Part shown: in pieces, positions 1 to 64,000 of the stretch | Layout: every line of letters starts with the position of its first letter | Numbering within the stretch: the stretch's first letter is position 1 | The notes under the pieces: generated by a model | Told to the model about the DNA's origin: nothing | The model's input: only the letters and a program-made list of their open reading frames with translations | Database searches by the model: none | Source: Escherichia coli | GTDB lineage: Bacteria > Pseudomonadota > Gammaproteobacteria > Enterobacterales > Enterobacteriaceae | NCBI RefSeq assembly: GCF_009931435.1 | Contig: NZ_CP043414.1 | Length of the DNA stretch: 64,000 nt | Reading direction: 5' to 3' (one strand) | Translations under genes and position numbers: made by a program

Positions 1-422
1 TCAATCACGCTCATCGCCGTGGCGGTTTTGCTTACCTGCGCCAGCGAGCGGTTTAGTTGTTGGAGGGGGAAAAGTCGCGGGTCGGGAAAGGCCGAGGCAA
101 ACGGAACTACCGACGGATCGCGACTGGCCTGCAACATATCAAAAATATAGGTGTTGATATCGACTGCTTCATCTCGAGTGACTGGAATGACTGTCGCTTT
201 CGGCATTTTTATTGCCTGTGGCGCAACGTAATAACCCGATTGCGGTCGCGCGATAATATATCCCTGACTTTCGAGCAACTGATAGGCATGGCTGACAGTC
301 ATAAAGCTCATGCCAGAAAGCGCCACCTGGTCACGCAACGAAGGCAAACGATCTCCGGGTTGCCAGATACCCGACGCAATCTGCTCGCGTAATTGTTCTG
401 CAAGCTGCTGGTATTTTTTCAT
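1..422 (-). CDS. ydcR: MocR/GntR-family regulator YdcR (HTH plus aminotransferase-like domain), N-terminal part; gene continues beyond window start
   Basis: Minus-strand translation from ATG at 422-420 reads MKKYQQLAEQLREQIASGIWQPGDRLPSLRDQVALSGMSFMTVSHAYQLLE..., a GntR-type winged HTH; no stop before position 1. Listed +strand ORF 57-392 is its antisense. Confidence 0.8.
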   Translation of the reverse strand, partial: MKKYQQLAEQLREQIASGIWQPGDRLPSLRDQVALSGMSFMTVSHAYQLLESQGYIIARPQSGYYVAPQAIKMPKATVIPVTRDEAVDINTYIFDMLQASRDPSVVPFASAFPDPRLFPLQQLNRSLAQVSKTATAMSVI

Positions 423-500
423 TATCGAATCGTTATTATGTGCAGGTGATTCGGCAGTCTATATCAGTTGTTAAAAATGACAACTTTTCATTAACTGTTA

Positions 501-626
<126 letters not shown>

Positions 627-835
627 GTACCCACAATAACACGAGGGGGTACAACAATGAACATCGGTAAAGCAATCATCAACTACGCAGCGCGTCGCAA
701 CATGGACATTACCTGATTGACGATGAGACCGTGGCGTTCTGGGAAGCGGATAACGATTGTGAATGGATGTTCTCCTACATGATTGGTAATGATGGTTTCC
801 TCCACTTTAAAGGCAATGTGTATCTGCTGTAGTGG

Positions 836-1656
<821 letters not shown>

Positions 1657-1700
1657 GTTGCATACAACGGCAACAGGAAACCGCGCCCTGAGTTTCTCAA

Positions 1701-2012
<312 letters not shown>

Positions 2013-2088
2013 AATGTCACCTGTTTTTGACTATGAGGCGATGATATCACCTCTATTCAGGTGGCCAAATTCAGTGTGCCACTACAGT

Positions 2089-2265
2089 ATGGCTAAGATG
2101 GAATCAGAGATTAAATCACTTAAAGCTGATAACGCCGCATTACGAAAGAGTTTAAAACTGATTGATGAGACTAATGCGGTTATGATGGATCATGTATTCC
2201 CTGAGTGGCGAAATGAAACTAAACCTACACAATATAAGAAACCTACACTTCGAGTGGTTGCATAA
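2089..2265 (+). CDS. Hypothetical 58-aa coiled-coil protein, possibly a gene fragment truncated by the adjacent IS
   Basis: ATG at 2089 directly abuts the IS end (2086) with no Shine-Dalgarno; reads MAKMESEIKSLKADNAALRKSLKLIDETNAVMMDHVFPEWRNETKPTQYKKPTLRVVA. The listed ORF 2014-2265 begins inside the IS terminus. Confidence 0.3.
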   Translation: MAKMESEIKSLKADNAALRKSLKLIDETNAVMMDHVFPEWRNETKPTQYKKPTLRVVA

Positions 2266-2269
2266 AAAA

Positions 2270-2296
2270 AGGGACTCCGAAGAGTCCCTAGTAAGT
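2270..2296 (-). terminator. Intrinsic terminator (minus strand)
   Basis: Hairpin GGGACTC-TTCG-GAGTCCC followed by a run of seven T on the minus strand. Confidence 0.65.
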
Positions 2297-2371
2297 TTAG
2301 GTTAGGTTTGCACAACAAAGATGAGGTTATAATGAACATAATGCTACATTATTCTTTAAAGCCAGAAAAAT

Positions 2372-2392
2372 AACCGCCCCGAAGGGCGGGAG
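2372..2392 (-). terminator. Intrinsic terminator (minus strand) downstream of the small membrane-protein genes
   Basis: Minus-strand hairpin CCGCCC-TTCG-GGGCGG followed by TTATTTTTCT. Confidence 0.6.
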
Positions 2393-2547
2393 GATTAATA
2401 CTCAATCTATACTTGTTATGTTTTTATGTTGTATAGATCACTGACTATGAAAACACTGTACTGGAGTGTGTTTTATGGCTTTTAATCGGGAATCCTCAAA
2501 GAAGATCCCCTGTTAATAACCATAAGGAGAAAAGGCAGATTACACTA

Positions 2548-2721
2548 TTATTTAGCATCCTTTTTACAGCAACTAAAAAGAATAAACAGGATTAAACATC
2601 CCCAGCCGTAAGGTGTACCAATTAGAAATTTGAAAAACACCACCATCGATATAAAAATCAATTTAATGCCAGCGACGATAGTCAAAAACAGCAGAGTAGC
2701 AAAGTAGACAAAAAGATCCAT
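2548..2721 (-). CDS. Small hydrophobic protein (57 aa, about two TM segments, basic C-terminus); not in ORF track (under 60 aa)
   Basis: Manual translation MDLFVYFATLLFLTIVAGIKLIFISMVVFFKFLIGTPYGWGCLILFILFSCCKKDAK; ATG 2721-2719, TAA stop 2550-2548; co-directional with upstream genes and followed by the terminator at 2372-2392. Confidence 0.45.
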   Translation of the reverse strand: MDLFVYFATLLFLTIVAGIKLIFISMVVFFKFLIGTPYGWGCLILFILFSCCKKDAK

Positions 2722-2770
2722 AGATAATCCTCTTTGAAAACGACCATCATCTATAGTTCAATTCATCGAT

Positions 2771-2953
2771 TTAATTAATGATACTTGAAAGCGTTACACA
2801 CAGCAGAAATGCCAATATGTGCCATGAATATACGATAGTTAATCCTACAGTAAGACAAATCAAAAATTCAACCATAGGTAAATCCTCAAATAAGAAAAAG
2901 GTTAGCGGGGGGTGATTCCCCCCGTAGACGTTGACCAGCTCAACATCTTTCAT
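2771..2953 (-). CDS. Small hydrophobic protein (60 aa, about two TM segments)
   Basis: ORF-track protein MKDVELVNVYGGNHPPLTFFLFEDLPMVEFLICLTVGLTIVYSWHILAFLLCVTLSSIIN; starts 21 nt after the stop of the Nu1-like gene. Confidence 0.5.
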   Translation of the reverse strand: MKDVELVNVYGGNHPPLTFFLFEDLPMVEFLICLTVGLTIVYSWHILAFLLCVTLSSIIN

Positions 2954-2973
2954 ACATTTATTTATAACGCGTT

Positions 2974-3525
2974 TTAAGACACATCAAATTCATCGTCTTC
3001 TTCTGGTTCTTGTTCCGGTTCATCCATTAATGGTAATTCTTCTTCCTCGTCTTCTCCCAAATCAGCATTTTCGAACAAGTCCCCTACTTCATTTAAACGA
3101 AGCTCGATGATCTCCCTTAGCTTATTCTTCAATGTTTTCTGATCAGTGGCGGATTCTAAAATTTCTAGGGCATCGATTGTGGCGATCTGCAAGATAGTCT
3201 GCTTCACCTTCCCACAATATTCAGCTAGTTCCTGTTCTACATACCCGACCGGAATCAGGAGATTCATTGCTTCCTGGTTCTCTCGTTCGGCTGCATCTGC
3301 TAATGCTCTCTCACGGCGTAATTTCTCTACGTCGATTTGTTCCTTGATAGAAGTTTCTTTAAGCGGGTTAATGATGTTCTTCAAGACCCAATCACACCCA
3401 GGCTTCGCCGGGACACGTCTTGTATTTGTGTTATAAGGTAGACCCCTTTCTAACCATTTCTTAGCGGCGTTAATTGTATAGCCGTATAAGCGGGAAATTT
3501 CTGTAAGGGTTAATTCTTCTTTCAT
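2974..3525 (-). CDS. Putative DNA-binding protein resembling phage terminase small subunit Nu1 (N-terminal winged HTH, acidic C-terminal tail); orphan, no large terminase nearby
   Basis: Translation MKEELTLTEISRLYGYTINAAKKWLERGLPYNT...EKLRRERALADAAERE...DEEEELPLMDEPEQEPEEDDEFDVS has the layout of lambda gpNu1 as recalled. Start set at the second ATG (3525) because a GGAGG lies about 9 nt upstream; the listed ORF begins at 3540. Confidence 0.55.
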   Translation of the reverse strand: MKEELTLTEISRLYGYTINAAKKWLERGLPYNTNTRRVPAKPGCDWVLKNIINPLKETSIKEQIDVEKLRRERALADAAERENQEAMNLLIPVGYVEQELAEYCGKVKQTILQIATIDALEILESATDQKTLKNKLREIIELRLNEVGDLFENADLGEDEEEELPLMDEPEQEPEEDDEFDVS

Positions 3526-3886
3526 CCGGTTATCCTCCATTAAATTTGCGTAAAATTATTTATCTGATCTACGCATTCAGGAGAGCGCCTAAAACGCTTT
3601 CTAACGACATGAAAGATCTAGGCGTGGAAAGGAATTGGCGGGTGTTAATAGTCGCGTAGCGACCGCGCTGGTGGGCTGCACTGCACCTGTTTTGAAATCT
3701 CACACGCACATCAAATACCGGGGTGCCGAAAACTCCCTTTATTTCATCCGCGGAACAGTACCTTTTTAATTTGTCAAGCATTAATTTCTTAATTTAATTA
3801 CTAAATCTCACCCCAATAATTGAAAAAATATCAAAAATCAATAAAGTAAGCATCTAAAAGTCAGTCCATACCAAAAGAGGTATAAA

Positions 3887-4666
3887 ATGAAAAACATTAT
3901 CGCTGCTATCGTGCTTTCTGCTACTGCTTTCGGTGCTGATGCTGCGTCCTTTGATTGCACTAAGGCTATAACCAAATCAGAGAAGTTTATTTGTGCTAAT
4001 GAGTCAATCTCCGCACTGGATTCTAAACTTCATGAAGTATATGTTAAGGCTGTTAAGATTGATCCGTCTCTTAAACAAGAGCAACGCAACTGGAATAAAA
4101 CTGTTCGTGATACAATGATCAATATCGGGCAGATTCAGCCACTGGAGGCTGTATACAACGCTCAAATCCAAAACTTGATGAATGTATTATCTAAAGAAGA
4201 AACCGCGTCAGAGAGCGTTACAGATGATTCTGCAAAGGTTGAAGAAGAACAACCGAAACAGGAAGAAGTAAAGAAACTGAATGTTACCGCGATTTACGCA
4301 TGTACTGCAAAATTTACATGGAAAGTTATCGATGGTGAGGAAACAGAAGCTGTAAAAGATTACTTATACGGAAACAAAGATCATGATGATAAAGGCGGTA
4401 AACTTAAAATCAAACTGGTAGATGATGTTCCTGTGTATTTTGTTTACACCGACAAATATAACGTTTATAAATCACCACTCAAACCAGCTAAAGAAAATCC
4501 AAACGCAATGGAGGGTAAATCCAAACAGGATACTATTGGACGTGTTAACACTTATAACATCTGGGTAAGCAAAAAAGGTGACATGCGTCTTGAAGTTATT
4601 GAACCAAAATATGATTCTGAATATAAACACACTCAATTTGCATGTGACATGGTAGACGCAGAGTAA
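3887..4666 (+). CDS. Secreted/periplasmic protein with N-terminal DUF1311 (LprI-like lysozyme-inhibitor fold) domain and an uncharacterised C-terminal domain
   Basis: Signal peptide MKNIIAAIVLSATAFGADA; motif FDCTKAITKSEKFICANESISALDSKLHEVY typical of DUF1311; acidic linker; Shine-Dalgarno AGAGG 8 nt upstream. Confidence 0.75.
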   Translation: MKNIIAAIVLSATAFGADAASFDCTKAITKSEKFICANESISALDSKLHEVYVKAVKIDPSLKQEQRNWNKTVRDTMINIGQIQPLEAVYNAQIQNLMNVLSKEETASESVTDDSAKVEEEQPKQEEVKKLNVTAIYACTAKFTWKVIDGEETEAVKDYLYGNKDHDDKGGKLKIKLVDDVPVYFVYTDKYNVYKSPLKPAKENPNAMEGKSKQDTIGRVNTYNIWVSKKGDMRLEVIEPKYDSEYKHTQFACDMVDAE

Positions 4667-5226
4667 GAGGTGAAATGATGCAATTCAATAGCATGAAGAT
4701 TACTCAAAAATGGTGGGATGCGATGAAAGCTAACCACCAGAACGATATTAATTAAGTAACATTTTAGATATACAGCACCCAGCTAACAGATCACCTTTTA
4801 TGGATTTCATTATAACCCCTTTGATCTGGAAACTATGTTAATTAGTTGATTTCTAAGCCTTGTCCTTGTGATGGGGCTTTTTATTGCAAAATTTTTAGTT
4901 ATTTTGGGTTGACTACATTCGGGTTGCCAATTCGCCTGGCTAACTCTTGCTGAGTGATTTCTGACTGTAAAAAAGCATTTAACAGCAATACCTTAGAGGC
5001 GACGCTCAAAGGCACTTCAATAAAGTGATCGTGACTATTTAATGGCGAAGTTTACCTCCGTGTGTAATGTGCTCGAAAATAGCACTAAATCGCCGCAACG
5101 GCAGAATGCAATGCAAAATCAGGAAGGAAGATTCCAGAATTTCTTTGCGCTAATTTGCAAAACTGAATAATAACCTCAAGAAACGATCGGCATCATAGCG
5201 GCAAAAGGTCAGAAAAAGGTGGCGGG

Positions 5227-5457
5227 ATGTTTTCGAAGGCGTTATCGGTTGTCTTATTAACGTGTGCACTGTTCTCAGGACAACTCATGGCAGGGCACAA
5301 AGGACATGAATTTATGTGGGTAAAGAATGTGGATCATCAGCTGCGTCATGAAGCGGACAGCGATGAATTGCGTGCCGTGGCGGAAGAGTCGGCGGAAGGT
5401 TTGCGCGAGCATTTTTACTGGCAAAAATCGCGCAAACCAGAAGCAGGACAGCATTGA
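5227..5457 (+). CDS. yncJ: Small secreted protein YncJ
   Basis: 76-aa ORF MFSKALSVVLLTCALFSGQLMAGHKGHEF...WQKSRKPEAGQH, near-identical to E. coli YncJ as recalled. Confidence 0.9.
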   Translation: MFSKALSVVLLTCALFSGQLMAGHKGHEFMWVKNVDHQLRHEADSDELRAVAEESAEGLREHFYWQKSRKPEAGQH

Positions 5458-5467
5458 GTCGTATGAT

Positions 5468-5497
5468 GCCGGATGCGGCGTGACGCCTTACCCGGCC
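5468..5497. repeat. REP (repetitive extragenic palindromic) element
   Basis: GCCGGATGCGGCGTGACGCCTTACCCGGCC between convergent yncJ and ydcP. Confidence 0.6.
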
Positions 5498-5548
5498 AAC
5501 AAGATCATGCAGACTCAATGAGCTGAGAATAACCTGAAAACCTGCGTT

Positions 5549-7552
5549 TTATCCTTTACGCTTCGGCAATGTTTTTAGCAGCTCATCCGGGCTTACGGAG
5601 GCGACAACACTCCCTGGTAACGGCATTTTAAGAATGTGATTTTTGATTTTGCCAATGACGTGCATCTCACATGGGCGACAATCGAACTTTAGCGTTAATA
5701 CTTCATCGCCATTAACCAGTTGCATTGGCGTCGCCTTCCAGCTTTTGATGTTACCTTTTGCCTGTTTCGGACACAGATTGAAGGCAAAGCGCAGACAATG
5801 CTTGGTGATCATTACCGGCACTTCCCCCTTCTCTTCATGCGCTTCATACGCCGCATCAATCAGTTGCACACCATAGCGATGATAAAATTCACGCGCTTTC
5901 TGGTTGTAAACGTTCGCGAGGAAACTCAAATGCGTTTGCGGATAAACCGGCGCAGGGTCAGCAACCGGTTTACGACTGCCGCGCTGATAACTGGCAAGAC
6001 GTGCAGCATCCAGCATGTCAACGGCTTCACGGCGGAACTGATTTAACAGACTGTTCGGTACAAACAGCGCACCAGGCAGGTTAATTTGCACATCGCGGGC
6101 GTAATAGATGGTTTGCCCCAGCTTAGCCAGACCATCTTTCAGGTTATTAAGCGCTTTTTCGGCGTTATTAGCTTCGTCGAATTGTCCATCCAGCGTATGC
6201 GTGACGCTGACGCCCTCTTCACTGGTCAGGGTCAGAATCAGTTGTTCCTGCCAGCCGCCCAGTTCAATGTCTACCGCTACGCGACGTTCGCTGGATGTTT
6301 TGGTCAACGCCTGCTGCCAGTTATGGTCCAGATTACGATTAAGCGGATGATGCGGACGAATTTTATGCAAATCCGCAGGCATCTCATTTGGCCAGACGCG
6401 GTACTGATTTTGCCCGGTTTTTTCGACTGTATTGGCGCGAAAGCCAACCACTTCACGTTTAATCATCACATTCAGACCATCGCCATTTGCTAACGGCTCG
6501 GTGACGGCAACATCAATATGATCTTTCGCTACTTTCAATACTTCGCCCACCGGCAGGCCAATGAATTTCGGTGAATCGAACGCGCCAATATCGCCTTTAC
6601 GCGCGTTAACAAAGTAGTCTGTGCTGCCTCGGTGGAAAGTCTTTTCCGTCGACGGGACAAAGAAATGTTCAGTACGACCTGATGACGCACGCGCCAGATC
6701 GCCACGTTCTTCAATAATGGCATCCAGCATCTGGCGATAATGTGCGGTGATATTCTTCACGTAACTCATATCTTTGTAACGCCCTTCAATCTTGAAGGAG
6801 CGCACGCCAGCATCAATCAGCGCGCCGAGGTTGGCAGTCTGATCGTTATCTTTCATCGACAGCAGATGTTTTTCATAGGAAACCACCCGCCCCTGATCGT
6901 CTTTCAATGTGTATGGCAAACGGCACGCCTGCGAGCAATCGCCACGGTTGGCGCTACGCCCTGTTTGCGCATGAGAAATGTAGCACTGACCCGAATAGGC
7001 CACGCACAATGCACCATGAATAAAGAATTCAATGGTCGCGTCCGTGGCCTGGTGAATCGCGCGGATCTGCTCAAGATTCAGCTCTCGCGCCAGCACAATC
7101 TGCGTAAAGCCAACATCAGAGAGGAACTTCGCTTTTTCTACTGTGCGAATATCGCACTGCGTACTGGCGTGCAGTTCAATCGGCGGAATATCAAGTTCCA
7201 GAATCCCCATATCCTGAACAATCAGCGCATCGACGCCGGTCTGGTAGAGGTCGGTAATCAGCCGTTGCGCAGGTTCCAGCTCATCATCATGCAAAATGGT
7301 GTTAAGCGTGACGAAAATTTTTGCACCATAACGATGGGCAAACGGCACCAGTTCGGCAATATCTTTCAGGCTATTACTGGCATTATGACGGGCACCAAAA
7401 CCAGGGCCGCCGATATAAACAGCATCGGCACCGTGCAAAATAGCTTCGCGGGCAATGGCGGCATCGCGTGCCGGGCTTAACAGTTCAAGTCGATGAGAAG
7501 ATACGGTCACATTCTTATCCAGTAGCTGAAAAATGGCGGCTATTTTAGCCAC
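5549..7552 (-). CDS. ydcP: Peptidase U32-family protein YdcP (RlhA)
   Basis: 667-aa ORF with U32 peptidase-like core; the true start may be a few codons inside the listed ORF. Confidence 0.85.
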   Translation of the reverse strand: MAKIAAIFQLLDKNVTVSSHRLELLSPARDAAIAREAILHGADAVYIGGPGFGARHNASNSLKDIAELVPFAHRYGAKIFVTLNTILHDDELEPAQRLITDLYQTGVDALIVQDMGILELDIPPIELHASTQCDIRTVEKAKFLSDVGFTQIVLARELNLEQIRAIHQATDATIEFFIHGALCVAYSGQCYISHAQTGRSANRGDCSQACRLPYTLKDDQGRVVSYEKHLLSMKDNDQTANLGALIDAGVRSFKIEGRYKDMSYVKNITAHYRQMLDAIIEERGDLARASSGRTEHFFVPSTEKTFHRGSTDYFVNARKGDIGAFDSPKFIGLPVGEVLKVAKDHIDVAVTEPLANGDGLNVMIKREVVGFRANTVEKTGQNQYRVWPNEMPADLHKIRPHHPLNRNLDHNWQQALTKTSSERRVAVDIELGGWQEQLILTLTSEEGVSVTHTLDGQFDEANNAEKALNNLKDGLAKLGQTIYYARDVQINLPGALFVPNSLLNQFRREAVDMLDAARLASYQRGSRKPVADPAPVYPQTHLSFLANVYNQKAREFYHRYGVQLIDAAYEAHEEKGEVPVMITKHCLRFAFNLCPKQAKGNIKSWKATPMQLVNGDEVLTLKFDCRPCEMHVIGKIKNHILKMPLPGSVVASVSPDELLKTLPKRKG

Positions 7553-7582
7553 AAGCGCGACGTTGCGAAATAGTTTTCCCGC

Positions 7583-8119
7583 TTAACTGCGTGGGTAATG
7601 GATGAGGGAATGAAAATGTACGATTTGCTCCCCACCATTACGATAGACATGCGTAACGTCTGCAGCAAATCGAGCGCCTTCTCCACAATTAAGGCTCTGC
7701 CATTCACCATCAACGCACAGATCAAGTTGCCCATCAATGACGACAACATGTTCGATTACTCCCTTCTCATGGGGCGTCGATTCACTTATTGCACCGGGAG
7801 CCATCTGAATTGAGAAGTGTTCAAAGCAGAGTTGCGGATCATAAGGAAACAGCGAAGTGATCACCATCGCCTGCTGTTGCGGATCATAAACTGAAGGCGT
7901 AGCGGACTGCGGCGGAGAAATAAATGTCGAAAATGGCACATTCAACCCGGTGGCAATTTTCCATAATGTCGCGACCGTCGGGCTGGACTCATTACGCTCA
8001 ATCTGCCCTAACATCGCTTTAGAAACCCCCGTCGCTTCTGCCAGTCGCGAAAGACTCCAGCCGCGCTGCTGACGCAGATGTTTAAGTGTAGTGGATAAAA
8101 AGCGAGTGAGATTTTCCAT
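7583..8119 (-). CDS. sutR: HTH-XRE plus cupin transcriptional regulator SutR (YdcN)
   Basis: 178-aa ORF with N-terminal XRE HTH (LRQQRGWSLSRLAEATGVSKAMLGQIERNESSPTVATLWKIATGL) and C-terminal cupin. Confidence 0.9.
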   Translation of the reverse strand: MENLTRFLSTTLKHLRQQRGWSLSRLAEATGVSKAMLGQIERNESSPTVATLWKIATGLNVPFSTFISPPQSATPSVYDPQQQAMVITSLFPYDPQLCFEHFSIQMAPGAISESTPHEKGVIEHVVVIDGQLDLCVDGEWQSLNCGEGARFAADVTHVYRNGGEQIVHFHSLIHYPRS

Positions 8120-8210
8120 GTGACTCCTCCGGCAAAGCGGAAGTTTATCACTTGTGCGTTATAACGGACAAATGCTACGGTACCTGTACGCTATAACGCA
8201 CGAGGTGACC

Positions 8211-9383
8211 ATGCGTCTGTTTTCTATTCCTCCACCCACGCTACTGGCGGGGTTTCTGGCGGTATTAATTGGCTACGCCAGTTCAGCGGCAATAATCTGG
8301 CAAGCAGCGATTGTCGCCGGAGCCACCACTGCACAAATCTCTGGCTGGATGACGGCGCTGGGGCTGGCAATGGGCGTCAGTACGCTGGCTCTGACATTAT
8401 GGTATCGCGTACCTGTTCTCACCGCATGGTCAACGCCTGGCGCGGCTTTGTTGGTCACCGGATTACAGGGACTAACACTTAACGAAGCCATCGGCGTTTT
8501 TATTGTCACCAACGCGTTAATAGTCCTCTGCGGCATAACGGGACTCTTTGCTCGTCTGATGCGCATTATTCCGCACTCGCTTGCGGCGGCAATGCTTGCC
8601 GGGATTTTATTACGCTTTGGTTTACAGGCGTTTGCCAGTCTGGATGGTCAGTTTACGTTATGCGGTAGTATGTTGCTGGCGTGGCTGGCGACAAAAACTT
8701 ATGCGCCGCGTTATGCGGTAATTGCGGCGATGATAGTTGGCATCGTAATCGTTATTTTACAAGGTGACGTTGTCACAGGGGATATTGCCTTTAAACCCGT
8801 TCTCCCCGCTTATATTGCCCCTGAATTTTCGTTTGCTCACAGTCTGAGCGTTGCACTCCCCCTTTTTCTGGTGACGATGGCATCGCAAAACGCACCGGGT
8901 ATTGCGGCAATGAAAGCGGCCGGGTATTCGGCTCCTGTTTCGCCGTTGATTGTATTTACTGGATTGCTGGCGCTGGTATTTTCCCCTTTCGGGGTTTATT
9001 CCGTTGGTATTGCAGCAATCACCGCGGCTATTTGCCAAAGCCCGGAAGCGCATCCGGATAAAGATCAACGTTGGCTGGCAGCTGCCGTCGCAGGCGTTGT
9101 TTATTTGTTTGCAGGTCTGTTTGGTAGCGCCATAACTGGAATGATGGCCGCGCTGCCCGTGAGTTGGATCCAGATGCTGGCAGGTCTGGCGCTGTTGAGT
9201 ACCATTGGCGGCAGTTTGTATCAGGCGCTGCATAATGAGCGTGAGCGAGACGCGGCGGTGGTGGCATTTCTGGTAACGGCAAGTGGATTGACGCTGGTCG
9301 GGATTGGTTCTGCGTTCTGGGGATTAATTGCCGGAGGCGTTTGTTACGTGGTGTTGAATTTAATCGCTGACAGAAACCGATAA
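8211..9383 (+). CDS. ydcO: BenE-family inner-membrane transporter YdcO
   Basis: Polytopic membrane ORF; start placed at the ATG at 8211 (GAGGTG Shine-Dalgarno just upstream) rather than the listed 8154. Confidence 0.85.
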   Translation: MRLFSIPPPTLLAGFLAVLIGYASSAAIIWQAAIVAGATTAQISGWMTALGLAMGVSTLALTLWYRVPVLTAWSTPGAALLVTGLQGLTLNEAIGVFIVTNALIVLCGITGLFARLMRIIPHSLAAAMLAGILLRFGLQAFASLDGQFTLCGSMLLAWLATKTYAPRYAVIAAMIVGIVIVILQGDVVTGDIAFKPVLPAYIAPEFSFAHSLSVALPLFLVTMASQNAPGIAAMKAAGYSAPVSPLIVFTGLLALVFSPFGVYSVGIAAITAAICQSPEAHPDKDQRWLAAAVAGVVYLFAGLFGSAITGMMAALPVSWIQMLAGLALLSTIGGSLYQALHNERERDAAVVAFLVTASGLTLVGIGSAFWGLIAGGVCYVVLNLIADRNR

Positions 9384-9385
9384 TA

Positions 9386-9412
9386 AAAAGCGCCATCTTA
9401 CGATGGCGCGGC
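9386..9412 (-). terminator. Hairpin/terminator between convergent ydcO and ydcL
   Basis: GCGCCATC-TTAC-GATGGCGC stem with a T-run on the minus strand. Confidence 0.6.
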
Positions 9413-9417
9413 TGGAA

Positions 9418-10086
9418 TTACTTTTTGTTAACGTCAAACATAGTGGCATCGGTCGCCATGTCATCAATAACTTGTTTAATATTTTCGAAAGCCATTGGCG
9501 TACTTTCGTTATTCAGGTCTTTACCTTCGCCCTGACGAACGACTTTGATAACCGGTTTATTAGTAGCTGCATCAATCAGCTCACCTTCAAAATACAGGCG
9601 AGTATCCATGGTACGGTGGCCCGTCGCCATTTGCGTCCCCGCGACCACTAATGCGACAGGAACCACTTCATAGAATTGCAGCCCTTCTTTGCTGGTATCA
9701 ACACCGGTAATGGCCCCACGGAAAATCAGACTACGCGGCCCAGCGGTGGTAACCAGTGGTTTACGCTGCGCAATCGCTTCTTTCATTTCGGTGTTGGTAT
9801 AACTCAAAATTTTATCCAGAACTTTCTGCCCTACCTGGGTAGATGGTTTCGGTACCGGATAATAAGTGACTGGGTTCCAGACGATGCTGTCATATTTGCT
9901 TTGATCAAAACTCGGGTCTACCCAACGTAAAACAGGTTTACCTGTTGCTGAGGTTGTTTCTTTTAAATCAGAGTAATTGTTTAAAAAACCAGAATATTTA
10001 TCTGGCTGGGTGATTTTAGAGGCACAACCAGACAGAGCCAACAAGCCGCATAAAGCTGCAACTTTCGCAATTGATGTGGTACGCAT
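9418..10086 (-). CDS. ydcL: Lipoprotein YdcL
   Basis: 222-aa ORF with lipobox (LALSGC). Confidence 0.9.
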   Translation of the reverse strand: MRTTSIAKVAALCGLLALSGCASKITQPDKYSGFLNNYSDLKETTSATGKPVLRWVDPSFDQSKYDSIVWNPVTYYPVPKPSTQVGQKVLDKILSYTNTEMKEAIAQRKPLVTTAGPRSLIFRGAITGVDTSKEGLQFYEVVPVALVVAGTQMATGHRTMDTRLYFEGELIDAATNKPVIKVVRQGEGKDLNNESTPMAFENIKQVIDDMATDATMFDVNKK

Positions 10087-10388
10087 GAATAGTTTCCTGA
10101 GATGATTATATTACTTTCTAAGTTATAGCAAAAAGCGCCGCTTCGTGTTGTGGCAAAAAAAGTGTTGGTGAAAATAAATTTTTCAGCCCCTTTTCAGACG
10201 ACATAGTCAATGCCGAAAAAGGGGCTAAGTCAATCATCAGTAGTTAAATATCAGTGCGTTAATCTGATGAAAAACTTCGACTACCGTGATTAATTTCACA
10301 TCCTTTTGATTAAAAATATGCTTACCGAAAAGAACAACGGTTAACCATCTCAACGCGGGGCATTTTCACGCGCCTTGTTCTTACCGGG

Positions 10389-10982
10389 TCATTTTTTACG
10401 TGCCAGCATCGTGGCGAAACGCAGTTTAATCCGATTACCGTTGGCATCGGTGCGGTGCAACTCACCGACGTTTTCATTGTATTTCACCATCTCCCAGCCT
10501 TCGTAATATCGACGTAATTCTCCCTCTTTGAAGGCAAACGGGAAGCCGACGGTACATGGATAATCAGCGGTATTCATCGCCGCCACAATCAGGTTGTAAC
10601 CGCCAGGTTTAGTGCAACGTTGCATATTGGCAATCAGCCCAGGGATGGTTTTAGCCTCAAGGAACATCAGCACCACAGTCGAAAGAATAAAATCGTATTG
10701 CCCATCAAACGTGAAGTTATTCAGATCAACAACCCGGGTGTGTAAATTATCCAGATTTTCAATGGATTTAATGCGCTCGACGTTGGCGATACTCATGGCA
10801 TTTTTATCCCATGCGTCAACTTCATAACCATTGGCTGCCAGGTAAAGACTGTTACGACCATTGCCACAGCCCAGATCCAGCGTTTTACCGGGTTTAACCA
10901 CTTTCACCGCTTCCAGTACTTCAGAGTGTGTGCGGGTTAATTCATACTTATCAGTAAAATAGTTTTCGTCACGAATGATCAT
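10389..10982 (-). CDS. tehB: Tellurite resistance SAM-dependent methyltransferase TehB
   Basis: 197-aa ORF with motif [11 protein letters not shown]; 4-nt overlap with tehA. Confidence 0.95.
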
Positions 10983-11971
10983 TCTTTGTCCTCAGCTTTC
11001 ATTAAAACGGCGCGCTCGGTTCTGATTAACAATTTCCCCTGCATCAGAAGCGCGAAAGTTCGGATGAGCAGTATTGCAATTATAAAATTGGTAAAGATAA
11101 ACAGCGGCACCGCCAGGGTATGGAAAAATCCATTATCGCTGCCACTCCCCAGATGCAAACCGGTGGTTGCCAGTGCAGATACGCCGAACGAGAAACTCCA
11201 GAATGAAGCATTAAATGGCTGGGAGAGATACCATGGCATCAGACGTAGCATAAACAGCAGTTGCAGCAGCCCATAACCGAAAAGCATTTTCGCCAGCGTG
11301 TCACCCTCGCCGCCGTTGACGCTCAGCCAGGCACTACAGGCCACCAGCGCAGGAGCGAGCTGAATGCCGAGTGATGTCCGCAATGCCGTGGGTAACTCTC
11401 CCGAACTGCGCAGACGCTGCAAGATCACCGGTTCCAGGCTTAACCATGAGAAAACGCCTGCGCCTAAAAACACCAGACCGGCGTCGGTGTAGCCCAATGC
11501 ACCACAGGCCATTGCGCTGATAAAGTTGTTGGCAACTGTCGGCAGATACAGTCCAGGCGTGGTAGCTTCTTCAGGATGAGATCCGCGCCATAATCCCGCA
11601 GTTTGCCAGGCGGCATAAGCCAACTGAACCACGACACCAAAACTGAACAGGCATACCGCCAGTGGGCGAAACCACGGAACAAAACCAATCGCTACCAGCA
11701 TCGTCGTTGCAGGAAACAAACTCACAAAACTGCTCATCACTGGATGGCGCACTTCCGCCAGCACGCTATGCGGAAAACGTATGAGTCGGGTAATAAATGC
11801 GCTAGTCAATAATCCCCAGATGATCATCGCCAGAATTACCAGCCCATCCCCTAACCAGTGGCTGACCTGCCAAACCTGGCTGGCATAGCGCCAGGCAAAT
11901 CCCATCCCTATCGTCCCCAACACAATACCAAAGTAGCCTGCCGGCAAATTGAGCACTTTATCGCTCTGCAT
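10979..11971 (-). CDS. tehA: Tellurite resistance membrane protein TehA (TDT family)
   Basis: Start set at internal [22 protein letters not shown]... (330 aa); the listed ORF extends 36 codons upstream. Confidence 0.9.
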
Positions 11972-12094
11972 CTTCTTACTCATTTTGTTTAATTTATAAA
12001 GTATATTTGAAATACATTTTATGGAATTTTCTCGAGCATAGCCAGAGCCGCAGAATTTGCTACGGTTATAGTAAGTCACCTGTGGGAAAACGCT

Positions 12095-13075
12095 ATGCGC
12101 AAATATCGTCTAAGTGAAGAACAGCGAGCCTTTAGTTATCAGGATGATGGCACTAAAAAAAGTGTGTTATTACGGCAAATTATCGCCATGAGCGATTTTA
12201 ACGATGTGATAGCAGGAACCGCTGGCGGCTGGATCGATCGCGAAACGGTGTTAGCGCAGGAAGGTAATTGCTGGATTTACGATCAGAATGCTATTGCGTT
12301 CGGCGGAACGGTGATTTCCGGTAATACGCGTATCACCGGCACCAGCGTCCTTTGGGGAGAGGTTTACGCAACGGATAACGTCTGGATCGATAATAGTGAA
12401 GTCAGTCAGGGCGCATATATAAGTGACAGTGTCACCATTCGTGACTCATTAGTTTGCGGTCAATGTAGAATATTTGGTCACGCCTTAATTGATCAACATT
12501 CTATGATCGTCGCCGCGCAAGGCTTAACCTCCAACCATCAACTCCTGCTACAAATTTATGATCGCGCAAGGGTTAGCGCCTCGCGTATTGTCCACCAGGC
12601 ACAAATTTATGGCGATGCCGTCGTCCGGTATGCTTTTATTGAACATCGCGCCGAAATTTTTGATTTTGCCAGTATTGAAGGTAATGAAGAGAACAACGTC
12701 TGGCTATGCGATTGCGCTAAAGTCTACGGTCACGCGCAGGTGAAAGCTGGCATAGAAGAAGATGCCATTCCGACGATTCATTACAGTTCGCAGGTAGCGG
12801 AATATGCCATTGTGGAAGGTAATTGTGTGTTAAAACATCATGTCTTGATTGGCGGAAAGGCAGTGGTACGTGGCGGACCGATTCTGCTCGACGAGCACGT
12901 TGTAATACAAGGTGAGAGCCGTATTACAGGTGCGGTGATAATTGAAAACCATGTGGAGTTGACCGACCACGCCGTCGTTGAAGCCTTTGATGGCGACACG
13001 GTTCATGTCCGTGGTCCAAAAGTCATTAACGGCGAAGAGCGCATTACGCGAACGCCGCTGGCAGGGTTATTGTGA
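12095..13075 (+). CDS. ydcK: Hexapeptide-repeat protein YdcK
   Basis: 326-aa ORF with left-handed beta-helix repeats. Confidence 0.9.
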
Positions 13076-13606
13076 ATCGATAATACGCGCGTATAAGTTC
13101 ACATCATCATAGGCATCATTCAGAAACTCAGCCTGTTTCAGGCAACCTTCAAGGATAAAACCATTGCGCAAAGCGACCTGGTTGCTTTGCGCATTATCCA
13201 CCCGACATTTGATCACGAAGCGTCTAAGTTCACCAGACTGAGCGTAATGATGAATCAATGCCTGCAGCGCCTGAGAAATGATCCCCTGCCCCTGATGAGA
13301 TTCGTCCAGCCAGTAGCCGATTTCAGCGGTTTTATTCAGTGGTTCAATACGATTAAACGAGATAACGCCGATAAGTTCATCTTCTTTGAAAATCATGAAC
13401 ATTTTGGCATAGCCGCGTTGATGCAACATTACATTGCCCTGCACCGTTTTTCGCGTGTCCTCTTCACTTTGAACAAACTGCGGCCAGTTTAGCGACTGCT
13501 GTAACCAGGTTCTATTTTTACAGATTAACTGATAAAGAGGTGTGACATGACTTTCTGCAACAGCATGTAATTCAAGTGATTCACTTACTTTTATCGTTTC
13601 AGCCAT
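13067..13606 (-). CDS. rimL: Ribosomal-protein L7/L12 serine acetyltransferase RimL
   Basis: GNAT-fold ORF; start set at [12 protein letters not shown] (179 aa); 9-nt convergent overlap with ydcK. Confidence 0.9.
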
Positions 13607-13668
13607 CTTATCTCCAGTCAATCCATGCAGTTGTTAAAAAAGCCGCCTGGCTGGCGGCTTAGGAAAGT

Positions 13669-13893
13669 TTACACCTCTTTGACGCTCTCCTGCTGCAGGA
13701 TTTTGAGCATCTCATCTTTTAACTGTAGCTTTTGTTTTTTCATGCGGACCACTTCCGCATTGTACCCTCGACCGTCGGAACCTTCCTTTCTGGCAATTTC
13801 ATGATCAAGTTTATTGTGTTTATCGAACAAGGACATAAAGCGAGGATTTTCGTTTTTCAGACGGGATATTAAATCTCGGTATTCTGGAAACAT
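13669..13893 (-). CDS. ydcH: Small protein YdcH (DUF465)
   Basis: MFPEYRDLISRLKNENPRFMSLFDKHNKLDHEIARKEG...; ATG at 13893 with GGGAG upstream. The listed ORF starts two codons earlier at a GTG. Confidence 0.9.
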   Translation of the reverse strand: MFPEYRDLISRLKNENPRFMSLFDKHNKLDHEIARKEGSDGRGYNAEVVRMKKQKLQLKDEMLKILQQESVKEV

Positions 13894-14032
13894 ACGCACT
13901 CCCTGTTAGTGGCTGACAAGGTGTATCTGAAATACACACCATCAGATTACTCATTTAACTTAGGGAAAAATGCGAGCGGGATCGTGTTTAACCAGACGAC
14001 ACCTCCCGAAGAAGGTGCCGAAGAAAAAACGA

Positions 14033-15688
14033 TTAACTCATCACGCGGTCGTCAACATACTGACGTTTATCCGGCGCTGGCGGGAAATACTGATACAGCC
14101 ATGTTTCACTGATAGCGTCGCCCTGACAACGCAGATACATCCGCATATCGACCGGATCAGTGGAGTCCGAAGTCGGATACCAGTCAAACTGAATACGATA
14201 ACCATCAATGGGTTCAATATAGAGAATTTCGATTTGCTTCGCTTCCCCACTGGAAAGCGTAATCACCGGCTCAATGCCTTTTGGTGCGGCAGCTTTCAGA
14301 TCACCACCAACGAAATCGACGGCAAAACGACGCGCCCATTTTTCGGGATAGTGTTCACCAGGCGCCCAACCTTCCGGGAAACCGCCCATGCCGGTACGCG
14401 TTGCCATAACGCGCGCTAATGGGCAATGAACAGGCGGTTGCGCACTCCAGTACAGACGATACTGGAATGCAAACTCATCACCCGCTTTTACAGCTTTTTC
14501 TGGCTGCCAGAAGCAGACAATGTTATCCAGCGTTTCGCCCGTTGTTGGGATTTCCATCAGGCCGATGGTGCCCTTACCCCACTTGTTACGCGGCTCCACC
14601 CACAGACTTGGGCGTTTGTTATACCAGCCCATAATGTCCTGATAATGGGAGAAATCACGATCCAGTTGCAATAAACCAAACCCTTTCGGGTTGTTGTCGG
14701 TGTAAGCATTGAACTGCAATTTTTGCGGATTGTTCAGCGGACGACAAATCCACTCGCCGTTGCCCCGCCACATGGACAAACGATCAGAGTCATGGATTTG
14801 CGGATGAATGGTGTCGCACATCCGACGTTCATTAGTACCGCAGCTGAACATACTGGTCATCGGCGCAATGCCCAGCTGTTTAATGTCTTTGCGCGCATAC
14901 AGGTGATTTTCCACATCCATAATCACCTGACTTTTCTCGCAATGGATAGTGAACTTATAGGCACCAGTAATGCTGGCGCTATCGAGCAACGCATAAACGG
15001 TAAAGGTGGTTGCCCCCGGTTTTACCGTATCAAACCAGAAGGCGGTAAAGTCGGGGAACTCTTCTTTACTGTCGGTGTAAGTGTCGATCGCCAGGCCGCG
15101 AGCCGACAAACCGTATTGATATGTATCATCAACCGCGCGGAAATAACTCGCACCGAGGAATGATACGACATCACGGCGCGCCAGTTCGGGGGCTTTAAAC
15201 ACGCGAAAACCGGCAAAACCGAGATCGCTTTGCCCTTCTAATTGTTTGGTATCAACACCCGCATCGTTGTATTTGAACAACTCCGGGCGAAAGTGAATTT
15301 CACGCGCCAGATGTGTTGCGGGATCAACAGAAAACATACGAACGCGGCGACGGAATCCCATTCCCATATGGAAGAACTGAGCGTCCAGTTGACGGTTCTC
15401 AACGTTATGCCAGAGCGATTTTTCGGCGTCGTATTGAATACTGTTATAAGCCTGCGGCGTCATTGTCGCCAGAGTGTCAGGTAACGGACGCGGCGCACCA
15501 CGCCACGCGGTTTGCGCTAAGTCGTGCGCCATTGACTGTAGAATGGAGAAGTCAAAACGCTGGGTTTGCCCGTCGGCAATATCAGAATCTGCCGCGAATG
15601 CCGCCTGAGAAAAAAGAGAAGCAATGCCGCTGGTACCGCACACGGCGGCCATAGCCATTGAACCTTTAATAAATCGTCTACGATCCAT
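14033..15688 (-). CDS. opgD: Osmoregulated periplasmic glucan biosynthesis protein OpgD (MdoD), Tat-secreted
   Basis: 551-aa ORF with twin-arginine signal [16 protein letters not shown]. Confidence 0.95.
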
Positions 15689-15912
15689 ACCTGAAAGTGA
15701 GTCCTTCTGGTGTTGTGAATGGTCCCGCGCTGGTCGTTTTCAGCGGCAAGAAAGTGCTTATTTATGACCGCTCACTCTAGACAATATTTATTAATAATCC
15801 AATTGTTGAACTCAGAGAATATGCATTAATCGGCAATTTTTTTATGTCGATGGGATGAGCCTGATTCGTTTGTAAAATCAGGCAAATTTTTGCAAAGGCA
15901 GATAGTCAAAAT

Positions 15913-17256
15913 TTAAAGCAAACCACAGCGGCGTTTACTGCGTTCTTCCGCTTCCTGATAAAGCTGGAACTCATCAAAAACTGGGCATCCCAACGCATGT
16001 TCGAAAGCTTCGCGGCTGGCATTACCGTGACTGCGTGCCTGCGTTTCATTACCCAGATTTGACTGGAAGATCCCCGCAGCGCTAACAGGCAAAAAATCTT
16101 CATAAGTAATGGGTTGTGCCACTACCCAACCACGTTCAATTAAGGGTTGTGGATCGTCTCCGGGATGAATCGCCTGACGATGCGCCTCACCTGAAGGCGT
16201 CAAACGATATCGGAACCATGCCAACCCTTGCTGACGCATTAAAAACTCACTGTCAGGAAAAGTGCGGAAGGTTTCCTGTAAATGCATTTGATGAGTGAGA
16301 TTATCCTGCCCGGTTCCAGCGTTCCGCAGAAGATCATCATACATTTGTCGTCCTTTCGGCGTTAATGCCACGCCACGCTGCTCTATTTCACCAAAGCGCG
16401 CGGTATGCGTGCCCTGTTTCTGCCCCGCAAACAACACCTTCTCTTCCAGTGCTTTAAAGCTGGTCTGGCGTAGTAAAATCGGTACCTCGCGGCGCGGCGG
16501 CCCTTCGATCAGAATTTTGGGTTCAATTCCGCATTCAGGCATCATCGACTGCACACGGTCAATATCCAGCGTACGTGGCGTCAGGTGGTTGATATGGCAC
16601 CCAGGAAAACAGACCACATCAGCAATCAGCCGATGTTCGTTGTGCAACGCACGATAGGTTTCTTCATCAACCGTTGCTGACTGGTGCCAGCGAAACGTTT
16701 CCAGGGCTTCCTGCACAAACTCCTGTGCCTGTGTTTCGTTAAAACCGCCCCGCTGCTCATACTCCTCTAACAGTTGTCGACAACGTGGGGTGAAGATATC
16801 GCGCTGACGCAGAATCTCCGCCGCTTTCTGGCGCAAAAATTCGTTCTCGATAAGCTCAAGACGGAGTAATGAGGTAAAAACGCGGAAGGGATTACGCGCC
16901 AGAGAAGCATCATCAATGGGCCGAAATGCTGTGGAATGTACCGGCACGCCCGCCTGCGAGAGATCGTAATAGCTCACCGGGTACATCCCCATAATGGCAA
17001 ACATCCGCCGAAGAGTAGCAAGCTCTTGTGCAGTCCCAACGCGAATTGCCCCATGACGTTCAACATTCAGTCGCGCCAGCTCGTCTGCATTTACCATTTT
17101 TTCGTGCAGTTGAGGATTGTTTTCCAGCACAGCCAGATTCACATCAGCTACCAGTTCCAGCAGCGTGCCGTACTGCGGAACTTCTTGCTGGTACATGGCT
17201 GACATTGCCTGCGAAAACTGTTCCCGAATCTCATCCGCCGTGATGCTGTTCGCCAT
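15913..17256 (-). CDS. ydcJ: DUF1338 protein YdcJ
   Basis: 447-aa ORF MANSITADEIREQFSQAMSAMYQQEV... matching YdcJ as recalled. Confidence 0.9.
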   Translation of the reverse strand: MANSITADEIREQFSQAMSAMYQQEVPQYGTLLELVADVNLAVLENNPQLHEKMVNADELARLNVERHGAIRVGTAQELATLRRMFAIMGMYPVSYYDLSQAGVPVHSTAFRPIDDASLARNPFRVFTSLLRLELIENEFLRQKAAEILRQRDIFTPRCRQLLEEYEQRGGFNETQAQEFVQEALETFRWHQSATVDEETYRALHNEHRLIADVVCFPGCHINHLTPRTLDIDRVQSMMPECGIEPKILIEGPPRREVPILLRQTSFKALEEKVLFAGQKQGTHTARFGEIEQRGVALTPKGRQMYDDLLRNAGTGQDNLTHQMHLQETFRTFPDSEFLMRQQGLAWFRYRLTPSGEAHRQAIHPGDDPQPLIERGWVVAQPITYEDFLPVSAAGIFQSNLGNETQARSHGNASREAFEHALGCPVFDEFQLYQEAEERSKRRCGLL

Positions 17257-17472
17257 AATGTCTGCCTCCAGTGGTCAGTAATCTGGAGTGTAGGTAACCG
17301 CATTCACTCTGGCGGGAAGAATTTGCAAACTGTGATCTCGCCGCGAAAACATCAATATTATCCATTTCGCTGTAACACAATTGCTTTATTTGTTAATAAT
17401 ATTTTGCAACTAAGTTATCATAATCAAACAACTTCACTTGTCAGCGACACTGCTTCGTTTTTAACATCGCTT

Positions 17473-18396
17473 ATGGAAAAAAATAGTCTGTTTAGTCAGC
17501 GCATCCGTTTGCGCCACCTTCATACATTCGTAGCTGTCGCACAACAAGGAACTTTGGGGCGCGCGGCTGAAACCCTTAATTTGAGTCAACCTGCGCTCTC
17601 TAAAACATTGAATGAACTGGAGCAGCTGACGGGCGCTCGCTTGTTTGAGCGTGGTCGTCAGGGGGCGCAACTTACCTTACCCGGCGAACAATTTTTAACA
17701 CATGCAGTCAGAGTTCTTGACGCTATTAACACTGCCGGACAGTCGCTTCATCGTAAAGAAGGTCTTAACAATGATGTCGTCAGGGTAGGTGCATTACCTA
17801 CCGCGGCGCTGGGAATATTACCTTCGGTTATAGGTCAGTTTCATCAGCAACAAAAAGAGACGACCTTGCAAGTTGCGACAATGAGTAACCCTATGATTCT
17901 GGCGGGTTTGAAGACTGGCGAAATCGATATCGGCATTGGTCGGATGTCAGATCCTGAACTGATGACCGGGCTTAATTATGAACTGCTGTTTCTTGAATCG
18001 CTGAAGCTGGTCGTCCGCCCTAATCACCCGCTACTTCAGGAGAACGTAACGCTAAGCCGGGTGCTGGAATGGCCGGTTGTTGTATCACCAGAAGGCACTG
18101 CGCCACGCCAGCATTCAGATGCATTAGTGCAGAGCCAGGGCTGTAAAATTCCTTCGGGCTGTATCGAAACACTGTCTGCTTCGCTATCTCGTCAACTTAC
18201 GGTTGAATACGACTACGTGTGGTTTGTCCCTTCTGGCGCTGTAAAAGACGACCTGCGTCATGCCACGCTGGTGGCCCTGCCTGTTCCGGGTCATGGTGCA
18301 GGCGAACCGATTGGAATACTGACCCGCGTAGATGCGACGTTCTCTTCTGGTTGCCAGTTGATGATTAACGCTATTCGAAAATCAATGCCGTTCTGA
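17473..18396 (+). CDS. ydcI: LysR-family transcriptional regulator YdcI
   Basis: Start set at MEKNSLFSQRIRLRHLHTFVAVAQQGTLGRAAE (307 aa); the listed ORF starts 50 codons upstream. Confidence 0.9.
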   Translation: MEKNSLFSQRIRLRHLHTFVAVAQQGTLGRAAETLNLSQPALSKTLNELEQLTGARLFERGRQGAQLTLPGEQFLTHAVRVLDAINTAGQSLHRKEGLNNDVVRVGALPTAALGILPSVIGQFHQQQKETTLQVATMSNPMILAGLKTGEIDIGIGRMSDPELMTGLNYELLFLESLKLVVRPNHPLLQENVTLSRVLEWPVVVSPEGTAPRQHSDALVQSQGCKIPSGCIETLSASLSRQLTVEYDYVWFVPSGAVKDDLRHATLVALPVPGHGAGEPIGILTRVDATFSSGCQLMINAIRKSMPF

Positions 18397-18432
18397 AAAG
18401 TAAGGGATCTTTCGATCCCTTCTTTGATATTT

Positions 18433-20073
18433 TCACGCTGTTGCGAAACTAACAGACTCACCAGCTCCGCGTGATTCTGCCAACACAGAATGTTTGTTCA
18501 GGCGGAAAACGTCTACCGCCTCAGTTAATCGTGCAGCCTGTTCTTCAAGGGATAGCGCCGCCGCAGAAGCTTCTTCTACCAGAGAAGCATTCTGTTGCGT
18601 CACCTTATCCATTTCGGAAATCGCCTGGCTCACCTGCGTTATGCCTCTACTTTGTTCATCCGAGGCGGCGGCAATCTCCTGCATGATATGTGTGACACTC
18701 GCGACGGCATCAACAATCGTGCTCATGGTTTTCCCTGCCGTTGCCACTTCAACCGACCCCAGGTCAATTAACCTGACTGATTCACTGATCAAGCCTTCAA
18801 TCTCTTTCGCCGCCTGGGCGCTGCGACTTGCGAGTGTCCGTACTTCGCTGGCGACAACGGCAAATCCACGTCCTTGCTCACCCGCTCGCGCGGCTTCAAC
18901 GGCAGCATTCAGCGCCAGAATATTTGTCTGGAAAGCAATGCTGTTGATGACGGCAGTGATCTCGGAAATTTTCTTCGAACTCGTGGAGATAGCGCCCATC
19001 GTTTTTACTACACCGGAAACCGTCTCCCCGCCATCGCTGGCTTTAATGGAGGCCTCTTGCGCCAGTTTGCTGGCATGATGCGCGTTATCCGCATTCTGTT
19101 TCACCGTCGCAGTGAGTTGCTCCATGCTAGCGGCAGTTTGTTCGATTGCCGCCGCTTGTTCTTCGGTGCGAGATGAAAGGTCCGCATTGCCAGCGGAAAT
19201 TTCGCTGGTGCCACGATAAATCTCTTCCGCGCCCTGTCGAACAGTCCCGACTGTCATCCCCAGTGAATGCTGCATTTGCTGTAAATGATGACTTAAGCGA
19301 CCGATTTCATTACGACCCGCCGGTTCATCATTCATCGTCAGATCGCCACTGGCAATTTTTTCAATCCGTTGTGCGGCATGTTGCAGTGGACGAATGACGA
19401 TCCGACGTAGCACCATAAATGTTATCAGCGTCATGACCACGGCAAGCACAAACGCGCCAATCATAAACATCACACCCAGGCGGGTACGCTGATGGGCCTG
19501 TTCCGCCAGTTGGTTGGCTCTGGTGCTACGTATCTTAACGGCTTTGCTCAAAATATCGGTATAAGCATTATCCAGCGGTCGGTTCTGCTCACTTTCATGA
19601 TTGATAATCGCTTCAAACATGCCATTTTTGGCATATTTCAACATAGGTTGCATACCCGTGATATAAGCCTGAAAGCGTTGATTTAATTCAGTGTCGAGGG
19701 CTTCATCAGCAGGTGTTTTCACCGGCCGATTCTGATAAGCACGATACCCTTGCTGCGACTGTTTAATCTCCGATTCGGCTTGCGCAATATTTCGCTTCAT
19801 TGCTTCCATTTCCGCAATACGACTCGCCGCCCCGGCCTGAATCATATTGATCCGGGCCGAACGCAAAAAATCTGAGCTGTTCGCTAACCCGGTCCGAATC
19901 TCAATCTCCGCAGTCACATCACGCTGATCGCGATCGGCCTGCCAGAGGAAATAGCCAGCCAGGGCTGAACTCAAGGCAAACAGAAGTAAGATACCGCCAA
20001 GAATGCAGGCAAATAACGGAACCAGCCTGATGTGATGCAAAAAACCTAATCGCTGTGAGGGAGTTGTATTCAT
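18433..20073 (-). CDS. trg: Methyl-accepting chemotaxis protein III (ribose/galactose sensor) Trg
   Basis: 546-aa ORF with periplasmic sensor, HAMP and MCP signalling domain. Confidence 0.95.
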
Positions 20074-20112
20074 TACCGTTGTCTCTCTTCCAGGTTTACT
20101 CCTGATAGAAAG

Positions 20113-20139
20113 TCATCGGCATTTGACGGTAATTACTTA
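20113..20139 (-). promoter_or_regulatory. Sigma-28 (FliA)-type promoter upstream of trg
   Basis: Minus-strand TAAGTAAT-N11-GCCGATGA, about 40 nt upstream of the trg ATG; close to the TAAAGTTT-N11-GCCGATAA consensus. Confidence 0.6.
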
Positions 20140-20368
20140 CGACTAAAAACCTCTTTGCGTCACATTTTTACAACAATTATTGCAGAGAAGATTAATGCCA
20201 TTGGATTGAAGAAAGTGAGGAATGGTTAAACTGGCTAACCCGAATGACGAAAAATTCTGGAAAACAGCACGCAATTTCGTCAGGTGATTATTTTCGTCCC
20301 TAAGGAAACCACATAGGATGCTCACGGGTGCCTGAGACTTTCTGTTTTCAGGCTAACCGGGAATCAGA

Positions 20369-20413
20369 AAGACGAAGGCCCCGACCGATATTTCTATCAA
20401 CCGAGGCCAACGA

Positions 20414-20424
<11 letters not shown>
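20369..20424 (-). ncRNA. sokB: sokB antisense RNA of the hokB/mokB type I toxin-antitoxin locus (approximate coordinates)
   Basis: Placed from the conserved hok/sok architecture (antisense overlapping the mok start); boundaries not supported by clear promoter or terminator signals. Confidence 0.35.
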
Positions 20425-20621
<197 letters not shown>

Positions 20622-20692
20622 GGGCAAGCGCGGGGATTTTCCCCGCGCATCTGACTAGCGGATTCAGTTTCTCATGGCACCCCTTTTACACT

Positions 20693-20866
20693 TCAGTTAG
20701 TGCATGTTTTTTTCGATGCACTAATAGAACCATCATTACAGACAAATTTGCCGCCTGCCGTACAGTGTGAGATCCCCCCTTTCGAACCAGAACAGGGTTT
20801 GCGCCCGGCATCGGCATAAAAGGAAACAAGCGCTCCCATAACCAAGATAAGTGCCAATTTTTTCAT
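20693..20866 (-). CDS. ydcA: Small secreted Cys-rich protein YdcA
   Basis: Manual translation MKKLALILVMGALVSFYADAGRKPCSGSKGGISHCTAGGKFVCNDGSISASKKTCTN (57 aa) with GGAGG Shine-Dalgarno. Confidence 0.8.
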   Translation of the reverse strand: MKKLALILVMGALVSFYADAGRKPCSGSKGGISHCTAGGKFVCNDGSISASKKTCTN

Positions 20867-21110
20867 ATAACCTCCATGATTTATCGAATCTTATGTTCGA
20901 TTTGAACGTTATACGCTGGTTTATTTTGATACCGTTGATGAGATCAAAGATCGGGTGAATTGATTAAAGATAAGCCAGATGGACATATGGACAAGGATTA
21001 TGGTTTTATTTGTCATACAAATAAATATAATAGGCGCTTCCGATGTAGGCCCGTATTCTTCGCCTGTACCACGGGTCGGTTTTAGTACAGGCGTTTTCTT
21101 TAAATATCCT

Positions 21111-21641
21111 TCAGGAACGTTTACGCGGCATCATGCGTAGAAGTGTGTTGTCCTTCCAGAAATAGTGGTGTGCCAGTGCAGCCGCAGCGTGCAACCCGAT
21201 GACAAAATATCCCAGATTCGCCAGCGTCTCATGCCACCACTTTAAGCTATCAACCCGTTCGAAATTGGCCTCTGCTGCATAAGGCATTGTCATACCAAAC
21301 GCAAACCACGGGTTGCCCCGGTTATACATCATCACCAAACCAATCACTGGCAGCGCAATAAACAGGAGATAGATCACCAAATGTCCCAAATGTGCCAGTC
21401 CCGTCATCATCGGTTTTGGTTTAGGTACAATCGGCGGAGTTGAGTATTTAAGCCTTAACAAAAGACGAACAACCATCAGCACGAGAATTGAGATGCCACA
21501 GGAAACATGAATCATGTTGATGAGCGGCCGATCGCTACGTGGGAAGAAACCACGAAACTCCATTGCGCAATACGCTGCGATAACCAACAAAAAGACCAGC
21601 CAGTGAATGCTGATTTGTAACCTTGAGTATTTATTTTCCAT
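21111..21641 (-). CDS. cybB: Cytochrome b561 CybB
   Basis: Start set at MENKYSRLQISIHWLVFLL (176 aa). Confidence 0.9.
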   Translation of the reverse strand: MENKYSRLQISIHWLVFLLVIAAYCAMEFRGFFPRSDRPLINMIHVSCGISILVLMVVRLLLRLKYSTPPIVPKPKPMMTGLAHLGHLVIYLLFIALPVIGLVMMYNRGNPWFAFGMTMPYAAEANFERVDSLKWWHETLANLGYFVIGLHAAAALAHHYFWKDNTLLRMMPRKRS

Positions 21642-21829
21642 AACATTTCCTGCTTTAACATAATTTTCCGTTAACATAACGAGCTTTTCTTAAAATTTCA
21701 TTAAATATTGTTCACCCGTTTTCAGTACGTTACGTTTCACGGCAAGAATGTAGATTGCCCATCCCGCCATCCTGGTCTAAGCCTGGAAAGGATCAATTTT
21801 CATCCGAACGTTCCTGACAGGAGAAGACC

Positions 21830-22831
21830 ATGAGTAAAGTTGGTATTAACGGTTTTGGTCGTATCGGTCGACTGGTGTTGCGTCGATTACTTGAAGTCAA
21901 AAGCAACATAGACATTGTCGCTATTAATGATCTCACTTCCCCAAAAATTCTCGCCTACCTGCTGAAACATGATTCAAACTACGGACCGTTCCCCTGGAGC
22001 GTTGATTTTACGGAAGATTCACTTATCGTTGACGGGAAAAGTATCGCGGTTTACGCCGAAAAAGAGGCTAAAAATATTCCATGGAAAGCGAAAGGCGCAG
22101 AAATCATTGTCGAATGTACTGGCTTTTATACCTCCGCCGAGAAATCGCAGGCGCACCTTTATGCTGGTGCGAAGAAGGTGTTGATTTCCGCCCCTGCCGG
22201 TGAAATGAAAACCATCGTTTATAACGTCAATGACGACACACTGGATGGCAACGACACCATTGTTTCCGTGGCGTCATGCACCACTAACTGTCTTGCACCG
22301 ATGGCCAAAGCCTTGCACGACAGTTTCGGAATAGAAGTCGGCACGATGACGACCATTCATGCCTATACTGGCACCCAGTCACTGGTGGATGGCCCGCGAG
22401 GTAAAGATCTACGCGCTTCACGTGCAGCGGCAGAAAATATCATTCCCCACACTACAGGCGCGGCAAAAGCCATTGGTCTGGTGATCCCAGAACTGAGCGG
22501 CAAACTGAAAGGTCATGCGCAACGCGTACCCGTGAAAACAGGTTCGGTGACTGAACTGGTGTCTATTCTTGGAAAAAAAGTGACTGCCGAAGAGGTGAAC
22601 AACGCGCTTAAAAACGCGACAAACAATAACGAGTCATTTGGTTATACCGATGAAGAAATAGTCTCTTCTGATATCATTGGCAGCCATTTCGGGTCGGTGT
22701 TTGATGCCACGCAAACCGAAATTACCGCCGTGGGCGATTTACAGCTGGTGAAAACGGTCGCCTGGTATGATAACGAATATGGCTTCGTCACGCAGCTTAT
22801 TCGCACCCTCGAAAAATTCGCTAAACTCTGA
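21830..22831 (+). CDS. gapC: Glyceraldehyde-3-phosphate dehydrogenase GapC, intact 333-aa frame
   Basis: Full-length GAPDH with NAD-binding GFGRIGR and catalytic SCTTNCL motifs in one frame. Confidence 0.9.
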
Positions 22832-22838
22832 CGAGCAA

Positions 22839-22866
22839 AGGCGGAGGGAAAAGCCTCCGCCTCTTT
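22839..22866. terminator. Hairpin/terminator between convergent gapC and aldA
   Basis: GGCGGAGGG-AAAA-GCCTCCGCC stem followed by TCTTTC. Confidence 0.6.
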
Positions 22867-22872
22867 CACTCA

Positions 22873-24312
22873 TTACGACTGTAAATAAACCACCTGGGTC
22901 TGCAGGTATTCATGCAAGCCATGTTTACCATCTGCGCCGCCAATACCGGATTTACGCCATCCGGCGTGGAATCCTTGCATAGCTTCGAAGTTTTCACGGT
23001 TGATGTAAGTTTCACCAAACTTCAGCCCTTTAATAGCTTTCATCGCGACGTTCAGGTTTTGGGTATAGAGTGATGAGGTCAGGCCGTAATCACTGTCATT
23101 AGCCATTGCGATAGCCTCTTCCAGCGTGTCAAATGCGACCACTGGCAGCACCGGGCCAAAGGTTTCCTCGTGCATAATCGACATTTCCTGACGAACATCC
23201 AGTAGCAATGTCGGCGGATAATAATATCCTTTCCCCTCTACTGCCTTGCCCCCCAACGCCACTCTCGCCCCCTCTTCGACTGCGCGCGCCACTTTTTGCT
23301 CGACCCTTTCCAGCGCCGCGGCGTTAATCAACGGCCCCATCGCAATATCGTTGCGTTCAGCAGGGTTACCAAATTGAACCGCCTGCATCGCTTCACCCAG
23401 CCGATTGACGAAATGATCATAAATGCCTTTCTGTACATAAACACGTTCTGCACAGTTACACACTTGCCCACTATTAATGACGCGTGAATCAACGATGGCT
23501 TTGACTGCCAGTTCAAGATCGGCATCGTCCATTACGATAGCTGGTGCTTTACCACCCAATTCCAGACACACTTTTGTGATATTTTTTGCTGCAGTCGCCA
23601 TGATCTTTTCACCTGCAGAGACGCTGCCTGTCATACTGACCATTGCGACCTTTGGGTTACCCGCCAGTTCTTGCCCAACGGTTTCACCACGCCCCAGCAC
23701 AAGGTTAAACACACCGCGTGGAAGGCCTATTTCATCGACAATTTTGGCAAAAGCAATCGCATTGTTTGGCGTAAATTCACTGGGTTTAATGACGATGGTA
23801 TTACCGGTCAAAAGAGCGGGAGCCATTTTGCGGGCAATGAGGAAGAACGGGAAGTTCCACGGCAGAATGCCGGTAGTCACGCCAAGCGCACGTTTAAACA
23901 GAAGAATATTTTCTCCTGGACGATCGCTTTGAATAATCTCGCCTTCATAACGCCGTGCCCACTCCGCCATGTAATCGATATAGTCCGCAGTAAAAGCCAC
24001 TTCGACTTCAGCCAGCTGCTGGATCTTGCCCCCTTCTTCAACAATCAGCGCACTGATTTCACCTGCGCGTTCGCGGATCCCGGCGGAGATTTTGCGCAAC
24101 CAACTGGCGCGTTCAATGGCAGGCAACGCTTCCCATTCTGGTTGTGCACGTTCTGCTGCATCGATTGCCTTACGGGCATCCTCGGCCTGACCATCGGGAA
24201 TGCGGGAAATGACCGCCTCTGTAGCAGGGTTTACCACATCAATCCATGCGTCTCCACGCCAGGTAACAAACTGTCCATCTATATACATAGGATGTTGAAC
24301 GGGTACTGACAT
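22873..24312 (-). CDS. aldA: Lactaldehyde dehydrogenase AldA
   Basis: 479-aa aldehyde dehydrogenase with catalytic Cys motif (GQVCNCAERVYV). Confidence 0.95.
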   Translation of the reverse strand: MSVPVQHPMYIDGQFVTWRGDAWIDVVNPATEAVISRIPDGQAEDARKAIDAAERAQPEWEALPAIERASWLRKISAGIRERAGEISALIVEEGGKIQQLAEVEVAFTADYIDYMAEWARRYEGEIIQSDRPGENILLFKRALGVTTGILPWNFPFFLIARKMAPALLTGNTIVIKPSEFTPNNAIAFAKIVDEIGLPRGVFNLVLGRGETVGQELAGNPKVAMVSMTGSVSAGEKIMATAAKNITKVCLELGGKAPAIVMDDADLELAVKAIVDSRVINSGQVCNCAERVYVQKGIYDHFVNRLGEAMQAVQFGNPAERNDIAMGPLINAAALERVEQKVARAVEEGARVALGGKAVEGKGYYYPPTLLLDVRQEMSIMHEETFGPVLPVVAFDTLEEAIAMANDSDYGLTSSLYTQNLNVAMKAIKGLKFGETYINRENFEAMQGFHAGWRKSGIGGADGKHGLHEYLQTQVVYLQS

Positions 24313-24508
24313 GGGCGACTCCTGTGATTTATATGTTTGCTTTTGGTAAATGCATTGTTAATTAACATCAATCATCATAGAGACGGCATCGTGAAAGGAC
24401 AATTCTGTGAAGGGCTTCATAAAAACAAGTGTAAAAGGAATAAAAGGCAGAAATAAACGTCAGGAGTCATGCCCGTTTGCAAACAAATGGTTAACAAACG
24501 GGCAATTT

Positions 24509-25309
24509 TTAACGTAACGAGCGACTTTCCATCGCCTCGATGAGCACCGCATCGTGTTTCAGCGTTTGCCATGCCTGGATGACTTCTGCCGGAAAATCAA
24601 CGTGAACGATAAAATCTCGCCCGCGGGGACCGTAGCCATCGCTATCATCGCGTAAACGTGGCAGCTCGCCAGTGAGTAGTGAGAGATAACGCTCAACCGG
24701 CCATAATCCTTGCAACGGATTAACAAAGATTACACTGTCTGCGTTGTTTCCTAGCTGAGGAATGAATCCGGGATAACTTAACCAGCGAGGTGCATCTGGA
24801 TTGTCCCCGGTCATACGGCGGAACGTCGCCATCGTGCGCCGCTGCATGGTGGGGTCCTGAACAACGATAGCCGTATGAACTCTTTCTACGGCCTGATTCA
24901 ATAGCGCGATGCTAAAGCGTGCGTTTTCACCGCAGTTTGTTGACTGGTCTTCAATCCAGATTTTTTCATGCGGAATGTGCCAGAACTGATGAGCGATATC
25001 CGCCAGGATGGTAGCTTCTGCTCTGCCAGTGGTGCGGATAGTGTTGTAGTGCGGATGCTGTGCGATGGCGCTATACAAAAAAGTTGTCGAGTGACCGATA
25101 CCACCACTAATCAGTAGAGGAATTTGCTGATCGCGGGCAATCTTACATGCCGCATCGATAGTCGGCATAACCGCATTGCCTGCAAGGATCACGCAATCGG
25201 CCTGATACGGCACCTCACCGGAGAAATCATCCTGCGCCAGCCACTGACCGATAACATTTATGGCATCTATGGTTGCCGGCGAAAGCGTCGGAAACGGGGT
25301 AATGTTCAT
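24509..25309 (-). CDS. ydcF: DUF218 protein YdcF
   Basis: 266-aa ORF matching YdcF as recalled. Confidence 0.9.
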
Positions 25310-25580
25310 GGTTCCTCCTTATCGTTCCCTTAAGAATACTGCGTGAGATAATAATGAGAAGCGGAGCACTCTGAAAGGAGGAAGTCGTATTTCCTTAACC
25401 GCCACTCCGCAAGCCTGACATATCTTTTAAGGAAATGCTGTAGATAAACATTATTCATCTTGCAGCAGAGAATTGTATTTTTCTGAATTCCTGAATTTTT
25501 GCCCTTACCGTTTTAGAATTAATAAAAAACCCGGCGCTAAATGCTTACCGGGTTTTAGATTTATCAGGCAAATAGCAGTG

Positions 25581-28500
25581 TTAACCGCTAATCTGCTCCA
25601 TCGCCTGCAAAATACGCTTATCTGAAATCGGATAAGGCGTACCAAGTTGTTGAGCGAAGTAACTAACGCGCAACTCTTCTATCATCCAACGGATCTCTTT
25701 CACGTCTTCATCCTCACGACGTGCAGGCGGCAGTTTGTTGATCCACTGCAGCCACGCCTGCTGGACGTTTTCAACTTTCAGCATCTGAGCACGGTCACGG
25801 TGCGGATCAACCGCCAGTTTTTCCAGACGTTTTTCAATCGCCTGTAAATAACGCAGCGTGTCGCCCAGCCGTTTAAAACCGTTGCCAGTGACAAAACCGC
25901 GATACACCAGCCCGCCCATCTGCGCTTTAATGTCAGAAAGCCCCAGCGCCATAGTCATATCCACCCGCCCTTTCAGGCGTTTGTTGATATTGAACACCGC
26001 TGTGAGGATTTGCTCGACCTGCTTCGCAATATCCACCACCGTGTCGTTCAGTTCAGCGCGCACTTTTTCATGAAGCGCAGCAAAGCCTTCTTCCGTCCAG
26101 ACCGGGCCACCATTGGCGTCGATCAGTTGATCCACACCGCAGGAGATACAGTCGTCTATCAGCTCCAGCACTTTGCCATACGGGTTAAAGTACAGCCCAA
26201 GTTTGGCTTTGTTTGGCAACTTCTCATGCAAATATTTGATTGGCGACGGAATATTCAGCAGCAGTAAACGGCGAAGACCGTTCCACATTGCCTGCTTTTG
26301 CTCCAGCGGGTTATCAAACAGTTTGATCGCCACGCTGTCGCGCTCATCCACCAACGCTGGCCACGCCTTCACTTTGTAGTTGCCACGCTTCTGTTCGTAG
26401 CTTTCCGGCAGTTGCCCAAAACTCCAGATATGTAACCCGCTTTGCTCAATACCATCATCGGCAACGGCGGAAAGCGTTTCCTGCACTTTGCCTTTCAGGG
26501 CGTCTTTCAGATCCTGTAATGAGCGCCCTTCTTTTAGCTTCTTATTTTTGTCATCCACCACACGGAAGGTGATTTTCAGGTGATCGGGCACCTGATCCCA
26601 GTGCCAGTCTTCGCGGTCAACGGTAACGCCGGTCATCCGCCGTAGCTCGCGCTCAAGGCTGTCGAGCAACGGCAGTTCCAGCGGCGTGACGCGACCTAAA
26701 AACGCTTCGGCGTAGTTTGGCGCGGGCACAAAATTACGCCGTACCGGTTTCGGCAACGATTTGATTAGAGCAATCACCAGTTCACGGCGCAGGCCGGGGA
26801 TCTGCCACTCAAACCCGCTTTCCTCAACCTGGTTAAGTAACGGCAGCGGAATATGCACGGTCACACCGTCAGCATCCGCCCCCGGCTCAAACTGATAGCT
26901 TAAACGCAGCTTGAGATTGCCCTGATGCCAGAAGTTCGGGTAATCCAGCTTGCTGATTTTTTCCGCCCCTTCTTTGATCAACATGCTCTTTTCAAAGTTG
27001 AGCAAATCAGGTGTTTCGCGGCTGACTTTTTTCCACCAACTATCAAAGTGTCGTGCAGAGATCACATCATGGCTGATGCGCTGGTCGTAGAACTCAAACA
27101 ACGTTTCGTCATCCACCAGAATATCGCGGCGACGTGATTTGTGTTCCAGTTCTTCCACTTCTGCCCGTAGTTTCAGGTTTTCACGGAAGAATGCGTGACG
27201 CGTCTGCCAGTCACCTTCCACCAGCGCGTGGCGAATAAAAAGTTCACGACACAACGCCGGATCAATCTGGCTGTAGTTGACCTTACGCGCAGCAACAATC
27301 GGCAACCCGTAAACGGTGACTTTTTCAGTTGCCATCACCGCGCCCTGCGCCCGTTCCCAGTGCGGTTCGCTGTAGGAGCGTTTAATCAAATGCTGAGCAA
27401 CTGGCTCCACCCATTCTGGATCGATGCGTGCCGCAATGCGCCCCCACAGGCGGCTGGTTTCTACCAGTTCCGCCACCATTGCCCATTTCGGCGGCTTCTT
27501 GAATAAACCAGAACCGGGGAAGATGGAGAAACGCGCGTTACGTGCGCCGGTATATTCCTGTTTATCGGCATCTTTCATGCCGATATGCGAAAGCAAACCT
27601 GTCAGTAAGGCGATGTGAATTTCGCGATACTCCGCCGGTTCGCTGTTAACCGGAATGCCAAGTTCTTTCACCACCTGGCGCAACTGGGTGTAGATATCCT
27701 GCCATTCGCGCACGCGCAGATAGTTAAGGTAATCGGTACGGCACAGGCGACGGAAGGCGTTTGAAGAGAGCGCCTTTTGCTGCTCGCCGAGATAATTCCA
27801 CAGATTTACAAACGCCAGGAAGTCGGATTCTTTATCGTGAAAGCGACGATGTTTTTCGTCCGATGCCTGCTGCTTGTCCATTGGCCGCTCACGCGGGTCC
27901 TGAATAGAGAGCGCGGAAGTGATAATCATCGCCTCACGCACGCAGCCATGTTTCTGCGCTTCCAGCACCATTCGCGCCAGACGAGGATCGACTGGCAGTT
28001 GCGAGAGCTGGCGACCGAGCGGCGTCAGTTTATAGGCGCTGGCCTGTTCATCAGTGGTGATCGCGCCCAGCTCTTCGAGCAGACGCACGCCATCCTGGAT
28101 ATTGCGTTTATCCGGCGCTTCTACAAACGGGAACGCAGCGATATCGCCCAGCCCCAGCGCGGTCATCTGCAAAATAACCGAGGCCAGGTTGGTACGCAGA
28201 ATCTCCGGATCGGTAAACTCCGGGCGCGAGAGGAAATCGTCTTCGGAATAAAGACGAATGCAGATCCCTTCTGACACACGACCACAGCGGCCTTTACGCT
28301 GATTAGCTGAAGCCTGCGAAATGGGCTCAATCGGCAGACGCTGCACTTTGGTGCGATAGCTGTAGCGGCTGATACGCGCCGTACCTGGGTCGATAACGTA
28401 TTTAATCCCCGGCACAGTCAGCGAGGTTTCCGCGACGTTAGTCGCCAGCACAATGCGCCGTCCGCTGTGCGACTGGAAGACGCGGTTCTGCTCGCTGTTC

Positions 28501-29483
28501 GAAAGCCGTGCATAAAGCGGAAGAATTTCCGTATGGCGTAAGTTCAGCTTGTTCAGCGCATCGGCGGTATCGCGAATTTCTCGCTCGCCGCTCATAAAAA
28601 TCAGAATGTCGCCAGGGCTTTCCTGACTCAGTTCGTCTACGGCGTCAAAAATCGCCTGCAACTGGTCGCGCTCGGTGTCATCAGCTTCTTCAACAATCGG
28701 GCGATAGCGCACCTCCACCGGATAGGTACGACCGGAGACTTCGATAATCGGCGCATTATTAAAGTGGCGCGAAAAGCGTTCCGGGTCGATAGTCGCGGAA
28801 GTGATAATGATTTTTAGGTCAGGACGCCGCGGCAGTAACTCTTTCAAATAACCGAGGAGAAAATCGATATTCAGGCTACGTTCGTGCGCTTCGTCAATAA
28901 TGATAGTGTCGTACTGCATCAGCAGGCGGTCTTGCTGGATCTCTGCCAGCAGGATACCGTCGGTCATCAGCTTGACCATCGTGTTATCACTGACGTGATC
29001 GCTGAAACGCACTTTATACCCGATGCAACCGCCCGGCTCCGTTTGCAGCTCTTCCGCAATACGGTTCGCCACCGTTCGTGCCGCCAGACGACGCGGCTGG
29101 GTATGGCCGATCAGCCCTTTAATCCCGCGGCCCAGTTCCATACAGATTTTCGGTAACTGAGTCGTTTTACCGGAACCCGTTTCCCCGGCGACGATCACCA
29201 CCTGGTGATCACGGATTGCTTCGAGAATGTCCTGCTTTTTCTGACTAACCGGCAAATTGTCCGGATAAGTGATTTCCGGTCGTGCTGCTTCACGCAGCAG
29301 GACTTTCCCTGCCGCCTGGTCAATCTCTTTCGCCATCTCCTGGAAAATGGCCTGTTGTGCATCAGGATTTTTAACCTTCTTCACACCATGCAGACGGCGG
29401 GAAAAACGCAGTCTGTCACGCAGCATCAGCGAATCCAACCGTTGCTGCAAGGCCGTAAAGGTCAATTTTTGTTGTTCTGTCAT
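25581..29483 (-). CDS. hrpA: ATP-dependent RNA helicase HrpA (DEAH-box)
   Basis: 1300-aa ORF with GETGSGKTTQ Walker A and DEAH motifs. Confidence 0.95.
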   Translation of the reverse strand: MTEQQKLTFTALQQRLDSLMLRDRLRFSRRLHGVKKVKNPDAQQAIFQEMAKEIDQAAGKVLLREAARPEITYPDNLPVSQKKQDILEAIRDHQVVIVAGETGSGKTTQLPKICMELGRGIKGLIGHTQPRRLAARTVANRIAEELQTEPGGCIGYKVRFSDHVSDNTMVKLMTDGILLAEIQQDRLLMQYDTIIIDEAHERSLNIDFLLGYLKELLPRRPDLKIIITSATIDPERFSRHFNNAPIIEVSGRTYPVEVRYRPIVEEADDTERDQLQAIFDAVDELSQESPGDILIFMSGEREIRDTADALNKLNLRHTEILPLYARLSNSEQNRVFQSHSGRRIVLATNVAETSLTVPGIKYVIDPGTARISRYSYRTKVQRLPIEPISQASANQRKGRCGRVSEGICIRLYSEDDFLSRPEFTDPEILRTNLASVILQMTALGLGDIAAFPFVEAPDKRNIQDGVRLLEELGAITTDEQASAYKLTPLGRQLSQLPVDPRLARMVLEAQKHGCVREAMIITSALSIQDPRERPMDKQQASDEKHRRFHDKESDFLAFVNLWNYLGEQQKALSSNAFRRLCRTDYLNYLRVREWQDIYTQLRQVVKELGIPVNSEPAEYREIHIALLTGLLSHIGMKDADKQEYTGARNARFSIFPGSGLFKKPPKWAMVAELVETSRLWGRIAARIDPEWVEPVAQHLIKRSYSEPHWERAQGAVMATEKVTVYGLPIVAARKVNYSQIDPALCRELFIRHALVEGDWQTRHAFFRENLKLRAEVEELEHKSRRRDILVDDETLFEFYDQRISHDVISARHFDSWWKKVSRETPDLLNFEKSMLIKEGAEKISKLDYPNFWHQGNLKLRLSYQFEPGADADGVTVHIPLPLLNQVEESGFEWQIPGLRRELVIALIKSLPKPVRRNFVPAPNYAEAFLGRVTPLELPLLDSLERELRRMTGVTVDREDWHWDQVPDHLKITFRVVDDKNKKLKEGRSLQDLKDALKGKVQETLSAVADDGIEQSGLHIWSFGQLPESYEQKRGNYKVKAWPALVDERDSVAIKLFDNPLEQKQAMWNGLRRLLLLNIPSPIKYLHEKLPNKAKLGLYFNPYGKVLELIDDCISCGVDQLIDANGGPVWTEEGFAALHEKVRAELNDTVVDIAKQVEQILTAVFNINKRLKGRVDMTMALGLSDIKAQMGGLVYRGFVTGNGFKRLGDTLRYLQAIEKRLEKLAVDPHRDRAQMLKVENVQQAWLQWINKLPPARREDEDVKEIRWMIEELRVSYFAQQLGTPYPISDKRILQAMEQISG

Positions 29484-29674
29484 AACGTTAGTGGGCAGTT
29501 GGCTGCCTGATTAATTTTCTTTTAAATGATAGATATAGAGTACCACATCGCGGCTTTCTATGCGTTGTTCAATAAATTCGAACATAGGCTTCGATTTATT
29601 GCGCTATCTCTGTGGCAGGATTGTGAATAAAGTGTCAACAAGCAACGGGGCATCGCCCATTCAAACATCTATAA

Positions 29675-30289
<615 letters not shown>

Positions 30290-30342
30290 CCGGACACTAT
30301 TTTGATGTGGACTGTAGATATTCAGTCCACATCTCAATCCAC

Positions 30343-33406
<3,064 letters not shown>

Positions 33407-33421
33407 TTTCTCTATTTTCCT

Positions 33422-34318
33422 TCAGTAACAGCAGTAGCGAATAAAATAAAAAAATACCGGAGCGGTGAAAATTAATGAGTCAATCCTGTCAAGGAGTCCG
33501 CCATGTCCTGGTAATAGTTTTCCACTATCTTTAACACCAATATCTCGTTTGATGGCTGACATCACTACATCGCCGCAAAAACCACTAATACCAATTAACA
33601 AACCCGCTAATAATGCCTGTAATGTATCTAGCGGTGTCAGCAACGGTCCAATAATCAGTGACGCAATCATGGTGGTGATTACGCCGCCCATCAGACCTTC
33701 CAATGTTTTTCCCGGGCTGACTTTAGGGACCACTTTTCTTCTGCCGCAGGATTTCCCCCATAAATACTGTGCAATATCGTTTGACTCGGTTAATGCCAAA
33801 AGAAATAACACCAGTAACGCCCCGACCTGGATATTTATGGTTGGCAACATTAATAACCAGGCGGCATGACTCAAGGCGAAAACGGTCATTATCCAGCCCC
33901 AAAAAATGGCGCTCACGGTATGCAGAAAACCGGAGAGGTCACCCACAAAAACTTGCCAGGTGGCTAATATCAGAAACCCAGCCAAAGGTATGAATAACAG
34001 AAACAGCTCAAAGCAATTAAAACCGATAAGCAAATAGTTAAGAGGAATAACCCAATATAACCAACGCGGAAAATGAACGGATATAAGCGTACAATATTCT
34101 TTCAATGCCATAAAACTTATCAGCGCAAAAAACGTCAATGTCATCCAGTGTGGACCTGAAATGACCAGTGAAAAACAAATGACGATGCCCCACCAGGTAC
34201 GAATACGTAATGTAACTTCATCCCCTTTTCTCTTTGGTAACCGCCATACCAGAAAACGGTTTATCAGCGTTGCTAAAATTAACAACACGAAAAGTATTGC
34301 CAGAGATTTTTCCAGCAT
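33422..34318 (-). CDS. ynbB: CdsA-like phosphatidate cytidylyltransferase paralogue YnbB
   Basis: 298-aa polytopic membrane ORF with CTP-transferase family C-terminal signature. Confidence 0.9.
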   Translation of the reverse strand: MLEKSLAILFVLLILATLINRFLVWRLPKRKGDEVTLRIRTWWGIVICFSLVISGPHWMTLTFFALISFMALKEYCTLISVHFPRWLYWVIPLNYLLIGFNCFELFLLFIPLAGFLILATWQVFVGDLSGFLHTVSAIFWGWIMTVFALSHAAWLLMLPTINIQVGALLVLFLLALTESNDIAQYLWGKSCGRRKVVPKVSPGKTLEGLMGGVITTMIASLIIGPLLTPLDTLQALLAGLLIGISGFCGDVVMSAIKRDIGVKDSGKLLPGHGGLLDRIDSLIFTAPVFFYFIRYCCY

Positions 34319-34923
34319 TACTTTTCAGCACTCATAAAAAGCACGCTCCGACTACGATTAATCGCAGTCCAGATAAGCAGAATTGAAGCAATGCTCCATA
34401 AAAGATTATTCCATTGCATCCACTGTGGATAAATGGCAACGGCCAGCCCCCACAACCCAAATATTAACGCACGATCGCTTTTGCCAAATGGACCGGCATA
34501 ACTGCGAATACCGTTAATCGTCTGCGCGAGTAAACCGCAAAACTCAGTCAATATGGTGCAAAATAACATGAGTATTACGAGTGATGCGTTACTTTCCGGT
34601 AAAAATAAAAACGGTAAATAAAGCGCAATATCGGAAATAACATCGCCAGTTTCATTCAAAATCGCCCCAAGACGTGTTTGCTGATTACACTCACGCGCCA
34701 TCATGCCATCCAGCGCATTGAGTGCCATACGGACAAAAAGCACGATGGGCAATAGCAAAAAGAGGATGGGGCGTGCCACCAACATCAACAGCAATCCGGT
34801 AAGAAGAGAAAGCGCCAGTGCAGCAAGAGTGATGTGATTCGCTGTAACATGGTGCTTATTAAGCCAAAACATCGTCGGCCTTAACAGCGACTGAAAGAGC
34901 GGTTTTATCTGGTAGAGCGTCAT
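34318..34923 (-). CDS. ynbA: CDP-alcohol phosphatidyltransferase-family protein YnbA
   Basis: Motif D-G-x2-A-R...G-x3-D-x3-D region (LDGMMARE...GAILNETGD); ATG at 34923 (201 aa); 1-nt overlap with ynbB. Confidence 0.9.
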   Translation of the reverse strand: MTLYQIKPLFQSLLRPTMFWLNKHHVTANHITLAALALSLLTGLLLMLVARPILFLLLPIVLFVRMALNALDGMMARECNQQTRLGAILNETGDVISDIALYLPFLFLPESNASLVILMLFCTILTEFCGLLAQTINGIRSYAGPFGKSDRALIFGLWGLAVAIYPQWMQWNNLLWSIASILLIWTAINRSRSVLFMSAEK

Positions 34924-35093
34924 TATCAATCCTTGATAATTCGGTTTGCGCTATGGTGCATCAATTCCCCTGACGGAGATATCGCAACACGCCGCTTCAT
35001 TAAAAATTCAGAATATATCAAGGTATTGGGGACTCACCGTCAGGAATGATTATCCCCAATAGATCAAGTGGTTAAAAATTATTACGCTGTTAT

Positions 35094-37400
35094 TCAATAC
35101 AACTCATCAAGTTTTCTCATCGCTTGTTCCCGTATTGCGCGCGTCTTACCGTTAAGCGCCAGCTGGCGAACTAAATCCAGTTCAGGGTTAACAAGCTCTA
35201 ACGCCAGCAAAGGATCACGTTTCAGCCTCGCCTTCAATACATCAACTGGAAAGCGGGGATTATTCATCGCCACAATCCACCACTCGGGATCAATTTCTGC
35301 CGCCAGTGCCGCAGGGGGGGTGTGGCGGTTGCTAAGTGCGCCGAACTTGAAAAATGTGAGATTGCTTTTCGCCAGTGTACTCCACCATATACGATCCGGT
35401 TGTTTTGCCAGTACATCCAGTTGTGCTAACGCATCGGGGTCGAGTGCATAATAAACACGTAACGCTTCGTTAACCTGCGCACGGGAACTGTTTTCCTGCC
35501 TCAGAAAAAACTTCGCCCAAATATCATTGCGTGGCGTGTTTTGCTGTAATTCCTTGAGAACAACAGCGGGTAAATCATCCCAACTAATTAATGCACTCTC
35601 TAAAAAGTCCCAGTCGTCCGAACGTATCAGAGAGGTGGCATTTAATAGCATCTGGTCATCAACTTCACCGTAGCTGATAAGCTCAGACAAAATCATATCA
35701 GCGCTGGTTTCATATGCATCTGAATCTGCTTTGGGATTATTTTTCCGATGCGATAAAGCACGTTGCCAAATTTTTTGTTTCATCGACGTGCTCAGATACT
35801 GATTTTTCGCCAGATTACTCCACCCCTCAGGATCGTTGAAACGTGTCAATAACCGTTGTAGAGCAGCGTCAGAGTGAATTACCTGCATATCCCGACAGCA
35901 AAAGTAGGCAGGGGATTTTTTCTCCATCCTTTTAACAAAATTAAACTGTAAGTTATCTGGCAATGCTAAAAATAACACACGTATTAGATCATCGTCATTC
36001 TCGAATTTTTGGTATAAATATACTGCTATTTTGTCACTCTCTTGTGGCGTCATCCGCAACAATTGACCATGGTGTTTCATCTCTGCCAGTTTGAACGCTA
36101 ATCTTGTGACAACATCGTTTGATGAATCGTTCGCCAACTGCATTGCCTGATTGTAGGTGAGTTGTCCTCCAGCACCGACTTGACGAATAGAGGAATCATC
36201 ACTGCGGATATAGCCATCAATAATGGATTCGGGCAATAACCACGCATCTTTATAAAGCTCCTGAATGATCATATCCCAATCTCTTTTCGCCAGAGTCATG
36301 ACGATATCCAGAGGGAGATTTTCACGTAGCGCAAGATTCAACGGACCGACACCATCAGGTAGATGACTCATTCGCGTCATTATTTCGACAGAGAGCGGTT
36401 CACGGTCGAGCAACCCCAGAACAACAGGCTGGTAACCTAATTGCTGATCGGTCAACTCCAGAATCTCATTGTCAGGCATATATCTCGCCATACTTGCAAT
36501 CGTTTTTTCATCATTGCTATTAATAAGTTGTTTGCGTAGGTTAGCTGAAATTCCTTTAAGCCTTGGGAGAGTTCGCATTATGGCAAGATCAAATGTCGCA
36601 ATATCTCGTCCTTCAAATGCAGCAACGTTGCCTTCATCCAGAATTTGCAATTCCTGCACTAACTCAGGAGAAGGCTTAGGGCGAAACAGCGCTTCTTTTT
36701 TCATCTGATTACAGACATTCCCTGCCATGCGAATATTGCTTCGCTTAAAAATTTCTTTCAGAGCATCTTCATCATTTATTAGACCCCAATAATATGCATC
36801 AGGATTTATTATCATCAGCGCTTTTTTGACATTTTCAGTGTCATTTTTATCACTCGCACGGACCATGAATTCACTATTTGTCGAAGACGCAACAACAGGT
36901 GCAATTATGTCATTGATAAATATCCCACGCGCATTAATACTCCCCTTAATCGTAGACGGATTATCGTAATATGAATCGATAAATACCAGTCCACTTGCAT
37001 TTATCGAACCGGTAATTAACAGTGGTGAATCCGTAACTATATTCGTTGCCGTCACGTTACCGAGAATAACCCATGGATTAGAAAGAGAGAAAGTGGAAAT
37101 ATTACCTTTGACTGTCAAATTGCCAAGAACAATCAATTTTTGATTACTCTCTATATTACCTTCTACCACTAAATCGCCACGATGCACTTTCCAGTCCGAT
37201 GCAGATAAACCGAAGGGGACAAGATTCACGCTACTGTTGATAGCTTGTTCAACTTGCTGTTTATCTTCAGCGGTAGCCGCAGATAAAAATGGATTAATAT
37301 CAACTGCATTTGCAACACATCGAAGTTCCGCCTGTACTGGAAGACTCAGGATAAACAGGGGAAGTAAACGTATCCAGCCGCAAATCCTGGCCTTAAACAT
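35094..37400 (-). CDS. ydbD: Periplasmic protein YdbD (DUF2773)
   Basis: 768-aa ORF from the ATG at 37400 with signal peptide; the listed ORF begins two codons earlier at a GTG. Confidence 0.9.
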   Translation of the reverse strand: MFKARICGWIRLLPLFILSLPVQAELRCVANAVDINPFLSAATAEDKQQVEQAINSSVNLVPFGLSASDWKVHRGDLVVEGNIESNQKLIVLGNLTVKGNISTFSLSNPWVILGNVTATNIVTDSPLLITGSINASGLVFIDSYYDNPSTIKGSINARGIFINDIIAPVVASSTNSEFMVRASDKNDTENVKKALMIINPDAYYWGLINDEDALKEIFKRSNIRMAGNVCNQMKKEALFRPKPSPELVQELQILDEGNVAAFEGRDIATFDLAIMRTLPRLKGISANLRKQLINSNDEKTIASMARYMPDNEILELTDQQLGYQPVVLGLLDREPLSVEIMTRMSHLPDGVGPLNLALRENLPLDIVMTLAKRDWDMIIQELYKDAWLLPESIIDGYIRSDDSSIRQVGAGGQLTYNQAMQLANDSSNDVVTRLAFKLAEMKHHGQLLRMTPQESDKIAVYLYQKFENDDDLIRVLFLALPDNLQFNFVKRMEKKSPAYFCCRDMQVIHSDAALQRLLTRFNDPEGWSNLAKNQYLSTSMKQKIWQRALSHRKNNPKADSDAYETSADMILSELISYGEVDDQMLLNATSLIRSDDWDFLESALISWDDLPAVVLKELQQNTPRNDIWAKFFLRQENSSRAQVNEALRVYYALDPDALAQLDVLAKQPDRIWWSTLAKSNLTFFKFGALSNRHTPPAALAAEIDPEWWIVAMNNPRFPVDVLKARLKRDPLLALELVNPELDLVRQLALNGKTRAIREQAMRKLDELY

Positions 37401-37463
37401 ATGCACTCCATGCCATTAAAAAAGAAACAAAAGGGAAATGCATCTTTCCCTTTTGTATATTCG

Positions 37464-38324
37464 TTATTCTCGCGAAATACCATCCAACGTAGACAACACG
37501 TCCGCAGAAAGATGCAATTTTTCAGCAGCCATATTCTCCCGTAAATGCGCAACAGAAGATGTTCCAGGAATCAACAAAATATTCGGTGAACGTTGTAACA
37601 GCCACGCCAGCGCTACCTGCATTGGTGTCGCATTAAGGCTCGCAGCAACATCGGAAAGCGTGGAGGATTGCAGCGGCGTAAAGCCCCCGAGCGGGAAGAA
37701 CGGCACGTAGGCAATGCCGTCACGAGCCAAAGCATCAATCATTGCGTCATCAGCACGATGAGCAATGTTGTATTCGTTCTGCACGCAGACGATTTCGGCA
37801 ATCTTGCGTGCCTCTGCAACCTGCGTCGGTGTGACGTTGCTCAGGCCAATATGTTTTACCAGGCCTTGTTGTCGCATCTCTGCCAGCACGGTCAGGCTGG
37901 CTTCAATCGATCCTTCCGCTGGGCCATGACCATCCCCCATCATAACGCGCAGGTTGACCACATCCAGTACGTCCAGTCCGAGATTACGTAGATTATCGTG
38001 TACCGCTTTTTGCAACTCTGCCGGAGAAAATGCGGGCAACCAGGAGGCGTCCTCTCCACGCCGCGCCCCAATTTTAGTAACAATGGTCAGGTCGTCAGAG
38101 TAAGGATAAAGCGCTTCGCGGATAATCTGATTGGTGACGTGTGGACCATAAAAGTCACTGGTATCAATGTGATTAACGCCTAATGCCAGCGCCTCGCGCA
38201 GCACGGTTATAGCGACGTGGCGATCCCTTGGGGGACCAAAAACTCCAGGACCTGCCAGTTGCATCGCGCCATAACCAAGACGGTTAACGGATTTTGTACC
38301 GAGAGTAAATGTGTTGCTGCTCAT
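37464..38324 (-). CDS. ydbC: Aldo-keto reductase YdbC (PdxI, pyridoxine 4-dehydrogenase)
   Basis: 286-aa AKR-family ORF. Confidence 0.9.
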   Translation of the reverse strand: MSSNTFTLGTKSVNRLGYGAMQLAGPGVFGPPRDRHVAITVLREALALGVNHIDTSDFYGPHVTNQIIREALYPYSDDLTIVTKIGARRGEDASWLPAFSPAELQKAVHDNLRNLGLDVLDVVNLRVMMGDGHGPAEGSIEASLTVLAEMRQQGLVKHIGLSNVTPTQVAEARKIAEIVCVQNEYNIAHRADDAMIDALARDGIAYVPFFPLGGFTPLQSSTLSDVAASLNATPMQVALAWLLQRSPNILLIPGTSSVAHLRENMAAEKLHLSADVLSTLDGISRE

Positions 38325-38478
38325 CGCACCCTGCCCTGTAATAAAACGGATTAAGAAAAATCAGTATAGAAACGAAAAGAGTTAAATAATGCGAAGGCGT
38401 AAACAAGATTACTGGATGAGTTGCTCTATTGTCCTGAAAAACACCAAAACAAAACGCGTCAAGCGCCGCATCCGGCAA

Positions 38479-38511
38479 TAAAAAACCGCAACCTGTATCA
38501 GCGTTGCGGTT
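38479..38511 (-). terminator. Intrinsic terminator downstream of ydbA
   Basis: Minus-strand hairpin AACCGCAAC-loop-GTTGCGGTT followed by TTTTTT; an adjacent REP-like GCCGGATGCGGCG half-site at about 38462-38477. Confidence 0.75.
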
Positions 38512-38531
38512 TATGCATCACATACTAAAAA

Positions 38532-41500
38532 TTAGAACGTTTTCTTGAAGTTCAGCATCACGCCTTTATCGCTGATACCATCCTCTTTCCAGTGGTAAGC
38601 ATCCAGATTCAGCGAACTTTCTTTGCTGCTGTACTTCACGCCGACGCTTGCCAGACTGTTGATGCCGCCGCCCTTCTGCCCATCATCGACATTAAAGTGC
38701 TGGCTGCCTGCGCCTGCCAGGCTTGCCGTGCGCTGGCTCTTGCTGTAGCTGAGGTTCGGCCCACCTTCCAGCGTGGCGTTCGCACTCCAGCCGTCTTTCC
38801 CTGCGTAGTCCAGCTTCAGCCCGACGATGCTGTCCACCGCCGTTTCGCTGCCGCTGTTCATGCTCAGGTTAAAGTCTCCGGCATTGCGCTCCTGATAGTC
38901 GCCTTCCAGCGTGTGACGCAGTTTCACACCCGCATATGGCGTGATTTTCAGCCCTTCGCGCGGTTCAAAGGTTTTCGCCCCTTCGCTGCGGAACTCCAGG
39001 TACTGTTGTTTCACATTCGTGTCTGCCGTCTTACTGATGTCGCCGTAAGCCACCGAACGGCTGCTGTCCAGTTGGTGAATATCGTAGCGCAGCGCGTTAT
39101 TCCAGCTCATACCGTTGTCAAAGGACATCTGATGCTTCAGGCCAAAGAACTGGCTGTAGCCGCCTGTAACACCATTATCACCCGCTTTCTGCGCACCATC
39201 GCCGTCCAGACGGGCGATACCGTACTCCAGGCTCATGGTCTGGTTTTCGCTCAGGTCGAGGGTTTTGCGCAGCGCCAGCATGTCGTACTCGGTATTATTC
39301 CCCAGCTCTGCACGCGGATCGCCTTTCGCCACCACGTTAAATGCCAGACCGTTGCCCATCTTCGGTGCTGCGTCTGCCAGCATACTAAAGCGATTGCTTA
39401 ACACACGCGCTTCGCGGAATACCGTGGTCGCCTGGCTACCGCTAATTTGCTTAAGTGCGCTGTTCAGCTCTGCAGTGGTGCCGACGTTCAGACTGGTATA
39501 CAGCTCATTGTTGGTGTAACCCGCATCCAGCGCTTTTGCCACGTCATTCACTGAGGCATCCGTCGCCACATCGGTGTAGGCTTTTTTGCTCATGGTCACG
39601 TCAACGTTGCCGCTGGCGTCGGTACTGCCTGTCGCCTGCCAGACAACAGATGTCGAAGTGATCGCTTGCGCATCGGTCAGGTTGCTGCCTTGCACCACAT
39701 CATCAAAGCTGGCGGTTTTGTCCGCCGTTCCCGCCGCAAAAGCAGTGTTGATCTCCACGCCTTTCATACTGGCGTTATTGACCATCAGCTTACCAGCGCT
39801 ACCATCGGCGTTCGTCCCCACCACGTAACCATTGAGGTTGTTCATGCCATCGTTGCGGCTAACGGAAGAAGAATGACTGTCGTCGTATGGCGTAATGGTG
39901 GGTTCTTCCGGCGCGGTAAAGTCGACATAGTGTACTTCCGTACCGTCTCCCCCTTCACCACTGCCCTCCATCACCGTGCCAGATTGTTTAATTAATCCGG
40001 AACCATTCACGCTGTCGTCAATATAAACAGTGCCGTTGTTAACAATATGACCATTGCTCCCGAGCTTGCTGAAGGCATATGAATTGCTGGCATATATATT
40101 GATGGTGCCGTTATTCTCAATCACCGCATCAGCCGTGGCATCGGATTCCAGTTGCATCCCTACCATGCCTGTCCTGGTAGTTCCTTGCGTGCCAACGTTA
40201 ATGGTGCCGTTGTTGATCATTTTGGCTTTACCGTGCGCCGACATCGCCACATTACTATTTTTGTCGATATTAATAATGCCGTCGTTTATTGCCTTGCTGG
40301 CCGTGTTTGATGTCAGGATCTGCCCGTTGATGAAGCCAGACTGGCCATTATAGAACGTATGCCCATCACCACCGGTGCTAATTCTCATGTCACCTTCTAC
40401 TGTCCCCCAATTATTAAAATGTCCTGTCCACAGCGCATTCGTCGCCACCGTTGCCACACTGCCTTCCAGATTGTTGAAGGTGCCACCTTTATCAACCGAT
40501 GCATTATTTACGGTACCAGCATTATTAAAGGTAGAGGCTGCAGCAAAAGTTATTTTCTCTACTTTTCCACCGGCCTGATTATTCATTACGGCAGACCCGG
40601 AAGAACCTTTCCAGGCGTTCACCGTTCCGGTGTTATAAAAATTGCTGGCCCACTGGTCAACCGTGTTGATGCTGCCTGAGTTGTGAATAACCGATCCTGC
40701 AACAGTCGTTCCGACTTGCCCGCTCACCGTACCTTCGTTAGTGAACACGCCGCCATCCACAGAAACAGTTTTTGTCGTGCCGTGGTTGGTGTATTCCCCA
40801 CCGGTTGCGATATCAACCTCAATAATACTGCCCGTGGTTTCATTGACCAGATGACCAAAGTCAGCCACGGTGACAGGTCCCCCGGTGACCGTACCCGTGT
40901 TTGTTACCAGGGTTTCGGCGGTTGCCGTGATATCAGTAGTACCGCCATATGAATACAGGTTAAGCGTTTCCCCGTCAGCCGAAATAATGTCACCATTTCT
41001 CCAGCTTAATGAAACAAACCCGTCAGTCGGGTTATAGGCGTTATTGTCCTGGCATTTCCCAAAAGTACAGATGGATCCGTAATTAACGATAGTCCCGCTG
41101 CCATCGTTATAGAACGCCTGCCCGTTTTCAGCATTAATATTGATGATGCCCGTCTGATCATTAATCGCAGTGGCACCATTGTAAACAGCCATGCCGACCA
41201 ATTTATTTGGCCCCAGCGTATCATCATCATTTTCATTTACTTCCAGATTTATAGTTCCCTGGTTAATAATAATGTTACCTGGCTTCATCGCAGCCATACC
41301 GGCACCGGAATTATAGAGTGTTATTTCACCACCCTGCTGGTTAATGGCGGTAGAATTAACGCTGGCACCAGAACTGTCTGTACCCACAGCCATCCCGACA
41401 GCATAATCTTTGGCGCTGTCATGAGCGATATTGGACGCCAGACTGGAAGTATCGTTTTCATCAACCCATAATGCGTCAATGAAAATCTTACCCATATTGT

Positions 41501-44024
41501 CAATGGTTGAATTATTGGAGGCCAGCATGCCAACACTCCCCCGGCCGTACATTTGGATCTCACCGGCAGTATTATTTAAAGCGGTGCCATTGTTGCCTGC
41601 CGTCATCCCCGTCAGACTAATGACTTGATTATTAAAAATTAAAGGGTCACTCAAACCTTGAGCGTTCAGACTATTGAAAATACGTCCCTGCGCGAGTACC
41701 TTACTGGTGATGGCACTGTTATTAACAACTCGACCACCATAGACGCTCAAATACGCAGAACTAGCAGAGTCTGATGTATTCCCCTCTACGCCGTAGATAG
41801 AAATCGTTACGTTGTTATTATTTACAGCTAGCGACTCTTCACCAGTAGCCCTGGCAAAGCCAATATTACCCAGTTCTACATCACCATTATTTATCATCTG
41901 CGAACCGGAATTCACCAGTACAACCTGTGATGTGTCACTATTATAATGTTCAAATGTATTTATATCTTTTAGGATAAAAGTGGCGTTGCGGCCAAGTTCT
42001 AAATGGGCTCGGTTATTCAGTTGAATGATATCGCCTAATCCAAGCGGAAAAACACCACTGATTGTTGAATCCCCATTTAGATACAGAGTAGAGTGCCCAT
42101 CGATTTTGATAACAGGCGTATCGCCATAACCATTACGTTTTAAAGCAGGTGTGGAGCCATCCTGTAGAGTATTTTCTTCGCCAGCTAAATGGATACCACC
42201 ATTAATTTCGACGGTATTACCGTCACCCGACACAACCAGACCATTAATATTTTCCTGGCTGCCATCCATTTCATTATAGATACGAGAAGTGACTTCACTG
42301 TCAGCAACAACGGTAAGATTGCCATTTAATACGATATTATTGTCGTGTCCCTGCACCTGAATGCCAACAGAAGGGGTAAAAAAGTCATTTATTGAATGCT
42401 CTCCGGCCTGATTTTTATCCACCAGAATATTACCGGTAATTTCAACTTCATTGCCATCACCGGCTACATTTACCCCTGTCGCAACACTGCCGGTCACATT
42501 AAGCTCATTTGTCGCCAGCGTCATGGCGTTATTATTTCCAGAGACATCCAGACCGGTTGAATAATCCCCTACATCCACACGGCCAGCCAGAGAAATCAGA
42601 CCATCATCTCCGATGATGCGAATCCCGGTACTGAAATTATCAGCAATGATGTCCCCCACATTGATAAGGGTAGAATGATTACCCTCAATCAGAATCCCTG
42701 TCGCATTGGCCTCTGAACTACCATTACTGACGGATATATCCCCCCTGTTAATGAACGTCGACGCATCACCACTGAGAGAAACACCCTGCGAATTTTCATC
42801 CACGACCGTTATATTTCCTTTGTTGCTGACGATCGCGCCATTACCCTCAACATCAATACCCCGTGCAGCATTGCTAACGTATAAATCCCCTTCCTGTATA
42901 ACCGTCGCATTATTACCAACGATTTTGCTGCCCGTTGAATTTTGCCCATCAACCGTCATATGTCCTTTATTATCGGTCCTGACATCATTACCGCTAATAA
43001 CGGCCCCTATTCCGCCGTTATTGACAGTGGAGTCGCCAGTGTTATTTAAGATTGTACGATCGCCATTGACGATAACCGCCGTGCCAGCATCGACCACCGT
43101 CTGACCGTTATTATTGATGGTTATATTATCGCCGGTCAGGATACCGACCACCGAACCTTCACCGACAGCCTCTGTTTTACCCTCGTTTGTCAGCGCAATG
43201 TTGTTACCATTAATCATCATCACCGTGCCGCCATTCAGGGCCGTGTTACCGCCCTGGTCAGTGATAATCGCATCATTAACGGTAATTATTCTGTCCGTTG
43301 TTCCATCAGACACGACACTGGCTAACTGTGTGACGTGGAGTTTACCTTCGTCATCGTAGCGCCATTCCATATCACCTGTGGTACTCACACCACTAAACAT
43401 GGCGGTATGAGTCTCTTCATGGTTTTCCCACTCAGTCACAATGGTTTTTCGGCCATCTTTTGCCGTCAGCGTGTAGCTACCATCTTCATTTTGGGTATAA
43501 GTGAACGTCGCCCCGCGAATCTTCAGGGTTTGCGCGTCCTTGTCCCATGTCACATTGTTATCAAAGACAACGGGTTCTGTTCTCGGGGGGTCAACATCAT
43601 CACCGCTATTGTCGGGTGGAGTAACATTACCGCCGTTATCTGGCTTTACAGGTATACCTGAATCTTCATCACTGGGAACGGGTAGCGGTAGAGGGCCATT
43701 ATCATCTGGCGGTATGGGCTGGGGAAAAGAAGAGTGAGCAGAATGATCATTGTCATGAGACAATTCAATCACTGCGAGTGTTGCCAGTACCGCCGTGGCA
43801 CCTAATGCCAGTAACGAGCTGAAACCATTATTTGTAACAACAGCACATTTTTCTGGCACTGTTTTCAACTTCGTTGACGGTCGGGCGTGCCCTTCTGACT
43901 GACATGTCATTTGAGAGCTTCTGCGCATACTGTCTGCACTCTCGCCTTCTGTTATTTCCGCCCCCCAGCTTTGGCCACTTAACGCTATAGCGATACACGC
44001 TGATAATAACGTTTTCTTTTGCAT
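38532..44024 (-). CDS. ydbA: Giant autotransporter adhesin YdbA, uninterrupted 1830-aa frame
   Basis: Signal peptide, long degenerate beta-helical passenger repeats (N-x-G-x-I/V motifs) and C-terminal beta-barrel translocator ending ...MLNFKKTF. Confidence 0.9.
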   Translation of the reverse strand: MQKKTLLSACIAIALSGQSWGAEITEGESADSMRRSSQMTCQSEGHARPSTKLKTVPEKCAVVTNNGFSSLLALGATAVLATLAVIELSHDNDHSAHSSFPQPIPPDDNGPLPLPVPSDEDSGIPVKPDNGGNVTPPDNSGDDVDPPRTEPVVFDNNVTWDKDAQTLKIRGATFTYTQNEDGSYTLTAKDGRKTIVTEWENHEETHTAMFSGVSTTGDMEWRYDDEGKLHVTQLASVVSDGTTDRIITVNDAIITDQGGNTALNGGTVMMINGNNIALTNEGKTEAVGEGSVVGILTGDNITINNNGQTVVDAGTAVIVNGDRTILNNTGDSTVNNGGIGAVISGNDVRTDNKGHMTVDGQNSTGSKIVGNNATVIQEGDLYVSNAARGIDVEGNGAIVSNKGNITVVDENSQGVSLSGDASTFINRGDISVSNGSSEANATGILIEGNHSTLINVGDIIADNFSTGIRIIGDDGLISLAGRVDVGDYSTGLDVSGNNNAMTLATNELNVTGSVATGVNVAGDGNEVEITGNILVDKNQAGEHSINDFFTPSVGIQVQGHDNNIVLNGNLTVVADSEVTSRIYNEMDGSQENINGLVVSGDGNTVEINGGIHLAGEENTLQDGSTPALKRNGYGDTPVIKIDGHSTLYLNGDSTISGVFPLGLGDIIQLNNRAHLELGRNATFILKDINTFEHYNSDTSQVVLVNSGSQMINNGDVELGNIGFARATGEESLAVNNNNVTISIYGVEGNTSDSASSAYLSVYGGRVVNNSAITSKVLAQGRIFNSLNAQGLSDPLIFNNQVISLTGMTAGNNGTALNNTAGEIQMYGRGSVGMLASNNSTIDNMGKIFIDALWVDENDTSSLASNIAHDSAKDYAVGMAVGTDSSGASVNSTAINQQGGEITLYNSGAGMAAMKPGNIIINQGTINLEVNENDDDTLGPNKLVGMAVYNGATAINDQTGIININAENGQAFYNDGSGTIVNYGSICTFGKCQDNNAYNPTDGFVSLSWRNGDIISADGETLNLYSYGGTTDITATAETLVTNTGTVTGGPVTVADFGHLVNETTGSIIEVDIATGGEYTNHGTTKTVSVDGGVFTNEGTVSGQVGTTVAGSVIHNSGSINTVDQWASNFYNTGTVNAWKGSSGSAVMNNQAGGKVEKITFAAASTFNNAGTVNNASVDKGGTFNNLEGSVATVATNALWTGHFNNWGTVEGDMRISTGGDGHTFYNGQSGFINGQILTSNTASKAINDGIINIDKNSNVAMSAHGKAKMINNGTINVGTQGTTRTGMVGMQLESDATADAVIENNGTINIYASNSYAFSKLGSNGHIVNNGTVYIDDSVNGSGLIKQSGTVMEGSGEGGDGTEVHYVDFTAPEEPTITPYDDSHSSSVSRNDGMNNLNGYVVGTNADGSAGKLMVNNASMKGVEINTAFAAGTADKTASFDDVVQGSNLTDAQAITSTSVVWQATGSTDASGNVDVTMSKKAYTDVATDASVNDVAKALDAGYTNNELYTSLNVGTTAELNSALKQISGSQATTVFREARVLSNRFSMLADAAPKMGNGLAFNVVAKGDPRAELGNNTEYDMLALRKTLDLSENQTMSLEYGIARLDGDGAQKAGDNGVTGGYSQFFGLKHQMSFDNGMSWNNALRYDIHQLDSSRSVAYGDISKTADTNVKQQYLEFRSEGAKTFEPREGLKITPYAGVKLRHTLEGDYQERNAGDFNLSMNSGSETAVDSIVGLKLDYAGKDGWSANATLEGGPNLSYSKSQRTASLAGAGSQHFNVDDGQKGGGINSLASVGVKYSSKESSLNLDAYHWKEDGISDKGVMLNFKKTF

Positions 44025-44670
44025 GAGAAATCCTTTTCAATGAATGACATTTCAAATAATAAAATATGAGTAATAGATAAGAAATAGCCACAGGCTGTGT
44101 CATGATTTAATGCCTGCTCTTGAAATTTTATTTAGCAATCCCAGAACATTCAACTTAATTAGTATTTCGAAACCTCAATGTAGACACATAAAAAACAAAT
44201 TATTCGATTACTTAGGCTATTTGTTGCATTAATACACATCCTCTAACAATAATCAGACAAAAAGCAATGTCAGCGTCAAATTGGGTAGCTGATTCATATT
44301 ACTGACCACTCCGGAAATTCATTCATCGTGAAAATATTAACATTTCAACCATGTTCCATTTAATCAACCCACTGAAAATCTGGAGGTTATCTACTGCGGT
44401 TTGTTGTTGACTGCCCCTGACAGGTTTACCAGGCGTTGACAGAAGATGAGGCTTGCAAGATGCTAAAAACAATGTGGTGTTACAAGCAATCCCATAAACC
44501 TCGTAACTTCACTTAAATGAGCGATGCCGTCCATATTTGGGTTGACTATAAAAACCCTTAATATTGAGGTTGATGATGATATTCATGATGGCATTGGAAA
44601 AATAGGACACCCATAAAATATCTATACAGCCTTTAAATTAAATCATTGAAATATCGCTGTTGCATAGTGC

Positions 44671-44997
44671 TTATTTTTGCAACCATTTCCCGTTAATTCC
44701 CTGCACATATTCCCCCGGTTTGGCCCGAGCTACAAGCTTTTGTCCGGCAAGCTTCGCGATATCATCTACCGATACATTATTTTGCTTTGCCAGTTGTTGA
44801 TAACTCACTTTACGTGCGGCATTAATCTCGGTTACTAATTTCTCTGTTTCAGCATCCGTTTTCAACGCAACCAAATAACCGTTAAATGTTTCACCTACCC
44901 GCCCCTGAATTCTGGCCTCGTCCAGTGTTAATGCCACTACATTGCTGCTTACCAGTCCAACAAGAAACGCACAAAGAAGTAATGTTTTCTTCATCAT
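44671..44997 (-). CDS. ydbL: Periplasmic protein YdbL (DUF1318)
   Basis: Start set at MMKKTLLLCAFLVGLVSS (signal peptide); the listed ORF extends 26 codons upstream into ynbE. Confidence 0.85.
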   Translation of the reverse strand: MMKKTLLLCAFLVGLVSSNVVALTLDEARIQGRVGETFNGYLVALKTDAETEKLVTEINAARKVSYQQLAKQNNVSVDDIAKLAGQKLVARAKPGEYVQGINGKWLQK

Positions 44998-45001
44998 CCC
45001 C

Positions 45002-45187
45002 TCAGAAAAGATCGCTACGGGTTTTGAGTAAATCTTCGACATCTTTGTCTGCCTTAATGATGATCTCATGCTCAATTTTAACGTTCATATTGATAGTGAT
45101 CGGTTCCTTAGGTGCAGCGACTTCAATGCGAGGCGTACAGCCAACCAGCATAAAAGATGACGTCAACGCAGCCAGTAAAATTTTCAT
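45002..45187 (-). CDS. ynbE: Lipoprotein YnbE
   Basis: 61-aa ORF MKILLAALTSSFMLVGCTPRIE... with lipobox; 4-nt overlap with ydbH. Confidence 0.9.
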   Translation of the reverse strand: MKILLAALTSSFMLVGCTPRIEVAAPKEPITINMNVKIEHEIIIKADKDVEDLLKTRSDLF

Positions 45188-47823
45188 TGTTTTTCCTCAC
45201 ACCCTTTTCCTTGCGGACAGCCATTTTCCGGCAGACGCGCGTTCTGCTCCAACCATGCCTGGAGATTATCGCCAAAGCGTAAACTGCGCCACAGGGTAAA
45301 AATATTCTCTTCATGATGGTAATTAAGGTTTACCGTACCACTTTTACCGTCGACGCGACTGGTACCTGTAATATTGGCCTGCATGGTTAACACACCAAGA
45401 TTATCTAAATTAATTTTTGTCGATGAACGGCTAATTTCCATATAGCGCAACCAGTTAATCGCTGAACCCGCAGTCATATTGTCTTTCACCACCGCATCTG
45501 CGGTGTCTTTATCCAGCCGCAAAGTCATTGGTCCGCTATTTGCCAGCCAGCCGTCTTTAACTATCCATTTTTCATTGTTCAGCCATAAAGGCAATGCCCC
45601 ACTAAATGCCCCGGACATGGCGAATTGTTTCGGATTGACGGCGCTAACCAGTTCGCTGGATGAGAGATTATTCAGCCGCAACAGCGCCGGGTCATGTTGC
45701 GGCATGCGTAATTGTTTCATCAGCACGTTACCGCCTAACACATCGACGCTAACATCGGTCAACAACAATGGTTCGTCTTCACTCCACGGATAACGCCCTT
45801 GCAAGTCAGCCGTAATATTTTTCGCTGTCACCAGATTAATCACTTCGGCAATTCGCAACGTAACGGGGCCGCGAGTCCCCAGATGCCAGGCTCCATCGGC
45901 AAAACGGAAAGGCAGGACAAAATCGACACCGTTGACCTGATTATCTGGCATCCAGGCACTACCGCCTTTCAACACACCGTGCCCTCCCGCGCGGAATCCT
46001 TGTTCAGGCGCAGCAGAAAATGCAACCTGGGCATACAGCTCGCCATCGCGTAAGTTCATCTTCCAGTCGGGTGGCACCAACGGTTGAAACACAGTCAACG
46101 ATTGCTTAGGCCACCAGGCGTTACCGCGCAGGCGAATGCCGTCCCAGCGTCCATTTACCTGCACCGGCCCAATCTCACCAGCATGTAAATCCCCTTTGAA
46201 GAGGAAATATGTCGGATCGCGTCCATCGACACTAAATTTTAAGGTTGATGGCGGTAACACACTGCCACCCGTGAACAGCGTTTGCCCGGCGTCCAGTGAC
46301 AGCGCGCCGCTGAACGAAGGATTCTGCACATCACGTACCCAGACGACGGGCTTGTCGAGAATCAATCGCGGCTTTTCTACCGTCATTGTCCCGTATTGCA
46401 ATTTGTCAAAGCCGGTTGAGAGATCGGTCAGCGTAATCGTGCTGTCATGCCACTCACCTTTTCCTGCGACATCCCAGGTGGCATTCATCGGTGTAAAACT
46501 CCCTTTTCCCCAGTAGCGCCACTGCCAGCGGCCAGCGTCAGGGAGAAAATCATTCGCCAGCCCATCCATATGCAGTACGAAATCGCCCAGTTCATTTTCA
46601 TGCGCCTGCAAAATGGCCTGCAAACGTCCGTCAACACCACGTTGGGTGACTTTTACACCCGCTAAAGGCCAGCGGATTTCATCAATATCCAGCGAATCGA
46701 TGACTCTTCCCTTCGAACGTAATAACGCGCCTGGCTCAAAGGCCAGCGTTGGGTCAGTCAGACTTCCGCTTAGCTGCGCAGGTAAACGGGCATATAAAAT
46801 GAGGTCCGCCTGTTTCGCTTCACCGGTCAGTTGCATAGGCAGCTGGCTGTTATCCATGCTTAATTTTCCTGGGCCAAAATTAAGCACCGCGTTGCCCTTA
46901 CCCGCTTGCCCCTGGGTCAGCACACTCAGTCGTCCGCTGACCAGAGCATTCTCAAGCCCTGCCTGCCAGTTGTCGACTTTGACACCCAGTCGTCCACTCA
47001 AAGGAAAACCTGCATACGGCCAGCTCCAGCGACCATCGCTTACGGTCAATTGTTGGCGAGTAATTTGCCACGGCAGATCGAGCAACGGATCGCCGTTATC
47101 CCGTGCCAGCACAATCAATTGCCCGCTATTTTCCTGCCAGTCCAGCTCGGCATCCACCAGTGAAGGCTCCTGCGGCAAGTTTAACGTCGCAGTAGCATGA
47201 CCACTTACAGGAAGTCCATCCGGCACTAGCGGCATAGTAAATTCCCCCACCAGTTTAACTGGCGGCTGATTTTCAAACGCGACGACATCCAGTTCGCTGA
47301 CTGTAAGTTGTTGCCCTTTCAGCTGGCCTTGAAATTTAACTTTTTCGCCCTGATAACGCAGTTGCTGGATATCGGAGTTTAATGCGAGAGAGAGTTTTCC
47401 CTGCCATTCCTGCCAGGGAGAAAAAATCAGTTTATCGATATTGATCCAGGTGTTAGGCAACATGGCCTGCCACTGCGCGAGGGTTTTCGGAGCGGCTGGC
47501 GATTGCTCCGTCTGCGGCAATTTCGCCAGACAAGCAGAATCAAGTTCTACCGTGCCGACGTTCAATAACCAGCGGCTGGGATGAGAAAGGCTGGCGTTTG
47601 TGATATGTGCAAGCTGACAATCTCCTACCAGATAACGGAGATCGGGAATGATTAAACCTTTACGCGTAATGCGTGGGCTTTCATCTAAAGCAATACGTGT
47701 GCCGAGCGGTAGCCAGATGCCCGCCAGCGTGGGAACCCACAACCCGAGCGTCATCAGTAGCGTCAACGGCACAAGAATAATCAGTAATAGCAGCGCGAGA
47801 ACGGCTTTATATTTACCCAACAT
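45184..47823 (-). CDS. ydbH: AsmA-like large protein YdbH
   Basis: 879-aa ORF with N-terminal TM anchor; operon ydbH-ynbE-ydbL. Confidence 0.9.
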   Translation of the reverse strand: MLGKYKAVLALLLLIILVPLTLLMTLGLWVPTLAGIWLPLGTRIALDESPRITRKGLIIPDLRYLVGDCQLAHITNASLSHPSRWLLNVGTVELDSACLAKLPQTEQSPAAPKTLAQWQAMLPNTWINIDKLIFSPWQEWQGKLSLALNSDIQQLRYQGEKVKFQGQLKGQQLTVSELDVVAFENQPPVKLVGEFTMPLVPDGLPVSGHATATLNLPQEPSLVDAELDWQENSGQLIVLARDNGDPLLDLPWQITRQQLTVSDGRWSWPYAGFPLSGRLGVKVDNWQAGLENALVSGRLSVLTQGQAGKGNAVLNFGPGKLSMDNSQLPMQLTGEAKQADLILYARLPAQLSGSLTDPTLAFEPGALLRSKGRVIDSLDIDEIRWPLAGVKVTQRGVDGRLQAILQAHENELGDFVLHMDGLANDFLPDAGRWQWRYWGKGSFTPMNATWDVAGKGEWHDSTITLTDLSTGFDKLQYGTMTVEKPRLILDKPVVWVRDVQNPSFSGALSLDAGQTLFTGGSVLPPSTLKFSVDGRDPTYFLFKGDLHAGEIGPVQVNGRWDGIRLRGNAWWPKQSLTVFQPLVPPDWKMNLRDGELYAQVAFSAAPEQGFRAGGHGVLKGGSAWMPDNQVNGVDFVLPFRFADGAWHLGTRGPVTLRIAEVINLVTAKNITADLQGRYPWSEDEPLLLTDVSVDVLGGNVLMKQLRMPQHDPALLRLNNLSSSELVSAVNPKQFAMSGAFSGALPLWLNNEKWIVKDGWLANSGPMTLRLDKDTADAVVKDNMTAGSAINWLRYMEISRSSTKINLDNLGVLTMQANITGTSRVDGKSGTVNLNYHHEENIFTLWRSLRFGDNLQAWLEQNARLPENGCPQGKGCEEKQ

Positions 47824-48030
47824 GGGTAGTTAATATCCTGATTTAGCGAAAAATTAAGCATTCAATACGGGTATTGTGGCATGTTTAACCGTTCAGTTGA
47901 AGGTTGCGCCTACACTAAGCATAGTTGTTGATGAATTTTTCAATATCGCCATAGCTTTCAATTATATTTGAAATTTTGTAAAATATTTTCAGTAGCTTAA
48001 ATGTGATTCAACATCACTGGAGAAAGTCTT

Positions 48031-49020
48031 ATGAAACTCGCCGTTTATAGCACAAAACAGTACGACAAGAAGTACCTGCAACAGGTGAACGAGTCCTTTG
48101 GCTTTGAGCTGGAATTTTTTGACTTTCTGCTGACGGAAAAAACCGCTAAAACGGCCAATGGCTGCGAAGCGGTATGTATTTTCGTAAACGATGACGGCAG
48201 CCGCCCGGTGCTGGAAGAACTGAAAAAGCACGGCGTTAAATATATCGCCCTGCGCTGTGCCGGTTTCAATAACGTTGACCTTGACGCAGCAAAAGAACTA
48301 GGGCTGAAAGTAGTCCGTGTTCCAGCCTATGATCCAGAAGCTGTTGCTGAACACGCCATCGGTATGATGATGACGCTGAACCGCCGTATCCATCGCGCAT
48401 ATCAGCGTACGCGTGACGCCAACTTCTCTCTGGAAGGTCTGACCGGCTTTACCATGTATGGCAAAACGGCAGGCGTTATCGGTACTGGTAAAATCGGTGT
48501 GGCGATGCTGCGCATTCTCAAAGGTTTTGGAATGCGTCTGCTGGCGTTCGATCCGTATCCAAGTGCGGCGGCGCTGGAACTCGGTGTGGAGTATGTCGAT
48601 CTGCCAACCCTGTTCTCTGAATCAGACGTTATCTCTCTGCACTGCCCGCTGACACCGGAAAACTACCATCTGTTGAACGAAGCCGCCTTCGATCAGATGA
48701 AAAATGGCGTGATGATCGTCAATACCAGTCGCGGTGCATTGATTGATTCTCAGGCGGCAATTGAAGCGCTGAAAAATCAGAAAATTGGTTCGTTGGGTAT
48801 GGACGTGTATGAAAACGAACGCGATCTGTTCTTTGAAGATAAATCCAACGACGTAATCCAGGATGATGTCTTCCGTCGTCTGTCTGCCTGCCACAACGTG
48901 CTGTTTACCGGGCACCAGGCATTCCTGACAGCAGAAGCTCTGACCAGTATTTCCCAAACTACCCTGCAAAACTTAAGCAATCTGGAAAAAGGCGAAACCT
49001 GCCCGAACGAACTGGTTTAA
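48031..49020 (+). CDS. ldhA: Fermentative D-lactate dehydrogenase LdhA
   Basis: 329-aa D-2-hydroxyacid dehydrogenase with NAD-binding GxGxxG (GVIGTGKIGVAM). Confidence 0.95.
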   Translation: MKLAVYSTKQYDKKYLQQVNESFGFELEFFDFLLTEKTAKTANGCEAVCIFVNDDGSRPVLEELKKHGVKYIALRCAGFNNVDLDAAKELGLKVVRVPAYDPEAVAEHAIGMMMTLNRRIHRAYQRTRDANFSLEGLTGFTMYGKTAGVIGTGKIGVAMLRILKGFGMRLLAFDPYPSAAALELGVEYVDLPTLFSESDVISLHCPLTPENYHLLNEAAFDQMKNGVMIVNTSRGALIDSQAAIEALKNQKIGSLGMDVYENERDLFFEDKSNDVIQDDVFRRLSACHNVLFTGHQAFLTAEALTSISQTTLQNLSNLEKGETCPNELV

Positions 49021-49130
49021 TCTTGCCGCTCCCCTGTACGCCAGGGGAGCTTATTCAGATAATCCCCAAAGATATTTCATCCTCTATTCTTAAAATATTC
49101 CTCAGTCAGAAACCGTAATTGAGAACCACA

Positions 49131-49553
49131 ATGAAGAAAGTAGCCGCGCTTGTTGCGCTAAGCCTGCTGATGGCGGGATGTGTAAGTAATGACAAAATTG
49201 CTGTAACCCCAGAACAGCTACAGCATCATCGCTTTGTGCTGGAAAGCGTAAACGGTAAGCCCGTGACCAGCGATAAAAACCCGCCAGAAATCAGCTTTGG
49301 TGAAAAGATGATGATTTCCGGCAGCATGTGTAACCGCTTTAGCGGTGAAGGCAAACTGTCAAATGGTGAACTGACAGCCAAAGGGCTGGCAATGACCCGT
49401 ATGATGTGCGCTAACCCGCAGCTTAATGAACTCGATAACACCATTAGCGAAATGCTGAAAGAAGGTGCACAAGTGGATCTGACCGCGAACCAGTTAACGC
49501 TGGCGACCGCGAAACAGACATTAACTTATAAGCTGGCGGATTTAATGAATTAA
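49131..49553 (+). CDS. hslJ: Heat-shock lipoprotein HslJ
   Basis: Start set at MKKVAALVALSLLMAGCVSN (140 aa, lipobox). Confidence 0.9.
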   Translation: MKKVAALVALSLLMAGCVSNDKIAVTPEQLQHHRFVLESVNGKPVTSDKNPPEISFGEKMMISGSMCNRFSGEGKLSNGELTAKGLAMTRMMCANPQLNELDNTISEMLKEGAQVDLTANQLTLATAKQTLTYKLADLMN

Positions 49554-49816
49554 TAGCTGCCACAGCTCCCGGCGGCAAGTGACTGTTCGCTACAGCGTTT
49601 GCCGTTGGGTAATGCACACATCCCAATCGCCGTACCATCCAGTTGACGGGCAACAGAAAGCGAACCGCCGATCATTGCACAATTTGCTTCTCCACTACTG
49701 GACATCGACACTTTTAAACCTGGCGCTACGTGCGCCGCAGTCGCCTGCTGAACAGGTTCACTACTACACGCCGACAATAATAAAGCGGCACACCCTACCC
49801 AAAACGCTGCTCGCAT
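49550..49816 (-). CDS. ydbJ: Lipoprotein YdbJ (DUF333)
   Basis: 88-aa ORF MRAAFWVGCAALLLSACSS... Confidence 0.9.
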   Translation of the reverse strand: MRAAFWVGCAALLLSACSSEPVQQATAAHVAPGLKVSMSSSGEANCAMIGGSLSVARQLDGTAIGMCALPNGKRCSEQSLAAGSCGSY

Positions 49817-50089
49817 CTTTTCTTCCTCTGATCTTCAAGCCAAACGACACCGCCATAAATAATAGGCAGCACAGAGGGCGGCGTCGAGAGCTGTCCTGCG
49901 CGTTGCCCCGCATTTTTACTTTTTTATGGCTATTTTTTTGCCCTCTGTTTGATCAAAACATTCATTACGCTGATGTGGGGGACACAAAAGCGAAAATGCA
50001 GAAGAAAGCCATTTGCTAAAATTGAAAGATAACTACTGGGCGCGCAGCAATTTCGTGCGCCCCTCATTTGCGCAATGTAAGGGTGTCAT

Positions 50090-53000
50090 ATGATTACTAT
50101 TGACGGTAATGGCGCGGTTGCTTCGGTGGCGTTTCGCACCAGTGAAGTTATCGCCATCTACCCTATTACCCCCAGTTCCACGATGGCAGAACAGGCTGAT
50201 GCATGGGCCGGAAACGGCTTGAAAAACGTTTGGGGAGACACACCACGCGTGGTTGAAATGCAGTCGGAAGCGGGTGCTATCGCTACCGTGCATGGTGCTT
50301 TGCAAACTGGCGCCCTCTCAACATCGTTTACGTCATCGCAGGGTTTGCTGCTGATGATCCCAACGCTGTACAAACTGGCAGGCGAACTGACGCCGTTTGT
50401 CCTGCATGTTGCGGCTCGTACCGTTGCCACACATGCACTCTCTATTTTTGGCGATCATTCCGACGTCATGGCAGTGCGCCAGACGGGTTGCGCGATGTTG
50501 TGTGCAGCAAACGTCCAGGAGGCGCAAGACTTTGCTCTCATTACGCACATTGCGACGCTGAAAAGTCGCGTGCCATTTATTCATTTCTTTGATGGTTTCC
50601 GCACCTCCCACGAGATCAATAAAATTGTCCCGCTGGCCGATGACACTATTCTTGAACTGATGCCGCAGGCAGAAATTGATGCTCATCGCGCCCGTGCACT
50701 CAACCCGGAACATCCGGTGATCCGCGGTACGTCCGCCAATCCTGACACTTATTTCCAGTCTCGCGAAGCCACCAACCCATGGTACAACGCAGTCTATGAC
50801 CATGTTGAACAGGCAATGAATGATTTCGCTGCCGCGACAGGTCGCCAGTATCAGCCGTTTGAGTATTACGGGCATCCACAAGCGGAACGGGTGATTATCC
50901 TGATGGGCTCTGCCATTGGCACATGTGAAGAAGTGGTTGATGAATTGCTGACCCGTGGCGAAAAAGTCGGCGTGCTGAAAGTTCGCCTGTACCGCCCCTT
51001 CTCCGCCAAACACTTACTGCAAGCATTGCCGGACTCTGTTCGGATAGTGGCGGTGCTGGATCGCACCAAAGAGCCAGGTGCGCAAGCGGAACCCCTGTAT
51101 CTGGATGTGATGACTGCACTGGCAGAAGCCTTTAATAATGGCGAGCGCGAAACCCTGCCCCGTGTCATCGGCGGGCGCTATGGTCTTTCATCCAAAGAAT
51201 TTGGCCCGGACTGTGTACTGGCGGTATTTGCCGAGCTCAACGCGGCTAAACCGAAAGCGCGCTTTACGGTTGGTATTTACGATGATGTGACCAATCTGTC
51301 ACTTCCGTTACCGGAAAACACCCTGCCAAACTCGGCGAAACTGGAAGCCTTGTTTTATGGTCTTGGTAGTGATGGCAGCGTTTCCGCGACCAAAAACAAT
51401 ATCAAAATTATCGGTAATTCCACGCCGTGGTACGCACAGGGCTATTTTGTTTACGACTCCAAAAAGGCAGGCGGCCTGACGGTTTCTCACCTTCGCGTGA
51501 GCGAGCAGCCGATTCGTTCCGCTTATCTCATTTCCCAGGCTGATTTTGTTGGCTGTCACCAGTTGCAGTTTATCGACAAATATCAGATGGCTGAACGTTT
51601 GAAACCTGGCGGCATTTTCCTGCTCAACACGCCGTACAGCGCAGAGGAAGTGTGGTCGCGCTTACCGCAGGAAGTTCAGGCCGTGCTAAACCAGAAAAAA
51701 GCGCGTTTCTATGTGATTAACGCGGCGAAAATTGCCCGCGAATGTGGCCTGGCGGCCCGTATTAATACTGTCATGCAGATGGCATTTTTCCATTTGACAC
51801 AAATTCTGCCTGGCGATAGCGCCCTGGCCGAATTGCAGGGCGCGATTGCCAAAAGCTACAGCAGCAAAGGCCAGGATCTGGTGGAACGCAACTGGCAGGC
51901 TCTGGCACTGGCGCGTGAATCGGTAGAAGAAGTTCCGCTGCAGCCGGTTAATCCGCACAGCGCCAATCGACCGCCTGTGGTTTCCGATGCTGCTCCTGAT
52001 TTCGTGAAAACCGTTACCGCTGCGATGCTCGCCGGACTTGGCGATGCTCTCCCCGTTTCGGCGCTGCCGCCAGACGGCACCTGGCCGATGGGTACCACCC
52101 GCTGGGAAAAACGCAATATTGCCGAAGAGATCCCCATCTGGAAAGAGGAACTCTGTACCCAATGTAACCACTGCGTTGCCGCTTGCCCACACTCAGCTAT
52201 TCGCGCCAAAGTGGTGCCGCCTGAAGCAATGGAAAATGCCCCTGCCAGCCTGCATTCGCTGGATGTAAAATCGCGTGATATGCGCGGGCAGAAATATGTC
52301 TTGCAGGTAGCTCCGGAAGATTGCACCGGCTGTAACCTGTGCGTCGAAGTTTGCCCGGCGAAAGACCGTCAGGATCCAGAGATTAAAGCCATCAATATGA
52401 TGTCGCGCCTGGAACATGTCGAGGAAGAGAAAATCAATTACGACTTCTTCCTGAATTTACCAGAAATCGATCGCAGCAAACTGGAACGTATTGATATTCG
52501 TACATCGCAACTGATTACACCGCTGTTTGAATATTCAGGTGCTTGCTCTGGTTGTGGCGAGACGCCGTATATTAAATTGCTGACTCAGCTCTATGGCGAT
52601 CGGATGTTGATCGCTAACGCTACGGGTTGTTCTTCAATTTATGGCGGTAACCTGCCCTCTACACCGTATACTACCGATGCCAACGGTCGTGGACCGGCAT
52701 GGGCGAACTCGCTGTTTGAAGATAACGCCGAATTTGGCCTTGGTTTCCGCCTGACGGTCGATCAACACCGTGTCCGCGTGCTGCGTCTGCTGGATCAATT
52801 TGCCGATAAAATCCCGGCGGAATTACTGACTGCGTTGAAATCAGACGCCACGCCAGAGGTTCGTCGTGAACAGGTTGCAGCTTTACGTCAGCAACTCAAC
52901 GATGTTGCCGAAGCACATGAACTGCTACGTGATGCAGATGCACTGGTGGAAAAATCGATCTGGCTGATTGGTGGCGATGGCTGGGCTTACGATATCGGCT

Positions 53001-53614
53001 TTGGCGGTTTGGATCATGTATTGAGTTTGACGGAAAACGTCAACATTCTGGTGCTGGATACGCAATGCTATTCCAATACCGGTGGTCAGGCGTCAAAAGC
53101 CACGCCGCTTGGCGCGGTGACTAAGTTTGGCGAGCACGGCAAACGTAAAGCGCGTAAAGATCTTGGCGTCAGTATGATGATGTACGGTCATGTTTATGTG
53201 GCGCAGATTTCTCTCGGCGCGCAGCTCAACCAGACGGTGAAAGCGATTCAGGAAGCGGAAGCGTATCCGGGGCCATCGCTGATCATCGCTTATAGCCCGT
53301 GTGAAGAGCATGGTTACGATCTGGCACTCAGTCACGACCAGATGCGCCAACTCACTGCTACCGGCTTCTGGCCGCTATATCGCTTTGATCCGCGTCGTGC
53401 CGATGAAGGCAAACTGCCGCTGGCGCTGGATTCACGACCGCCGTCAGAAGCACTGGAAGAAACGTTACTTCACGAGCAGCGTTTCCGTCGTCTGAATTCG
53501 CAGCAGCCAGAAGTGGCAGAACAGTTATGGAAAGATGCCGCAGCTGATTTGCAAAAACGCTATGACTTCCTGGCACAAATGGCCGGAAAAGCGGAAAAAA
53601 GCAACACCGATTAA
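50090..53614 (+). CDS. ydbK: Pyruvate:flavodoxin oxidoreductase YdbK (PFOR/NifJ family)
   Basis: 1174-aa ORF with two 4Fe-4S ferredoxin CxxCxxCxxxCP motifs and a TPP-binding domain. Confidence 0.95.
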   Translation: MITIDGNGAVASVAFRTSEVIAIYPITPSSTMAEQADAWAGNGLKNVWGDTPRVVEMQSEAGAIATVHGALQTGALSTSFTSSQGLLLMIPTLYKLAGELTPFVLHVAARTVATHALSIFGDHSDVMAVRQTGCAMLCAANVQEAQDFALITHIATLKSRVPFIHFFDGFRTSHEINKIVPLADDTILELMPQAEIDAHRARALNPEHPVIRGTSANPDTYFQSREATNPWYNAVYDHVEQAMNDFAAATGRQYQPFEYYGHPQAERVIILMGSAIGTCEEVVDELLTRGEKVGVLKVRLYRPFSAKHLLQALPDSVRIVAVLDRTKEPGAQAEPLYLDVMTALAEAFNNGERETLPRVIGGRYGLSSKEFGPDCVLAVFAELNAAKPKARFTVGIYDDVTNLSLPLPENTLPNSAKLEALFYGLGSDGSVSATKNNIKIIGNSTPWYAQGYFVYDSKKAGGLTVSHLRVSEQPIRSAYLISQADFVGCHQLQFIDKYQMAERLKPGGIFLLNTPYSAEEVWSRLPQEVQAVLNQKKARFYVINAAKIARECGLAARINTVMQMAFFHLTQILPGDSALAELQGAIAKSYSSKGQDLVERNWQALALARESVEEVPLQPVNPHSANRPPVVSDAAPDFVKTVTAAMLAGLGDALPVSALPPDGTWPMGTTRWEKRNIAEEIPIWKEELCTQCNHCVAACPHSAIRAKVVPPEAMENAPASLHSLDVKSRDMRGQKYVLQVAPEDCTGCNLCVEVCPAKDRQDPEIKAINMMSRLEHVEEEKINYDFFLNLPEIDRSKLERIDIRTSQLITPLFEYSGACSGCGETPYIKLLTQLYGDRMLIANATGCSSIYGGNLPSTPYTTDANGRGPAWANSLFEDNAEFGLGFRLTVDQHRVRVLRLLDQFADKIPAELLTALKSDATPEVRREQVAALRQQLNDVAEAHELLRDADALVEKSIWLIGGDGWAYDIGFGGLDHVLSLTENVNILVLDTQCYSNTGGQASKATPLGAVTKFGEHGKRKARKDLGVSMMMYGHVYVAQISLGAQLNQTVKAIQEAEAYPGPSLIIAYSPCEEHGYDLALSHDQMRQLTATGFWPLYRFDPRRADEGKLPLALDSRPPSEALEETLLHEQRFRRLNSQQPEVAEQLWKDAAADLQKRYDFLAQMAGKAEKSNTD

Positions 53615-53642
53615 ATGCTCTGGATAAGGATTATCCAATTCT

Positions 53643-53752
53643 AAAAAAAAGCCCGGACGACTGTTCGGGCTTGTCTTTTTATATGTTGGAAAATCAGTGG
53701 CAATGCAATGGCCCAACAGAAAATAAAATCTGTGACAATAAAGGCATATAAC
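53643..53752 (-). ncRNA. micC: MicC small RNA (Hfq-dependent regulator of ompC), divergent from ompN
   Basis: Minus-strand sequence GTTATATGCCTTTATTGTCACAGATTTTATTTTCTGTTGGGCC...GCCCGAACAGTCGTCCGGGCTTTTTTT matches MicC as recalled; its terminator hairpin also follows the ydbK stop. Confidence 0.9.
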
Positions 53753-53979
53753 TCGCGCAGAATAACGTATAGCAAATTAAAAGTATAATTTTTATTTTGT
53801 ATGTATTATCTTCGATACATTCACCAGACTTATTATCATTTCAGAGGAATTATTTGATTAAGGTTTTACTTAAGGCGTAACAAATGATATTTATCGGCTA
53901 ACTGAACTTCTCCTTTAGGATGTTTTCATTCCCCGAAATGGGGATAAAAGGCAAATAAAATAACTAAAGGATTTATTCA

Positions 53980-55113
53980 ATGAAAAGCAAAGTACTGGCA
54001 CTTTTAATTCCTGCCCTGCTCGCCGCAGGTGCTGCACATGCAGCCGAAGTTTATAATAAAGACGGCAACAAATTAGATCTGTATGGCAAAGTTGATGGCC
54101 TGCATTATTTTTCTGATAATTCAGCGAAAGATGGCGACCAGAGCTATGCGCGTCTGGGTTTTAAAGGCGAAACCCAAATTAACGATCAACTTACTGGCTA
54201 CGGTCAATGGGAATACAATATTCAGGCAAACAACACTGAATCTTCAAAAAACCAGTCATGGACCCGTCTGGCATTTGCCGGACTGAAATTTGCAAATTAC
54301 GGTTCTTTCGATTACGGACGTAATTATGGCGTACTGTACGACATCGAAGGCTGGACCGATATGCTGCCTGAATTTGGCGGTGACTCTTATACCAATGCAG
54401 ACAACTTTATGACTGGTCGTGCCAATGGCGTCGCGACTTATCGTAACACTGATTTCTTCGGTCTGGTAAATGGTCTGAACTTCGCGGTGCAGTATCAAGG
54501 TAACAACGAAGGAGCCAGTAATGGTCAGGAAGGCACCAACAACGGACGTGATGTTCGCCATGAAAACGGTGACGGCTGGGGTCTTTCCACAACATATGAT
54601 TTAGGCATGGGCTTTAGCGCTGGTGCGGCATACACCTCTTCTGACCGCACCAATGACCAGGTTAACCATACTGCGGCTGATGGTGATAAAGCAGACGCGT
54701 GGACTGCTGGGCTAAAATACGATGCTAACAATATTTACCTGGCAACCATGTATTCAGAAACGCGTAATATGACCCCGTTTGGCGACAGCGATTATGCTGT
54801 TGCAAACAAAACCCAGAACTTTGAAGTCACTGCACAGTACCAGTTTGATTCTGGTCTGCGTCCGGCAGTCTCTTTCCTGATGTCTAAAGGCCGTGACCTG
54901 CACGCTGCCGGTGGTGCAGACAACCCGGCAGGTGTTGATGATAAAGATCTGGTTAAATACGCCGATGTTGGCGCGACTTACTATTTCAACAAAAATATGT
55001 CCACCTACGTTGACTATAAAATCAACCTGTTGGATGAAGATGACAGCTTCTACGCTGCCAACGGCATCTCTACCGATGATATTGTCGCTTTAGGTCTGGT
55101 TTATCAGTTCTAA
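53980..55113 (+). CDS. ompN: Outer-membrane porin OmpN
   Basis: 377-aa general-porin ORF with signal peptide and C-terminal ...LGLVYQF. Confidence 0.95.
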
Positions 55114-55121
55114 ATCCTCCT

Positions 55122-55146
55122 GCCCGCTGTTATGGCGGGCTTTTTC
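55122..55146 (+). terminator. Intrinsic terminator of ompN
   Basis: GCCCGC-TGTTATG-GCGGGC followed by TTTTT. Confidence 0.8.
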
Positions 55147-55172
55147 TGCTTATTCTTCCTCCTTTGATCTAA

Positions 55173-55688
<516 letters not shown>

Positions 55689-55695
55689 CACTAAC

Positions 55696-55721
55696 GCCCG
55701 CACATTGCTGCGGGCTTTTTG
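55696..55721 (+). terminator. Intrinsic terminator of uspF
   Basis: GCCCGCA-CATTGC-TGCGGGC followed by TTTTT. Confidence 0.8.
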
Positions 55722-55863
55722 ATTCATTTCGCAAATGTGCTGACATTTTCCCCTCTAATCCGTACCATACACGCCACAGTTTTTATATCAGATTTCTTAT
55801 GCTGGGCGTTCCGGCATGACGCATACTCTTCTGATGCCATATAACGAATTGAGTCGCTTTTAA

Positions 55864-56799
55864 ATGTCGCAAAATCAAGAAATTAGTAAGAAAGAACAAT
55901 ACAATCTCAACAAATTACAAAAACGTCTGCGTCGTAACGTGGGCGAAGCCATTGCTGACTTCAATATGATTGAAGAAGGCGATCGCATCATGGTTTGCCT
56001 CTCCGGGGGTAAAGACAGCTATACCATGCTGGAGATTCTGCGCAATTTGCAGCAAAGCGCGCCAATCAATTTTTCGCTGGTGGCTGTTAACCTCGATCAA
56101 AAGCAACCGGGCTTCCCGGAACACGTTCTGCCCGAGTATCTTGAAAAGCTGGGCATTGAGTACAAGATTGTGGAAGAGAACACTTACGGTATCGTGAAAG
56201 AGAAGATTCCGGAGGGCAAAACCACTTGCTCACTGTGTTCTCGTCTTCGTCGCGGAATTCTTTACCGTACCGCAACGGAACTGGGAGCGACGAAGATCGC
56301 GCTGGGTCACCATCGTGACGATATCCTGCAAACGTTGTTCTTAAATATGTTCTACGGCGGCAAGATGAAAGGTATGCCTCCGAAACTGATGAGCGATGAT
56401 GGCAAACATATTGTGATTCGTCCGCTGGCCTACTGCCGCGAGAAAGATATTCAGCGCTTTGCCGATGCAAAAGCGTTCCCGATTATTCCGTGCAACCTGT
56501 GCGGTTCACAGCCTAACCTGCAACGTCAGGTGATTGCTGACATGTTGCGTGACTGGGATAAACGTTATCCGGGGCGTATCGAGACGATGTTCAGCGCGAT
56601 GCAGAATGTGGTGCCGTCGCATCTGTGCGATACCAACCTGTTCGATTTCAAAGGCATTACCCACGGTTCTGAAGTGGTTAACGGGGGTGATCTGGCGTTT
56701 GATCGCGAAGAGATCCCTCTACAACCGGCGGGTTGGCAGCCTGAAGAAGATGAAAATCAGTTGGATGAGTTACGACTGAATGTGGTTGAAGTGAAATAA
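55864..56799 (+). CDS. ttcA: tRNA 2-thiocytidine(32) synthetase TtcA, intact
   Basis: 311-aa ORF with PP-loop SGGKDS and Cys clusters. Confidence 0.95.
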
Positions 56800-56808
56800 C
56801 CCGGATAG

Positions 56809-56881
56809 CGCCCGATGCGCAAGCTTATCGGGCTACTCTTATGGAGGCCGGATAAGACGCGGCCAGCGTCGCATCCGGCAA
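56809..56881. repeat. REP/BIME repeat cluster between ttcA and dbpA
   Basis: Palindromic GCCCGATGCGCAAGCTTATCGGGC and GGCCGGATAAGACGCGGCCAGCGTCGCATCCGGC. Confidence 0.6.
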
Positions 56882-56927
56882 TCCCGAAGAAGATGTTTAC
56901 TCTTGCACCCTGCGATTCAACATTTCA

Positions 56928-58301
56928 TTATTTTAATAACCGCACCCGGCACGTTTTTCCTTTAATCTTCCCGCCCTGTAACTGTTTCCATGCTTTATGA
57001 GCAACAGCCTGACGCACCGCGACATAGACATGCGCCGGATGCACGGCGATTTTGCCAATATCTGCGCCATCAAGCCCGATATCTCCTGTCAGCGCACCTA
57101 ATACATCACCCGGGCGCATTTTGGCTTTTTTCCCGCCATCGATACATAACGTTGCCATTTCTGCTTCCAGCGGCACAATGGAACTATTAACTGGCGGCGT
57201 TTGCCAGTTAAGTTTTATCTGCAACATGTCAGAAATGATATTGGCCCGCTGTGCTTCTTCCGGGGCACAGAAACTGATCGCCAGACCGCTATTTCCTGCA
57301 CGCGCTGTACGACCGATGCGATGTACATGAACTTCAGGGTCCCACGCCAGTTCAAAGTTCACTACCAGCTCAAGCGATTTAATATCAAGACCACGCGCAG
57401 CAACATCCGTCGCGACCAGCACACGAGCGCTACCGTTAGCAAAACGTACCAGGGTCTGATCGCGGTCACGTTGCTCCAGATCGCCATGTAACGACAATGC
57501 ACTTTGCCCTATGTCATTCAGCGCGTCGCAGACAGCCTGACAATCTTTTTTGGTATTGCAAAACACCACGCAAGAGGATGGCTGATGCAAACTTAATAAC
57601 CGTTGCAACAGCGGAATTTTGCCTTTGCTGGATGTCTCATAAAATTGTTGTTCAATGGGAGGCAGAGCATCTGTTGAGTCAATTTCAATCGCCAATGGCT
57701 CGCGTTGAACTCGTCCGCTGATTGCGGTGATGGCTTCCGGCCAGGTTGCCGAAAACAGAAGCGTCTGTCGAGATGCTGGCGCAAAACGGATAACATCATC
57801 AATGGCATCGCTAAATCCCATATCCAGCATGCGATCGGCTTCATCCATCACCAGCATATTCAACGCATCCAGTGATACCGTGCCTTTTTGCAGATGGTCC
57901 AGCAAACGACCTGGGGTTGCCACGATAATATGCGGCGCATGTTGCAACGAATCACGCTGCATACCGAACGGTTGACCACCGCACAAAGTCAAAATTTTGG
58001 TATTTGGCAGAAAACGCGCCAGCCGACGCAATTCACCTGCCACCTGATCCGCCAGTTCACGCGTAGGGCACAGCACTAAAGCCTGGGTCTGAAATAGCGA
58101 CGCATCAATTTTCTGTAGCAGCCCGAGGCCAAAAGCCGCCGTTTTGCCGCTGCCGGTTTTCGCCTGCACGCGAACATCTTTTCCGGCAAGGATCGCCGGA
58201 AGCGCGGCAGCCTGCACCGGCGTCATAGTCAAATAACCCAACTCATTAAGGTTCGTGAGTTGGGCGGGAGGCAAAACATTCAGGGTAGAAAAAGCGGTCA
58301 C
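56928..58301 (-). CDS. dbpA: ATP-dependent 23S rRNA-specific RNA helicase DbpA (DEAD-box)
   Basis: 457-aa ORF with AKTGSGKT Walker A, DEAD motif (VMDEADRM), SAT and C-terminal RNA-binding domain. Confidence 0.95.
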   Translation of the reverse strand: MTAFSTLNVLPPAQLTNLNELGYLTMTPVQAAALPAILAGKDVRVQAKTGSGKTAAFGLGLLQKIDASLFQTQALVLCPTRELADQVAGELRRLARFLPNTKILTLCGGQPFGMQRDSLQHAPHIIVATPGRLLDHLQKGTVSLDALNMLVMDEADRMLDMGFSDAIDDVIRFAPASRQTLLFSATWPEAITAISGRVQREPLAIEIDSTDALPPIEQQFYETSSKGKIPLLQRLLSLHQPSSCVVFCNTKKDCQAVCDALNDIGQSALSLHGDLEQRDRDQTLVRFANGSARVLVATDVAARGLDIKSLELVVNFELAWDPEVHVHRIGRTARAGNSGLAISFCAPEEAQRANIISDMLQIKLNWQTPPVNSSIVPLEAEMATLCIDGGKKAKMRPGDVLGALTGDIGLDGADIGKIAVHPAHVYVAVRQAVAHKAWKQLQGGKIKGKTCRVRLLK

Positions 58302-58331
58302 AATCTGTTCTCGTGGTCATCGACGCAAAAA

Positions 58332-58505
58332 TTAGCAAGCGCGTATCCTCGCAGATCTACGCTCACGATGCGACAATTTAATCGGTTCTTCATCGGGTGG
58401 TGGGTCAGGCATGGGTTGCGGGCGAGGGATTGGATCGGGCACTGGAACAGGATCGCCAGGAATCGGTTCAGGGACAGGAATTTGCAAATAAATGAGTGTC
58501 GTCAT
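58332..58505 (-). CDS. Candidate small proline-rich protein (57 aa) immediately upstream of dbpA; not in ORF track
   Basis: Manual translation MTTLIYLQIPVPEPIPGDPVPVPDPIPRPQPMPDPPPDEEPIKLSHRERRSARIRAC; GGAGGG Shine-Dalgarno about 6 nt before the ATG; stop 31 nt upstream of the dbpA start. Confidence 0.4.
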   Translation of the reverse strand: MTTLIYLQIPVPEPIPGDPVPVPDPIPRPQPMPDPPPDEEPIKLSHRERRSARIRAC

Positions 58506-58562
58506 ATTTCCCTCCGGTCATTGGGTGGACTCTTAAAGGGTAGACGCTGATATATAACAGGC

Positions 58563-58684
58563 AAAAAAAAGCCGACTCATCAAAGTCGGCGTCGTACGAA
58601 TCAATTGTGCTATGCAGTAATTCAAAAAAGGAAGTAAGACAATATGGAGCGCAACGCCCATCGCTTGACGTTGCATTCACCTGC
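58563..58684 (-). ncRNA. fnrS: FnrS small RNA (FNR-activated, Hfq-dependent)
   Basis: Minus-strand GCAGGTGAATGCAACGTCAAGCGATGGGCGTTGCGCTCC...GCCGACTTTGATGAGTCGGCTTTTTTTT matches FnrS as recalled. Confidence 0.9.
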
Positions 58685-58719
58685 AAGAGAGATATTGCCC
58701 TGAATGGGTAGAGAGTTTA

Positions 58720-58733
58720 TTGACTTCGCTCAA
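58720..58733 (-). promoter_or_regulatory. FNR binding site (class II position) in the fnrS promoter
   Basis: Minus-strand TTGAG-CGAA-GTCAA (consensus TTGAT-N4-ATCAA) centred about 42 nt upstream of the fnrS 5' end. Confidence 0.6.
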
Positions 58734-58779
58734 ACTTTGCGGCGTTTTTGTATACAGATAGTAGGGAAAATTGCTGTTG

Positions 58780-59784
<1,005 letters not shown>

Positions 59785-60017
59785 TTATTTTGTAGTCTAG
59801 CCTTCTGGCCCTGTTACGCAACATCTCATCACCCCATTACCCTGAAATGATTAATAAAATTCTGTCTAAATTGAATACAAAAAGCAAAATGCTTTTCCAT
59901 ATACAAACCGTGTGAAGTGTTAAATAGCGTCTATCATTATCAGAATTATCTGATCATATGACGTGGCTTTATTGCGATCGGATAGCAACAAAAATTGATA
60001 AAAATAACGGGATCTCA

Positions 60018-61250
60018 ATGATTACGCACAACTTCAATACCCTGGACTTACTCACCAGTCCTGTCTGGATCGTTTCGCCCTTTGAGGAACAGTTAATTTA
60101 TGCCAACAGCGCGGCGCGACTGTTGATGCAAGACCTCACGTTTAGTCAGCTACGAACCGGTCCCTATTCCGTCTCCTCACAAAAAGAACTGCCGAAATAC
60201 CTCTCCGATCTGCAAAACCAACACGATATTATCGAAATCCTCACCGTTCAACGTAAAGAAGAGGAAACAGCATTAAGCTGTCGGCTTGTTTTGCGAGAGC
60301 TGACAGAAGCAGAACCGGTGATTATTTTCGAAGGTATCGAAGCGCCGGCAACGCTGGGTTTAAAAGCCAGTCGCTCGGCAAATTATCAGCGCAAAAAACA
60401 AGGTTTTTATGCGCGCTTTTTTCTGACTAACTCTGCACCAATGTTGTTGATTGACCCCTCACGAGATGGCCAAATCGTCGATGCTAACCTCGCCGCGCTC
60501 AATTTCTATGGTTATAACCATGAAACGATGTGCCAGAAACATACCTGGGAAATTAATATGCTCGGGCGTCGCGTCATGCCTATCATGCATGAAATCTCGC
60601 ATTTACCCGGTGGTCATAAGCCTTTGAATTTTGTTCATAAACTGGCGGATGGTTCGACTCGTCATGTGCAGACCTATGCTGGGCCGATTGAAATTTATGG
60701 CGACAAGCTCATGTTATGTATTGTGCATGATATTACTGAGCAAAAACGGCTGGAGGAGCAGCTGGAACATGCTGCCCACCATGACGCGATGACCGGATTA
60801 CTGAATCGGCGCCAGTTTTATCACATTACCGAGCCAGGCCAAATGCAGCACCTCGCCATCGCTCAGGATTACAGCTTATTGCTCATCGACACCGATCGTT
60901 TTAAACACATTAACGATCTCTATGGGCATTCTAAAGGTGATGAGGTGTTATGCGCCCTCGCCCGCACTCTCGAAAGTTGCGCTCGCAAAGGCGATTTGGT
61001 GTTTCGTTGGGGAGGCGAAGAGTTTGTCTTATTGCTACCAAGAACCCCACTGGATACCGCGCTTGCGCTGGCTGAAACTATCCGCGTAAGCGTGGCAAAA
61101 GTGAGTATTTCGGGCTTACCACGCTTTACCGTCAGCATTGGTGTGGCGCATCACGAAGGAAATGAAAGCATCGATGAACTGTTTAAACGCGTTGATGATG
61201 CTTTGTATCGGGCGAAAAATGATGGACGCAACCGCGTGCTGGCGGCATAA
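60018..61250 (+). CDS. dgcM: Diguanylate cyclase DgcM (YdaM), PAS-PAS-GGDEF
   Basis: Start set at MITHNFNTLDLLTSPVWIV (410 aa); GGEEF active-site motif (RWGGEEFVLLL). Confidence 0.9.
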   Translation: MITHNFNTLDLLTSPVWIVSPFEEQLIYANSAARLLMQDLTFSQLRTGPYSVSSQKELPKYLSDLQNQHDIIEILTVQRKEEETALSCRLVLRELTEAEPVIIFEGIEAPATLGLKASRSANYQRKKQGFYARFFLTNSAPMLLIDPSRDGQIVDANLAALNFYGYNHETMCQKHTWEINMLGRRVMPIMHEISHLPGGHKPLNFVHKLADGSTRHVQTYAGPIEIYGDKLMLCIVHDITEQKRLEEQLEHAAHHDAMTGLLNRRQFYHITEPGQMQHLAIAQDYSLLLIDTDRFKHINDLYGHSKGDEVLCALARTLESCARKGDLVFRWGGEEFVLLLPRTPLDTALALAETIRVSVAKVSISGLPRFTVSIGVAHHEGNESIDELFKRVDDALYRAKNDGRNRVLAA

Positions 61251-61270
61251 GCCGCGGATGCGTCTCGAGA

Positions 61271-61834
61271 TCAACGACTGCGCTTAGCGTGGCGCTCCCA
61301 GTTTTCTTGCTTTGCCTGCGCCGTTTTACGTAGTGCGACGTAACACGCCCCGCTGCCGCCATGATGCGGTAGCGCGGTACAATATGCCTGGACATCATCA
61401 AATTCGGTCAACCAGCGCGCCACATAGCTGCGGACAATATTGGCATGCGATTTATCTTCCCGCCCTTTACCATGAATAATCAGCACATTACGCAAACCAT
61501 CCGCCAGGGCTTGTTGAATGAAACTGAACACCATTTTGCGGCACTCTTCCACCGGCTGGCGCAAAAGATTCAGGCTCGCCTGTTGCGGATATTTACCACT
61601 GCGCAGCTTATCCAGCACCCCATGTTGCAACCCTTCCCGCCGAAACTCCAGCGGCTGGCTTAGCGGGATGATGTCGAGAAATCCGGTGGTGAGGAAATTA
61701 TCAAGTTGCAGCGTGTCGATACGCTGCGGCGCACGTTGGTTACGCGTTGGATGCCAGTGGACATCTGTAGCACGTTTCAGCGGCTGGACATCTTCCATGG
61801 CGTCAAGAAACAGCGATTTGTCGTCAAGGTTCAT
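61271..61834 (-). CDS. smrA: Smr-domain endonuclease SmrA (YdaL)
   Basis: 187-aa ORF with C-terminal Smr domain (LIIHGKG...). Confidence 0.9.
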   Translation of the reverse strand: MNLDDKSLFLDAMEDVQPLKRATDVHWHPTRNQRAPQRIDTLQLDNFLTTGFLDIIPLSQPLEFRREGLQHGVLDKLRSGKYPQQASLNLLRQPVEECRKMVFSFIQQALADGLRNVLIIHGKGREDKSHANIVRSYVARWLTEFDDVQAYCTALPHHGGSGACYVALRKTAQAKQENWERHAKRSR

Positions 61835-62061
61835 GTTACATCCTCCCGCAATTAAGAGCGCGATATGATAACCAGACCGGGTCGGTCCAACAACGTATTA
61901 CCCAAAATTCCAGTAATAAGTTCCAAATATTGCCGATATTTTAAGCAAAATGCTTATGCATGATTATTCATTCACGATGTTAATAATGTAACTTATATTT
62001 TCGTGAAATCTGTCACTGAAGAAAATTGGCAACTAAAGGTTAAAACCGTTATAACACAGTC

Positions 62062-62155
62062 ACCGGCGCAGAGGAGACCATGCCGGATTTAAGACGCGGA
62101 TGCACTGCTGTGTGTACTGTAGAGTCTGGCGGATGTCGACAGACTCTATTTTTTT
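62062..62155 (+). ncRNA. mcaS: McaS (IsrA) small RNA
   Basis: ACCGGCGCAGAGGAGACCATGCCGGATTTAAGACGCGGATGCACTGCTGTGTGTACTGTAGAGTCTGGCGGATGTCGACAGACTCTATTTTTTT in the abgR-smrA intergenic region matches McaS as recalled, including the terminator hairpin. Confidence 0.85.
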
Positions 62156-62163
62156 ATGCAGTT

Positions 62164-63072
62164 TTAACTTTGCAGATAGCCGCTTTCTCGCCGAAATTGC
62201 GTGATTAATGACGCGGTCAGTGGTGTCTGGCGACTATCACGCCGCTGAATCAAATAATAGGCCGCTTTCGGTAAAATTTCGCTAACCGGCAACATCACCA
62301 GCCCCTGTCCGTGCAAGGGATCGCAGCCCATTTCTTCAGGTAGTATGCTGAGAAAATCGCTTTTTGCCACCAGACTGATACAGGCTGAAAACGTCTCGCA
62401 GACTACGCCGACCTGTGGCGTTTGCGCCTGATCGTCAAGCAATTCACTCAACTGTTTGTAGTAGCTGCCGTGTGGCGTCGGCATTGTCCAGCTGTAGTCC
62501 AGTAACTGTTTGATCGAACGGGCACCAATGGCGGGATGTCCTGGGCGGCAAAAGATCGCGAATTGCTTTTCCAGTAATTTCTCAAAAGTAAATTCGTGGT
62601 CGTAGGGTCCCTGATAATAGGTATTGATGGTGAAATCCAGTTCTCCCTGGCGCAATTCATTAATCATCGACACCAGTTGCCCTTCCATAATGCGTACTTT
62701 TACCTGCGGATGCTGCTGATGAAAACGAGATATGACAGCTGGCATCAGACTGCGGGAAATACTGGCCCCCATGCCGATATTAATTTGCCCTGCCAGTTGC
62801 CCTTGTCGTTGGCGAATATCCTCTTGCGCTGCGCGCAGCTCTTCAAGAATAAGACTGGCGTGCTGATAAAAACTTTCACCGGCATCAGTTAACGTCACGC
62901 CTTTACTACGGCGAAAAAAGAGTTGCGCCGCTAACCCTTCTTCCAGCTCCTGAATAGATTTACTCAGTGCCGGTTGCGACATATTCAACATTCGGCTCGC
63001 TCCGCGAATGCTGCCCTGACGAGCCACTTCAACAAAAGCCCGAATTTGATGAATTTTTACCTGAAAAGCCAT
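62164..63072 (-). CDS. abgR: LysR-family regulator AbgR
   Basis: 302-aa ORF with N-terminal HTH, divergent from abgA. Confidence 0.9.
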   Translation of the reverse strand: MAFQVKIHQIRAFVEVARQGSIRGASRMLNMSQPALSKSIQELEEGLAAQLFFRRSKGVTLTDAGESFYQHASLILEELRAAQEDIRQRQGQLAGQINIGMGASISRSLMPAVISRFHQQHPQVKVRIMEGQLVSMINELRQGELDFTINTYYQGPYDHEFTFEKLLEKQFAIFCRPGHPAIGARSIKQLLDYSWTMPTPHGSYYKQLSELLDDQAQTPQVGVVCETFSACISLVAKSDFLSILPEEMGCDPLHGQGLVMLPVSEILPKAAYYLIQRRDSRQTPLTASLITQFRRESGYLQS

Positions 63073-63247
63073 GACGCCACCGATAACCGTTATTTATCAG
63101 ACCAAAGAAACTGGCATCTACTTTAATGCAGATGATTGTGTCAGGGTAATTTATGAACGGTTAAAACTGTGAAAAATCAGTTAGTGATAAGTAAAAACTA
63201 TCACTACGTGAACCGGGTCACATTTTTTACTGATGACGGGAAAGGTT

Positions 63248-64000
63248 ATGGAGTCTTTGAATCAATTTGTTAATTCGCTTGCCCCAAGATTATCGCACTG
63301 GCGACGTGATTTTCATCGCTATGCAGAGTCTGGCTGGGTGGAATTCCGCACAGCCACCCTTGTTGCAGAAGAATTGCACCAGCTCGGCTATTCACTGGCG
63401 CTGGGCCGCGAAGTCGTTAATGAAAGTAGTCGGATGGGACTACCTGATGAATTCACTCTACAGCGCGAATTCGAGCGCGCTCTTCAACAAGGTGCGTTAG
63501 CACAATGGATTGCGGCTTTTGAAGGTGGTTTCACTGGCATCGTCGCCACCCTGGATACCGGTCGCCCCGGTCCGGTGATGGCTTTCCGTGTCGATATGGA
63601 CGCGCTGGATCTCAGTGAAGAACGGGATGTCAGCCATCGCCCCTACCGCGACGGTTTTGCGTCATGTAACGCCGGAATGATGCATGCCTGTGGTCATGAT
63701 GGACATACCGCTATTGGGCTTGGGCTGGCGCACACCCTTAAACAGTTCGAGTCCGGACTACATGGCATCATCAAACTGATTTTTCAGCCTGCAGAGGAAG
63801 GTACGCGTGGCGCGCGGGCGATGGTCGATGCAGGTGTAGTGGATGATGTTGATTATTTTACTGCCGTGCACATTGGCACTGGCGTACCTGCGGGCACCGT
63901 GGTGTGCGGCAGTGATAATTTTATGGCAACAACCAAATTTGACGCGTACTTCACCGGGACCGCCGCTCACGCAGGCGCAAAACCAGAAGATGGTCACAAT
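63248..64000 (+). CDS. abgA: p-Aminobenzoyl-glutamate hydrolase subunit A (M20 peptidase), 5' part; continues beyond window end
   Basis: Frame from ATG 63248 open to the window end: MESLNQFVNSLAPRLSHWRRDFHRYAESGWVEF...MHACGHDGHTAIGLG (M20 metal-binding motif). Absent from the ORF track because there is no stop in the window. Confidence 0.85.
   Translation, partial: MESLNQFVNSLAPRLSHWRRDFHRYAESGWVEFRTATLVAEELHQLGYSLALGREVVNESSRMGLPDEFTLQREFERALQQGALAQWIAAFEGGFTGIVATLDTGRPGPVMAFRVDMDALDLSEERDVSHRPYRDGFASCNAGMMHACGHDGHTAIGLGLAHTLKQFESGLHGIIKLIFQPAEEGTRGARAMVDAGVVDDVDYFTAVHIGTGVPAGTVVCGSDNFMATTKFDAYFTGTAAHAGAKPEDGHN

Follow-up and report, generated by a model that had tools for sequence, protein, structure and literature searches.

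The window, a stretch of 64,000 nucleotides of Escherichia coli DNA, carries gapC between cybB and aldA (Table 1). The gapC reading frame is open from start to stop, with no internal stop or frameshift in the ORF listing. The order cybB-gapC-aldA is the same in K-12 and in six other genomes, and the locus is that of K-12 gapC. In the closest complete genome RefSeq lists an intact 'gap' CDS whose coordinates are identical to those of the window gene. Two further elements lie on the cybB side: the RydC sRNA (Rfam, 90.5 bits) directly downstream of cybB, and an intact hokB toxin ORF of 49 aa with the sok antisense RNA (Rfam, 114 bits). hokB is unannotated in strain 2013C-4282, whose gapC is closest to that of the window.

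The local signals of gapC are largely shared with other strains. The ribosome-binding site AGGAG is also kept in K-12, in 2013C-4282 and in the BL21 derivative, and the 188-bp upstream region differs from that of K-12 by a few substitutions and matches that of 2013C-4282 exactly. A sigma-70 consensus scan upstream of gapC gave a single weak site (21635-21664), no better than chance, and for this reason no promoter is claimed here. A chance-level sigma-70 result is compatible with a sigma-38-type promoter, without demonstrating one. The hairpin that separates the gapC and aldA stop codons has a predicted folding energy of -19.3 to -20.3 kcal/mol, with z = -3.7 relative to shuffled sequences. 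It was not listed by the consensus terminator scan, and the stem is followed by UCUUUCAC, with four U only; a role as shared terminator of gapC and aldA is nevertheless likely, or at least plausible.

Table 1. Coordinates of the gapC locus and of other features of the window, with the basis of each assignment
Feature	Position	Strand	Remarks
hokB-sok region	20326-20621		Rfam match for sok
hokB toxin ORF	20472-20621		49 aa, intact
RydC sRNA	21037-21100		Rfam
cybB (cytochrome b561)	21111-21641	-	Upstream divergent neighbour; ORF and annotation in K-12 and the closest genome
cybB-gapC divergent intergenic region, presumed gapC promoter region	21642-21829	+	Conservation against K-12
Shine-Dalgarno sequence AGGAG	21819-21823	+	6 nt before the gapC ATG; read from the sequence
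gapC CDS	21830-22831	+	ATG start, 333 codons and TGA; ORF list, Pfam, TIGR01534
Codon 39, K-12 nonsense site	21944-21946	+	AAA (Lys) in the window, TAA in K-12; pairwise alignment
Codon 111, TAT (Tyr), private D111Y	22160-22162	+	Comparison of alleles and homologues
Codon 150, TGC, catalytic cysteine nucleophile	22277-22279	+	SCTTNC motif; C150 essential in EcGAPDH1 (PMC8615399)
Codon 177, CAT, catalytic histidine	22358-22360	+	IHAYT motif; H177 essential in EcGAPDH1 (PMC8615399)
A7 homopolymer, codons 248-250 (Gly-Lys-Lys)	22573-22579	+	A6 in K-12, -1 frameshift; alignment and haplotype table
GC-rich hairpin, 9-bp stem, 6-nt loop	22839-22862		Between the stop codons of the converging genes gapC and aldA
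aldA (aldehyde dehydrogenase A)	22873-24312	-	Downstream convergent neighbour; ORF and annotation in K-12 and the closest genome
YdbA/BigA-type autotransporter ORF	38532-44024	-	1830 aa, uninterrupted; BigA_N and BigA_beta domains
MicC sRNA	53635-53755	-	Rfam gathering level, full length, ordinary
FnrS sRNA	58567-58684	-	Rfam gathering level, full length, ordinary
McaS sRNA	62062-62157	+	Rfam gathering level, full length, ordinary

The protein matches both GAPDH domains of Pfam at full length, Gp_dh_N at residues 3-102 (1e-35) and Gp_dh_C at residues 155-313 (5e-58), and thus has the N-terminal NAD-binding Rossmann domain as well as the C-terminal catalytic domain. With TIGR01534, the NCBIfam equivalog for type I GAPDH, it reaches 444.6 bits (cut-off 367.2) and is aligned over positions 1-330 of 330. 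A family match of 445 bits over a 1-kb ORF makes a chance origin impossible. With the GapA-type model PRK15425 the score is 302 bits, against a cut-off of 662. A single frame holds the motifs GFGRIGR (residues 8-14), NDL (33-35), SCTTNC (149-154) and IHAYT (176-180), together with TTGAAKA (208-214), RVP (232-234) and WYDNE (312-316). The catalytic pair is formed by Cys150 within SCTTNC and His177, about 27 residues further on, and a preference for NAD is indicated by the GxGxxG fold (GFGRIGR) and the acidic Asp34 at the end of beta-2.

RefSeq flags the gapC CDS of K-12 substr. RV308 as a pseudogene, 'frameshifted; internal stop'. Global alignment of the window gene with that of K-12 revealed 41 differences (95.9% identity), two of which are disabling in K-12: the stop at codon 39 and the shortened adenine run at codons 248-250. 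Past the frameshift, the C-terminal peptide of the window protein is recovered in frame 3 of K-12. A first-pass annotation of the window had described gapC as an intact gene of 333 codons with all catalytic motifs in a single frame, and had described the K-12 gene as a disrupted pseudogene. Its coordinates and codon count are exact, the GxGxxG fold, Asp34, Cys150 and His177 were all located, and the RV308 record bears out the pseudogene in K-12. The alignment that it had proposed is the one that places the two K-12 lesions, and a contradicting stop or frameshift, sought by alignment in the window gene, is absent.

Both lesions are common in nature. Alleles were counted in 5426 complete E. coli genomes with 55-mers centred on the SNP, each 28-base megablast seed being forced to include the allele. 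Codon 39 is TAA, as in K-12, in 1155 genomes and AAA in 3881; genomes in neither class presumably have polymorphisms close by, which would disrupt the seed. The K-12 A6 frameshift haplotype was counted in 1050 of the 5426, and stop and frameshift co-occur in roughly a fifth of the genomes. Since the stop is also found in isolates from pig, chicken, dog, bullfrog, sediment and seawater, the lesions are a trait of a natural lineage and did not arise through passage in the laboratory. The K-12 pseudogene is most probably the derived state, produced by a nonsense mutation and a homopolymer frameshift in a natural lineage that makes up about one fifth of sequenced E. coli, and the window strain lies outside that lineage.

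The gapC locus was found in 5417 of the 5426 complete genomes, and the intact gene is the majority state, carried by roughly three in four E. coli genomes. RefSeq annotation was inspected for every second record from an evenly spaced sample of the ranked matches (n = 19). An intact gapC of 1002 nt is annotated in 14 of these 19 genomes; the five broken copies comprise two of the K-12 type, two with other frameshifts and one truncated by IS1. The gene is also intact in O157:H7 and in the BL21 derivative T7Express, and the translation of every fetched allele agrees with the intact or broken call of RefSeq. Record span was tried as a proxy for frameshifts and rejected, as two genomes with a 1200-base span have an intact gapC and carry the indel in the spacer before aldA. 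The insertions seen within the gene are +1 at nt 564 in CFSAN004176 and +2 at nt 881-882 in 2013C-3181. These two frameshifts may be homopolymer errors of long-read assemblies, in which case the fraction of intact genes lies somewhat above the sample estimate. IS1 is active at the gapC locus of other strains: in T7Express a copy of IS1A about 110 bp upstream of gapC (locus record 1-110) replaces the cybB side of the intergenic region, and in the raw-milk isolate SCPM-O-B-7615 IS1A truncates both gapC and aldA (locus record 2829-3600).

The position between divergent cybB and convergent aldA and a nucleotide identity of 95.4-99.6% to 21 alleles identify the window gene as a gapC orthologue. GapC has further orthologues, 87-96% identical, in E. 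albertii, Citrobacter, Trabulsiella, Klebsiella and Enterobacter. At NCBI the exact window protein is a 'MULTISPECIES ... [Escherichia]' entry found on 19 contigs, and its 90% cluster has 4797 members. Only 16 genomes are at least 99% identical to the window across gapC, and this scarcity is not specific to the gene. Against K-12, dS is about 0.13 for aldA and cybB, and the GC and GC3 contents of gapC match those of neighbouring genes. Horizontal acquisition or relaxation of gapC, considered on account of its 4% divergence from most E. coli, was rejected because aldA and cybB are equally diverged, GC and GC3 match, and the whole first 25 kb is only about 96% identical to most genomes. Positions 1-25000 of the window share 98.7% identity with 2020CK-00188 and about 96% with most other E. 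coli; for positions 25001-50000 the nearest match (99.1%) is another strain, of goat origin. Because the first and the next 25 kb have different closest strains, the neighbours are equally diverged and the GC content matches, the window is assigned to a divergent, mosaic Escherichia lineage, and the gapC allele reflects that background. No match to the whole window at 99% identity or more was found among complete genomes, so that the window may stem from an Escherichia lineage that is cryptic or under-sampled.

The window allele has one private residue, Tyr111. Asp occupies position 111 in 17 other intact alleles, the K-12 gene, the crystallised enzyme and the two closest genomes; the Tyr111 allele was found in 0 of 5426 complete genomes, and Tyr at this position is unique among the 134 proteins examined. 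The substitution is one of just 4 nucleotide differences from the closest gapC allele. Such a change would suit an intact ORF that encodes a crippled enzyme, the gene being functionally dead or dying in a small clade, and it is the rarity of the residue together with the Asp of the two closest alleles that speaks for this explanation. It is nonetheless improbable. Position 111 is not conserved, with T, D, E and Q in close orthologues, and lies outside the located motifs; among the 126 homologues with a findable flanking motif it is T in 66, D in 46, E in 7, Q in 6 and Tyr only in the window protein. The exact protein is moreover present on 19 independent contigs, which implies that the variant persists. 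GAPDH folds in general would place the residue on the surface of the NAD domain, where a helix ends. Because the position is variable and outside the catalytic and cofactor motifs, Tyr111 is probably tolerated.

Selection on the intact gene was estimated by comparison of the window gapC with five other intact alleles. The dS values were 0.013-0.19 and dN/dS was 0.03-0.10; wherever changes are numerous enough to count, dN/dS was 0.03-0.05 (about 0.04). Ratios this low over a dS of up to 0.19 indicate long-term purifying selection on gapC. They are at odds with a silent relic, that is, a gene that is intact only for lack of time to gather lesions and contributes nothing to the cell. Such a relic would account for the independent inactivations, which are common in the sample of 19 (the K-12 type, the two other frameshifts and the IS1 truncation), for the roughly 20% of the species that lives without an intact gapC, and for the lack of a strong promoter in the consensus scan. 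Against it stand, besides the dN/dS ratios, the conservation of gapC across enterobacterial genera, the possibility that the two other frameshifts are assembly errors, and the regulation of gapC transcription even in K-12, where the transcripts were reported to be sigma-38-dependent (PMC2759082) and to be raised by carbon limitation (PMC4512719). We consider this account very unlikely, somewhat more so than a crippled enzyme. Least probable of all is an active protein that is not a true GAPDH in vivo and acts instead on another aldehyde-phosphate (compare Epd/GapB) or in a special pathway (compare the ArsJ-associated GAPDH): such roles have been taken on by the GAPDH fold again and again, gapC adjoins aldA, another aldehyde dehydrogenase, and there are matches to Epd (275.6 bits with TIGR01532, 279 with PRK13535) and to the ArsJ-associated model NF033735 (304.6 bits), but these fall far below the respective cut-offs of 530.55, 539 and 450 while TIGR01534 is passed, the flanking genes are cybB and aldA with arsJ absent beside gapC in both the window and the closest genome, and the crystallised E. 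coli enzyme EcGAPDH1 (PDB 7C5F), identical to the window protein at 329 of 333 residues, turns over glyceraldehyde-3-phosphate with NAD.

With high confidence, the window gene is therefore regarded as an intact, ancestral enterobacterial gapC that encodes an NAD-dependent phosphorylating type I GAPDH (EC 1.2.1.12). By sequence criteria it is very probably functional. By comparison with the near-identical crystallised enzyme, Cys150 would attack the aldehyde of glyceraldehyde-3-phosphate with His177 as the base, hydride would pass to NAD+ bound by the GxGxxG fold, its preference over NADP being due to Asp34, and the thioester would be cleaved by phosphate to give 1,3-bisphosphoglycerate. The gene is predicted to be translated from its own ribosome-binding site and to share its terminator hairpin with aldA. 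Its transcription is probably conditional (sigma-38, carbon limitation, fresh water), by analogy with K-12 and with published work, and the housekeeping role in glycolysis would belong to GapA and not to GapC. Because the window gene is free of the K-12 lesions and keeps all catalytic residues, the strain very likely makes a second GAPDH besides GapA, on the assumption that it has the usual gapA, which falls outside the window. The suggestion of a second functional GAPDH made by the first-pass annotation is thus supported. The novelty that it implied for an intact gapC does not hold, since this is the majority state in E. coli and is already known: it has been in the literature since 1998, and the enzyme has been crystallised and assayed. 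A passage of PMC2949598, citing Espinosa-Urgel and Kolter 1998, describes gapC as 'intact in environmental isolates' and reports its expression in fresh water. A K-12 gapC deletion was used in PMC3080795, where the gene is termed an enzyme gene without comment. A knockout of Klebsiella pneumoniae 'gapC' (PMC8243499) was kept out of the evidence for E. coli gapC, and Martin and Cerff 2017 (PMC5610209) was set aside as it deals with plant GAPC and not with E. coli gapC.

Correct annotation would credit the window strain with a putatively functional gapC, and metabolic models based on K-12 would miss the GapC isoenzyme. By-products of the comparison are an exact description of the two K-12 lesions and their recognition as a natural lineage polymorphism instead of a laboratory artefact. 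The strong constraint on the intact gene raises the modest question of its purpose, be it survival outside the host, starvation or low temperature. More tentatively, the K-12 pseudogene might be the fixed state of a large natural lineage (about 20%), and not an outcome of domestication in the laboratory, the wording used in the secondary literature, with the rest of the species keeping gapC under strong purifying selection; this would imply a lineage-specific ecological trade-off over a second, stress- or cold-expressed GAPDH. Separately, and as tentatively, the D111Y allele could have altered properties.

Elsewhere in the window, the uninterrupted YdbA/BigA-type autotransporter ORF is annotated as intact in the closest genome as well. 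K-12 ydbA is split by insertion sequences, and the ORF may be a second window gene that is whole here and a pseudogene in K-12. Near the start of the window, fragments of the hicB antitoxin (501-620 and 4920-5048) are annotated in the closest genome, which shares the coordinates at 98.7% identity, on either side of an insert of about 4.3 kb. The insert holds a frameshifted IS3 transposase, an ORF of 183 aa without a Pfam match (2974-3525, minus strand) and an ORF of 259 aa with a marginal match to LprI (3887-4666, plus strand). No hicA is annotated at this locus (window about 500-5050), which looks like a toxin-antitoxin locus destroyed by insertion.

Among known systems EcGAPDH1 (PDB 7C5F, 7C5G, 7C5H, through 7C5R) is the nearest to the window protein, being the product of the same gene at the same locus, with the same length, domains, Cys150 and His177. 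From the window protein to EcGAPDH1 the differences are I29V, Y111D, N262Q and N265T, and of the four window residues only Y111 is absent from other natural alleles. The T7Express allele (WP_000048667.1) differs from the window at the same four residues. EcGAPDH1 was reported to have a KM of 0.73 mM for glyceraldehyde-3-phosphate and to lose its activity near-completely or completely in C150 and H177 mutants (PMC8615399). It was crystallised with NAD and with glyceraldehyde-3-phosphate and 1,3-bisphosphoglycerate intermediates (PMC8615399; PDB 7C5F and relatives). The K-12 pseudogene (b1416/b1417, gapC_1/gapC_2) has the same cybB/aldA locus, ribosome-binding site and upstream region, and in this comparison the lesions are those of K-12 alone. 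GapA (PRK15425) shares family, fold and chemistry with GapC but is a distinct paralogue whose gene lies elsewhere on the chromosome. Of the two, GapA resembles the eukaryotic enzymes and GapC represents the usual bacterial type. Epd/GapB (TIGR01532) has the fold and the Cys/His chemistry in common with GapC, which is not itself a member of that family.

Follow-up and report, generated by a model that had tools for sequence, protein, structure and literature searches.

The ydbA locus and its reading frame

The window analysed here, a stretch of 64,000 nucleotides of Escherichia coli DNA, carries on its minus strand a single uninterrupted ORF of 1830 amino acids (38532-44024), which the ORF listing and the translation follow from ATG to a TAA stop with no internal stop codon. 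The earlier note had described a continuous frame without giving its strand, and that description holds. The ATG at 44022-44024 is the earliest start codon past the upstream in-frame stop. By our own arithmetic a random frame of 1830 codons would be free of stops with a probability of ~(61/64)^1830, or ~1e-38, so the open frame is not a product of chance. The gene and its flanking elements are as follows:

38532-44024, minus strand: ydbA coding sequence, 1830 codons plus TAA (38532-38534), based on the ORF list, the translation and the exact protein in NCBI
44031-44035, minus strand: putative Shine-Dalgarno-like AAGGA read from the sequence, 6 nt 5' of the ydbA ATG
44025-44675, minus strand: ydbL-ydbA intergenic region, presumed to hold the promoter, AT-rich (~35-40% GC) and haplotype-specific
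38452-38473, minus strand: terminator-like stem-loop with T-run, 59 nt 3' of the stop, from a consensus scan in which the number of sites was not above chance

The gene occupies the slot of K-12 ydbA, with pdxI(ydbC)-ydbD-ynbABCD-azoR-hrpA downstream, and the flanking genes together with collinearity to both K-12 fragments identify it as the ydbA orthologue. In K-12 the locus (b1401/b1405) is an autotransporter pseudogene with the same domain order, collinear over its full length with the gene described here. The MG1655 locus is interrupted as the earlier note had it, in the order 842-aa fragment, IS2, IS30, 1166-aa fragment. The alignment that the note proposed against these fragments gave 62% identity over aa 716-1830 and 37-42% over aa 1-698; the C-terminal 440 aa are 85-96% identical, whereas the N-terminal half of the passenger reaches only 37-42%. 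The upstream neighbour also differs, since K-12 ydbA abuts paaY, whereas the window lacks the paa/tynA/fea cluster and its ydbA adjoins ydbL, an arrangement found in many other strains. An origin of the window in an Escherichia species other than E. coli was rejected, since over a 10.4-kb flank every one of the 5419 E. coli genomes that match shows 95-99% identity, 98.6% for the best.

Domain architecture of YdbA

The translated protein was divided into the following parts, all encoded on the minus strand:

43959-44024, minus strand: Sec-type signal peptide, aa 1-22, recognised by inspection, kept in all alleles, AlphaFold2 (AF2) helix at aa 2-16
43824-43958, minus strand: hydrophilic stretch, aa 23-67, with invariant Cys41 and Cys60 in the allele alignment, a family-wide pattern
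43761-43823, minus strand: second hydrophobic segment, Ala/Gly-rich, aa 68-88, from hydropathy, conserved family-wide
43581-43727, minus strand: Pro-rich linker, aa 100-148, with about four degenerate decapeptide copies
43329-43571, minus strand: BigA_N beta domain (PF25784), aa 152-232, 92.1 bits, E 2.5e-26, AF2 pLDDT ~82
39855-43289, minus strand: beta-helical passenger, aa ~246-1390, from AF2 for aa 250-575, and from composition, Cys positions and mosaic profile
39579-39830, minus strand: BigA_beta sandwich (PF25783), aa 1399-1482, 86.1 bits, E 1.4e-24, AF2 strands at aa 1395-1480 with pLDDT ~95
39372-39578, minus strand: helical bundle in the AF2 model, aa 1483-1551, its last part a long helix (aa 1534-1551) ahead of the barrel
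38541-39347, minus strand: 12-strand outer-membrane beta-barrel translocator, aa 1560-1828, from PF03797, AF2, Foldseek and the C-terminus

By inspection the N-terminus reads MQKKTLLSACIAIALSGQSWG|AE, a signal peptide of the Sec type composed of the n-region MQKK, a hydrophobic core of 13 residues and an SWG|AE cleavage-type motif. An extended beta-helical passenger follows, and a 12-strand barrel (PF03797) stands after an alpha-helical linker, so that the tripartite layout proposed in the earlier note was recovered by inspection, AF2, PF03797 and Foldseek, and it is the layout of a type Va autotransporter. The barrel is missing from the full-length Pfam scan, which is a filter artefact; when the C-terminal 399 aa were scanned alone, PF03797 was recovered at aa 1603-1801 with 68.3 bits (cut-off 26) and E 1.1e-18. 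The AF2 model of aa 1380-1830 has a mean pLDDT of 91.5 and 12 strands, and Foldseek matches it to the translocators of AaaA, EstA, EspP and NalP with E 5.5e-10 to 4.5e-7 and probability 1.00 (TM 0.67-0.72 when normalised to NalP). These solved structures share with the YdbA model a 12-strand barrel after a helix, although sequence identity is 13-17% and their passengers (protease, esterase, aminopeptidase) are unrelated to that of YdbA. By analogy with the NalP and EspP structures, the long helix at aa 1534-1551 may plug the barrel pore. The protein ends in ...VMLNFKKTF, the terminal Phe being that of an aromatic beta-signal.

The passenger is rich in Gly, Asn, Thr and Ser. In the AF2 model of aa 1-640 it forms regular three-strand rungs over aa 250-575, with pLDDT 90-98 over ~aa 290-530. 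Every match in the Foldseek search of this model against the PDB was a parallel beta-helix protein and none was significant (best E 4e-3, TM 0.1-0.45), which is consistent with the fold class and speaks to that level only. The PDB sequence search returned only chance matches to the beta-helix repeats of T4 gp5 (E 0.016 or worse). Ag43 and TibA are among the best of the non-significant structural matches (E 4e-3 or worse), and like YdbA the self-associating proteins Ag43, AIDA-I and TibA are type Va with a right-handed beta-helix passenger. YdbA differs from the AIDA-I group in lacking AIDA-type Pfam repeats and in having a barrel nearer to those of NalP, EspP and EstA than to that of AIDA-I. 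To our knowledge, Ag43, AIDA-I and TibA have neither BigA_N and BigA_beta nor the hydrophobic and Pro-rich N-terminal module.

The placement of BigA_N before the helix and BigA_beta before the barrel assigns YdbA to the BigA/YdbA family. Salmonella enterica BigA (NCBIfam NF033178, auto_BigA) likewise combines BigA_N, a beta-helix, BigA_beta and a NalP-group barrel, and a published description has it joining an AIDA-I-like passenger to a barrel of group 6 (PMC3419190). The NF033178 profile scores 972.6 bits on YdbA, below its curated cut-off of 3400, and YdbA is therefore a homologue of BigA, not BigA proper. In the best-scoring of three stretches the aligned profile positions are 510-1874, and the first 500 positions of the profile have no match. 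The C-terminal module is common to just 136 cluster representatives among 1.84 billion proteins, which marks the family as coherent and small.

Alleles, population distribution and selection

Among 5426 complete E. coli genomes ydbA is present in ~57% and missing from 43%, and it is intact in nine of twelve evenly sampled carriers. The earlier note implied that an intact copy was new, which the comparison does not bear out, as complete copies are widespread and NCBI already has the identical protein, on 14 public contigs. The contrast between the broken K-12 gene and the full-length gene of many strains has also been published: the MG1655 ydbA is a pseudogene, and ~42% of phylogroup A has the gene at full length (PMC4951805). 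Automated annotation of ydbA is unreliable: it breaks up intact genes into 'partial' pseudogenes and gives some products the wrong name, 'EntS/YbdA MFS transporter'.

The haplotype of the window allele is rare, short and mosaic, and it is devoid of the tandem DNA repeats seen in other alleles. Its class (at least 80% coverage) was found in 17 of the 5426 genomes. The intergenic region at 44025-44675 has a megablast match in the same number of them, and all twelve strains listed for one of these two sets recur in the other. Mosaic blocks of the passenger lie at aa ~500-900 and ~1000-1300, and a conserved island at aa ~860-1000 contains C986 and C991. The shortest intact allele sampled, at 1673 aa, is the only one shorter than the window allele, and the longest reaches 2867 aa.

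Against the nearest allele (R32_14_1F) we counted 72 synonymous and 36 non-synonymous differences, giving a dN/dS of 0.15, and the gene is thus under purifying selection; for the barrel region the value against the closest allele is 0.08. These ratios bear on the alternative that ydbA is here a disguised pseudogene, with a frame that is open and a protein made non-functional by lost passenger segments or disabling substitutions. Such a state would fit the position of the allele near the short end of the length range, the absence of the gene from so many genomes and its frequent decay, seen as IS2 and IS30 in K-12, IS3 in AF200 and nonsense codons in O157:H7 N8B7-2 and KE58. We nevertheless hold it to be very unlikely in view of both dN/dS values, the presence of every family domain in confidently folded models and the recurrence of the identical protein on the 14 contigs.

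The length of the allele argues in the same direction. The earlier note had made its reading depend on whether the frame lacks a large segment present in other full-length alleles. Alleles of the same class (1832, 1834 and 1845 aa) differ in length from the window allele by 0-15 aa, and against them nothing of at least 10 aa is absent. Compared with the longer alleles the window allele is up to ~1000 aa shorter; no unique segment is deleted, however, as their extra length is their own tandem amplification, which maps between window aa 232 and 443. We consider it very probable that this is an intact allele of the accessory gene ydbA which selection maintains, and that its product is a BigA/YdbA-family autotransporter of the classical type (Va).

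Repeats and length variation

The suggestion of the earlier note that the passenger repeats could be a substrate for repeat-number variation fails for the window allele and is correct for others. With a minimum score of 30, TRF finds in the window ydbA a 36-nt chance match only, and the longest hits of a seed-based direct-repeat search are 22-23 nt at 74-78% identity, so that no DNA repeat exceeds ~23 nt. The rungs of the passenger are repetitive in fold and not in DNA, and the decapeptides of the Pro-rich linker are likewise degenerate in DNA and form no DNA repeat. In other alleles the linker decapeptide is encoded by a perfect 30-nt array of 3-17 copies, which produces a ladder of lengths in steps of 10 aa from 1861 to 1961 aa. 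Tandem repeats of 147, 294 or 441 nt (2.5-11 copies, 90-95% identity) occupy the first part of the helix in K-12-type alleles and in longer ones (2360-2867 aa); K-12 ydbA has a 294-nt repeat in 3.2 copies, which the window allele lacks.

The arrays of these other alleles would be the grounds for seeing in ydbA a contingency locus, whose passenger repeats would slip or recombine unequally and so change its length at high frequency. For this strain we judge that highly improbable, because the allele has no tandem DNA repeats beyond a chance match and only short, diverged direct repeats, its linker decapeptides have diverged in DNA and its close relatives keep nearly the same length. Moreover, all repeat units of the family are multiples of 3, and therefore alter length and do not act as an on/off switch.

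Expression and function

AT-rich upstream DNA is typical of H-NS-silenced E. coli genes, and the 650 nt upstream of ydbA have this composition. A promoter scan of the upstream region yielded 12 sites against 13.3 expected from shuffled sequence, none of them above chance. Both observations favour the alternative that ydbA is intact but cryptic, silenced (e.g. by H-NS) and contributing nothing under most conditions, a state in which the majority of E. coli and Salmonella genes for non-fimbrial adhesins are found. In K-12, transcription of the ydbA fragments is poor except when RNA polymerase has been changed, as in an rpoZ mutant (PMC5811629), and a Salmonella preprint remarks that the conditions which induce most adhesins are not known (PMC13228587). 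On the other hand, a dN/dS of 0.15 means that the coding sequence is selected, and ydbA must therefore be expressed somewhere; frames of 1673-2867 codons also stay open in three quarters of the sampled carriers. A cryptic gene is a serious contender to which we give a little less than an even chance. It overlaps with the reading of ydbA as a maintained autotransporter gene and differs from it on expression only. On balance we expect that there is some natural condition in which YdbA is produced and displayed.

The architecture suggests how this display could be achieved. The Sec signal peptide would bring the precursor into the periplasm, where BAM would insert the C-terminal 12-strand barrel into the outer membrane. 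The passenger of ~1150 residues, capped by BigA_N and followed by BigA_beta, would then be threaded out and fold on the cell surface, where it would most likely stay anchored and serve in adhesion or aggregation. A role in adhesion or aggregation is proposed tentatively, at somewhat less than even confidence; we found no report on the function of E. coli YdbA in the literature searched, in which Salmonella BigA is called an adhesin candidate only. The earlier description of the product as a potentially functional adhesin stands as far as it concerns a potentially functional gene, given the complete domain set and the dN/dS against the closest allele, and adhesion itself is retained here as a predicted activity.

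A possible N-terminal module of the BigA/YdbA family

One feature sits badly with simple Sec export. Hydrophobicity peaks not in the signal peptide but downstream of it, in the segment at aa 68-88, whose Kyte-Doolittle 19-residue mean is 2.12 versus 1.24 for the signal peptide. The two hydrophobic segments could be read as one bipartite, ESPR-like signal peptide. This reading is weakened by the result that ESPR (Pfam PF13018) has no match at the YdbA N-terminus even at E <=10, and further by a distant family member (P0159) that bears a complete ESPR signal peptide at 54.4 bits, yet also has the later Cys pair, the hydrophobic helix and the Pro-rich linker. An internal start that would turn aa 68-88 into the signal peptide was rejected, as in most alleles no further Met follows M13 ahead of this segment. 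The motif 'LLSAC' (aa 6-10) was rejected by inspection as a lipoprotein motif, since its Cys is preceded by just 9 residues, too few for a lipoprotein signal peptide.

A more far-reaching and rather unlikely reading is that BigA/YdbA autotransporters share a conserved N-terminal module implying a topology or export step unusual for type Va, and that ydbA is a tunable, hypervariable surface-antigen locus. The module would comprise the signal peptide, a Cys...Cys loop, the Ala/Gly-rich hydrophobic helix, a His/Gly patch and the Pro-rich short-repeat linker of variable copy number. On this reading the ESPR-bearing distant member keeps the module, and the hydrophobic helix would therefore belong to the mature protein. 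The N-terminus could then be membrane-tethered or membrane-interacting, with the Pro-rich part as a spacer of tunable length. We found no description of a shared BigA/YdbA N-terminal module in the papers searched. It is in combination with three independent modes of variation, namely the 30-nt array, the 147-nt-based array and the mosaic blocks, that such a module would give ydbA the character of a tunable, hypervariable locus.

The finding of an intact ydbA in this strain is correct but ordinary, since other E. coli commonly have the gene complete. With the gene intact in roughly three quarters of its carriers (12 sampled), ydbA is better seen as an accessory, highly polymorphic surface-protein locus, and not merely as a K-12 pseudogene.

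An uninterrupted ydbA frame at a variable locus

The window ydbA gene, encoding a classical (type Va) autotransporter of the BigA/YdbA family, is one ORF of 1830 aa on the minus strand (38532..44024), opened by an ATG. The ORF listing and the translation, which holds no internal stop codon, confirm the uninterrupted frame described in the earlier note, whose coordinates and codon count are exact and which left the strand unstated. The ATG is the first start codon past the upstream stop, AAGGA can be read from the sequence six bases 5' of it, and the chance that a random frame equally long would contain no stop is calculated at about 1e-38.

The gene order around ydbA in the window is as follows.

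25581-29483: hrpA
between hrpA and pdxI/ydbC: azoR, then ynbDCBA, then ydbD
37464-38324: pdxI/ydbC (286 aa), adjoining ydbA
38532-44024, minus strand: ydbA
beyond ydbA: ydbL, then ynbE
45184-47823: ydbH, after ynbE
beyond ydbH: ldhA, then a pyruvate:ferredoxin oxidoreductase gene (1174 aa)

In MG1655, two gene fragments occupy the same position upstream of pdxI, one of 842 aa ('beta strand repeat-containing') and one of 1166 aa ('autotransporter domain-containing'), with IS2 and then IS30 between them, which bears out the earlier note that these two elements break the K-12 gene. Both fragments are collinear with window YdbA, with 62% identity in the part from aa 716 to 1830 and 37-42% in aa 1-698. 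The MG1655 fragments are preceded by paaY, whereas the window lacks the paa/tynA/feaRB cluster that K-12 has upstream of ydbA, and ydbA therefore abuts ydbL. The same adjacency without the cluster occurs in several other strains, which agrees with a published account of the region as heterogeneous (PMC4951805). All 5419 E. coli genomes that match a 10.4-kb flank do so at 95-99% identity; judged by its sequence, the window source is E. coli proper.

Matches at Rfam gathering score in the window are to small RNAs of the K-12-like set that would be expected here, and have no relation to ydbA.

20326-20477: sok antitoxin RNA (hok/sok-type locus)
21037-21100: RydC
53635-53755: MicC, beside a 377-aa ompN-like ORF
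58567-58684: FnrS
62062-62157: McaS

Frequency and annotation of intact ydbA

Intact copies of ydbA are nothing out of the ordinary. Even sensitive blastn detected the conserved C-terminal 1.3 kb in no more than 3097 of 5426 complete E. coli genomes, and about 43% of genomes therefore do not carry the gene. Among twelve carriers picked at even steps down the blastn ranking and checked for their frames, nine were intact (1673, 1969, 1984, 2026, 2093, 2360, 2575, 2838 and 2867 aa) and three disrupted, by a nonsense mutation at codon 1011 in O157:H7 N8B7-2, an internal stop in KE58 and an IS3 at the 5' end in AF200. Full-length homologues number in the hundreds in the protein database, and full-length ydbA has been reported in about 42% of phylogroup A (PMC4951805). 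The intact gene is common and already annotated.

Some of this annotation is faulty (loci L003, L010 and L012; database protein matches H27, H30, H138, H143 and H144). The uninterrupted 1951-codon frame of strain ES5 (L003:2456-8311) is annotated in RefSeq as two 'partial' pseudogenes, and several intact YdbA proteins bear the RefSeq name 'EntS/YbdA MFS transporter', apparently a mix-up of the names ydbA and ybdA.

Protein architecture

Within the continuous frame we find the parts proposed earlier, i.e., a signal peptide by inspection, a beta-helical passenger in the AlphaFold2 model, and a C-terminal barrel by PF03797 and modelling.

aa 1-22: signal peptide
aa 23-67 (43824-43958, minus strand): hydrophilic stretch with two invariant cysteines (Cys41/Cys60)
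aa 68-88 (43761-43823, minus strand): second hydrophobic segment
aa 89-99: His-rich patch
aa 100-148 (43581-43727, minus strand): Pro-rich degenerate decapeptides
aa 152-232: BigA_N (PF25784), 92 bits
aa ~246-1390: Gly/Asn/Thr/Ser-rich passenger
aa 1399-1482: BigA_beta (PF25783), 86 bits
aa 1483-1551: helical bundle
aa 1560-1828: barrel; the protein ends in ...NFKKTF

A Pfam scan of the whole 1830-aa protein did not report PF03797, but a separate scan of the C-terminus (window 38532-39731) recovered it at 68.3 bits (E 1.1e-18); low-complexity long passengers can mask the barrel domain in whole-protein scans. For aa 1-640, an AlphaFold2 model based on eight aligned alleles has pLDDT below 50 in its first 148 residues and about 82 in BigA_N, followed by regular three-strand rungs over aa 250-575 (pLDDT 90-98 over aa 290-530). 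The passenger model matched parallel beta-helix proteins only (Ag43, EspC, TibA, tailspikes), none significantly. The model of aa 1380-1830, built from 22 diverse homologues (mean pLDDT 91.5, pTM 0.82), contains the sandwich, the helices and 12 barrel strands, and structurally matches the translocators of AaaA, EstA, EspP and NalP (E 5.5e-10 to 9e-8); YdbA has no sequence relatives among solved structures. Against the NCBIfam BigA model YdbA scored 972.6 bits, below the cut-off of 3400, and is therefore a homologue of BigA and not BigA itself.

The most hydrophobic stretch of YdbA is aa 68-88 (Kyte-Doolittle mean 2.12, versus 1.24 for the signal peptide). The succession of Cys pair, hydrophobic segment and Pro-rich repeat recurs in every allele from E. 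coli and E. albertii and, across the wider family, in most of the full-length representatives. The segment could be read as part of a bipartite signal peptide; this reading is weakened by the distant representative P0159, which has a complete extended signal peptide (ESPR, PF13018, 54 bits) and still retains all three elements ahead of BigA_N: Cys pair, hydrophobic helix and Pro-rich linker. The helix is therefore better taken as part of the mature protein.

Repeats and length variation

The proposal that passenger repeats vary in number is not borne out for the window allele, in which neither TRF at score 30 (a single 36-nt chance match) nor a direct-repeat search (longest repeats 22-23 nt, 74-78% identity) found DNA tandem repeats. 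Its linker holds about four degenerate decapeptides and its helix single copies. Two systems of in-frame repeats occur in other alleles. In the N-terminal linker of common alleles, the decapeptide PVPPDDGGDT is encoded by a tandemly repeated 30-nt unit (ES5, L003:2762-3112; also loci L004, L005, L009 and L014; window equivalent 43581-43727), present in 6.6 to 14.8 copies among the genomes sampled and in 3 to 17 among database proteins. Its copy number accounts for the 10-aa steps in which protein length climbs between 1861 and 1961 aa. Directly after BigA_N, a 147-nt (49-aa, two-rung) unit forms 294- or 441-nt repeats (2.5 to 11 copies, 90-95% identity) in K-12-type and longer (2360-2867 aa) alleles (K-12, L001:5355-6308, with 3.2 copies in fragment 1; also L007, L010, L011, L012 and L015), which explains lengths up to 2867 aa. 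Since every unit is a multiple of three, variation changes length without on/off switching. Set against alleles of its class (1832-1845 aa), the window allele is missing no segment of 10 aa or longer, and so does not lack a large segment in the sense the earlier note intended; that note's interpretation is largely right apart from repeat variation in this allele.

Allele class, mosaicism and function

The window allele class was found at ≥80% coverage in 17 of 5426 genomes (best identity 98.6%). The 651-nt upstream intergenic region (44025-44675) was likewise found in 17 of 5426, the strains listed for it all being among those with the allele class. Most genomes align to the last 24% of the gene alone, at about 86% identity. 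Against the cluster representative P0001, identity is 97-100% per 100-aa block except at aa ~1000-1300 (67-93%), and against P0002 it is 92-100% except at aa ~500-1000 (41-81%); GC content is 43% in the middle of the gene and reaches 56% at its 3' end. This mosaic pattern suggests segmental recombination between allele classes. In the otherwise highly variable passenger, aa ~860-1000 is the only conserved island, sharing 71-81% identity with most other allele classes and 47-81% with the full set aligned; it encloses a CTFGxC mini-loop (aa 986-991; 41052-41069), a possible core for function or folding.

Window YdbA has the full set of family domains, and the identical protein occurs on 14 public contigs (NCBI accessions such as EMD6623266.1). 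The region upstream of ydbA is AT-rich, its promoter-like matches being no more numerous than expected by chance. Compared with the same-length allele of strain R32_14_1F, the nearest in a complete genome, ydbA has 72 synonymous and 36 non-synonymous differences, and dN/dS, at 0.15 for the whole gene and 0.08 for the barrel region, indicates purifying selection. Our literature search found no report of a function for YdbA, and Salmonella BigA is listed as an adhesin gene or candidate; it is therefore on the basis of family membership that the window protein would be expected to be exported and to act in adhesion.

Follow-up and report, generated by a model that had tools for sequence, protein, structure and literature searches.

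The question raised by this locus is what has become of the genes for phenylethylamine and phenylacetate catabolism that lie between ydbL and ydbA in K-12, and whether an empty site at this position is the result of a loss or an original state. TynA, FeaB and FeaR belong to the conversion of phenylethylamine to phenylacetate, the Paa enzymes make up the phenylacetyl-CoA epoxidation pathway, and the island in K-12 that holds these genes allows growth on 2-phenylethylamine, tyramine and phenylacetate. The MG1655 annotation (b1383-b4492) gives the order ydbL-feaR-feaB-tynA-paaZ-paaABCDEFGHIJK-paaXY-ynbG-ydbA, which matches the order (ydbL, feaR-feaB-tynA, the paa cluster, ydbA) that a first, sequence-only reading of this DNA had given. 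In the window, by which we mean the whole 64-kb stretch of DNA that was analysed, that reading had seen ydbL and ydbA separated solely by a 646-bp AT-rich region, and this proved exact. The intergenic spacer occupies positions 44025-44670, has a GC content of 0.348, as compared to 0.484 for the whole window, and marks the site at which K-12 carries the 18.8-kb feaRB-tynA-paa island.

The 17 K-12 fea, tynA and paa proteins, together with YdbL and YnbG, were compared with the whole 64 kb by tblastn, and the only matches obtained were to YdbL and to aldA (22873-24312), an unrelated aldehyde dehydrogenase paralogue. None of the epoxidase genes paaABCDE was thus found in the window by tblastn, nor were paaFGHIJ, paaK, paaZ or paaXY, so that the claim that the fea, tynA and paa genes are missing between ydbL and ydbA holds throughout these 64 kb.

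On one side of the spacer, a minus-strand open reading frame of 1830 amino acids (38532-44024, with its ATG at 44022-44024) constitutes an intact gene for a YdbA/BigA-family surface protein, as identified from the ORF list and by Pfam (BigA_N, 2.5e-26; BigA_beta, 1.4e-24). On the other side lies ydbL, also on the minus strand (44671-44997, with its stop codon at 44671-44673), which encodes 108 amino acids, was identified by tblastn (91.6% identity to K-12 YdbL) and Pfam (DUF1318, 3e-30) and serves as the conserved left anchor of the island site. Beyond ydbL, and again on the minus strand, are ynbE (45002-45187; Pfam YnbE-like lipoprotein family) and ydbH (45184-47823; Pfam YdbH-like). These two genes are common to K-12 and other enterobacteria, are 95.4-96.2% identical to K-12 and keep the same order across every locus that was fetched. 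Synteny continues after ydbH with ldhA, hslJ and ydbK/nifJ, which appear on the plus strand in the ORF list. The RefSeq annotation of a near-identical locus, that of RMDEC465, lists the same genes and describes the long reading frame as a BigA/YdbA N-terminal beta-barrel domain protein; there, as in the window, ydbL is the immediate neighbour of the ydbA-type gene.

The window differs from K-12 at several other places, which we note here as separate observations. At 55871-55913, the window lacks the cryptic prophage Rac, which takes up about 23 kb at ttcA in K-12, such that the uspF side (K-12 1434959) leads directly to ttcA (K-12 1411941). A 4.4-kb segment with no K-12 match (618-5049) stands in place of the K-12 hicA-hicB toxin-antitoxin region; it contains an ORF fragment with an integrase core (rve; 836-1366), an ORF with no Pfam match (2974-3540) and one with a weak LprI-like match (3887-4666). 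At 9382-9383, the K-12 element IS609 (insQ) is absent and ydcL and ydcO are contiguous. Finally, gapC (21830-22831), a pseudogene in the K-12 annotation, is intact in the window as a glyceraldehyde-3-phosphate dehydrogenase ORF of 333 amino acids.

Our census was based on 5426 complete E. coli genomes. Using sensitive blastn, the spacer was found in 17 of these, in single copy, always at the ydbL/ydbA locus and with 98.5-100% identity. Escherichia cryptic clade I is a deep branch whose members are labelled E. coli in databases, and it is to this branch that the carriers lead. Relative to K-12, aligned blocks of the window are 94.2-97.4% identical and individual shared genes 91.7-98.1% identical. 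The lineage comparison considered a 24-kb stretch of shared, syntenic genes (10000-34000). This stretch is 99.0% identical to the goat isolate R32_14_1F, the sole record in the collection to reach 99%, about 98% identical to 13 further genomes, all of them spacer carriers, and no more than 96.8% identical to the other genomes listed in the ranking. The group at 98-99% accounts for 14 of the 17 carriers and includes 2013C-4282 (98.1%), which is an Escherichia cryptic clade I strain with a complete genome (PMC10100065). The shared-gene DNA is, in other words, closer to a recognised clade I strain than to the other E. coli genomes listed. These identities, combined with the published placement of 2013C-4282, indicate that the window is part of a cryptic clade I chromosome that the collection does not itself contain, an assignment that should be read as resting on one named strain and on local identity values. 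Of the two explanations put forward by the sequence-only reading, a different lineage or a clean indel, the first is thus well supported.

The second did not survive, as the spacer is unlike both K-12 flanks of the island. Alignment with K-12 runs up to the stop codon of ydbL (window 44673) and picks up again some 10 nt ahead of the ydbA ATG, and between these points the spacer is not collinear with the K-12 sequence downstream of ydbL or of paaY. Indeed, blastn, including searches with a word size of 7, revealed no similarity of the spacer to the K-12 ydbL-feaR and paaY-ydbA spacers, and the junction in the window should therefore not be regarded as a clean excision relative to K-12. Neither tblastn nor blastn with a word size of 7 detected pseudogene remnants of feaR or paaY in the spacer. 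No flanking direct repeats or IS ends were found in 43900-44800, where the repeat search gave nothing beyond a 13-nt match in two copies, attributable to chance, and a 12-nt palindrome within ydbA. The spacer of a phylogroup B2 genome, ST1193, is by comparison collinear with K-12: its two K-12 flanks meet exactly, at points 64 bp past ydbL and 14 bp past paaY, and no repeat or scar borders the junction. It was from this empty site, set against K-12, that the island was defined as 18,805 bp (8272-27076 of locus L001). A partial relative of the spacer was found at its end nearest ydbA. Within a minus-strand blastn segment at 43975-44153, which comprises the first 50 nt of ydbA and the 129 bp upstream of its ATG, these 129 bp resemble the spacer of SMS-3-5 (phylogroup F) at 73% identity (blastn, word size 7). 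The rest of the spacer has no relative among the K-12, ST1193, O157 and SMS-3-5 spacers.

The adjoining ydbA gene has diverged as well. As compared to K-12, its 3' 1.7 kb are 80.8% identical, while the 5' two-thirds are 66-68% identical or cannot be aligned, and the window accordingly has a ydbA allele that is specific to the clade and strongly diverged in its 5' (passenger) part. Alleles of ydbL also vary among E. coli haplotypes, with a difference that reaches about 27% between O157 and ST1193. The divergent 5' part of ydbA and the differences between ydbL alleles together characterize the locus as hypervariable and mosaic. One E. coli locus, L008 (strain SCPM-O-B-8794, 2465-12272), combines a divergent ydbL (75% amino acid identity to K-12) with a K-12-like fea-tynA-paa island (96-100% protein identity). 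At the DNA level this ydbL is 75.6% identical to that of the window, a level like that of other Escherichia species, and its presence beside a K-12-like island points to recombination between ydbL allele and island state.

In the sequence-only reading, the rarity of the absence was overrated. In the census, paaA-E are present in 3154 of the 5426 genomes and absent from 2272 (42%). The K-12-type adjacency of ydbL and feaR was found in 3274 genomes, the ST1193 (B2)-type empty junction in at most 1036, the O157-type in 374, the SMS-3-5 (F)-type in 42 and the spacer of the window type, as given above, in 17. In representative loci of O157:H7 (phylogroup E), ST1193 (B2) and SMS-3-5 (F), ydbL directly adjoins a ydbA-type gene. 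Published work agrees with such a distribution. By PCR, tynA was detected in 0 of 28 O157:H7 isolates, 0 of 11 neonatal meningitis isolates and 7% of uropathogenic isolates, and CFT073 lacks a 33-kb area around tynA (PMC4640556). Between ydbH/ynbE/ydbL and ynbC/ynbD, the paa locus has been reported to form a heterogeneous region (PMC4951805), and the paa cluster of E. coli B was lost via IS3 (PMC3032704). The absence seen in the window is one state of a known, published and common presence/absence polymorphism, and no new mechanism is involved.

For the history of the site, we analyzed the ydbH region in genomes that represent other species, a sample of 80 loci onto which marker proteins were mapped. 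The spacer is absent from all 80 of these loci, in which only ydbL is matched. In those contigs that reach past ydbL, ydbL is followed by feaR, on the opposite strand, and feaB in Enterobacter, Lelliottia, Klebsiella, Raoultella, Trabulsiella, Pseudocitrobacter, Leclercia, Silvania and some Citrobacter, directly in most loci and after 3-4 kb in three Raoultella loci. Wherever the retrieved flank extends that far, tynA, paaZ and paaA come next. In these other genera, FeaB is 84-92% and TynA 81-92% identical to K-12, and the flanking LdhA is 89-94% identical. The GC content of the island is 0.52, while that of its surroundings is 0.50. Moreover, E. coli itself includes partial-deletion forms, in which a piece of feaR has become fused beside paaY or paaX, and deletions therefore do occur at this locus. 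In E. albertii and E. whittamii, the nearest outgroups obtained, pdxI comes directly after ydbL, and the island and ydbA are both missing; it should be considered that E. fergusonii and the named E. marmotae and E. ruysiae representatives lie outside the retrieved loci and that two Escherichia sp. contigs end just after ydbL. The adjacency of ydbL and pdxI falls at 11093-13026 of the E. whittamii locus (L011) and at 4977-5523 of the E. albertii locus (L012), and from it ydbA may be a later addition in E. coli.

Taken jointly, these results are best explained by a clade I chromosome in which the whole fea-tynA-paa block is missing from a conserved site, leaving a lineage-specific spacer and a divergent ydbA, most likely through an old deletion. 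We assign this reading a probability of roughly 0.85. Under it, an old deletion would have removed the feaR-feaB-tynA-paaZ-paaABCDEFGHIJK-paaXY block from the ydbL/ydbA site, the spacer would then have diverged or been replaced by recombination, together with the hypervariable 5' end of ydbA next to it, and the 646-bp spacer would since have been inherited together with the intact, divergent ydbA allele. The part of this reading that concerns direction is held less firmly. That the empty states are losses of an old, vertically inherited resident island, rather than sites that never gained one, is what we consider reasonably probable, and ancient loss is favoured because the order ydbL-feaR-feaB-tynA-paaZ is conserved in many enterobacterial genera.

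The explanation that competes best with an old deletion is that the empty site is primitive in Escherichia. The island would then always have been missing from clade I, and K-12-like lineages (among them A, B1 and C) would have gained the 18.8-kb block from another enterobacterium by horizontal transfer and homologous recombination of the flanks. Such a history would suit the absence of the island from this site in E. albertii and E. whittamii, the precise joining of K-12 flanks at the ST1193 empty site, which carries no scars or repeats, and the lack of island remnants in the spacer of the window. It would also suit the mosaic ydbL alleles and the O157-like ydbL that stands beside the island in L008, both of which speak for recombination at the locus. 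However, vertical descent is the simplest explanation for the identical order ydbL-feaR-feaB-tynA-paaZ-paaA at the same site in many genera, the divergence of the island proteins is similar to that of the flanking LdhA, the GC content of the island resembles that of its surroundings, and partial-deletion intermediates exist. We thus consider primitive absence unlikely, while still deserving of weight. A further variant, in which the island was lost at the base of Escherichia and then re-acquired via the conserved flanks, is conceivable; the absence of both the island and ydbA from E. albertii and E. whittamii is in line with it.

Another question is whether the spacer is more than what an old deletion and later divergence left behind. 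A consensus scan yielded a promoter-like site, TTGAAT-17-TAAAAT, at 44153 to 44125, but the scan total of three such sites does not exceed the 3.3 expected from shuffles. As the site count is at the level of chance and no terminator-like site was found in the spacer, the promoter and terminator scan is uninformative. The Rfam scan of 43000-46000 gave no match at E<=1, and all ORFs wholly inside the spacer are of 49 amino acids or shorter. The spacer presumably holds the promoter and 5' leader of ydbA, a role suggested by its position. With its low GC content, and located as it is ahead of a gene for a large surface protein, it would be consistent with an ordinary regulatory region that nucleoid proteins may silence. 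A more specific proposal, namely that the spacer encodes a regulatory element peculiar to this lineage, for instance a small RNA, a small protein or a silenced promoter region, through which the intact YdbA surface protein of clade I is controlled, appears to us improbable.

It could also be suggested that the fea, tynA and paa genes have merely moved to another chromosomal site or to a plasmid outside the 64-kb window. The direct evidence from the source genome ends with these 64 kb, and a few paa matches in the collection are indeed plasmid-borne (three of 3161 paaA-E places). The relatives that share the spacer were therefore examined with a composite query, in which window 42000-44670 (2.67 kb, lineage-specific) was joined to 500-bp pieces of K-12 paaA, paaK, tynA and feaB. 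On each of the 17 carrier chromosomes, which came at the top of the ranking, the query matched at one place, corresponding to its lineage-specific part, while island-positive genomes were matched at two to four places. At megablast sensitivity, and for chromosomes only, paaA, paaK, tynA and feaB thus had no match in any of the 17 carriers, from which it follows that the lineage, as sampled, lacks these four genes on its chromosomes. In addition, genomes with a paaA-E match carry a median of one such place and a maximum of two. Relocation is accordingly very improbable. That the junction is an assembly artefact, or a recent deletion in the laboratory or in a single isolate, is extremely improbable and was rejected, as it is common, at 98.5-100% identity over 646 bp, to 17 complete genomes that were sequenced independently (from humans, cattle, goat, dog and food) and that differ among themselves, with identities in and around ydbA as low as 93.8-96.9%.

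Given the established roles of the pathway, we predict that the strain cannot use phenylethylamine, tyramine or phenylacetate. Clade I joins the other lineages from which the fea-tynA-paa block was already known to be missing. Judging from the other genera, the island seems to be a long-standing resident of its site that was lost repeatedly, and such repeated loss bears on how the association of the island with particular niches (the bovine udder or the gut, for example) should be read. The spacer itself may be used as a minor marker, since it is confined to clade I-like genomes in the collection. The significance of these results should nonetheless be seen as limited, as they concern a known polymorphism and not a new kind of biology.

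When the window is compared with known haplotypes, K-12 MG1655 presents the same flanks in the same order, with ydbK, ldhA, ydbH, ynbE and ydbL leading to ydbA, pdxI, ydbD and ynbA-D. The flanks are 92-98% identical to the window, except for ydbA (81% over the 3' 1.7 kb). MG1655 has, however, the 18,805-bp island and ynbG, neither of which is present in the window, and its ydbA is a pseudogene split by IS2 and IS30, while that of the window is intact. Phylogroup B2 (CFT073 in the literature, PMC4640556, and ST1193 as examined here) is like the window in that ydbL adjoins an intact ydbA-type gene in the absence of fea, tynA and paa. The B2 spacer of ST1193, however, is 374 bp long and collinear with the K-12 flanks, and so represents a clean 18.8-kb indel, while the spacer of the window is not collinear; the B2-type junction is also found in up to 1036 genomes, as compared to 17 for the window type. 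O157:H7 and SMS-3-5 likewise lack the island and have ydbL next to ydbA, but with spacers of 413 and 457 bp, respectively, and with ydbL and ydbA alleles that differ from those of the window, the O157 ydbL being only about 79% identical. The closest likeness is to clade I (PMC10100065), as the shared genes of the window are most similar to a small set of genomes that includes 2013C-4282, and nothing contradicts membership; the marker gene specific to clade I, a 1368-bp gene with a pipB2 domain (EsCd1-10290c_1484), would not be expected to fall inside the window. Finally, the secondary losses, that is, the IS3-mediated loss in E. coli B, the tynA-paaZABCDE deletions of mastitis isolates and the fusions of a feaR fragment with paaY, lead to the same outcome, a strain with no functional phenylacetate pathway. 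These losses are, however, recent and partial and leave island remnants or IS elements behind, whereas in the window nothing of the island is left and the empty state is common to a whole deep lineage.

Follow-up and report, generated by a model that had tools for sequence, protein, structure and literature searches.

We examined a stretch of 64,000 nt from Escherichia coli (contig NZ_CP043414.1, assembly GCF_009931435.1), and this whole stretch is called the window throughout. Near its right end the genes uspF and ttcA lie side by side, and the locus is laid out as follows.

53980-55113, ompN, to the left of uspF
55254-55688, + strand, uspF coding sequence, an ORF of 144 codons so annotated in matching genomes, the left neighbour of the site
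55696-55720, + strand, intrinsic terminator of uspF, stem-loop 55696-55715 plus T-run (terminator scan, RNA folding)
55864-56799, + strand, intact ttcA, 311 codons, with the non-lysogen N-terminus (ORF, K-12 alignment, TtcA' of Liu et al. 2015)
56928-58301, dbpA, convergent to ttcA

The spacer between the uspF stop codon (ending at 55688) and the ttcA ATG (55864) measured exactly 175 nt, from 55689 to 55863. The uspF terminator comprises a 7-bp GC-rich stem followed by TTTTT (-14.1 kcal/mol; z = -3.9), and none of 200 shuffled sequences folded equally well. The original prediction of an intact ttcA following uspF after a 175-bp intergenic region with a normal terminator was thus correct in each part. 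No Rfam family was matched within the spacer. The UspF protein was 93% identical to that of E. albertii and 92% identical to that of Citrobacter werkmanii.

In K-12 (NC_000913.3) the Rac prophage occupies 1411899-1434958, between ttcA and uspF, and the 51-nt pseudogene ttcC is left beside uspF, which agrees with the arrangement that had been given for that strain, Rac with a duplicated fragment of ttcA. Alignment to K-12 across the Rac junctions placed the two K-12 flanks at window positions 60811-55871 and 55913-50874, so that they adjoin with an overlap of 43 nt and the prophage interior is missing. The 23 kb of Rac interior DNA between the K-12 flanks gave no blastn match within the 64-kb window, and 28 Rac proteins gave no tblastn match there at E<=0.01; no Rac integrase or excisionase gene was detected nearby. 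The claim that no Rac prophage sits at ttcA was therefore upheld by contiguous flanks and by the lack of Rac DNA or protein matches, and the locus is an unoccupied attB of the Rac-family (IntR) phages. Across the 175 nt of the spacer, the sole difference from K-12 was one T fewer in the T-run at 55773-55778.

The attachment site itself was located from the K-12 junctions, and the associated features are given below.

55888-55913, + strand, 26-nt attB core of Rac-family phages in ttcA codons 9-17, here AAGAAAGAACAATACAATCTCAACAA
55871-55913, + strand, extended att homology, 43 nt aligning to both K-12 junctions
55906-55913, + strand, likely strand-exchange segment, CTGAACAA in phages and CTCAACAA here (from junction polymorphisms)
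55873-55885, - strand, predicted IHF site adjoining the core, TAATTTCTTGATT, read from the sequence as a match to TAAnnnnTTGATW

It was noted that the attL and attR of K-12 are identical over a 26-nt core, AAGAAAGAACAATACAACCTGAACAA, with imperfect homology reaching back to the ttcA ATG, and that the record of phage Rac-SA53 (KU052037.1) annotates the same 26 nt as attP/attB. Both the IHF consensus and IHF binding at the K-12 attL have been described (PMC8407004). In the window the core is present in a single copy at the expected position of ttcA and matches K-12 and Rac-SA53 at 24 of 26 positions; the two differences, T for C at 55905 (core position 18) and C for G at 55908 (core position 21), are both synonymous. 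A search for the core within the intergenic region, as originally suggested, would fail because the core lies inside ttcA: it was not found in 55689-55863, and homology to the junctions begins at 55871. Of the unoccupied attachment site that had been predicted, the emptiness stood, but the details did not, since the core sits in ttcA rather than in the spacer and the spacer carries a relic of an integrase gene, as described below.

The position of strand exchange was narrowed from polymorphisms at occupied sites. The junctions of strain 042, read directly from its sequence, carry T18 at attR (the uspF side) and C18 at attL (the ttcA side). In both Rac-SA53 and 042, phage bases occupy core positions 9-11 on the ttcA side (attL) only, and attB and attP diverge at core position 27. 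From these positions (9-11, 18, and 27) strand exchange most likely falls in core positions 19-26, although the attL of E. albertii is at odds with a strict 19-26 overlap. The two core differences of the window lie near this segment and may affect the competence of its attB for Rac-type integration. The exact 96-nt junction 55850-55945, which spans the core, was absent from 5,426 complete E. coli genomes (best match 95/96), and the same core allele was found in the draft assemblies GCA_009899175.1 and GCA_903976805.1 and in Enterobacter asburiae.

Recombination by the tyrosine integrase at the 26-nt core severs ttcA from its own promoter and its first 8 codons, for which the phage supplies replacements. 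The predicted TtcA of the window begins MSQNQEIS, compared with MQENQQITKK in K-12. MSQNQEIS is the TtcA' form reported from non-lysogens and from K-12 after Rac excision (Liu et al. 2015, PMC4632033). The ttcC fragment of K-12 is the original 5' end of ttcA, and the working ttcA of K-12 has a phage-supplied 5' end; hence the window, without Rac, encodes the TtcA' form, and with nothing inserted its ttcA keeps the resident 5' end. Published accounts of what Rac excision does to TtcA vary, with four amino acid changes given in PMC4632033 and Q6E plus T8S from "three base changes" given in PMC11014345. The K-12 junction sequences predict four changes (Q2S, E3Q, Q6E, and T8S).

We then assessed how common the empty site is. 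The genes uspF and ttcA were contiguous in 2,487 of the 5,426 complete E. coli genomes (46%; 2,490 by the 96-nt junction probe), and nearly all of the remainder break at the equivalent of window position 55871, with 54% carrying something there. An empty Rac site is therefore ordinary in E. coli, and the question is one of prevalence rather than of chance. The best match to the window among these genomes was 98.7% identical over 25 kb, and a segment of 15.5 kb (44090-59614) was 100.000% identical to VTMS01000008.1 of GCA_009899175.1. An identical 1,174-aa PFOR (ydbK) protein was encoded on 24 contigs, and uspF adjoins ttcA on the two that were displayed; the other 22 were collapsed as mostly having the same neighbouring proteins, and all of them are closely related, not independent, samples.

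In a sensitive comparison with Rac, the spacer first showed a 15-nt exact match inside intR, and this match belongs to a longer island. Two overlapping features were assigned in the spacer.

55733-55783, + strand, 51-nt island of integrase origin, relic of the box II coding segment of a Rac-family intR (similarity to K-12 intR)
55740-55768, + strand, predicted sigma-70 promoter of ttcA, CTGACA (55740-55745), 17 nt, TACCAT (55763-55768) (promoter scan)

The island is identical to the coding strand of K-12 intR at 39 of 51 positions, including the 15-nt run, and its local alignment score of 42 was reached by none of 300 shuffled sequences (17.5 +/- 2.0), lying about 12 SD above their mean. Translated in frame, 55733-55807 gives KCADIFPSNPYHTRHSFYIRFLMLG, which agrees with IntR residues 345-369, KRAGIRRRNPYHTRHTFACWLLTAG, at 13 of 25 amino acids, among them NPYHTRH. 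The matched segment is the catalytic box II motif within the Phage_integrase domain of IntR (Pfam; residues 205-391). The island is found, moreover, on the int side of ttcA, shares its strand, and has the orientation of intR in lysogens. When the spacer was compared with 2.3 Gb of phage DNA, the best matches outside the flanks were Rac-type integrase genes only (E = 0.4). When the rest of the spacer, 55784-55863, was compared with the 3' end of int and with the int-ttcA spacer, scores were at the level of shuffled sequence, and only the 51-nt island is claimed for this reason. We infer that an earlier Rac-family integrase gene was the source of the island, which stems from its box II coding segment (K-R-A-G-I-R-R-R-N-P-Y-H-T-R-H-T-F).

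The relic amounts to about 25 codons without an int ORF, and no functional recombinase is encoded by it. An identical island lies beside ttcC in K-12, and the relic is common to Citrobacter, so it is not specific to this strain and is no sign of Rac here. Integrase remnants in the spacer had been named as evidence that would speak against an empty site; such a remnant is formally present, but it is an old relic and not Rac itself. On the best reading, the "empty" site is itself the scar of an earlier integration, whose left flank was kept as the ttcA promoter. No description of an integrase relic upstream of ttcA was found in the open-access literature searched.

The predicted promoter matches the sigma-70 hexamers at 9 of 12 positions, with an expected start near 55775, and the scan is weak on its own, as equally many such sites occur in shuffled sequence. 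The T-run that differs from K-12 lies downstream of this start. An RpoD-holoenzyme SELEX site written as CTGACA-17-TACCAT has been reported from the uspF-ynaE spacer of K-12 and assigned to ynaE (Shimada et al. 2014, PMC3946193); the underlying peak was obtained in vitro with K-12 DNA and is not base-resolved. We determined that this string is unique in the K-12 uspF-ynaE spacer and identical to window 55740-55768. The main text of Shimada et al. (PMC3946193) held no entry for a site inside intR. No mapped transcription start for ttcA was found in the open-access literature searched. A Keio deletion strain exists for ttcA (PMC4632033), so the gene is not essential and selection for keeping it expressed may be weak.

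Comparison of relics from other species added to the case for a promoter. Among five diverged non-coding relics, mean pairwise identity was 0.83 for the -35 hexamer, 0.93 for the -10 hexamer, and 0.93 for AATCCG just upstream of the -10, while the 5' part of the spacer reached only 0.41 and the flanks 0.37-0.38. The spacing between the hexamers was 17 nt in 11 of 11 relics. Conserved hexamers beside a drifting 5' spacer are a promoter-like pattern, and we infer that the island works as the ttcA promoter in vivo.

Because the island derives from a coding segment, intact integrase genes were compared over the same region. A first scan of phage contigs with K-12 IntR returned only copies that were 99-100% identical, and a second scan with the Int of Enterobacter cloacae gave diversity. 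The seven intact int lineages averaged 67% nucleotide identity. Their identity at third codon positions was 0.3-0.45 up to codon 343, rose to about 0.9 over codons 344-364, reaching 1.00 at most codons of this 63-nt block, and then dropped. At codons whose amino acid is invariant, codon identity was 0.86 in the block versus 0.40 elsewhere (Mann-Whitney p = 2.6e-7). This freezing of synonymous sites points to a DNA-level element embedded in the int coding sequence, and the promoter copy inside intact int genes presumably fires. The embedded -35 (CTGGTA) matches consensus at only 3 of 6 positions, and the freezing in intact int genes extends to the spacer and to some 20 nt beyond the -10. The frozen block is thus wider than a plain sigma-70 promoter needs, and a protein-binding site or another element may overlap it.

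A second, weaker zone of raised third-position identity (0.66-0.75, as compared with 0.3-0.45 across the gene) was observed downstream of the main block, at int codons 371-390 (for example L001 5064-5123, minus strand), and this zone would fall within the 5' UTR of a ttcA transcript from the embedded promoter. A terminator-like hairpin noticed by eye in the int block was dropped as a candidate, being weak and lost in relics.

We sought the same elements elsewhere by scanning species-representative genomes with TtcA, which gave 80 loci, Salmonella being outside this sample. Among these species representatives, ttcA was preceded by intact int genes at 3 loci, by C-terminal int pseudogenes at 6, and by isolated islands at 9 besides that of the window, these being the three states seen in the Enterobacterales. 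The pseudogenes begin at residues 288, 303, 309, 325, 327, or 342 (in E. albertii, Kluyvera, Brenneria, and others). Isolated islands of about 50 nt with unalignable flanks were found in Pseudocitrobacter, Superficieibacter, Pectobacterium, Mangrovibacter, E. asburiae, Citrobacter, and E. coli, and more diverged islands lie upstream of ttcA in Budvicia and Salinivibrio. Codons of about 345-357 were kept at every locus with an intact int, a pseudogene, or an island, and the distance from island to ATG falls from 219 nt to 61-133 nt in relics. The islands of E. coli and Citrobacter appear orthologous, as they are alike and both adjoin uspF. No island was found upstream of ttcA in Yersinia, Serratia, Rosenbergiella, Providencia, and others. 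The young islands are 1-4 mismatches from int, and they could be this similar because they are recent and not because they are selected; homologous recombination from island to island could have produced their sharp left edge.

In E. albertii the native island was halved by a deletion reaching int codon 288 or thereabouts, so that the one copy still present upstream of ttcA is that embedded in int. In strain NBRC 107761 (L013 640-720, 2596-2946) the native island ends after CTGACGTTTTCCC, and an int pseudogene with stop codons is followed by phage-type ttcA codons joined to a core with T18 and C21.

Taken as a whole, these observations are quite probably explained by an empty attB of the Rac family at which ttcA is read from an integrase-fossil promoter at 55740-55768. 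A fuller history can be proposed. The int genes of Rac-family phages would carry an outward-facing promoter element in codons 344-364, and in a lysogen this embedded element, about 220 nt upstream of ttcA, would maintain ttcA transcription. Where the prophage then decayed by deletion, the host would keep the piece of int that holds the promoter, and in the Escherichia/Citrobacter lineage such a fossil would have become the resident ttcA promoter. A new Rac integration would turn this fossil toward the cargo at the right end of the prophage, ttcC-ynaM-ynaE in K-12 and sitABCD in 042. We regard it as an evenly balanced proposition that the box II-embedded int promoter takes over ttcA, that the E. 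coli/Citrobacter promoter is such a fossil domesticated, and that each Rac integration swaps one promoter for the other.

Among the alternatives, it is unlikely, though not negligibly so, that the island derives from integrase without being a promoter, the frozen block being instead a phage cis-site (for arm-type Int, Xis, or IHF binding) or a recombination anchor, with sharp-edged relics produced when recombination between the resident and the int-embedded island deletes the prophage. Such a role would suit a 63-nt block that is invariant in its entirety in intact int genes, through the spacer and some 20 nt past the -10, and islands that begin within a few nucleotides of a common left edge in several genera; in lysogens the two island copies also form direct repeats flanking the prophage. 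However, the block is about 230-290 nt away from the exchange site, a distance exceeding lambda-type arms, and old relics keep the hexamers, AATCCG, and the 17-nt spacing and lose the 5' spacer, which is the signature of a promoter. As for an anchor, the exact run common to int and the native island of E. coli is only 15 nt, less than efficient RecA recombination requires, and in E. albertii the deletion stops at int codon 288 and not at the island. Moreover, RNA polymerase holoenzyme was reported to bind the native copy in vitro (PMC3946193).

A shade less probable is that the lineage recently harboured a Rac-type prophage that left by precise Int/Xis excision. Excision of this kind leaves no scar and gives back precisely the TtcA' 5' end observed in the window (PMC4632033), and more than half of E. 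coli genomes (the 54% noted above) are occupied at the site. The resulting sequence would nonetheless be the same as if the site had stayed vacant from the formation of the old fossil onward. The closest relatives by comparison over 25 kb are empty, as are the contigs of the lineage (2 displayed of 24), and the core has lineage-specific bases unlike those of E. coli Rac cores.

Doubtful to a somewhat greater degree is the idea that the attB is refractory, with C21 (the G-to-C change at 55908) in the inferred overlap forming a heterology with the CTGAACAA core common to all the E. coli Rac-type phages seen. Heterology in the overlap blocks lambda integration, and since the junction polymorphisms put exchange beyond core position 18 and short of 27, any overlap of 6-8 nt there would include position 21. 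T18 alone is compatible with occupancy and was seen at attR in at least 12 complete genomes, C21 was seen at a Rac-type attR in no complete genome, and the displayed contigs of the window's lineage are empty. Yet those contigs come from close relatives and are not independent samples, and the 46% of E. coli genomes with an empty site have the standard core. In E. albertii, the attL joins 5' codons of the K-12 phage type to a T18/C21 core identical to that of the window, and C21 is likewise present in the relics of Enterobacter sp. Bisph1 and Brenneria. Either phages of this type have integrated at the allele or there are phages whose core matches it, and we downgraded the idea on account of the E. 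albertii attL and the C21 relics of these two other genera.

It is very improbable that the site is pristine, ordinary promoter DNA never touched by a phage and resembling intR by chance or convergence, for although the similarity in E. coli is confined to 51 nt in a spacer otherwise no better than shuffles and reached only E = 0.4 against the whole phage database, it exceeds every shuffle, falls in frame on the catalytic box II in the right orientation and on the right side of ttcA, has as its top database matches exactly the integrases that target ttcA, and belongs to a continuous series seen in other genera, in which int is intact, then a pseudogene, then an island, with a Salinivibrio relic differing from int synonymously (TAT for TAC, ACC for ACG) as former coding DNA would.

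The preferred reading of a ttcA promoter retained from an integrase gene can be set beside several known systems. The closest is the Rac attB and TtcA' described by Liu et al. (2015, Sci Rep, PMC4632033), which shares with the window the gene, the 26-nt core, and the MSQNQEIS N-terminus; the window differs in the two synonymous core positions and in what is described here for its upstream flank, the integrase relic. The non-lysogen form is called an "ancient copy" in that paper, the searched passages of which are silent on the upstream region. Phages that integrate in icd (e14) or in tRNA genes likewise bring a surrogate gene end on attP and leave the target intact after integration (PMC6379469). 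Unlike e14 at icd, the ttcA system replaces the 5' end of its target, so the phage must replace the promoter too, and the candidate replacement lies inside the int coding sequence.

The lambda pI promoter is embedded in xis and drives the phage's own int gene. As with pI, a sigma-70-type promoter, here a predicted one, overlaps a coding sequence beside att and constrains its synonymous sites; unlike pI, the element here points outward at a host gene, and hosts keep it once the phage is lost. Grounded or decayed prophages with int pseudogenes next to att (PMC6379469) similarly retain the int-proximal end after deletion, whereas the ttcA relic is a block of about 50 nt with promoter-like conservation that occurs repeatedly across many genera and has become fixed in E. 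coli. The CTGACA-17-TACCAT site is listed as an RpoD "constitutive promoter" at 30.86 min in K-12 (PMC3946193) and is identical in sequence in the window; the K-12 copy faces ttcC-ynaM-ynaE, as Rac intervenes, whereas the window copy faces ttcA. Its integrase ancestry is not noted in the main text of that paper.

A Rac-free ttcA locus is routine, with nearly half of complete E. coli genomes lacking a prophage there, and the TtcA' form has been published. What is added here is an integrase fossil apparently serving as the ttcA promoter, paired with a synonymously constrained block in living int genes. A presumed ancestral empty site would then be a prophage scar, which alters the reading of "ancient" and "phage-modified" ttcA. 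The pair would also show cleanly how an overlapping cis-element constrains coding sequence, and would offer a testable instance of a phage integrase gene giving rise to a host promoter. Also suggested are a way in which phages severing a gene from its promoter may spare the host and one by which cargo at a prophage end, such as sitABCD, could come under a host promoter. For annotation, remnants of att at the ttcA locus should be sought inside ttcA and not in the spacer.

Several further observations were made at occupied sites. In strain 042 (NC_017626.1; L010 44325-47774, L011) the ttcA site is occupied by a full-length Rac-like prophage about 50 kb long. At its right end sitABCD lies directly downstream of uspF-ttcC on the same strand, so that transcription from the native ttcA promoter could run into this cargo, an iron/manganese transporter. 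The record ON032529.1 (L005), named "Salmonella phage SPF_0923", contains host ompN, uspF, and the native spacer followed by sitAB, and appears to be prophage-derived sequence that includes bacterial flank.

Elsewhere in the window, Rfam matches at gathering score were recorded for five RNAs.

20326-20477, + strand, sok (sokB)
21037-21100, + strand, RydC
53635-53755, - strand, MicC
58567-58684, - strand, FnrS
62062-62157, + strand, McaS

The window also departs from K-12 at other places. About 4.3 kb at 621-4918 is absent from K-12 and inserted at hicAB, where hicA is missing and a hicB remnant is split. This segment includes IS3-family transposase ORFs at 836-2012 (rve and HTH_Tnp_1 domains), of which orfB is apparently split, a 188-aa ORF without a Pfam match at 2974-3540, and a 259-aa ORF with an LprI domain at 3887-4666. 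The IS609 element of K-12 (insQ/yncK) is absent at 9382/9383, where the ydcL and ydcO sides are contiguous. At 39847-44673 the window lacks the K-12 cluster feaR-feaB-tynA-paa, some 26 kb long, and the interval contains a divergent autotransporter segment of the ydbA/BigA type, as in strain 2013C-4282.

Follow-up and report, generated by a model that had tools for sequence, protein, structure and literature searches.

YnaL, a conserved proline-rich small protein encoded between fnrS and dbpA in Escherichia coli

Genes and signals between fnrS and dbpA

The window, that is the whole stretch of DNA analysed, comprises 64,000 nucleotides of an Escherichia coli genome (NZ_CP043414.1). Between the sRNA gene fnrS and dbpA it contains a proline-rich open reading frame (ORF), identified as ynaL. 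This is a genuine small-protein gene, translated and conserved, that had already been annotated and published. The principal features of the locus, in window coordinates, are as follows.

56928..58301, minus strand: dbpA, encoding a DEAD-box helicase, with a GTG start at 58301 (ORF list and RefSeq)
58309-58313, minus strand: CGAGA, the Shine-Dalgarno-like sequence of dbpA, invariant in the alignment together with the GTG
58332..58505, minus strand: ynaL coding sequence, proline-rich small protein YnaL (RefSeq WP_001296046.1, Pfam PF23677)
58510..58515, minus strand: GGAGGG, the Shine-Dalgarno sequence of ynaL, 4 nt 5' of the ATG (from the sequence)
58567..58684, minus strand: fnrS sRNA (Rfam RF01796, 134.8 bits, E = 2.8e-25)
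58571-58590, minus strand: fnrS terminator hairpin, followed by a T-run (terminator scan)
58468..58686, minus strand: a mechanically called 72-aa ORF, spurious, which spans the whole of fnrS and has no RefSeq annotation

The ynaL frame opens with ATG at 58505-58503, runs for 57 codons and closes with TAA at 58334-58332. Its translation, MTTLIYLQIPVPEPIPGDPVPVPDPIPRPQPMPDPPPDEEPIKLSHRERRSARIRAC, is the same peptide as that given in a first-pass annotation of this DNA, whose description of a proline-rich 57-codon ORF preceded by a strong Shine-Dalgarno sequence is borne out. The same annotation placed the ORF 31 nt before dbpA on the same strand; the strand is right but the untranslated gap between the ynaL stop and the dbpA GTG is 30 nt, the larger figure being obtained when the final base of the stop is included in the count.

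The RefSeq coordinates of ynaL coincide exactly with this ORF, both in K-12 and in a genome that is 100% identical over a 551-bp stretch. The 551-bp ynaL region is matched, at 95% identity or better, in 5392 of 5426 complete E. coli genomes and, in all the matches listed, 'protein YnaL' or 'proline-rich small protein YnaL' is annotated as ynaL between zntB/fnrS and dbpA. The Pfam entry PF23677, 'Protein YnaL-like', covers residues 1-57 of the 57 with a score of 136.9 bits against a cutoff of 27. When a YnaL profile was run against a database of 5.8 billion proteins, 241 matches were obtained; the best 120 of the 241 all carry PF23677, many of these being named YnaL, and the organisms named in the source annotations of the matches listed are Enterobacterales throughout.

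Experimental work on the gene has also been published. VanOrsdel et al. (2018) located ynaL at 1409308-1409481 in K-12, with a 57-aa sequence identical to that of the window (PMC6001520). The order fnrS, ynaL, dbpA is likewise shared by the two strains. YnaL was seen by chromosomal SPA tagging and immunoblotting of cells grown in LB, in both exponential and stationary phase, ynaL scored positive in a tetracycline ribosome-profiling screen, and a possible ynaL-dbpA operon was raised by the same authors (PMC6001520). In a Ribo-seq study of 2023 ynaL was quantified among 'previously known sORFs', with log2 fold changes at pH 5.8 versus 7.6 of -1.31 for ribosome footprints and -2.63 for RNA (PMC10746267). 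The first-pass suggestion that the ORF might encode a small protein is thus upheld by RefSeq, by SPA tagging and tetracycline profiling (PMC6001520) and by Ribo-seq (PMC10746267). Since the gene is annotated and published, and has its own Pfam family, nothing is added here as a discovery.

The 72-aa ORF had been dismissed earlier as spurious because of its overlap with fnrS, and we agree. Its start codon is present in only 15 of 116 related loci, and across the 116 the first stop in the equivalent frame falls after anything from 14 to 100 codons. An ORF that entirely covers an sRNA gene, and of which neither the start nor the length is conserved, is best regarded as spurious. On the far side of fnrS, a 15-codon coding sequence lies at about 59777-59824 on the minus strand, 13 nt 5' of zntB, with the RefSeq label ydaN and the product name 'protein YnaN' (WP_211180494.1). 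A leader or a small ORF in its own right are both possible descriptions of it.

Conservation of the reading frame and of its neighbourhood

Conservation was assessed in 120 loci drawn from GTDB species genomes, which were anchored on a conserved fnrS pattern and so collected independently of ynaL. A proline-rich ORF follows fnrS in 79 loci, found in the Enterobacteriaceae and Erwiniaceae as well as a small number of further taxa. In most of these loci it starts 160-182 nt from the fnrS anchor, about 60 nt past the terminator, with a GGAG(G) or AGGAGG Shine-Dalgarno sequence at equivalent spacing from an ATG. The genera bearing the ORF are Escherichia, Salmonella, Citrobacter, Enterobacter, Klebsiella, Kosakonia, Leclercia, Lelliottia, Pluralibacter, Cedecea, Siccibacter, Franconibacter, Phytobacter, Trabulsiella, Buttiauxella, Mangrovibacter, Erwinia, Pantoea, Mixta, Winslowiella and Izhakiella. 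The ORF is missing from Yersinia, Serratia, Edwardsiella, Brenneria, Arsenophonus, Dickeya and others.

Within the protein, two segments require separate mention.

58383..58481, minus strand: proline-rich PxP core, residues 9-41, under protein-level selection (79-locus codon alignment)
58392..58406, minus strand: DPPPD, residues 34-38, a strong-stalling polyproline motif (from the sequence)

In the 79-locus codon alignment, the entropies of the core at codon positions 1, 2 and 3 are 0.57, 0.53 and 1.59, and its Nei-Gojobori pN/pS is 0.37 in the ynaL frame compared with 1.73 and 2.01 in the shifted frames. The same picture is obtained from 32 sequences of a single C-terminal type (type A, see below), where 25 core codons have entropies of 0.23, 0.21 and 1.31 and not one of the 25 third positions is invariant. 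Invariant prolines use all four CCN codons, one column containing CCG 22 times, CCT 20, CCC 19 and CCA 17, and core residues other than proline are conserved too. A DNA-level tandem repeat underlying the PxP periodicity was looked for in ynaL and none was found, so the periodicity is kept at the level of the protein. By the measure of these alignments, the amino-acid sequence of the YnaL core is shown to be preserved by selection in both Enterobacteriaceae and Erwiniaceae, and the maintenance of the frame, judged from sequence comparison, is far beyond chance. The conservation check that had been proposed for the frame therefore comes out in its favour, the frame being kept across genera with a coding signature in both entropy and pN/pS.

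These results bear directly on the possibility that ynaL is translated but functionless, a product of pervasive intergenic translation from a fortuitous Shine-Dalgarno sequence. No function of YnaL, and no experiment assigning it a phenotype, partner or cellular location, was found in the literature searched, and natural losses are seen in the form of a deletion in Kluyvera and a frameshift in Leclercia adecarboxylata, all of which would suit a dispensable ORF. However, the purifying selection on the core is strong, the Shine-Dalgarno sequence and ATG are kept across genera, and the gene is present in 5392 of the 5426 E. coli genomes. Nor can the conservation be put down to an overlapping non-coding constraint on the core, which the third-position wobble contradicts. 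We consider a functionless ORF barely credible.

Some loci depart from the common pattern. The frameshift in Leclercia adecarboxylata NCTC13032 falls in the ynaL core, and in two Kluyvera loci the proline-rich core is deleted, with dbpA found some 226-229 nt from the fnrS anchor. Seven loci from several genera have an early stop, the protein ending ...PIK(L/M)S(H)R with the basic tail gone. Divergent proline-rich ORFs are found 250-520 nt after fnrS in Pectobacterium zantedeschiae and three Sodalis-like loci, and one record of such an ORF is labelled 'Martelella alba'. The divergent ORFs in Pectobacterium and Sodalis-like taxa suggest either an older origin with subsequent losses or a mislabelled record.

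The proteins fall into two types according to their C-termini, and these correspond to different gene orders.

Type A: fnrS> ynaL> dbpA> <ttcA
Type B: fnrS> ynaL> <ttcA, with dbpA past ttcA where it can be located (e.g. Winslowiella, Erwinia oleae)
Without the ORF: zntB> fnrS> <ttcA, with ttcA ending directly after fnrS

In type A, which includes E. coli, Salmonella, Citrobacter, Enterobacter and others, dbpA follows at +366..393 and the protein ends ...DPPPDEEPIK[LM]SHRxRRSARIRAC. In type B, represented by 42 loci, it ends ...DPPxDPDPxPIIDPPPH[MRV], and a strong hairpin terminator 0-14 nt past the stop is followed by the convergent ttcA gene. A local rearrangement is apparent between the two, since Erwiniaceae have the order fnrS> ynaL> <ttcA dbpA> as against the fnrS> ynaL> dbpA> <ttcA of the window. 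In none of the 42 type-B loci is there a same-strand gene downstream of ynaL. This matters for another proposal of the first-pass annotation, that the ORF could be a leader coupling dbpA expression to translation of a polyproline stretch: the ancestral and most widespread form of ynaL, having no such gene to its 3' side, cannot be a dbpA leader.

Expression signals and the region upstream of dbpA

A candidate promoter for ynaL can be proposed from a phylogenetic footprint.

58537..58564, minus strand: candidate ynaL promoter, TTGCCT (58559-58564), a 16-nt spacer and TACCCT (58537-58542)

The footprint, CTAnnCTTAAAG, is a -10-like TAnnnT of which the T, A and T are invariant in about 70 loci, and it lies some 30 nt 5' of the ATG. 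The hexamer is TACCCT in E. coli and TATGCT in Erwiniaceae. A TTGCC(T/A) sequence is found 16-18 nt further 5', abutting the fnrS T-tract, the whole reading TTGCCA-N16-18-TA(T/C)GCT in Erwiniaceae. The candidate falls below what a simple consensus scan picks up and, since such a scan of 58200-58800 returned no sigma-70 promoter, it is footprints of this kind that define the promoters proposed here, both for ynaL and, below, for dbpA. The Cappable-seq supplements contain no coordinates matching either of them, and ynaL, dbpA and fnrS are all absent from the supplements of Adams 2021.

The arrangement could alternatively be read as a module of fnrS and ynaL, in which ynaL owes most of its expression to transcription running through the fnrS terminator, or to processing of a longer fnrS transcript, and YnaL is an FNR-dependent anaerobic protein functionally tied to the sRNA. 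The proximity of the two genes lends this some appeal, since the ORF lies about 60 nt past the terminator in most ORF-bearing loci, in two families and with or without dbpA, and it would also account for the empty promoter scan. Equally, the terminator is a strong one, with an 8-bp stem containing 5 G-C pairs followed by 8 T, a -10-like footprint is conserved between it and the Shine-Dalgarno sequence, and YnaL-SPA is present in both growth phases in ordinary LB, as opposed to conditions of anaerobic fnrS induction (PMC6001520). Intestinirhabdus has an insert of about 1.1 kb between fnrS and ynaL, yet its ORF is intact. Many genera, such as Yersinia, Serratia, Edwardsiella and Dickeya, have fnrS without the ORF, and the linkage is in part an ascertainment effect, because the loci were anchored on fnrS. 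The footprint, the strong terminator, the detection in LB and the Intestinirhabdus insert favour an independent weak promoter over read-through, and we regard the fnrS module as unlikely, while acknowledging that the linkage may leave room for some co-transcription by terminator read-through. Thus ynaL is probably under its own weak promoter, situated in the short spacer that separates its ATG from the fnrS terminator.

The 3' end of ynaL evolves quite differently from the core. The features concerned are these.

58335..58382, minus strand: tail codons 42-57 (IKLSHRERRSARIRAC), constrained at the nucleotide rather than the protein level (alignment)
58338..58358, minus strand: near-invariant block AGATCTGCGAGGATACGCGC(C/T), also given as AGATCTGCGAGGATACGCGCC (35 dbpA-linked loci)
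58345-58353, minus strand: putative extended -10 of dbpA, TGCGAGGAT, followed by a GC-rich discriminator (footprint)
58370..58384, minus strand: a further near-invariant block, CGATTAAATTGTCGC, spanning codons P41-H46 and shared by every dbpA-linked locus, those of Kluyvera among them

Over the 19 tail codons from P41, the 32 type-A sequences have entropies of 0.39, 0.45 and 0.40 at the three codon positions, and 9 of the 19 third positions are invariant. The block at 58338-58358, which contains a GATC (Dam) site, shows no codon-3 wobble across the 35 dbpA-linked loci, and wobble is likewise absent from the block at 58370-58384. In consensus form the two conserved blocks are CGATTAA(A/T)(A/T)TGTCGC and AGATCTG(C/A)GAGGATACGCGCC. 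Both are kept where the ORF stops earlier, as in Kosakonia, Pseudescherichia and E. cloacae, and both are also kept in Kluyvera, which is without the proline-rich core but has dbpA. In species that have dbpA apart from ynaL, a homologous TGnTAnnnT plus CGCGCC motif is found about 35 nt 5' of dbpA, as in the following.

Winslowiella: TCTGCTAAACTACGCGCC
Buttiauxella: TCTGCTAACATGCGCGCC
Siccibacter: TCTGCTAGCATACGCG
Franconibacter: TGCGAGGATACGCGC
Erwinia: TCTGCTACACT and TCTGTTACACT

Going by these alignments, the block at 58338-58358 is probably dbpA's own promoter, which in E. coli lies inside ynaL codons 51-56, and the block at 58370-58384 is possibly an upstream element of it. The hexamer of the putative extended -10, GAGGAT, is poor, and an alternative reading would make the invariant block a site at which a protein or an RNA binds. 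That it might hold a mimic of h90 of 23S rRNA is a conjecture which we set aside.

The history of the region might then be pictured as one in which, in the clade of Escherichia, Salmonella, Citrobacter and Enterobacter, dbpA came to sit directly 3' of ynaL. The ynaL ORF of this clade would run through the promoter region of dbpA, and dbpA would probably use this internal promoter for its transcription whether or not ynaL is translated. Because of this overlap, the basic tail PIKLSHRERRSARIRAC appears to be a by-product rather than a conserved functional part of the protein.

YnaL as a protein and as a possible leader

The 74 unique YnaL homologues are 38-84 aa long, with a median of about 50. 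Proline makes up 33% of their residues, and their net charge averages -3. The chain is acidic, with prolines at alternate positions, the consensus being ...SDPVPTDPVPVPDPIPRPQPMPDPPP... AlphaFold renders residues 1-45 as extended, without secondary structure, and only the E. coli-type tail forms a helix, a short one; the pTM is 0.25. A search of the PDB with the YnaL family profile produced chance matches only, with E values of at least 0.086. The core would therefore be better pictured, at least provisionally, as an extended polyproline-II-like rod without a globular fold.

Several possible relationships were considered and rejected. A signal peptide or membrane helix is not compatible with the N-termini of type-B proteins, which are short, variable and non-hydrophobic. 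The polyproline region of TonB (PF16031) resembles YnaL in its alternating acidic X-Pro repeats and its expected rigid polyproline-II conformation, but YnaL has no membrane anchor, signal sequence or TonB C-terminal domain, and the profile scores (11 bits for PF16031 against a cutoff of 33, and 20.8 for NF008084 against 315) indicate a similarity of composition only. Oncocin, Bac7 and apidaecin are proline-rich antimicrobial peptides, strongly cationic, whose target is DnaK or the exit tunnel of the ribosome. The PRPQP of YnaL resembles short PxP- or PRP-rich antimicrobial peptides, but the family is acidic, with its mean net charge of -3, which argues against a cationic peptide of this sort.

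Polyproline motifs like DPPPD need EF-P for their translation and, by analogy, synthesis of YnaL probably depends on EF-P. DPPP is present in 67 of the 74 unique homologues. Since PPP also occurs in 74% of composition-matched shuffles, the presence of DPPP alone is no evidence of a function in stalling. In the portion of supplement text available from an EF-P/EfpL ribosome-profiling study, ynaL was not found, the PPI motif of dbpA being all that appears.

It is with this motif in mind that the leader proposal deserves fuller discussion. In its most developed form, translation of ynaL would control dbpA in the Escherichia clade through ribosome pausing at DPPPD, a control point sensitive to EF-P and to peptidyl-transferase performance, acting through translational coupling, through coupling of transcription and translation or by blocking access to the internal promoter. 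A polyproline sensor has conceptual appeal here, because the helicase DbpA acts on 23S rRNA, where it remodels the peptidyl-transferase centre. There is precedent in mgtL and mgtP of Salmonella, leader ORFs rich in proline codons, and CadC carries a regulatory polyproline motif that is EF-P-dependent. Like these, ynaL is short, contains consecutive proline codons, is followed in E. coli by a same-strand gene and would be expected to show EF-P-sensitive translation. The distance to dbpA is just 30 nt, the start of dbpA is weak (GTG, with the Shine-Dalgarno-like CGAGA), and a ynaL-dbpA operon has been suggested (PMC6001520).

At the ynaL stop the window strain also has a terminator-like element, a weak hairpin and then TAATTTTTGC (58335-58352, minus strand), which might be taken as a point in favour of such control. 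However, this strain and K-12 are not identical near the stop, where a few nucleotides differ (for example TAATTTTTGCG compared with TAACTTTGCG) and, since TAACTTTGCG is the usual sequence in E. coli, K-12 included, the T-run is strain-specific.

Comparative data weigh against the leader more generally. Beyond the 42 homologous loci without a same-strand gene downstream, the distance from the ynaL stop to dbpA is variable, being 27-30 nt in most species, 57-62 nt in seven and 19-23 nt in two, while in K. oxytoca ynaL overlaps dbpA by 50 nt. Kluyvera has lost the ORF but retains dbpA and the upstream block, and the Leclercia adecarboxylata ORF is frameshifted. The last 17 or so codons overlap the promoter-like block that is also found 5' of separate dbpA genes.

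Nor is there support from RNA structure. RNAalifold, applied to 17 type-A sequences from the ynaL 3' end to dbpA +45, gave a consensus of -6.2 kcal/mol with 0 compensatory pairs, and the E. coli ynaL-dbpA junction folds no better than shuffled controls (z = -0.17), so that neither a conserved nor an unusually stable structure is evident. An Rfam search of the ynaL and dbpA-upstream region at E<=10 retrieved nothing beyond fnrS. The consensus fold does pair GUCGCA (58369-58374) with UGUGAC (58297-58302), forming 6 bp over the dbpA GUG start; as both segments are invariant, there is no covariation to speak for or against the pairing.

The comparison with known systems is similarly unfavourable. 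Unlike mgtL and mgtP, ynaL has no alternative terminator and antiterminator structure that could be found, and beyond the Escherichia clade its homologues mostly lack a gene to their 3' side. In a family of proline-codon attenuators, every member would be expected to sit in the 5' leader of a regulated gene, on one transcript with it, and to have mutually exclusive RNA structures selected by the position of the ribosome, and ynaL shows neither. The conservation of non-proline residues in the core is needless for a pure sensor of proline codons and, with 57 codons, a strong Shine-Dalgarno sequence and a stable, detectable product, ynaL is more like a protein gene than a leader of that kind.

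The type-B loci, the variable gap, Kluyvera, the promoter-like tail and the lack of a conserved RNA structure thus argue against a leader coupling dbpA to polyproline translation, and control of dbpA by ynaL translation, even within the Escherichia clade, seems to us quite improbable. A variant in which ynaL has become fused onto the dbpA promoter region, with ribosomes that translate ynaL, and pause at DPPPD under poor EF-P or peptidyl-transferase activity, modulating dbpA in a feedback sensor of ribosome competence, is a long shot, and only a slim chance can be given to any lineage-specific influence of ynaL on dbpA in that clade. Were the variant true, a sensor of the catalytic competence of the ribosome would have been layered on an older, trans-acting small protein.

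We instead favour, with a probability of around 70%, the reading of ynaL as an independent translated gene for a small cytoplasmic protein whose core acts in trans and whose E. coli-type tail arises incidentally, through overlap with the promoter region of dbpA. The core would most likely serve as a binding peptide for a partner, action in trans being what we infer by default.

The idea of a polyproline leader for a helicase of ribosome assembly is an attractive one, but it is weakened by the comparative evidence. The part of YnaL likely to function as protein is narrowed to the acidic PxP core, and the tail of the E. coli protein is apparently read out of the dbpA promoter region. A clean deletion of ynaL, or C-terminal tagging of the kind already published, would disturb the invariant block 5' of dbpA, and this overlap is to be reckoned with in the design of YnaL tags, ynaL deletions and dbpA promoter constructs.
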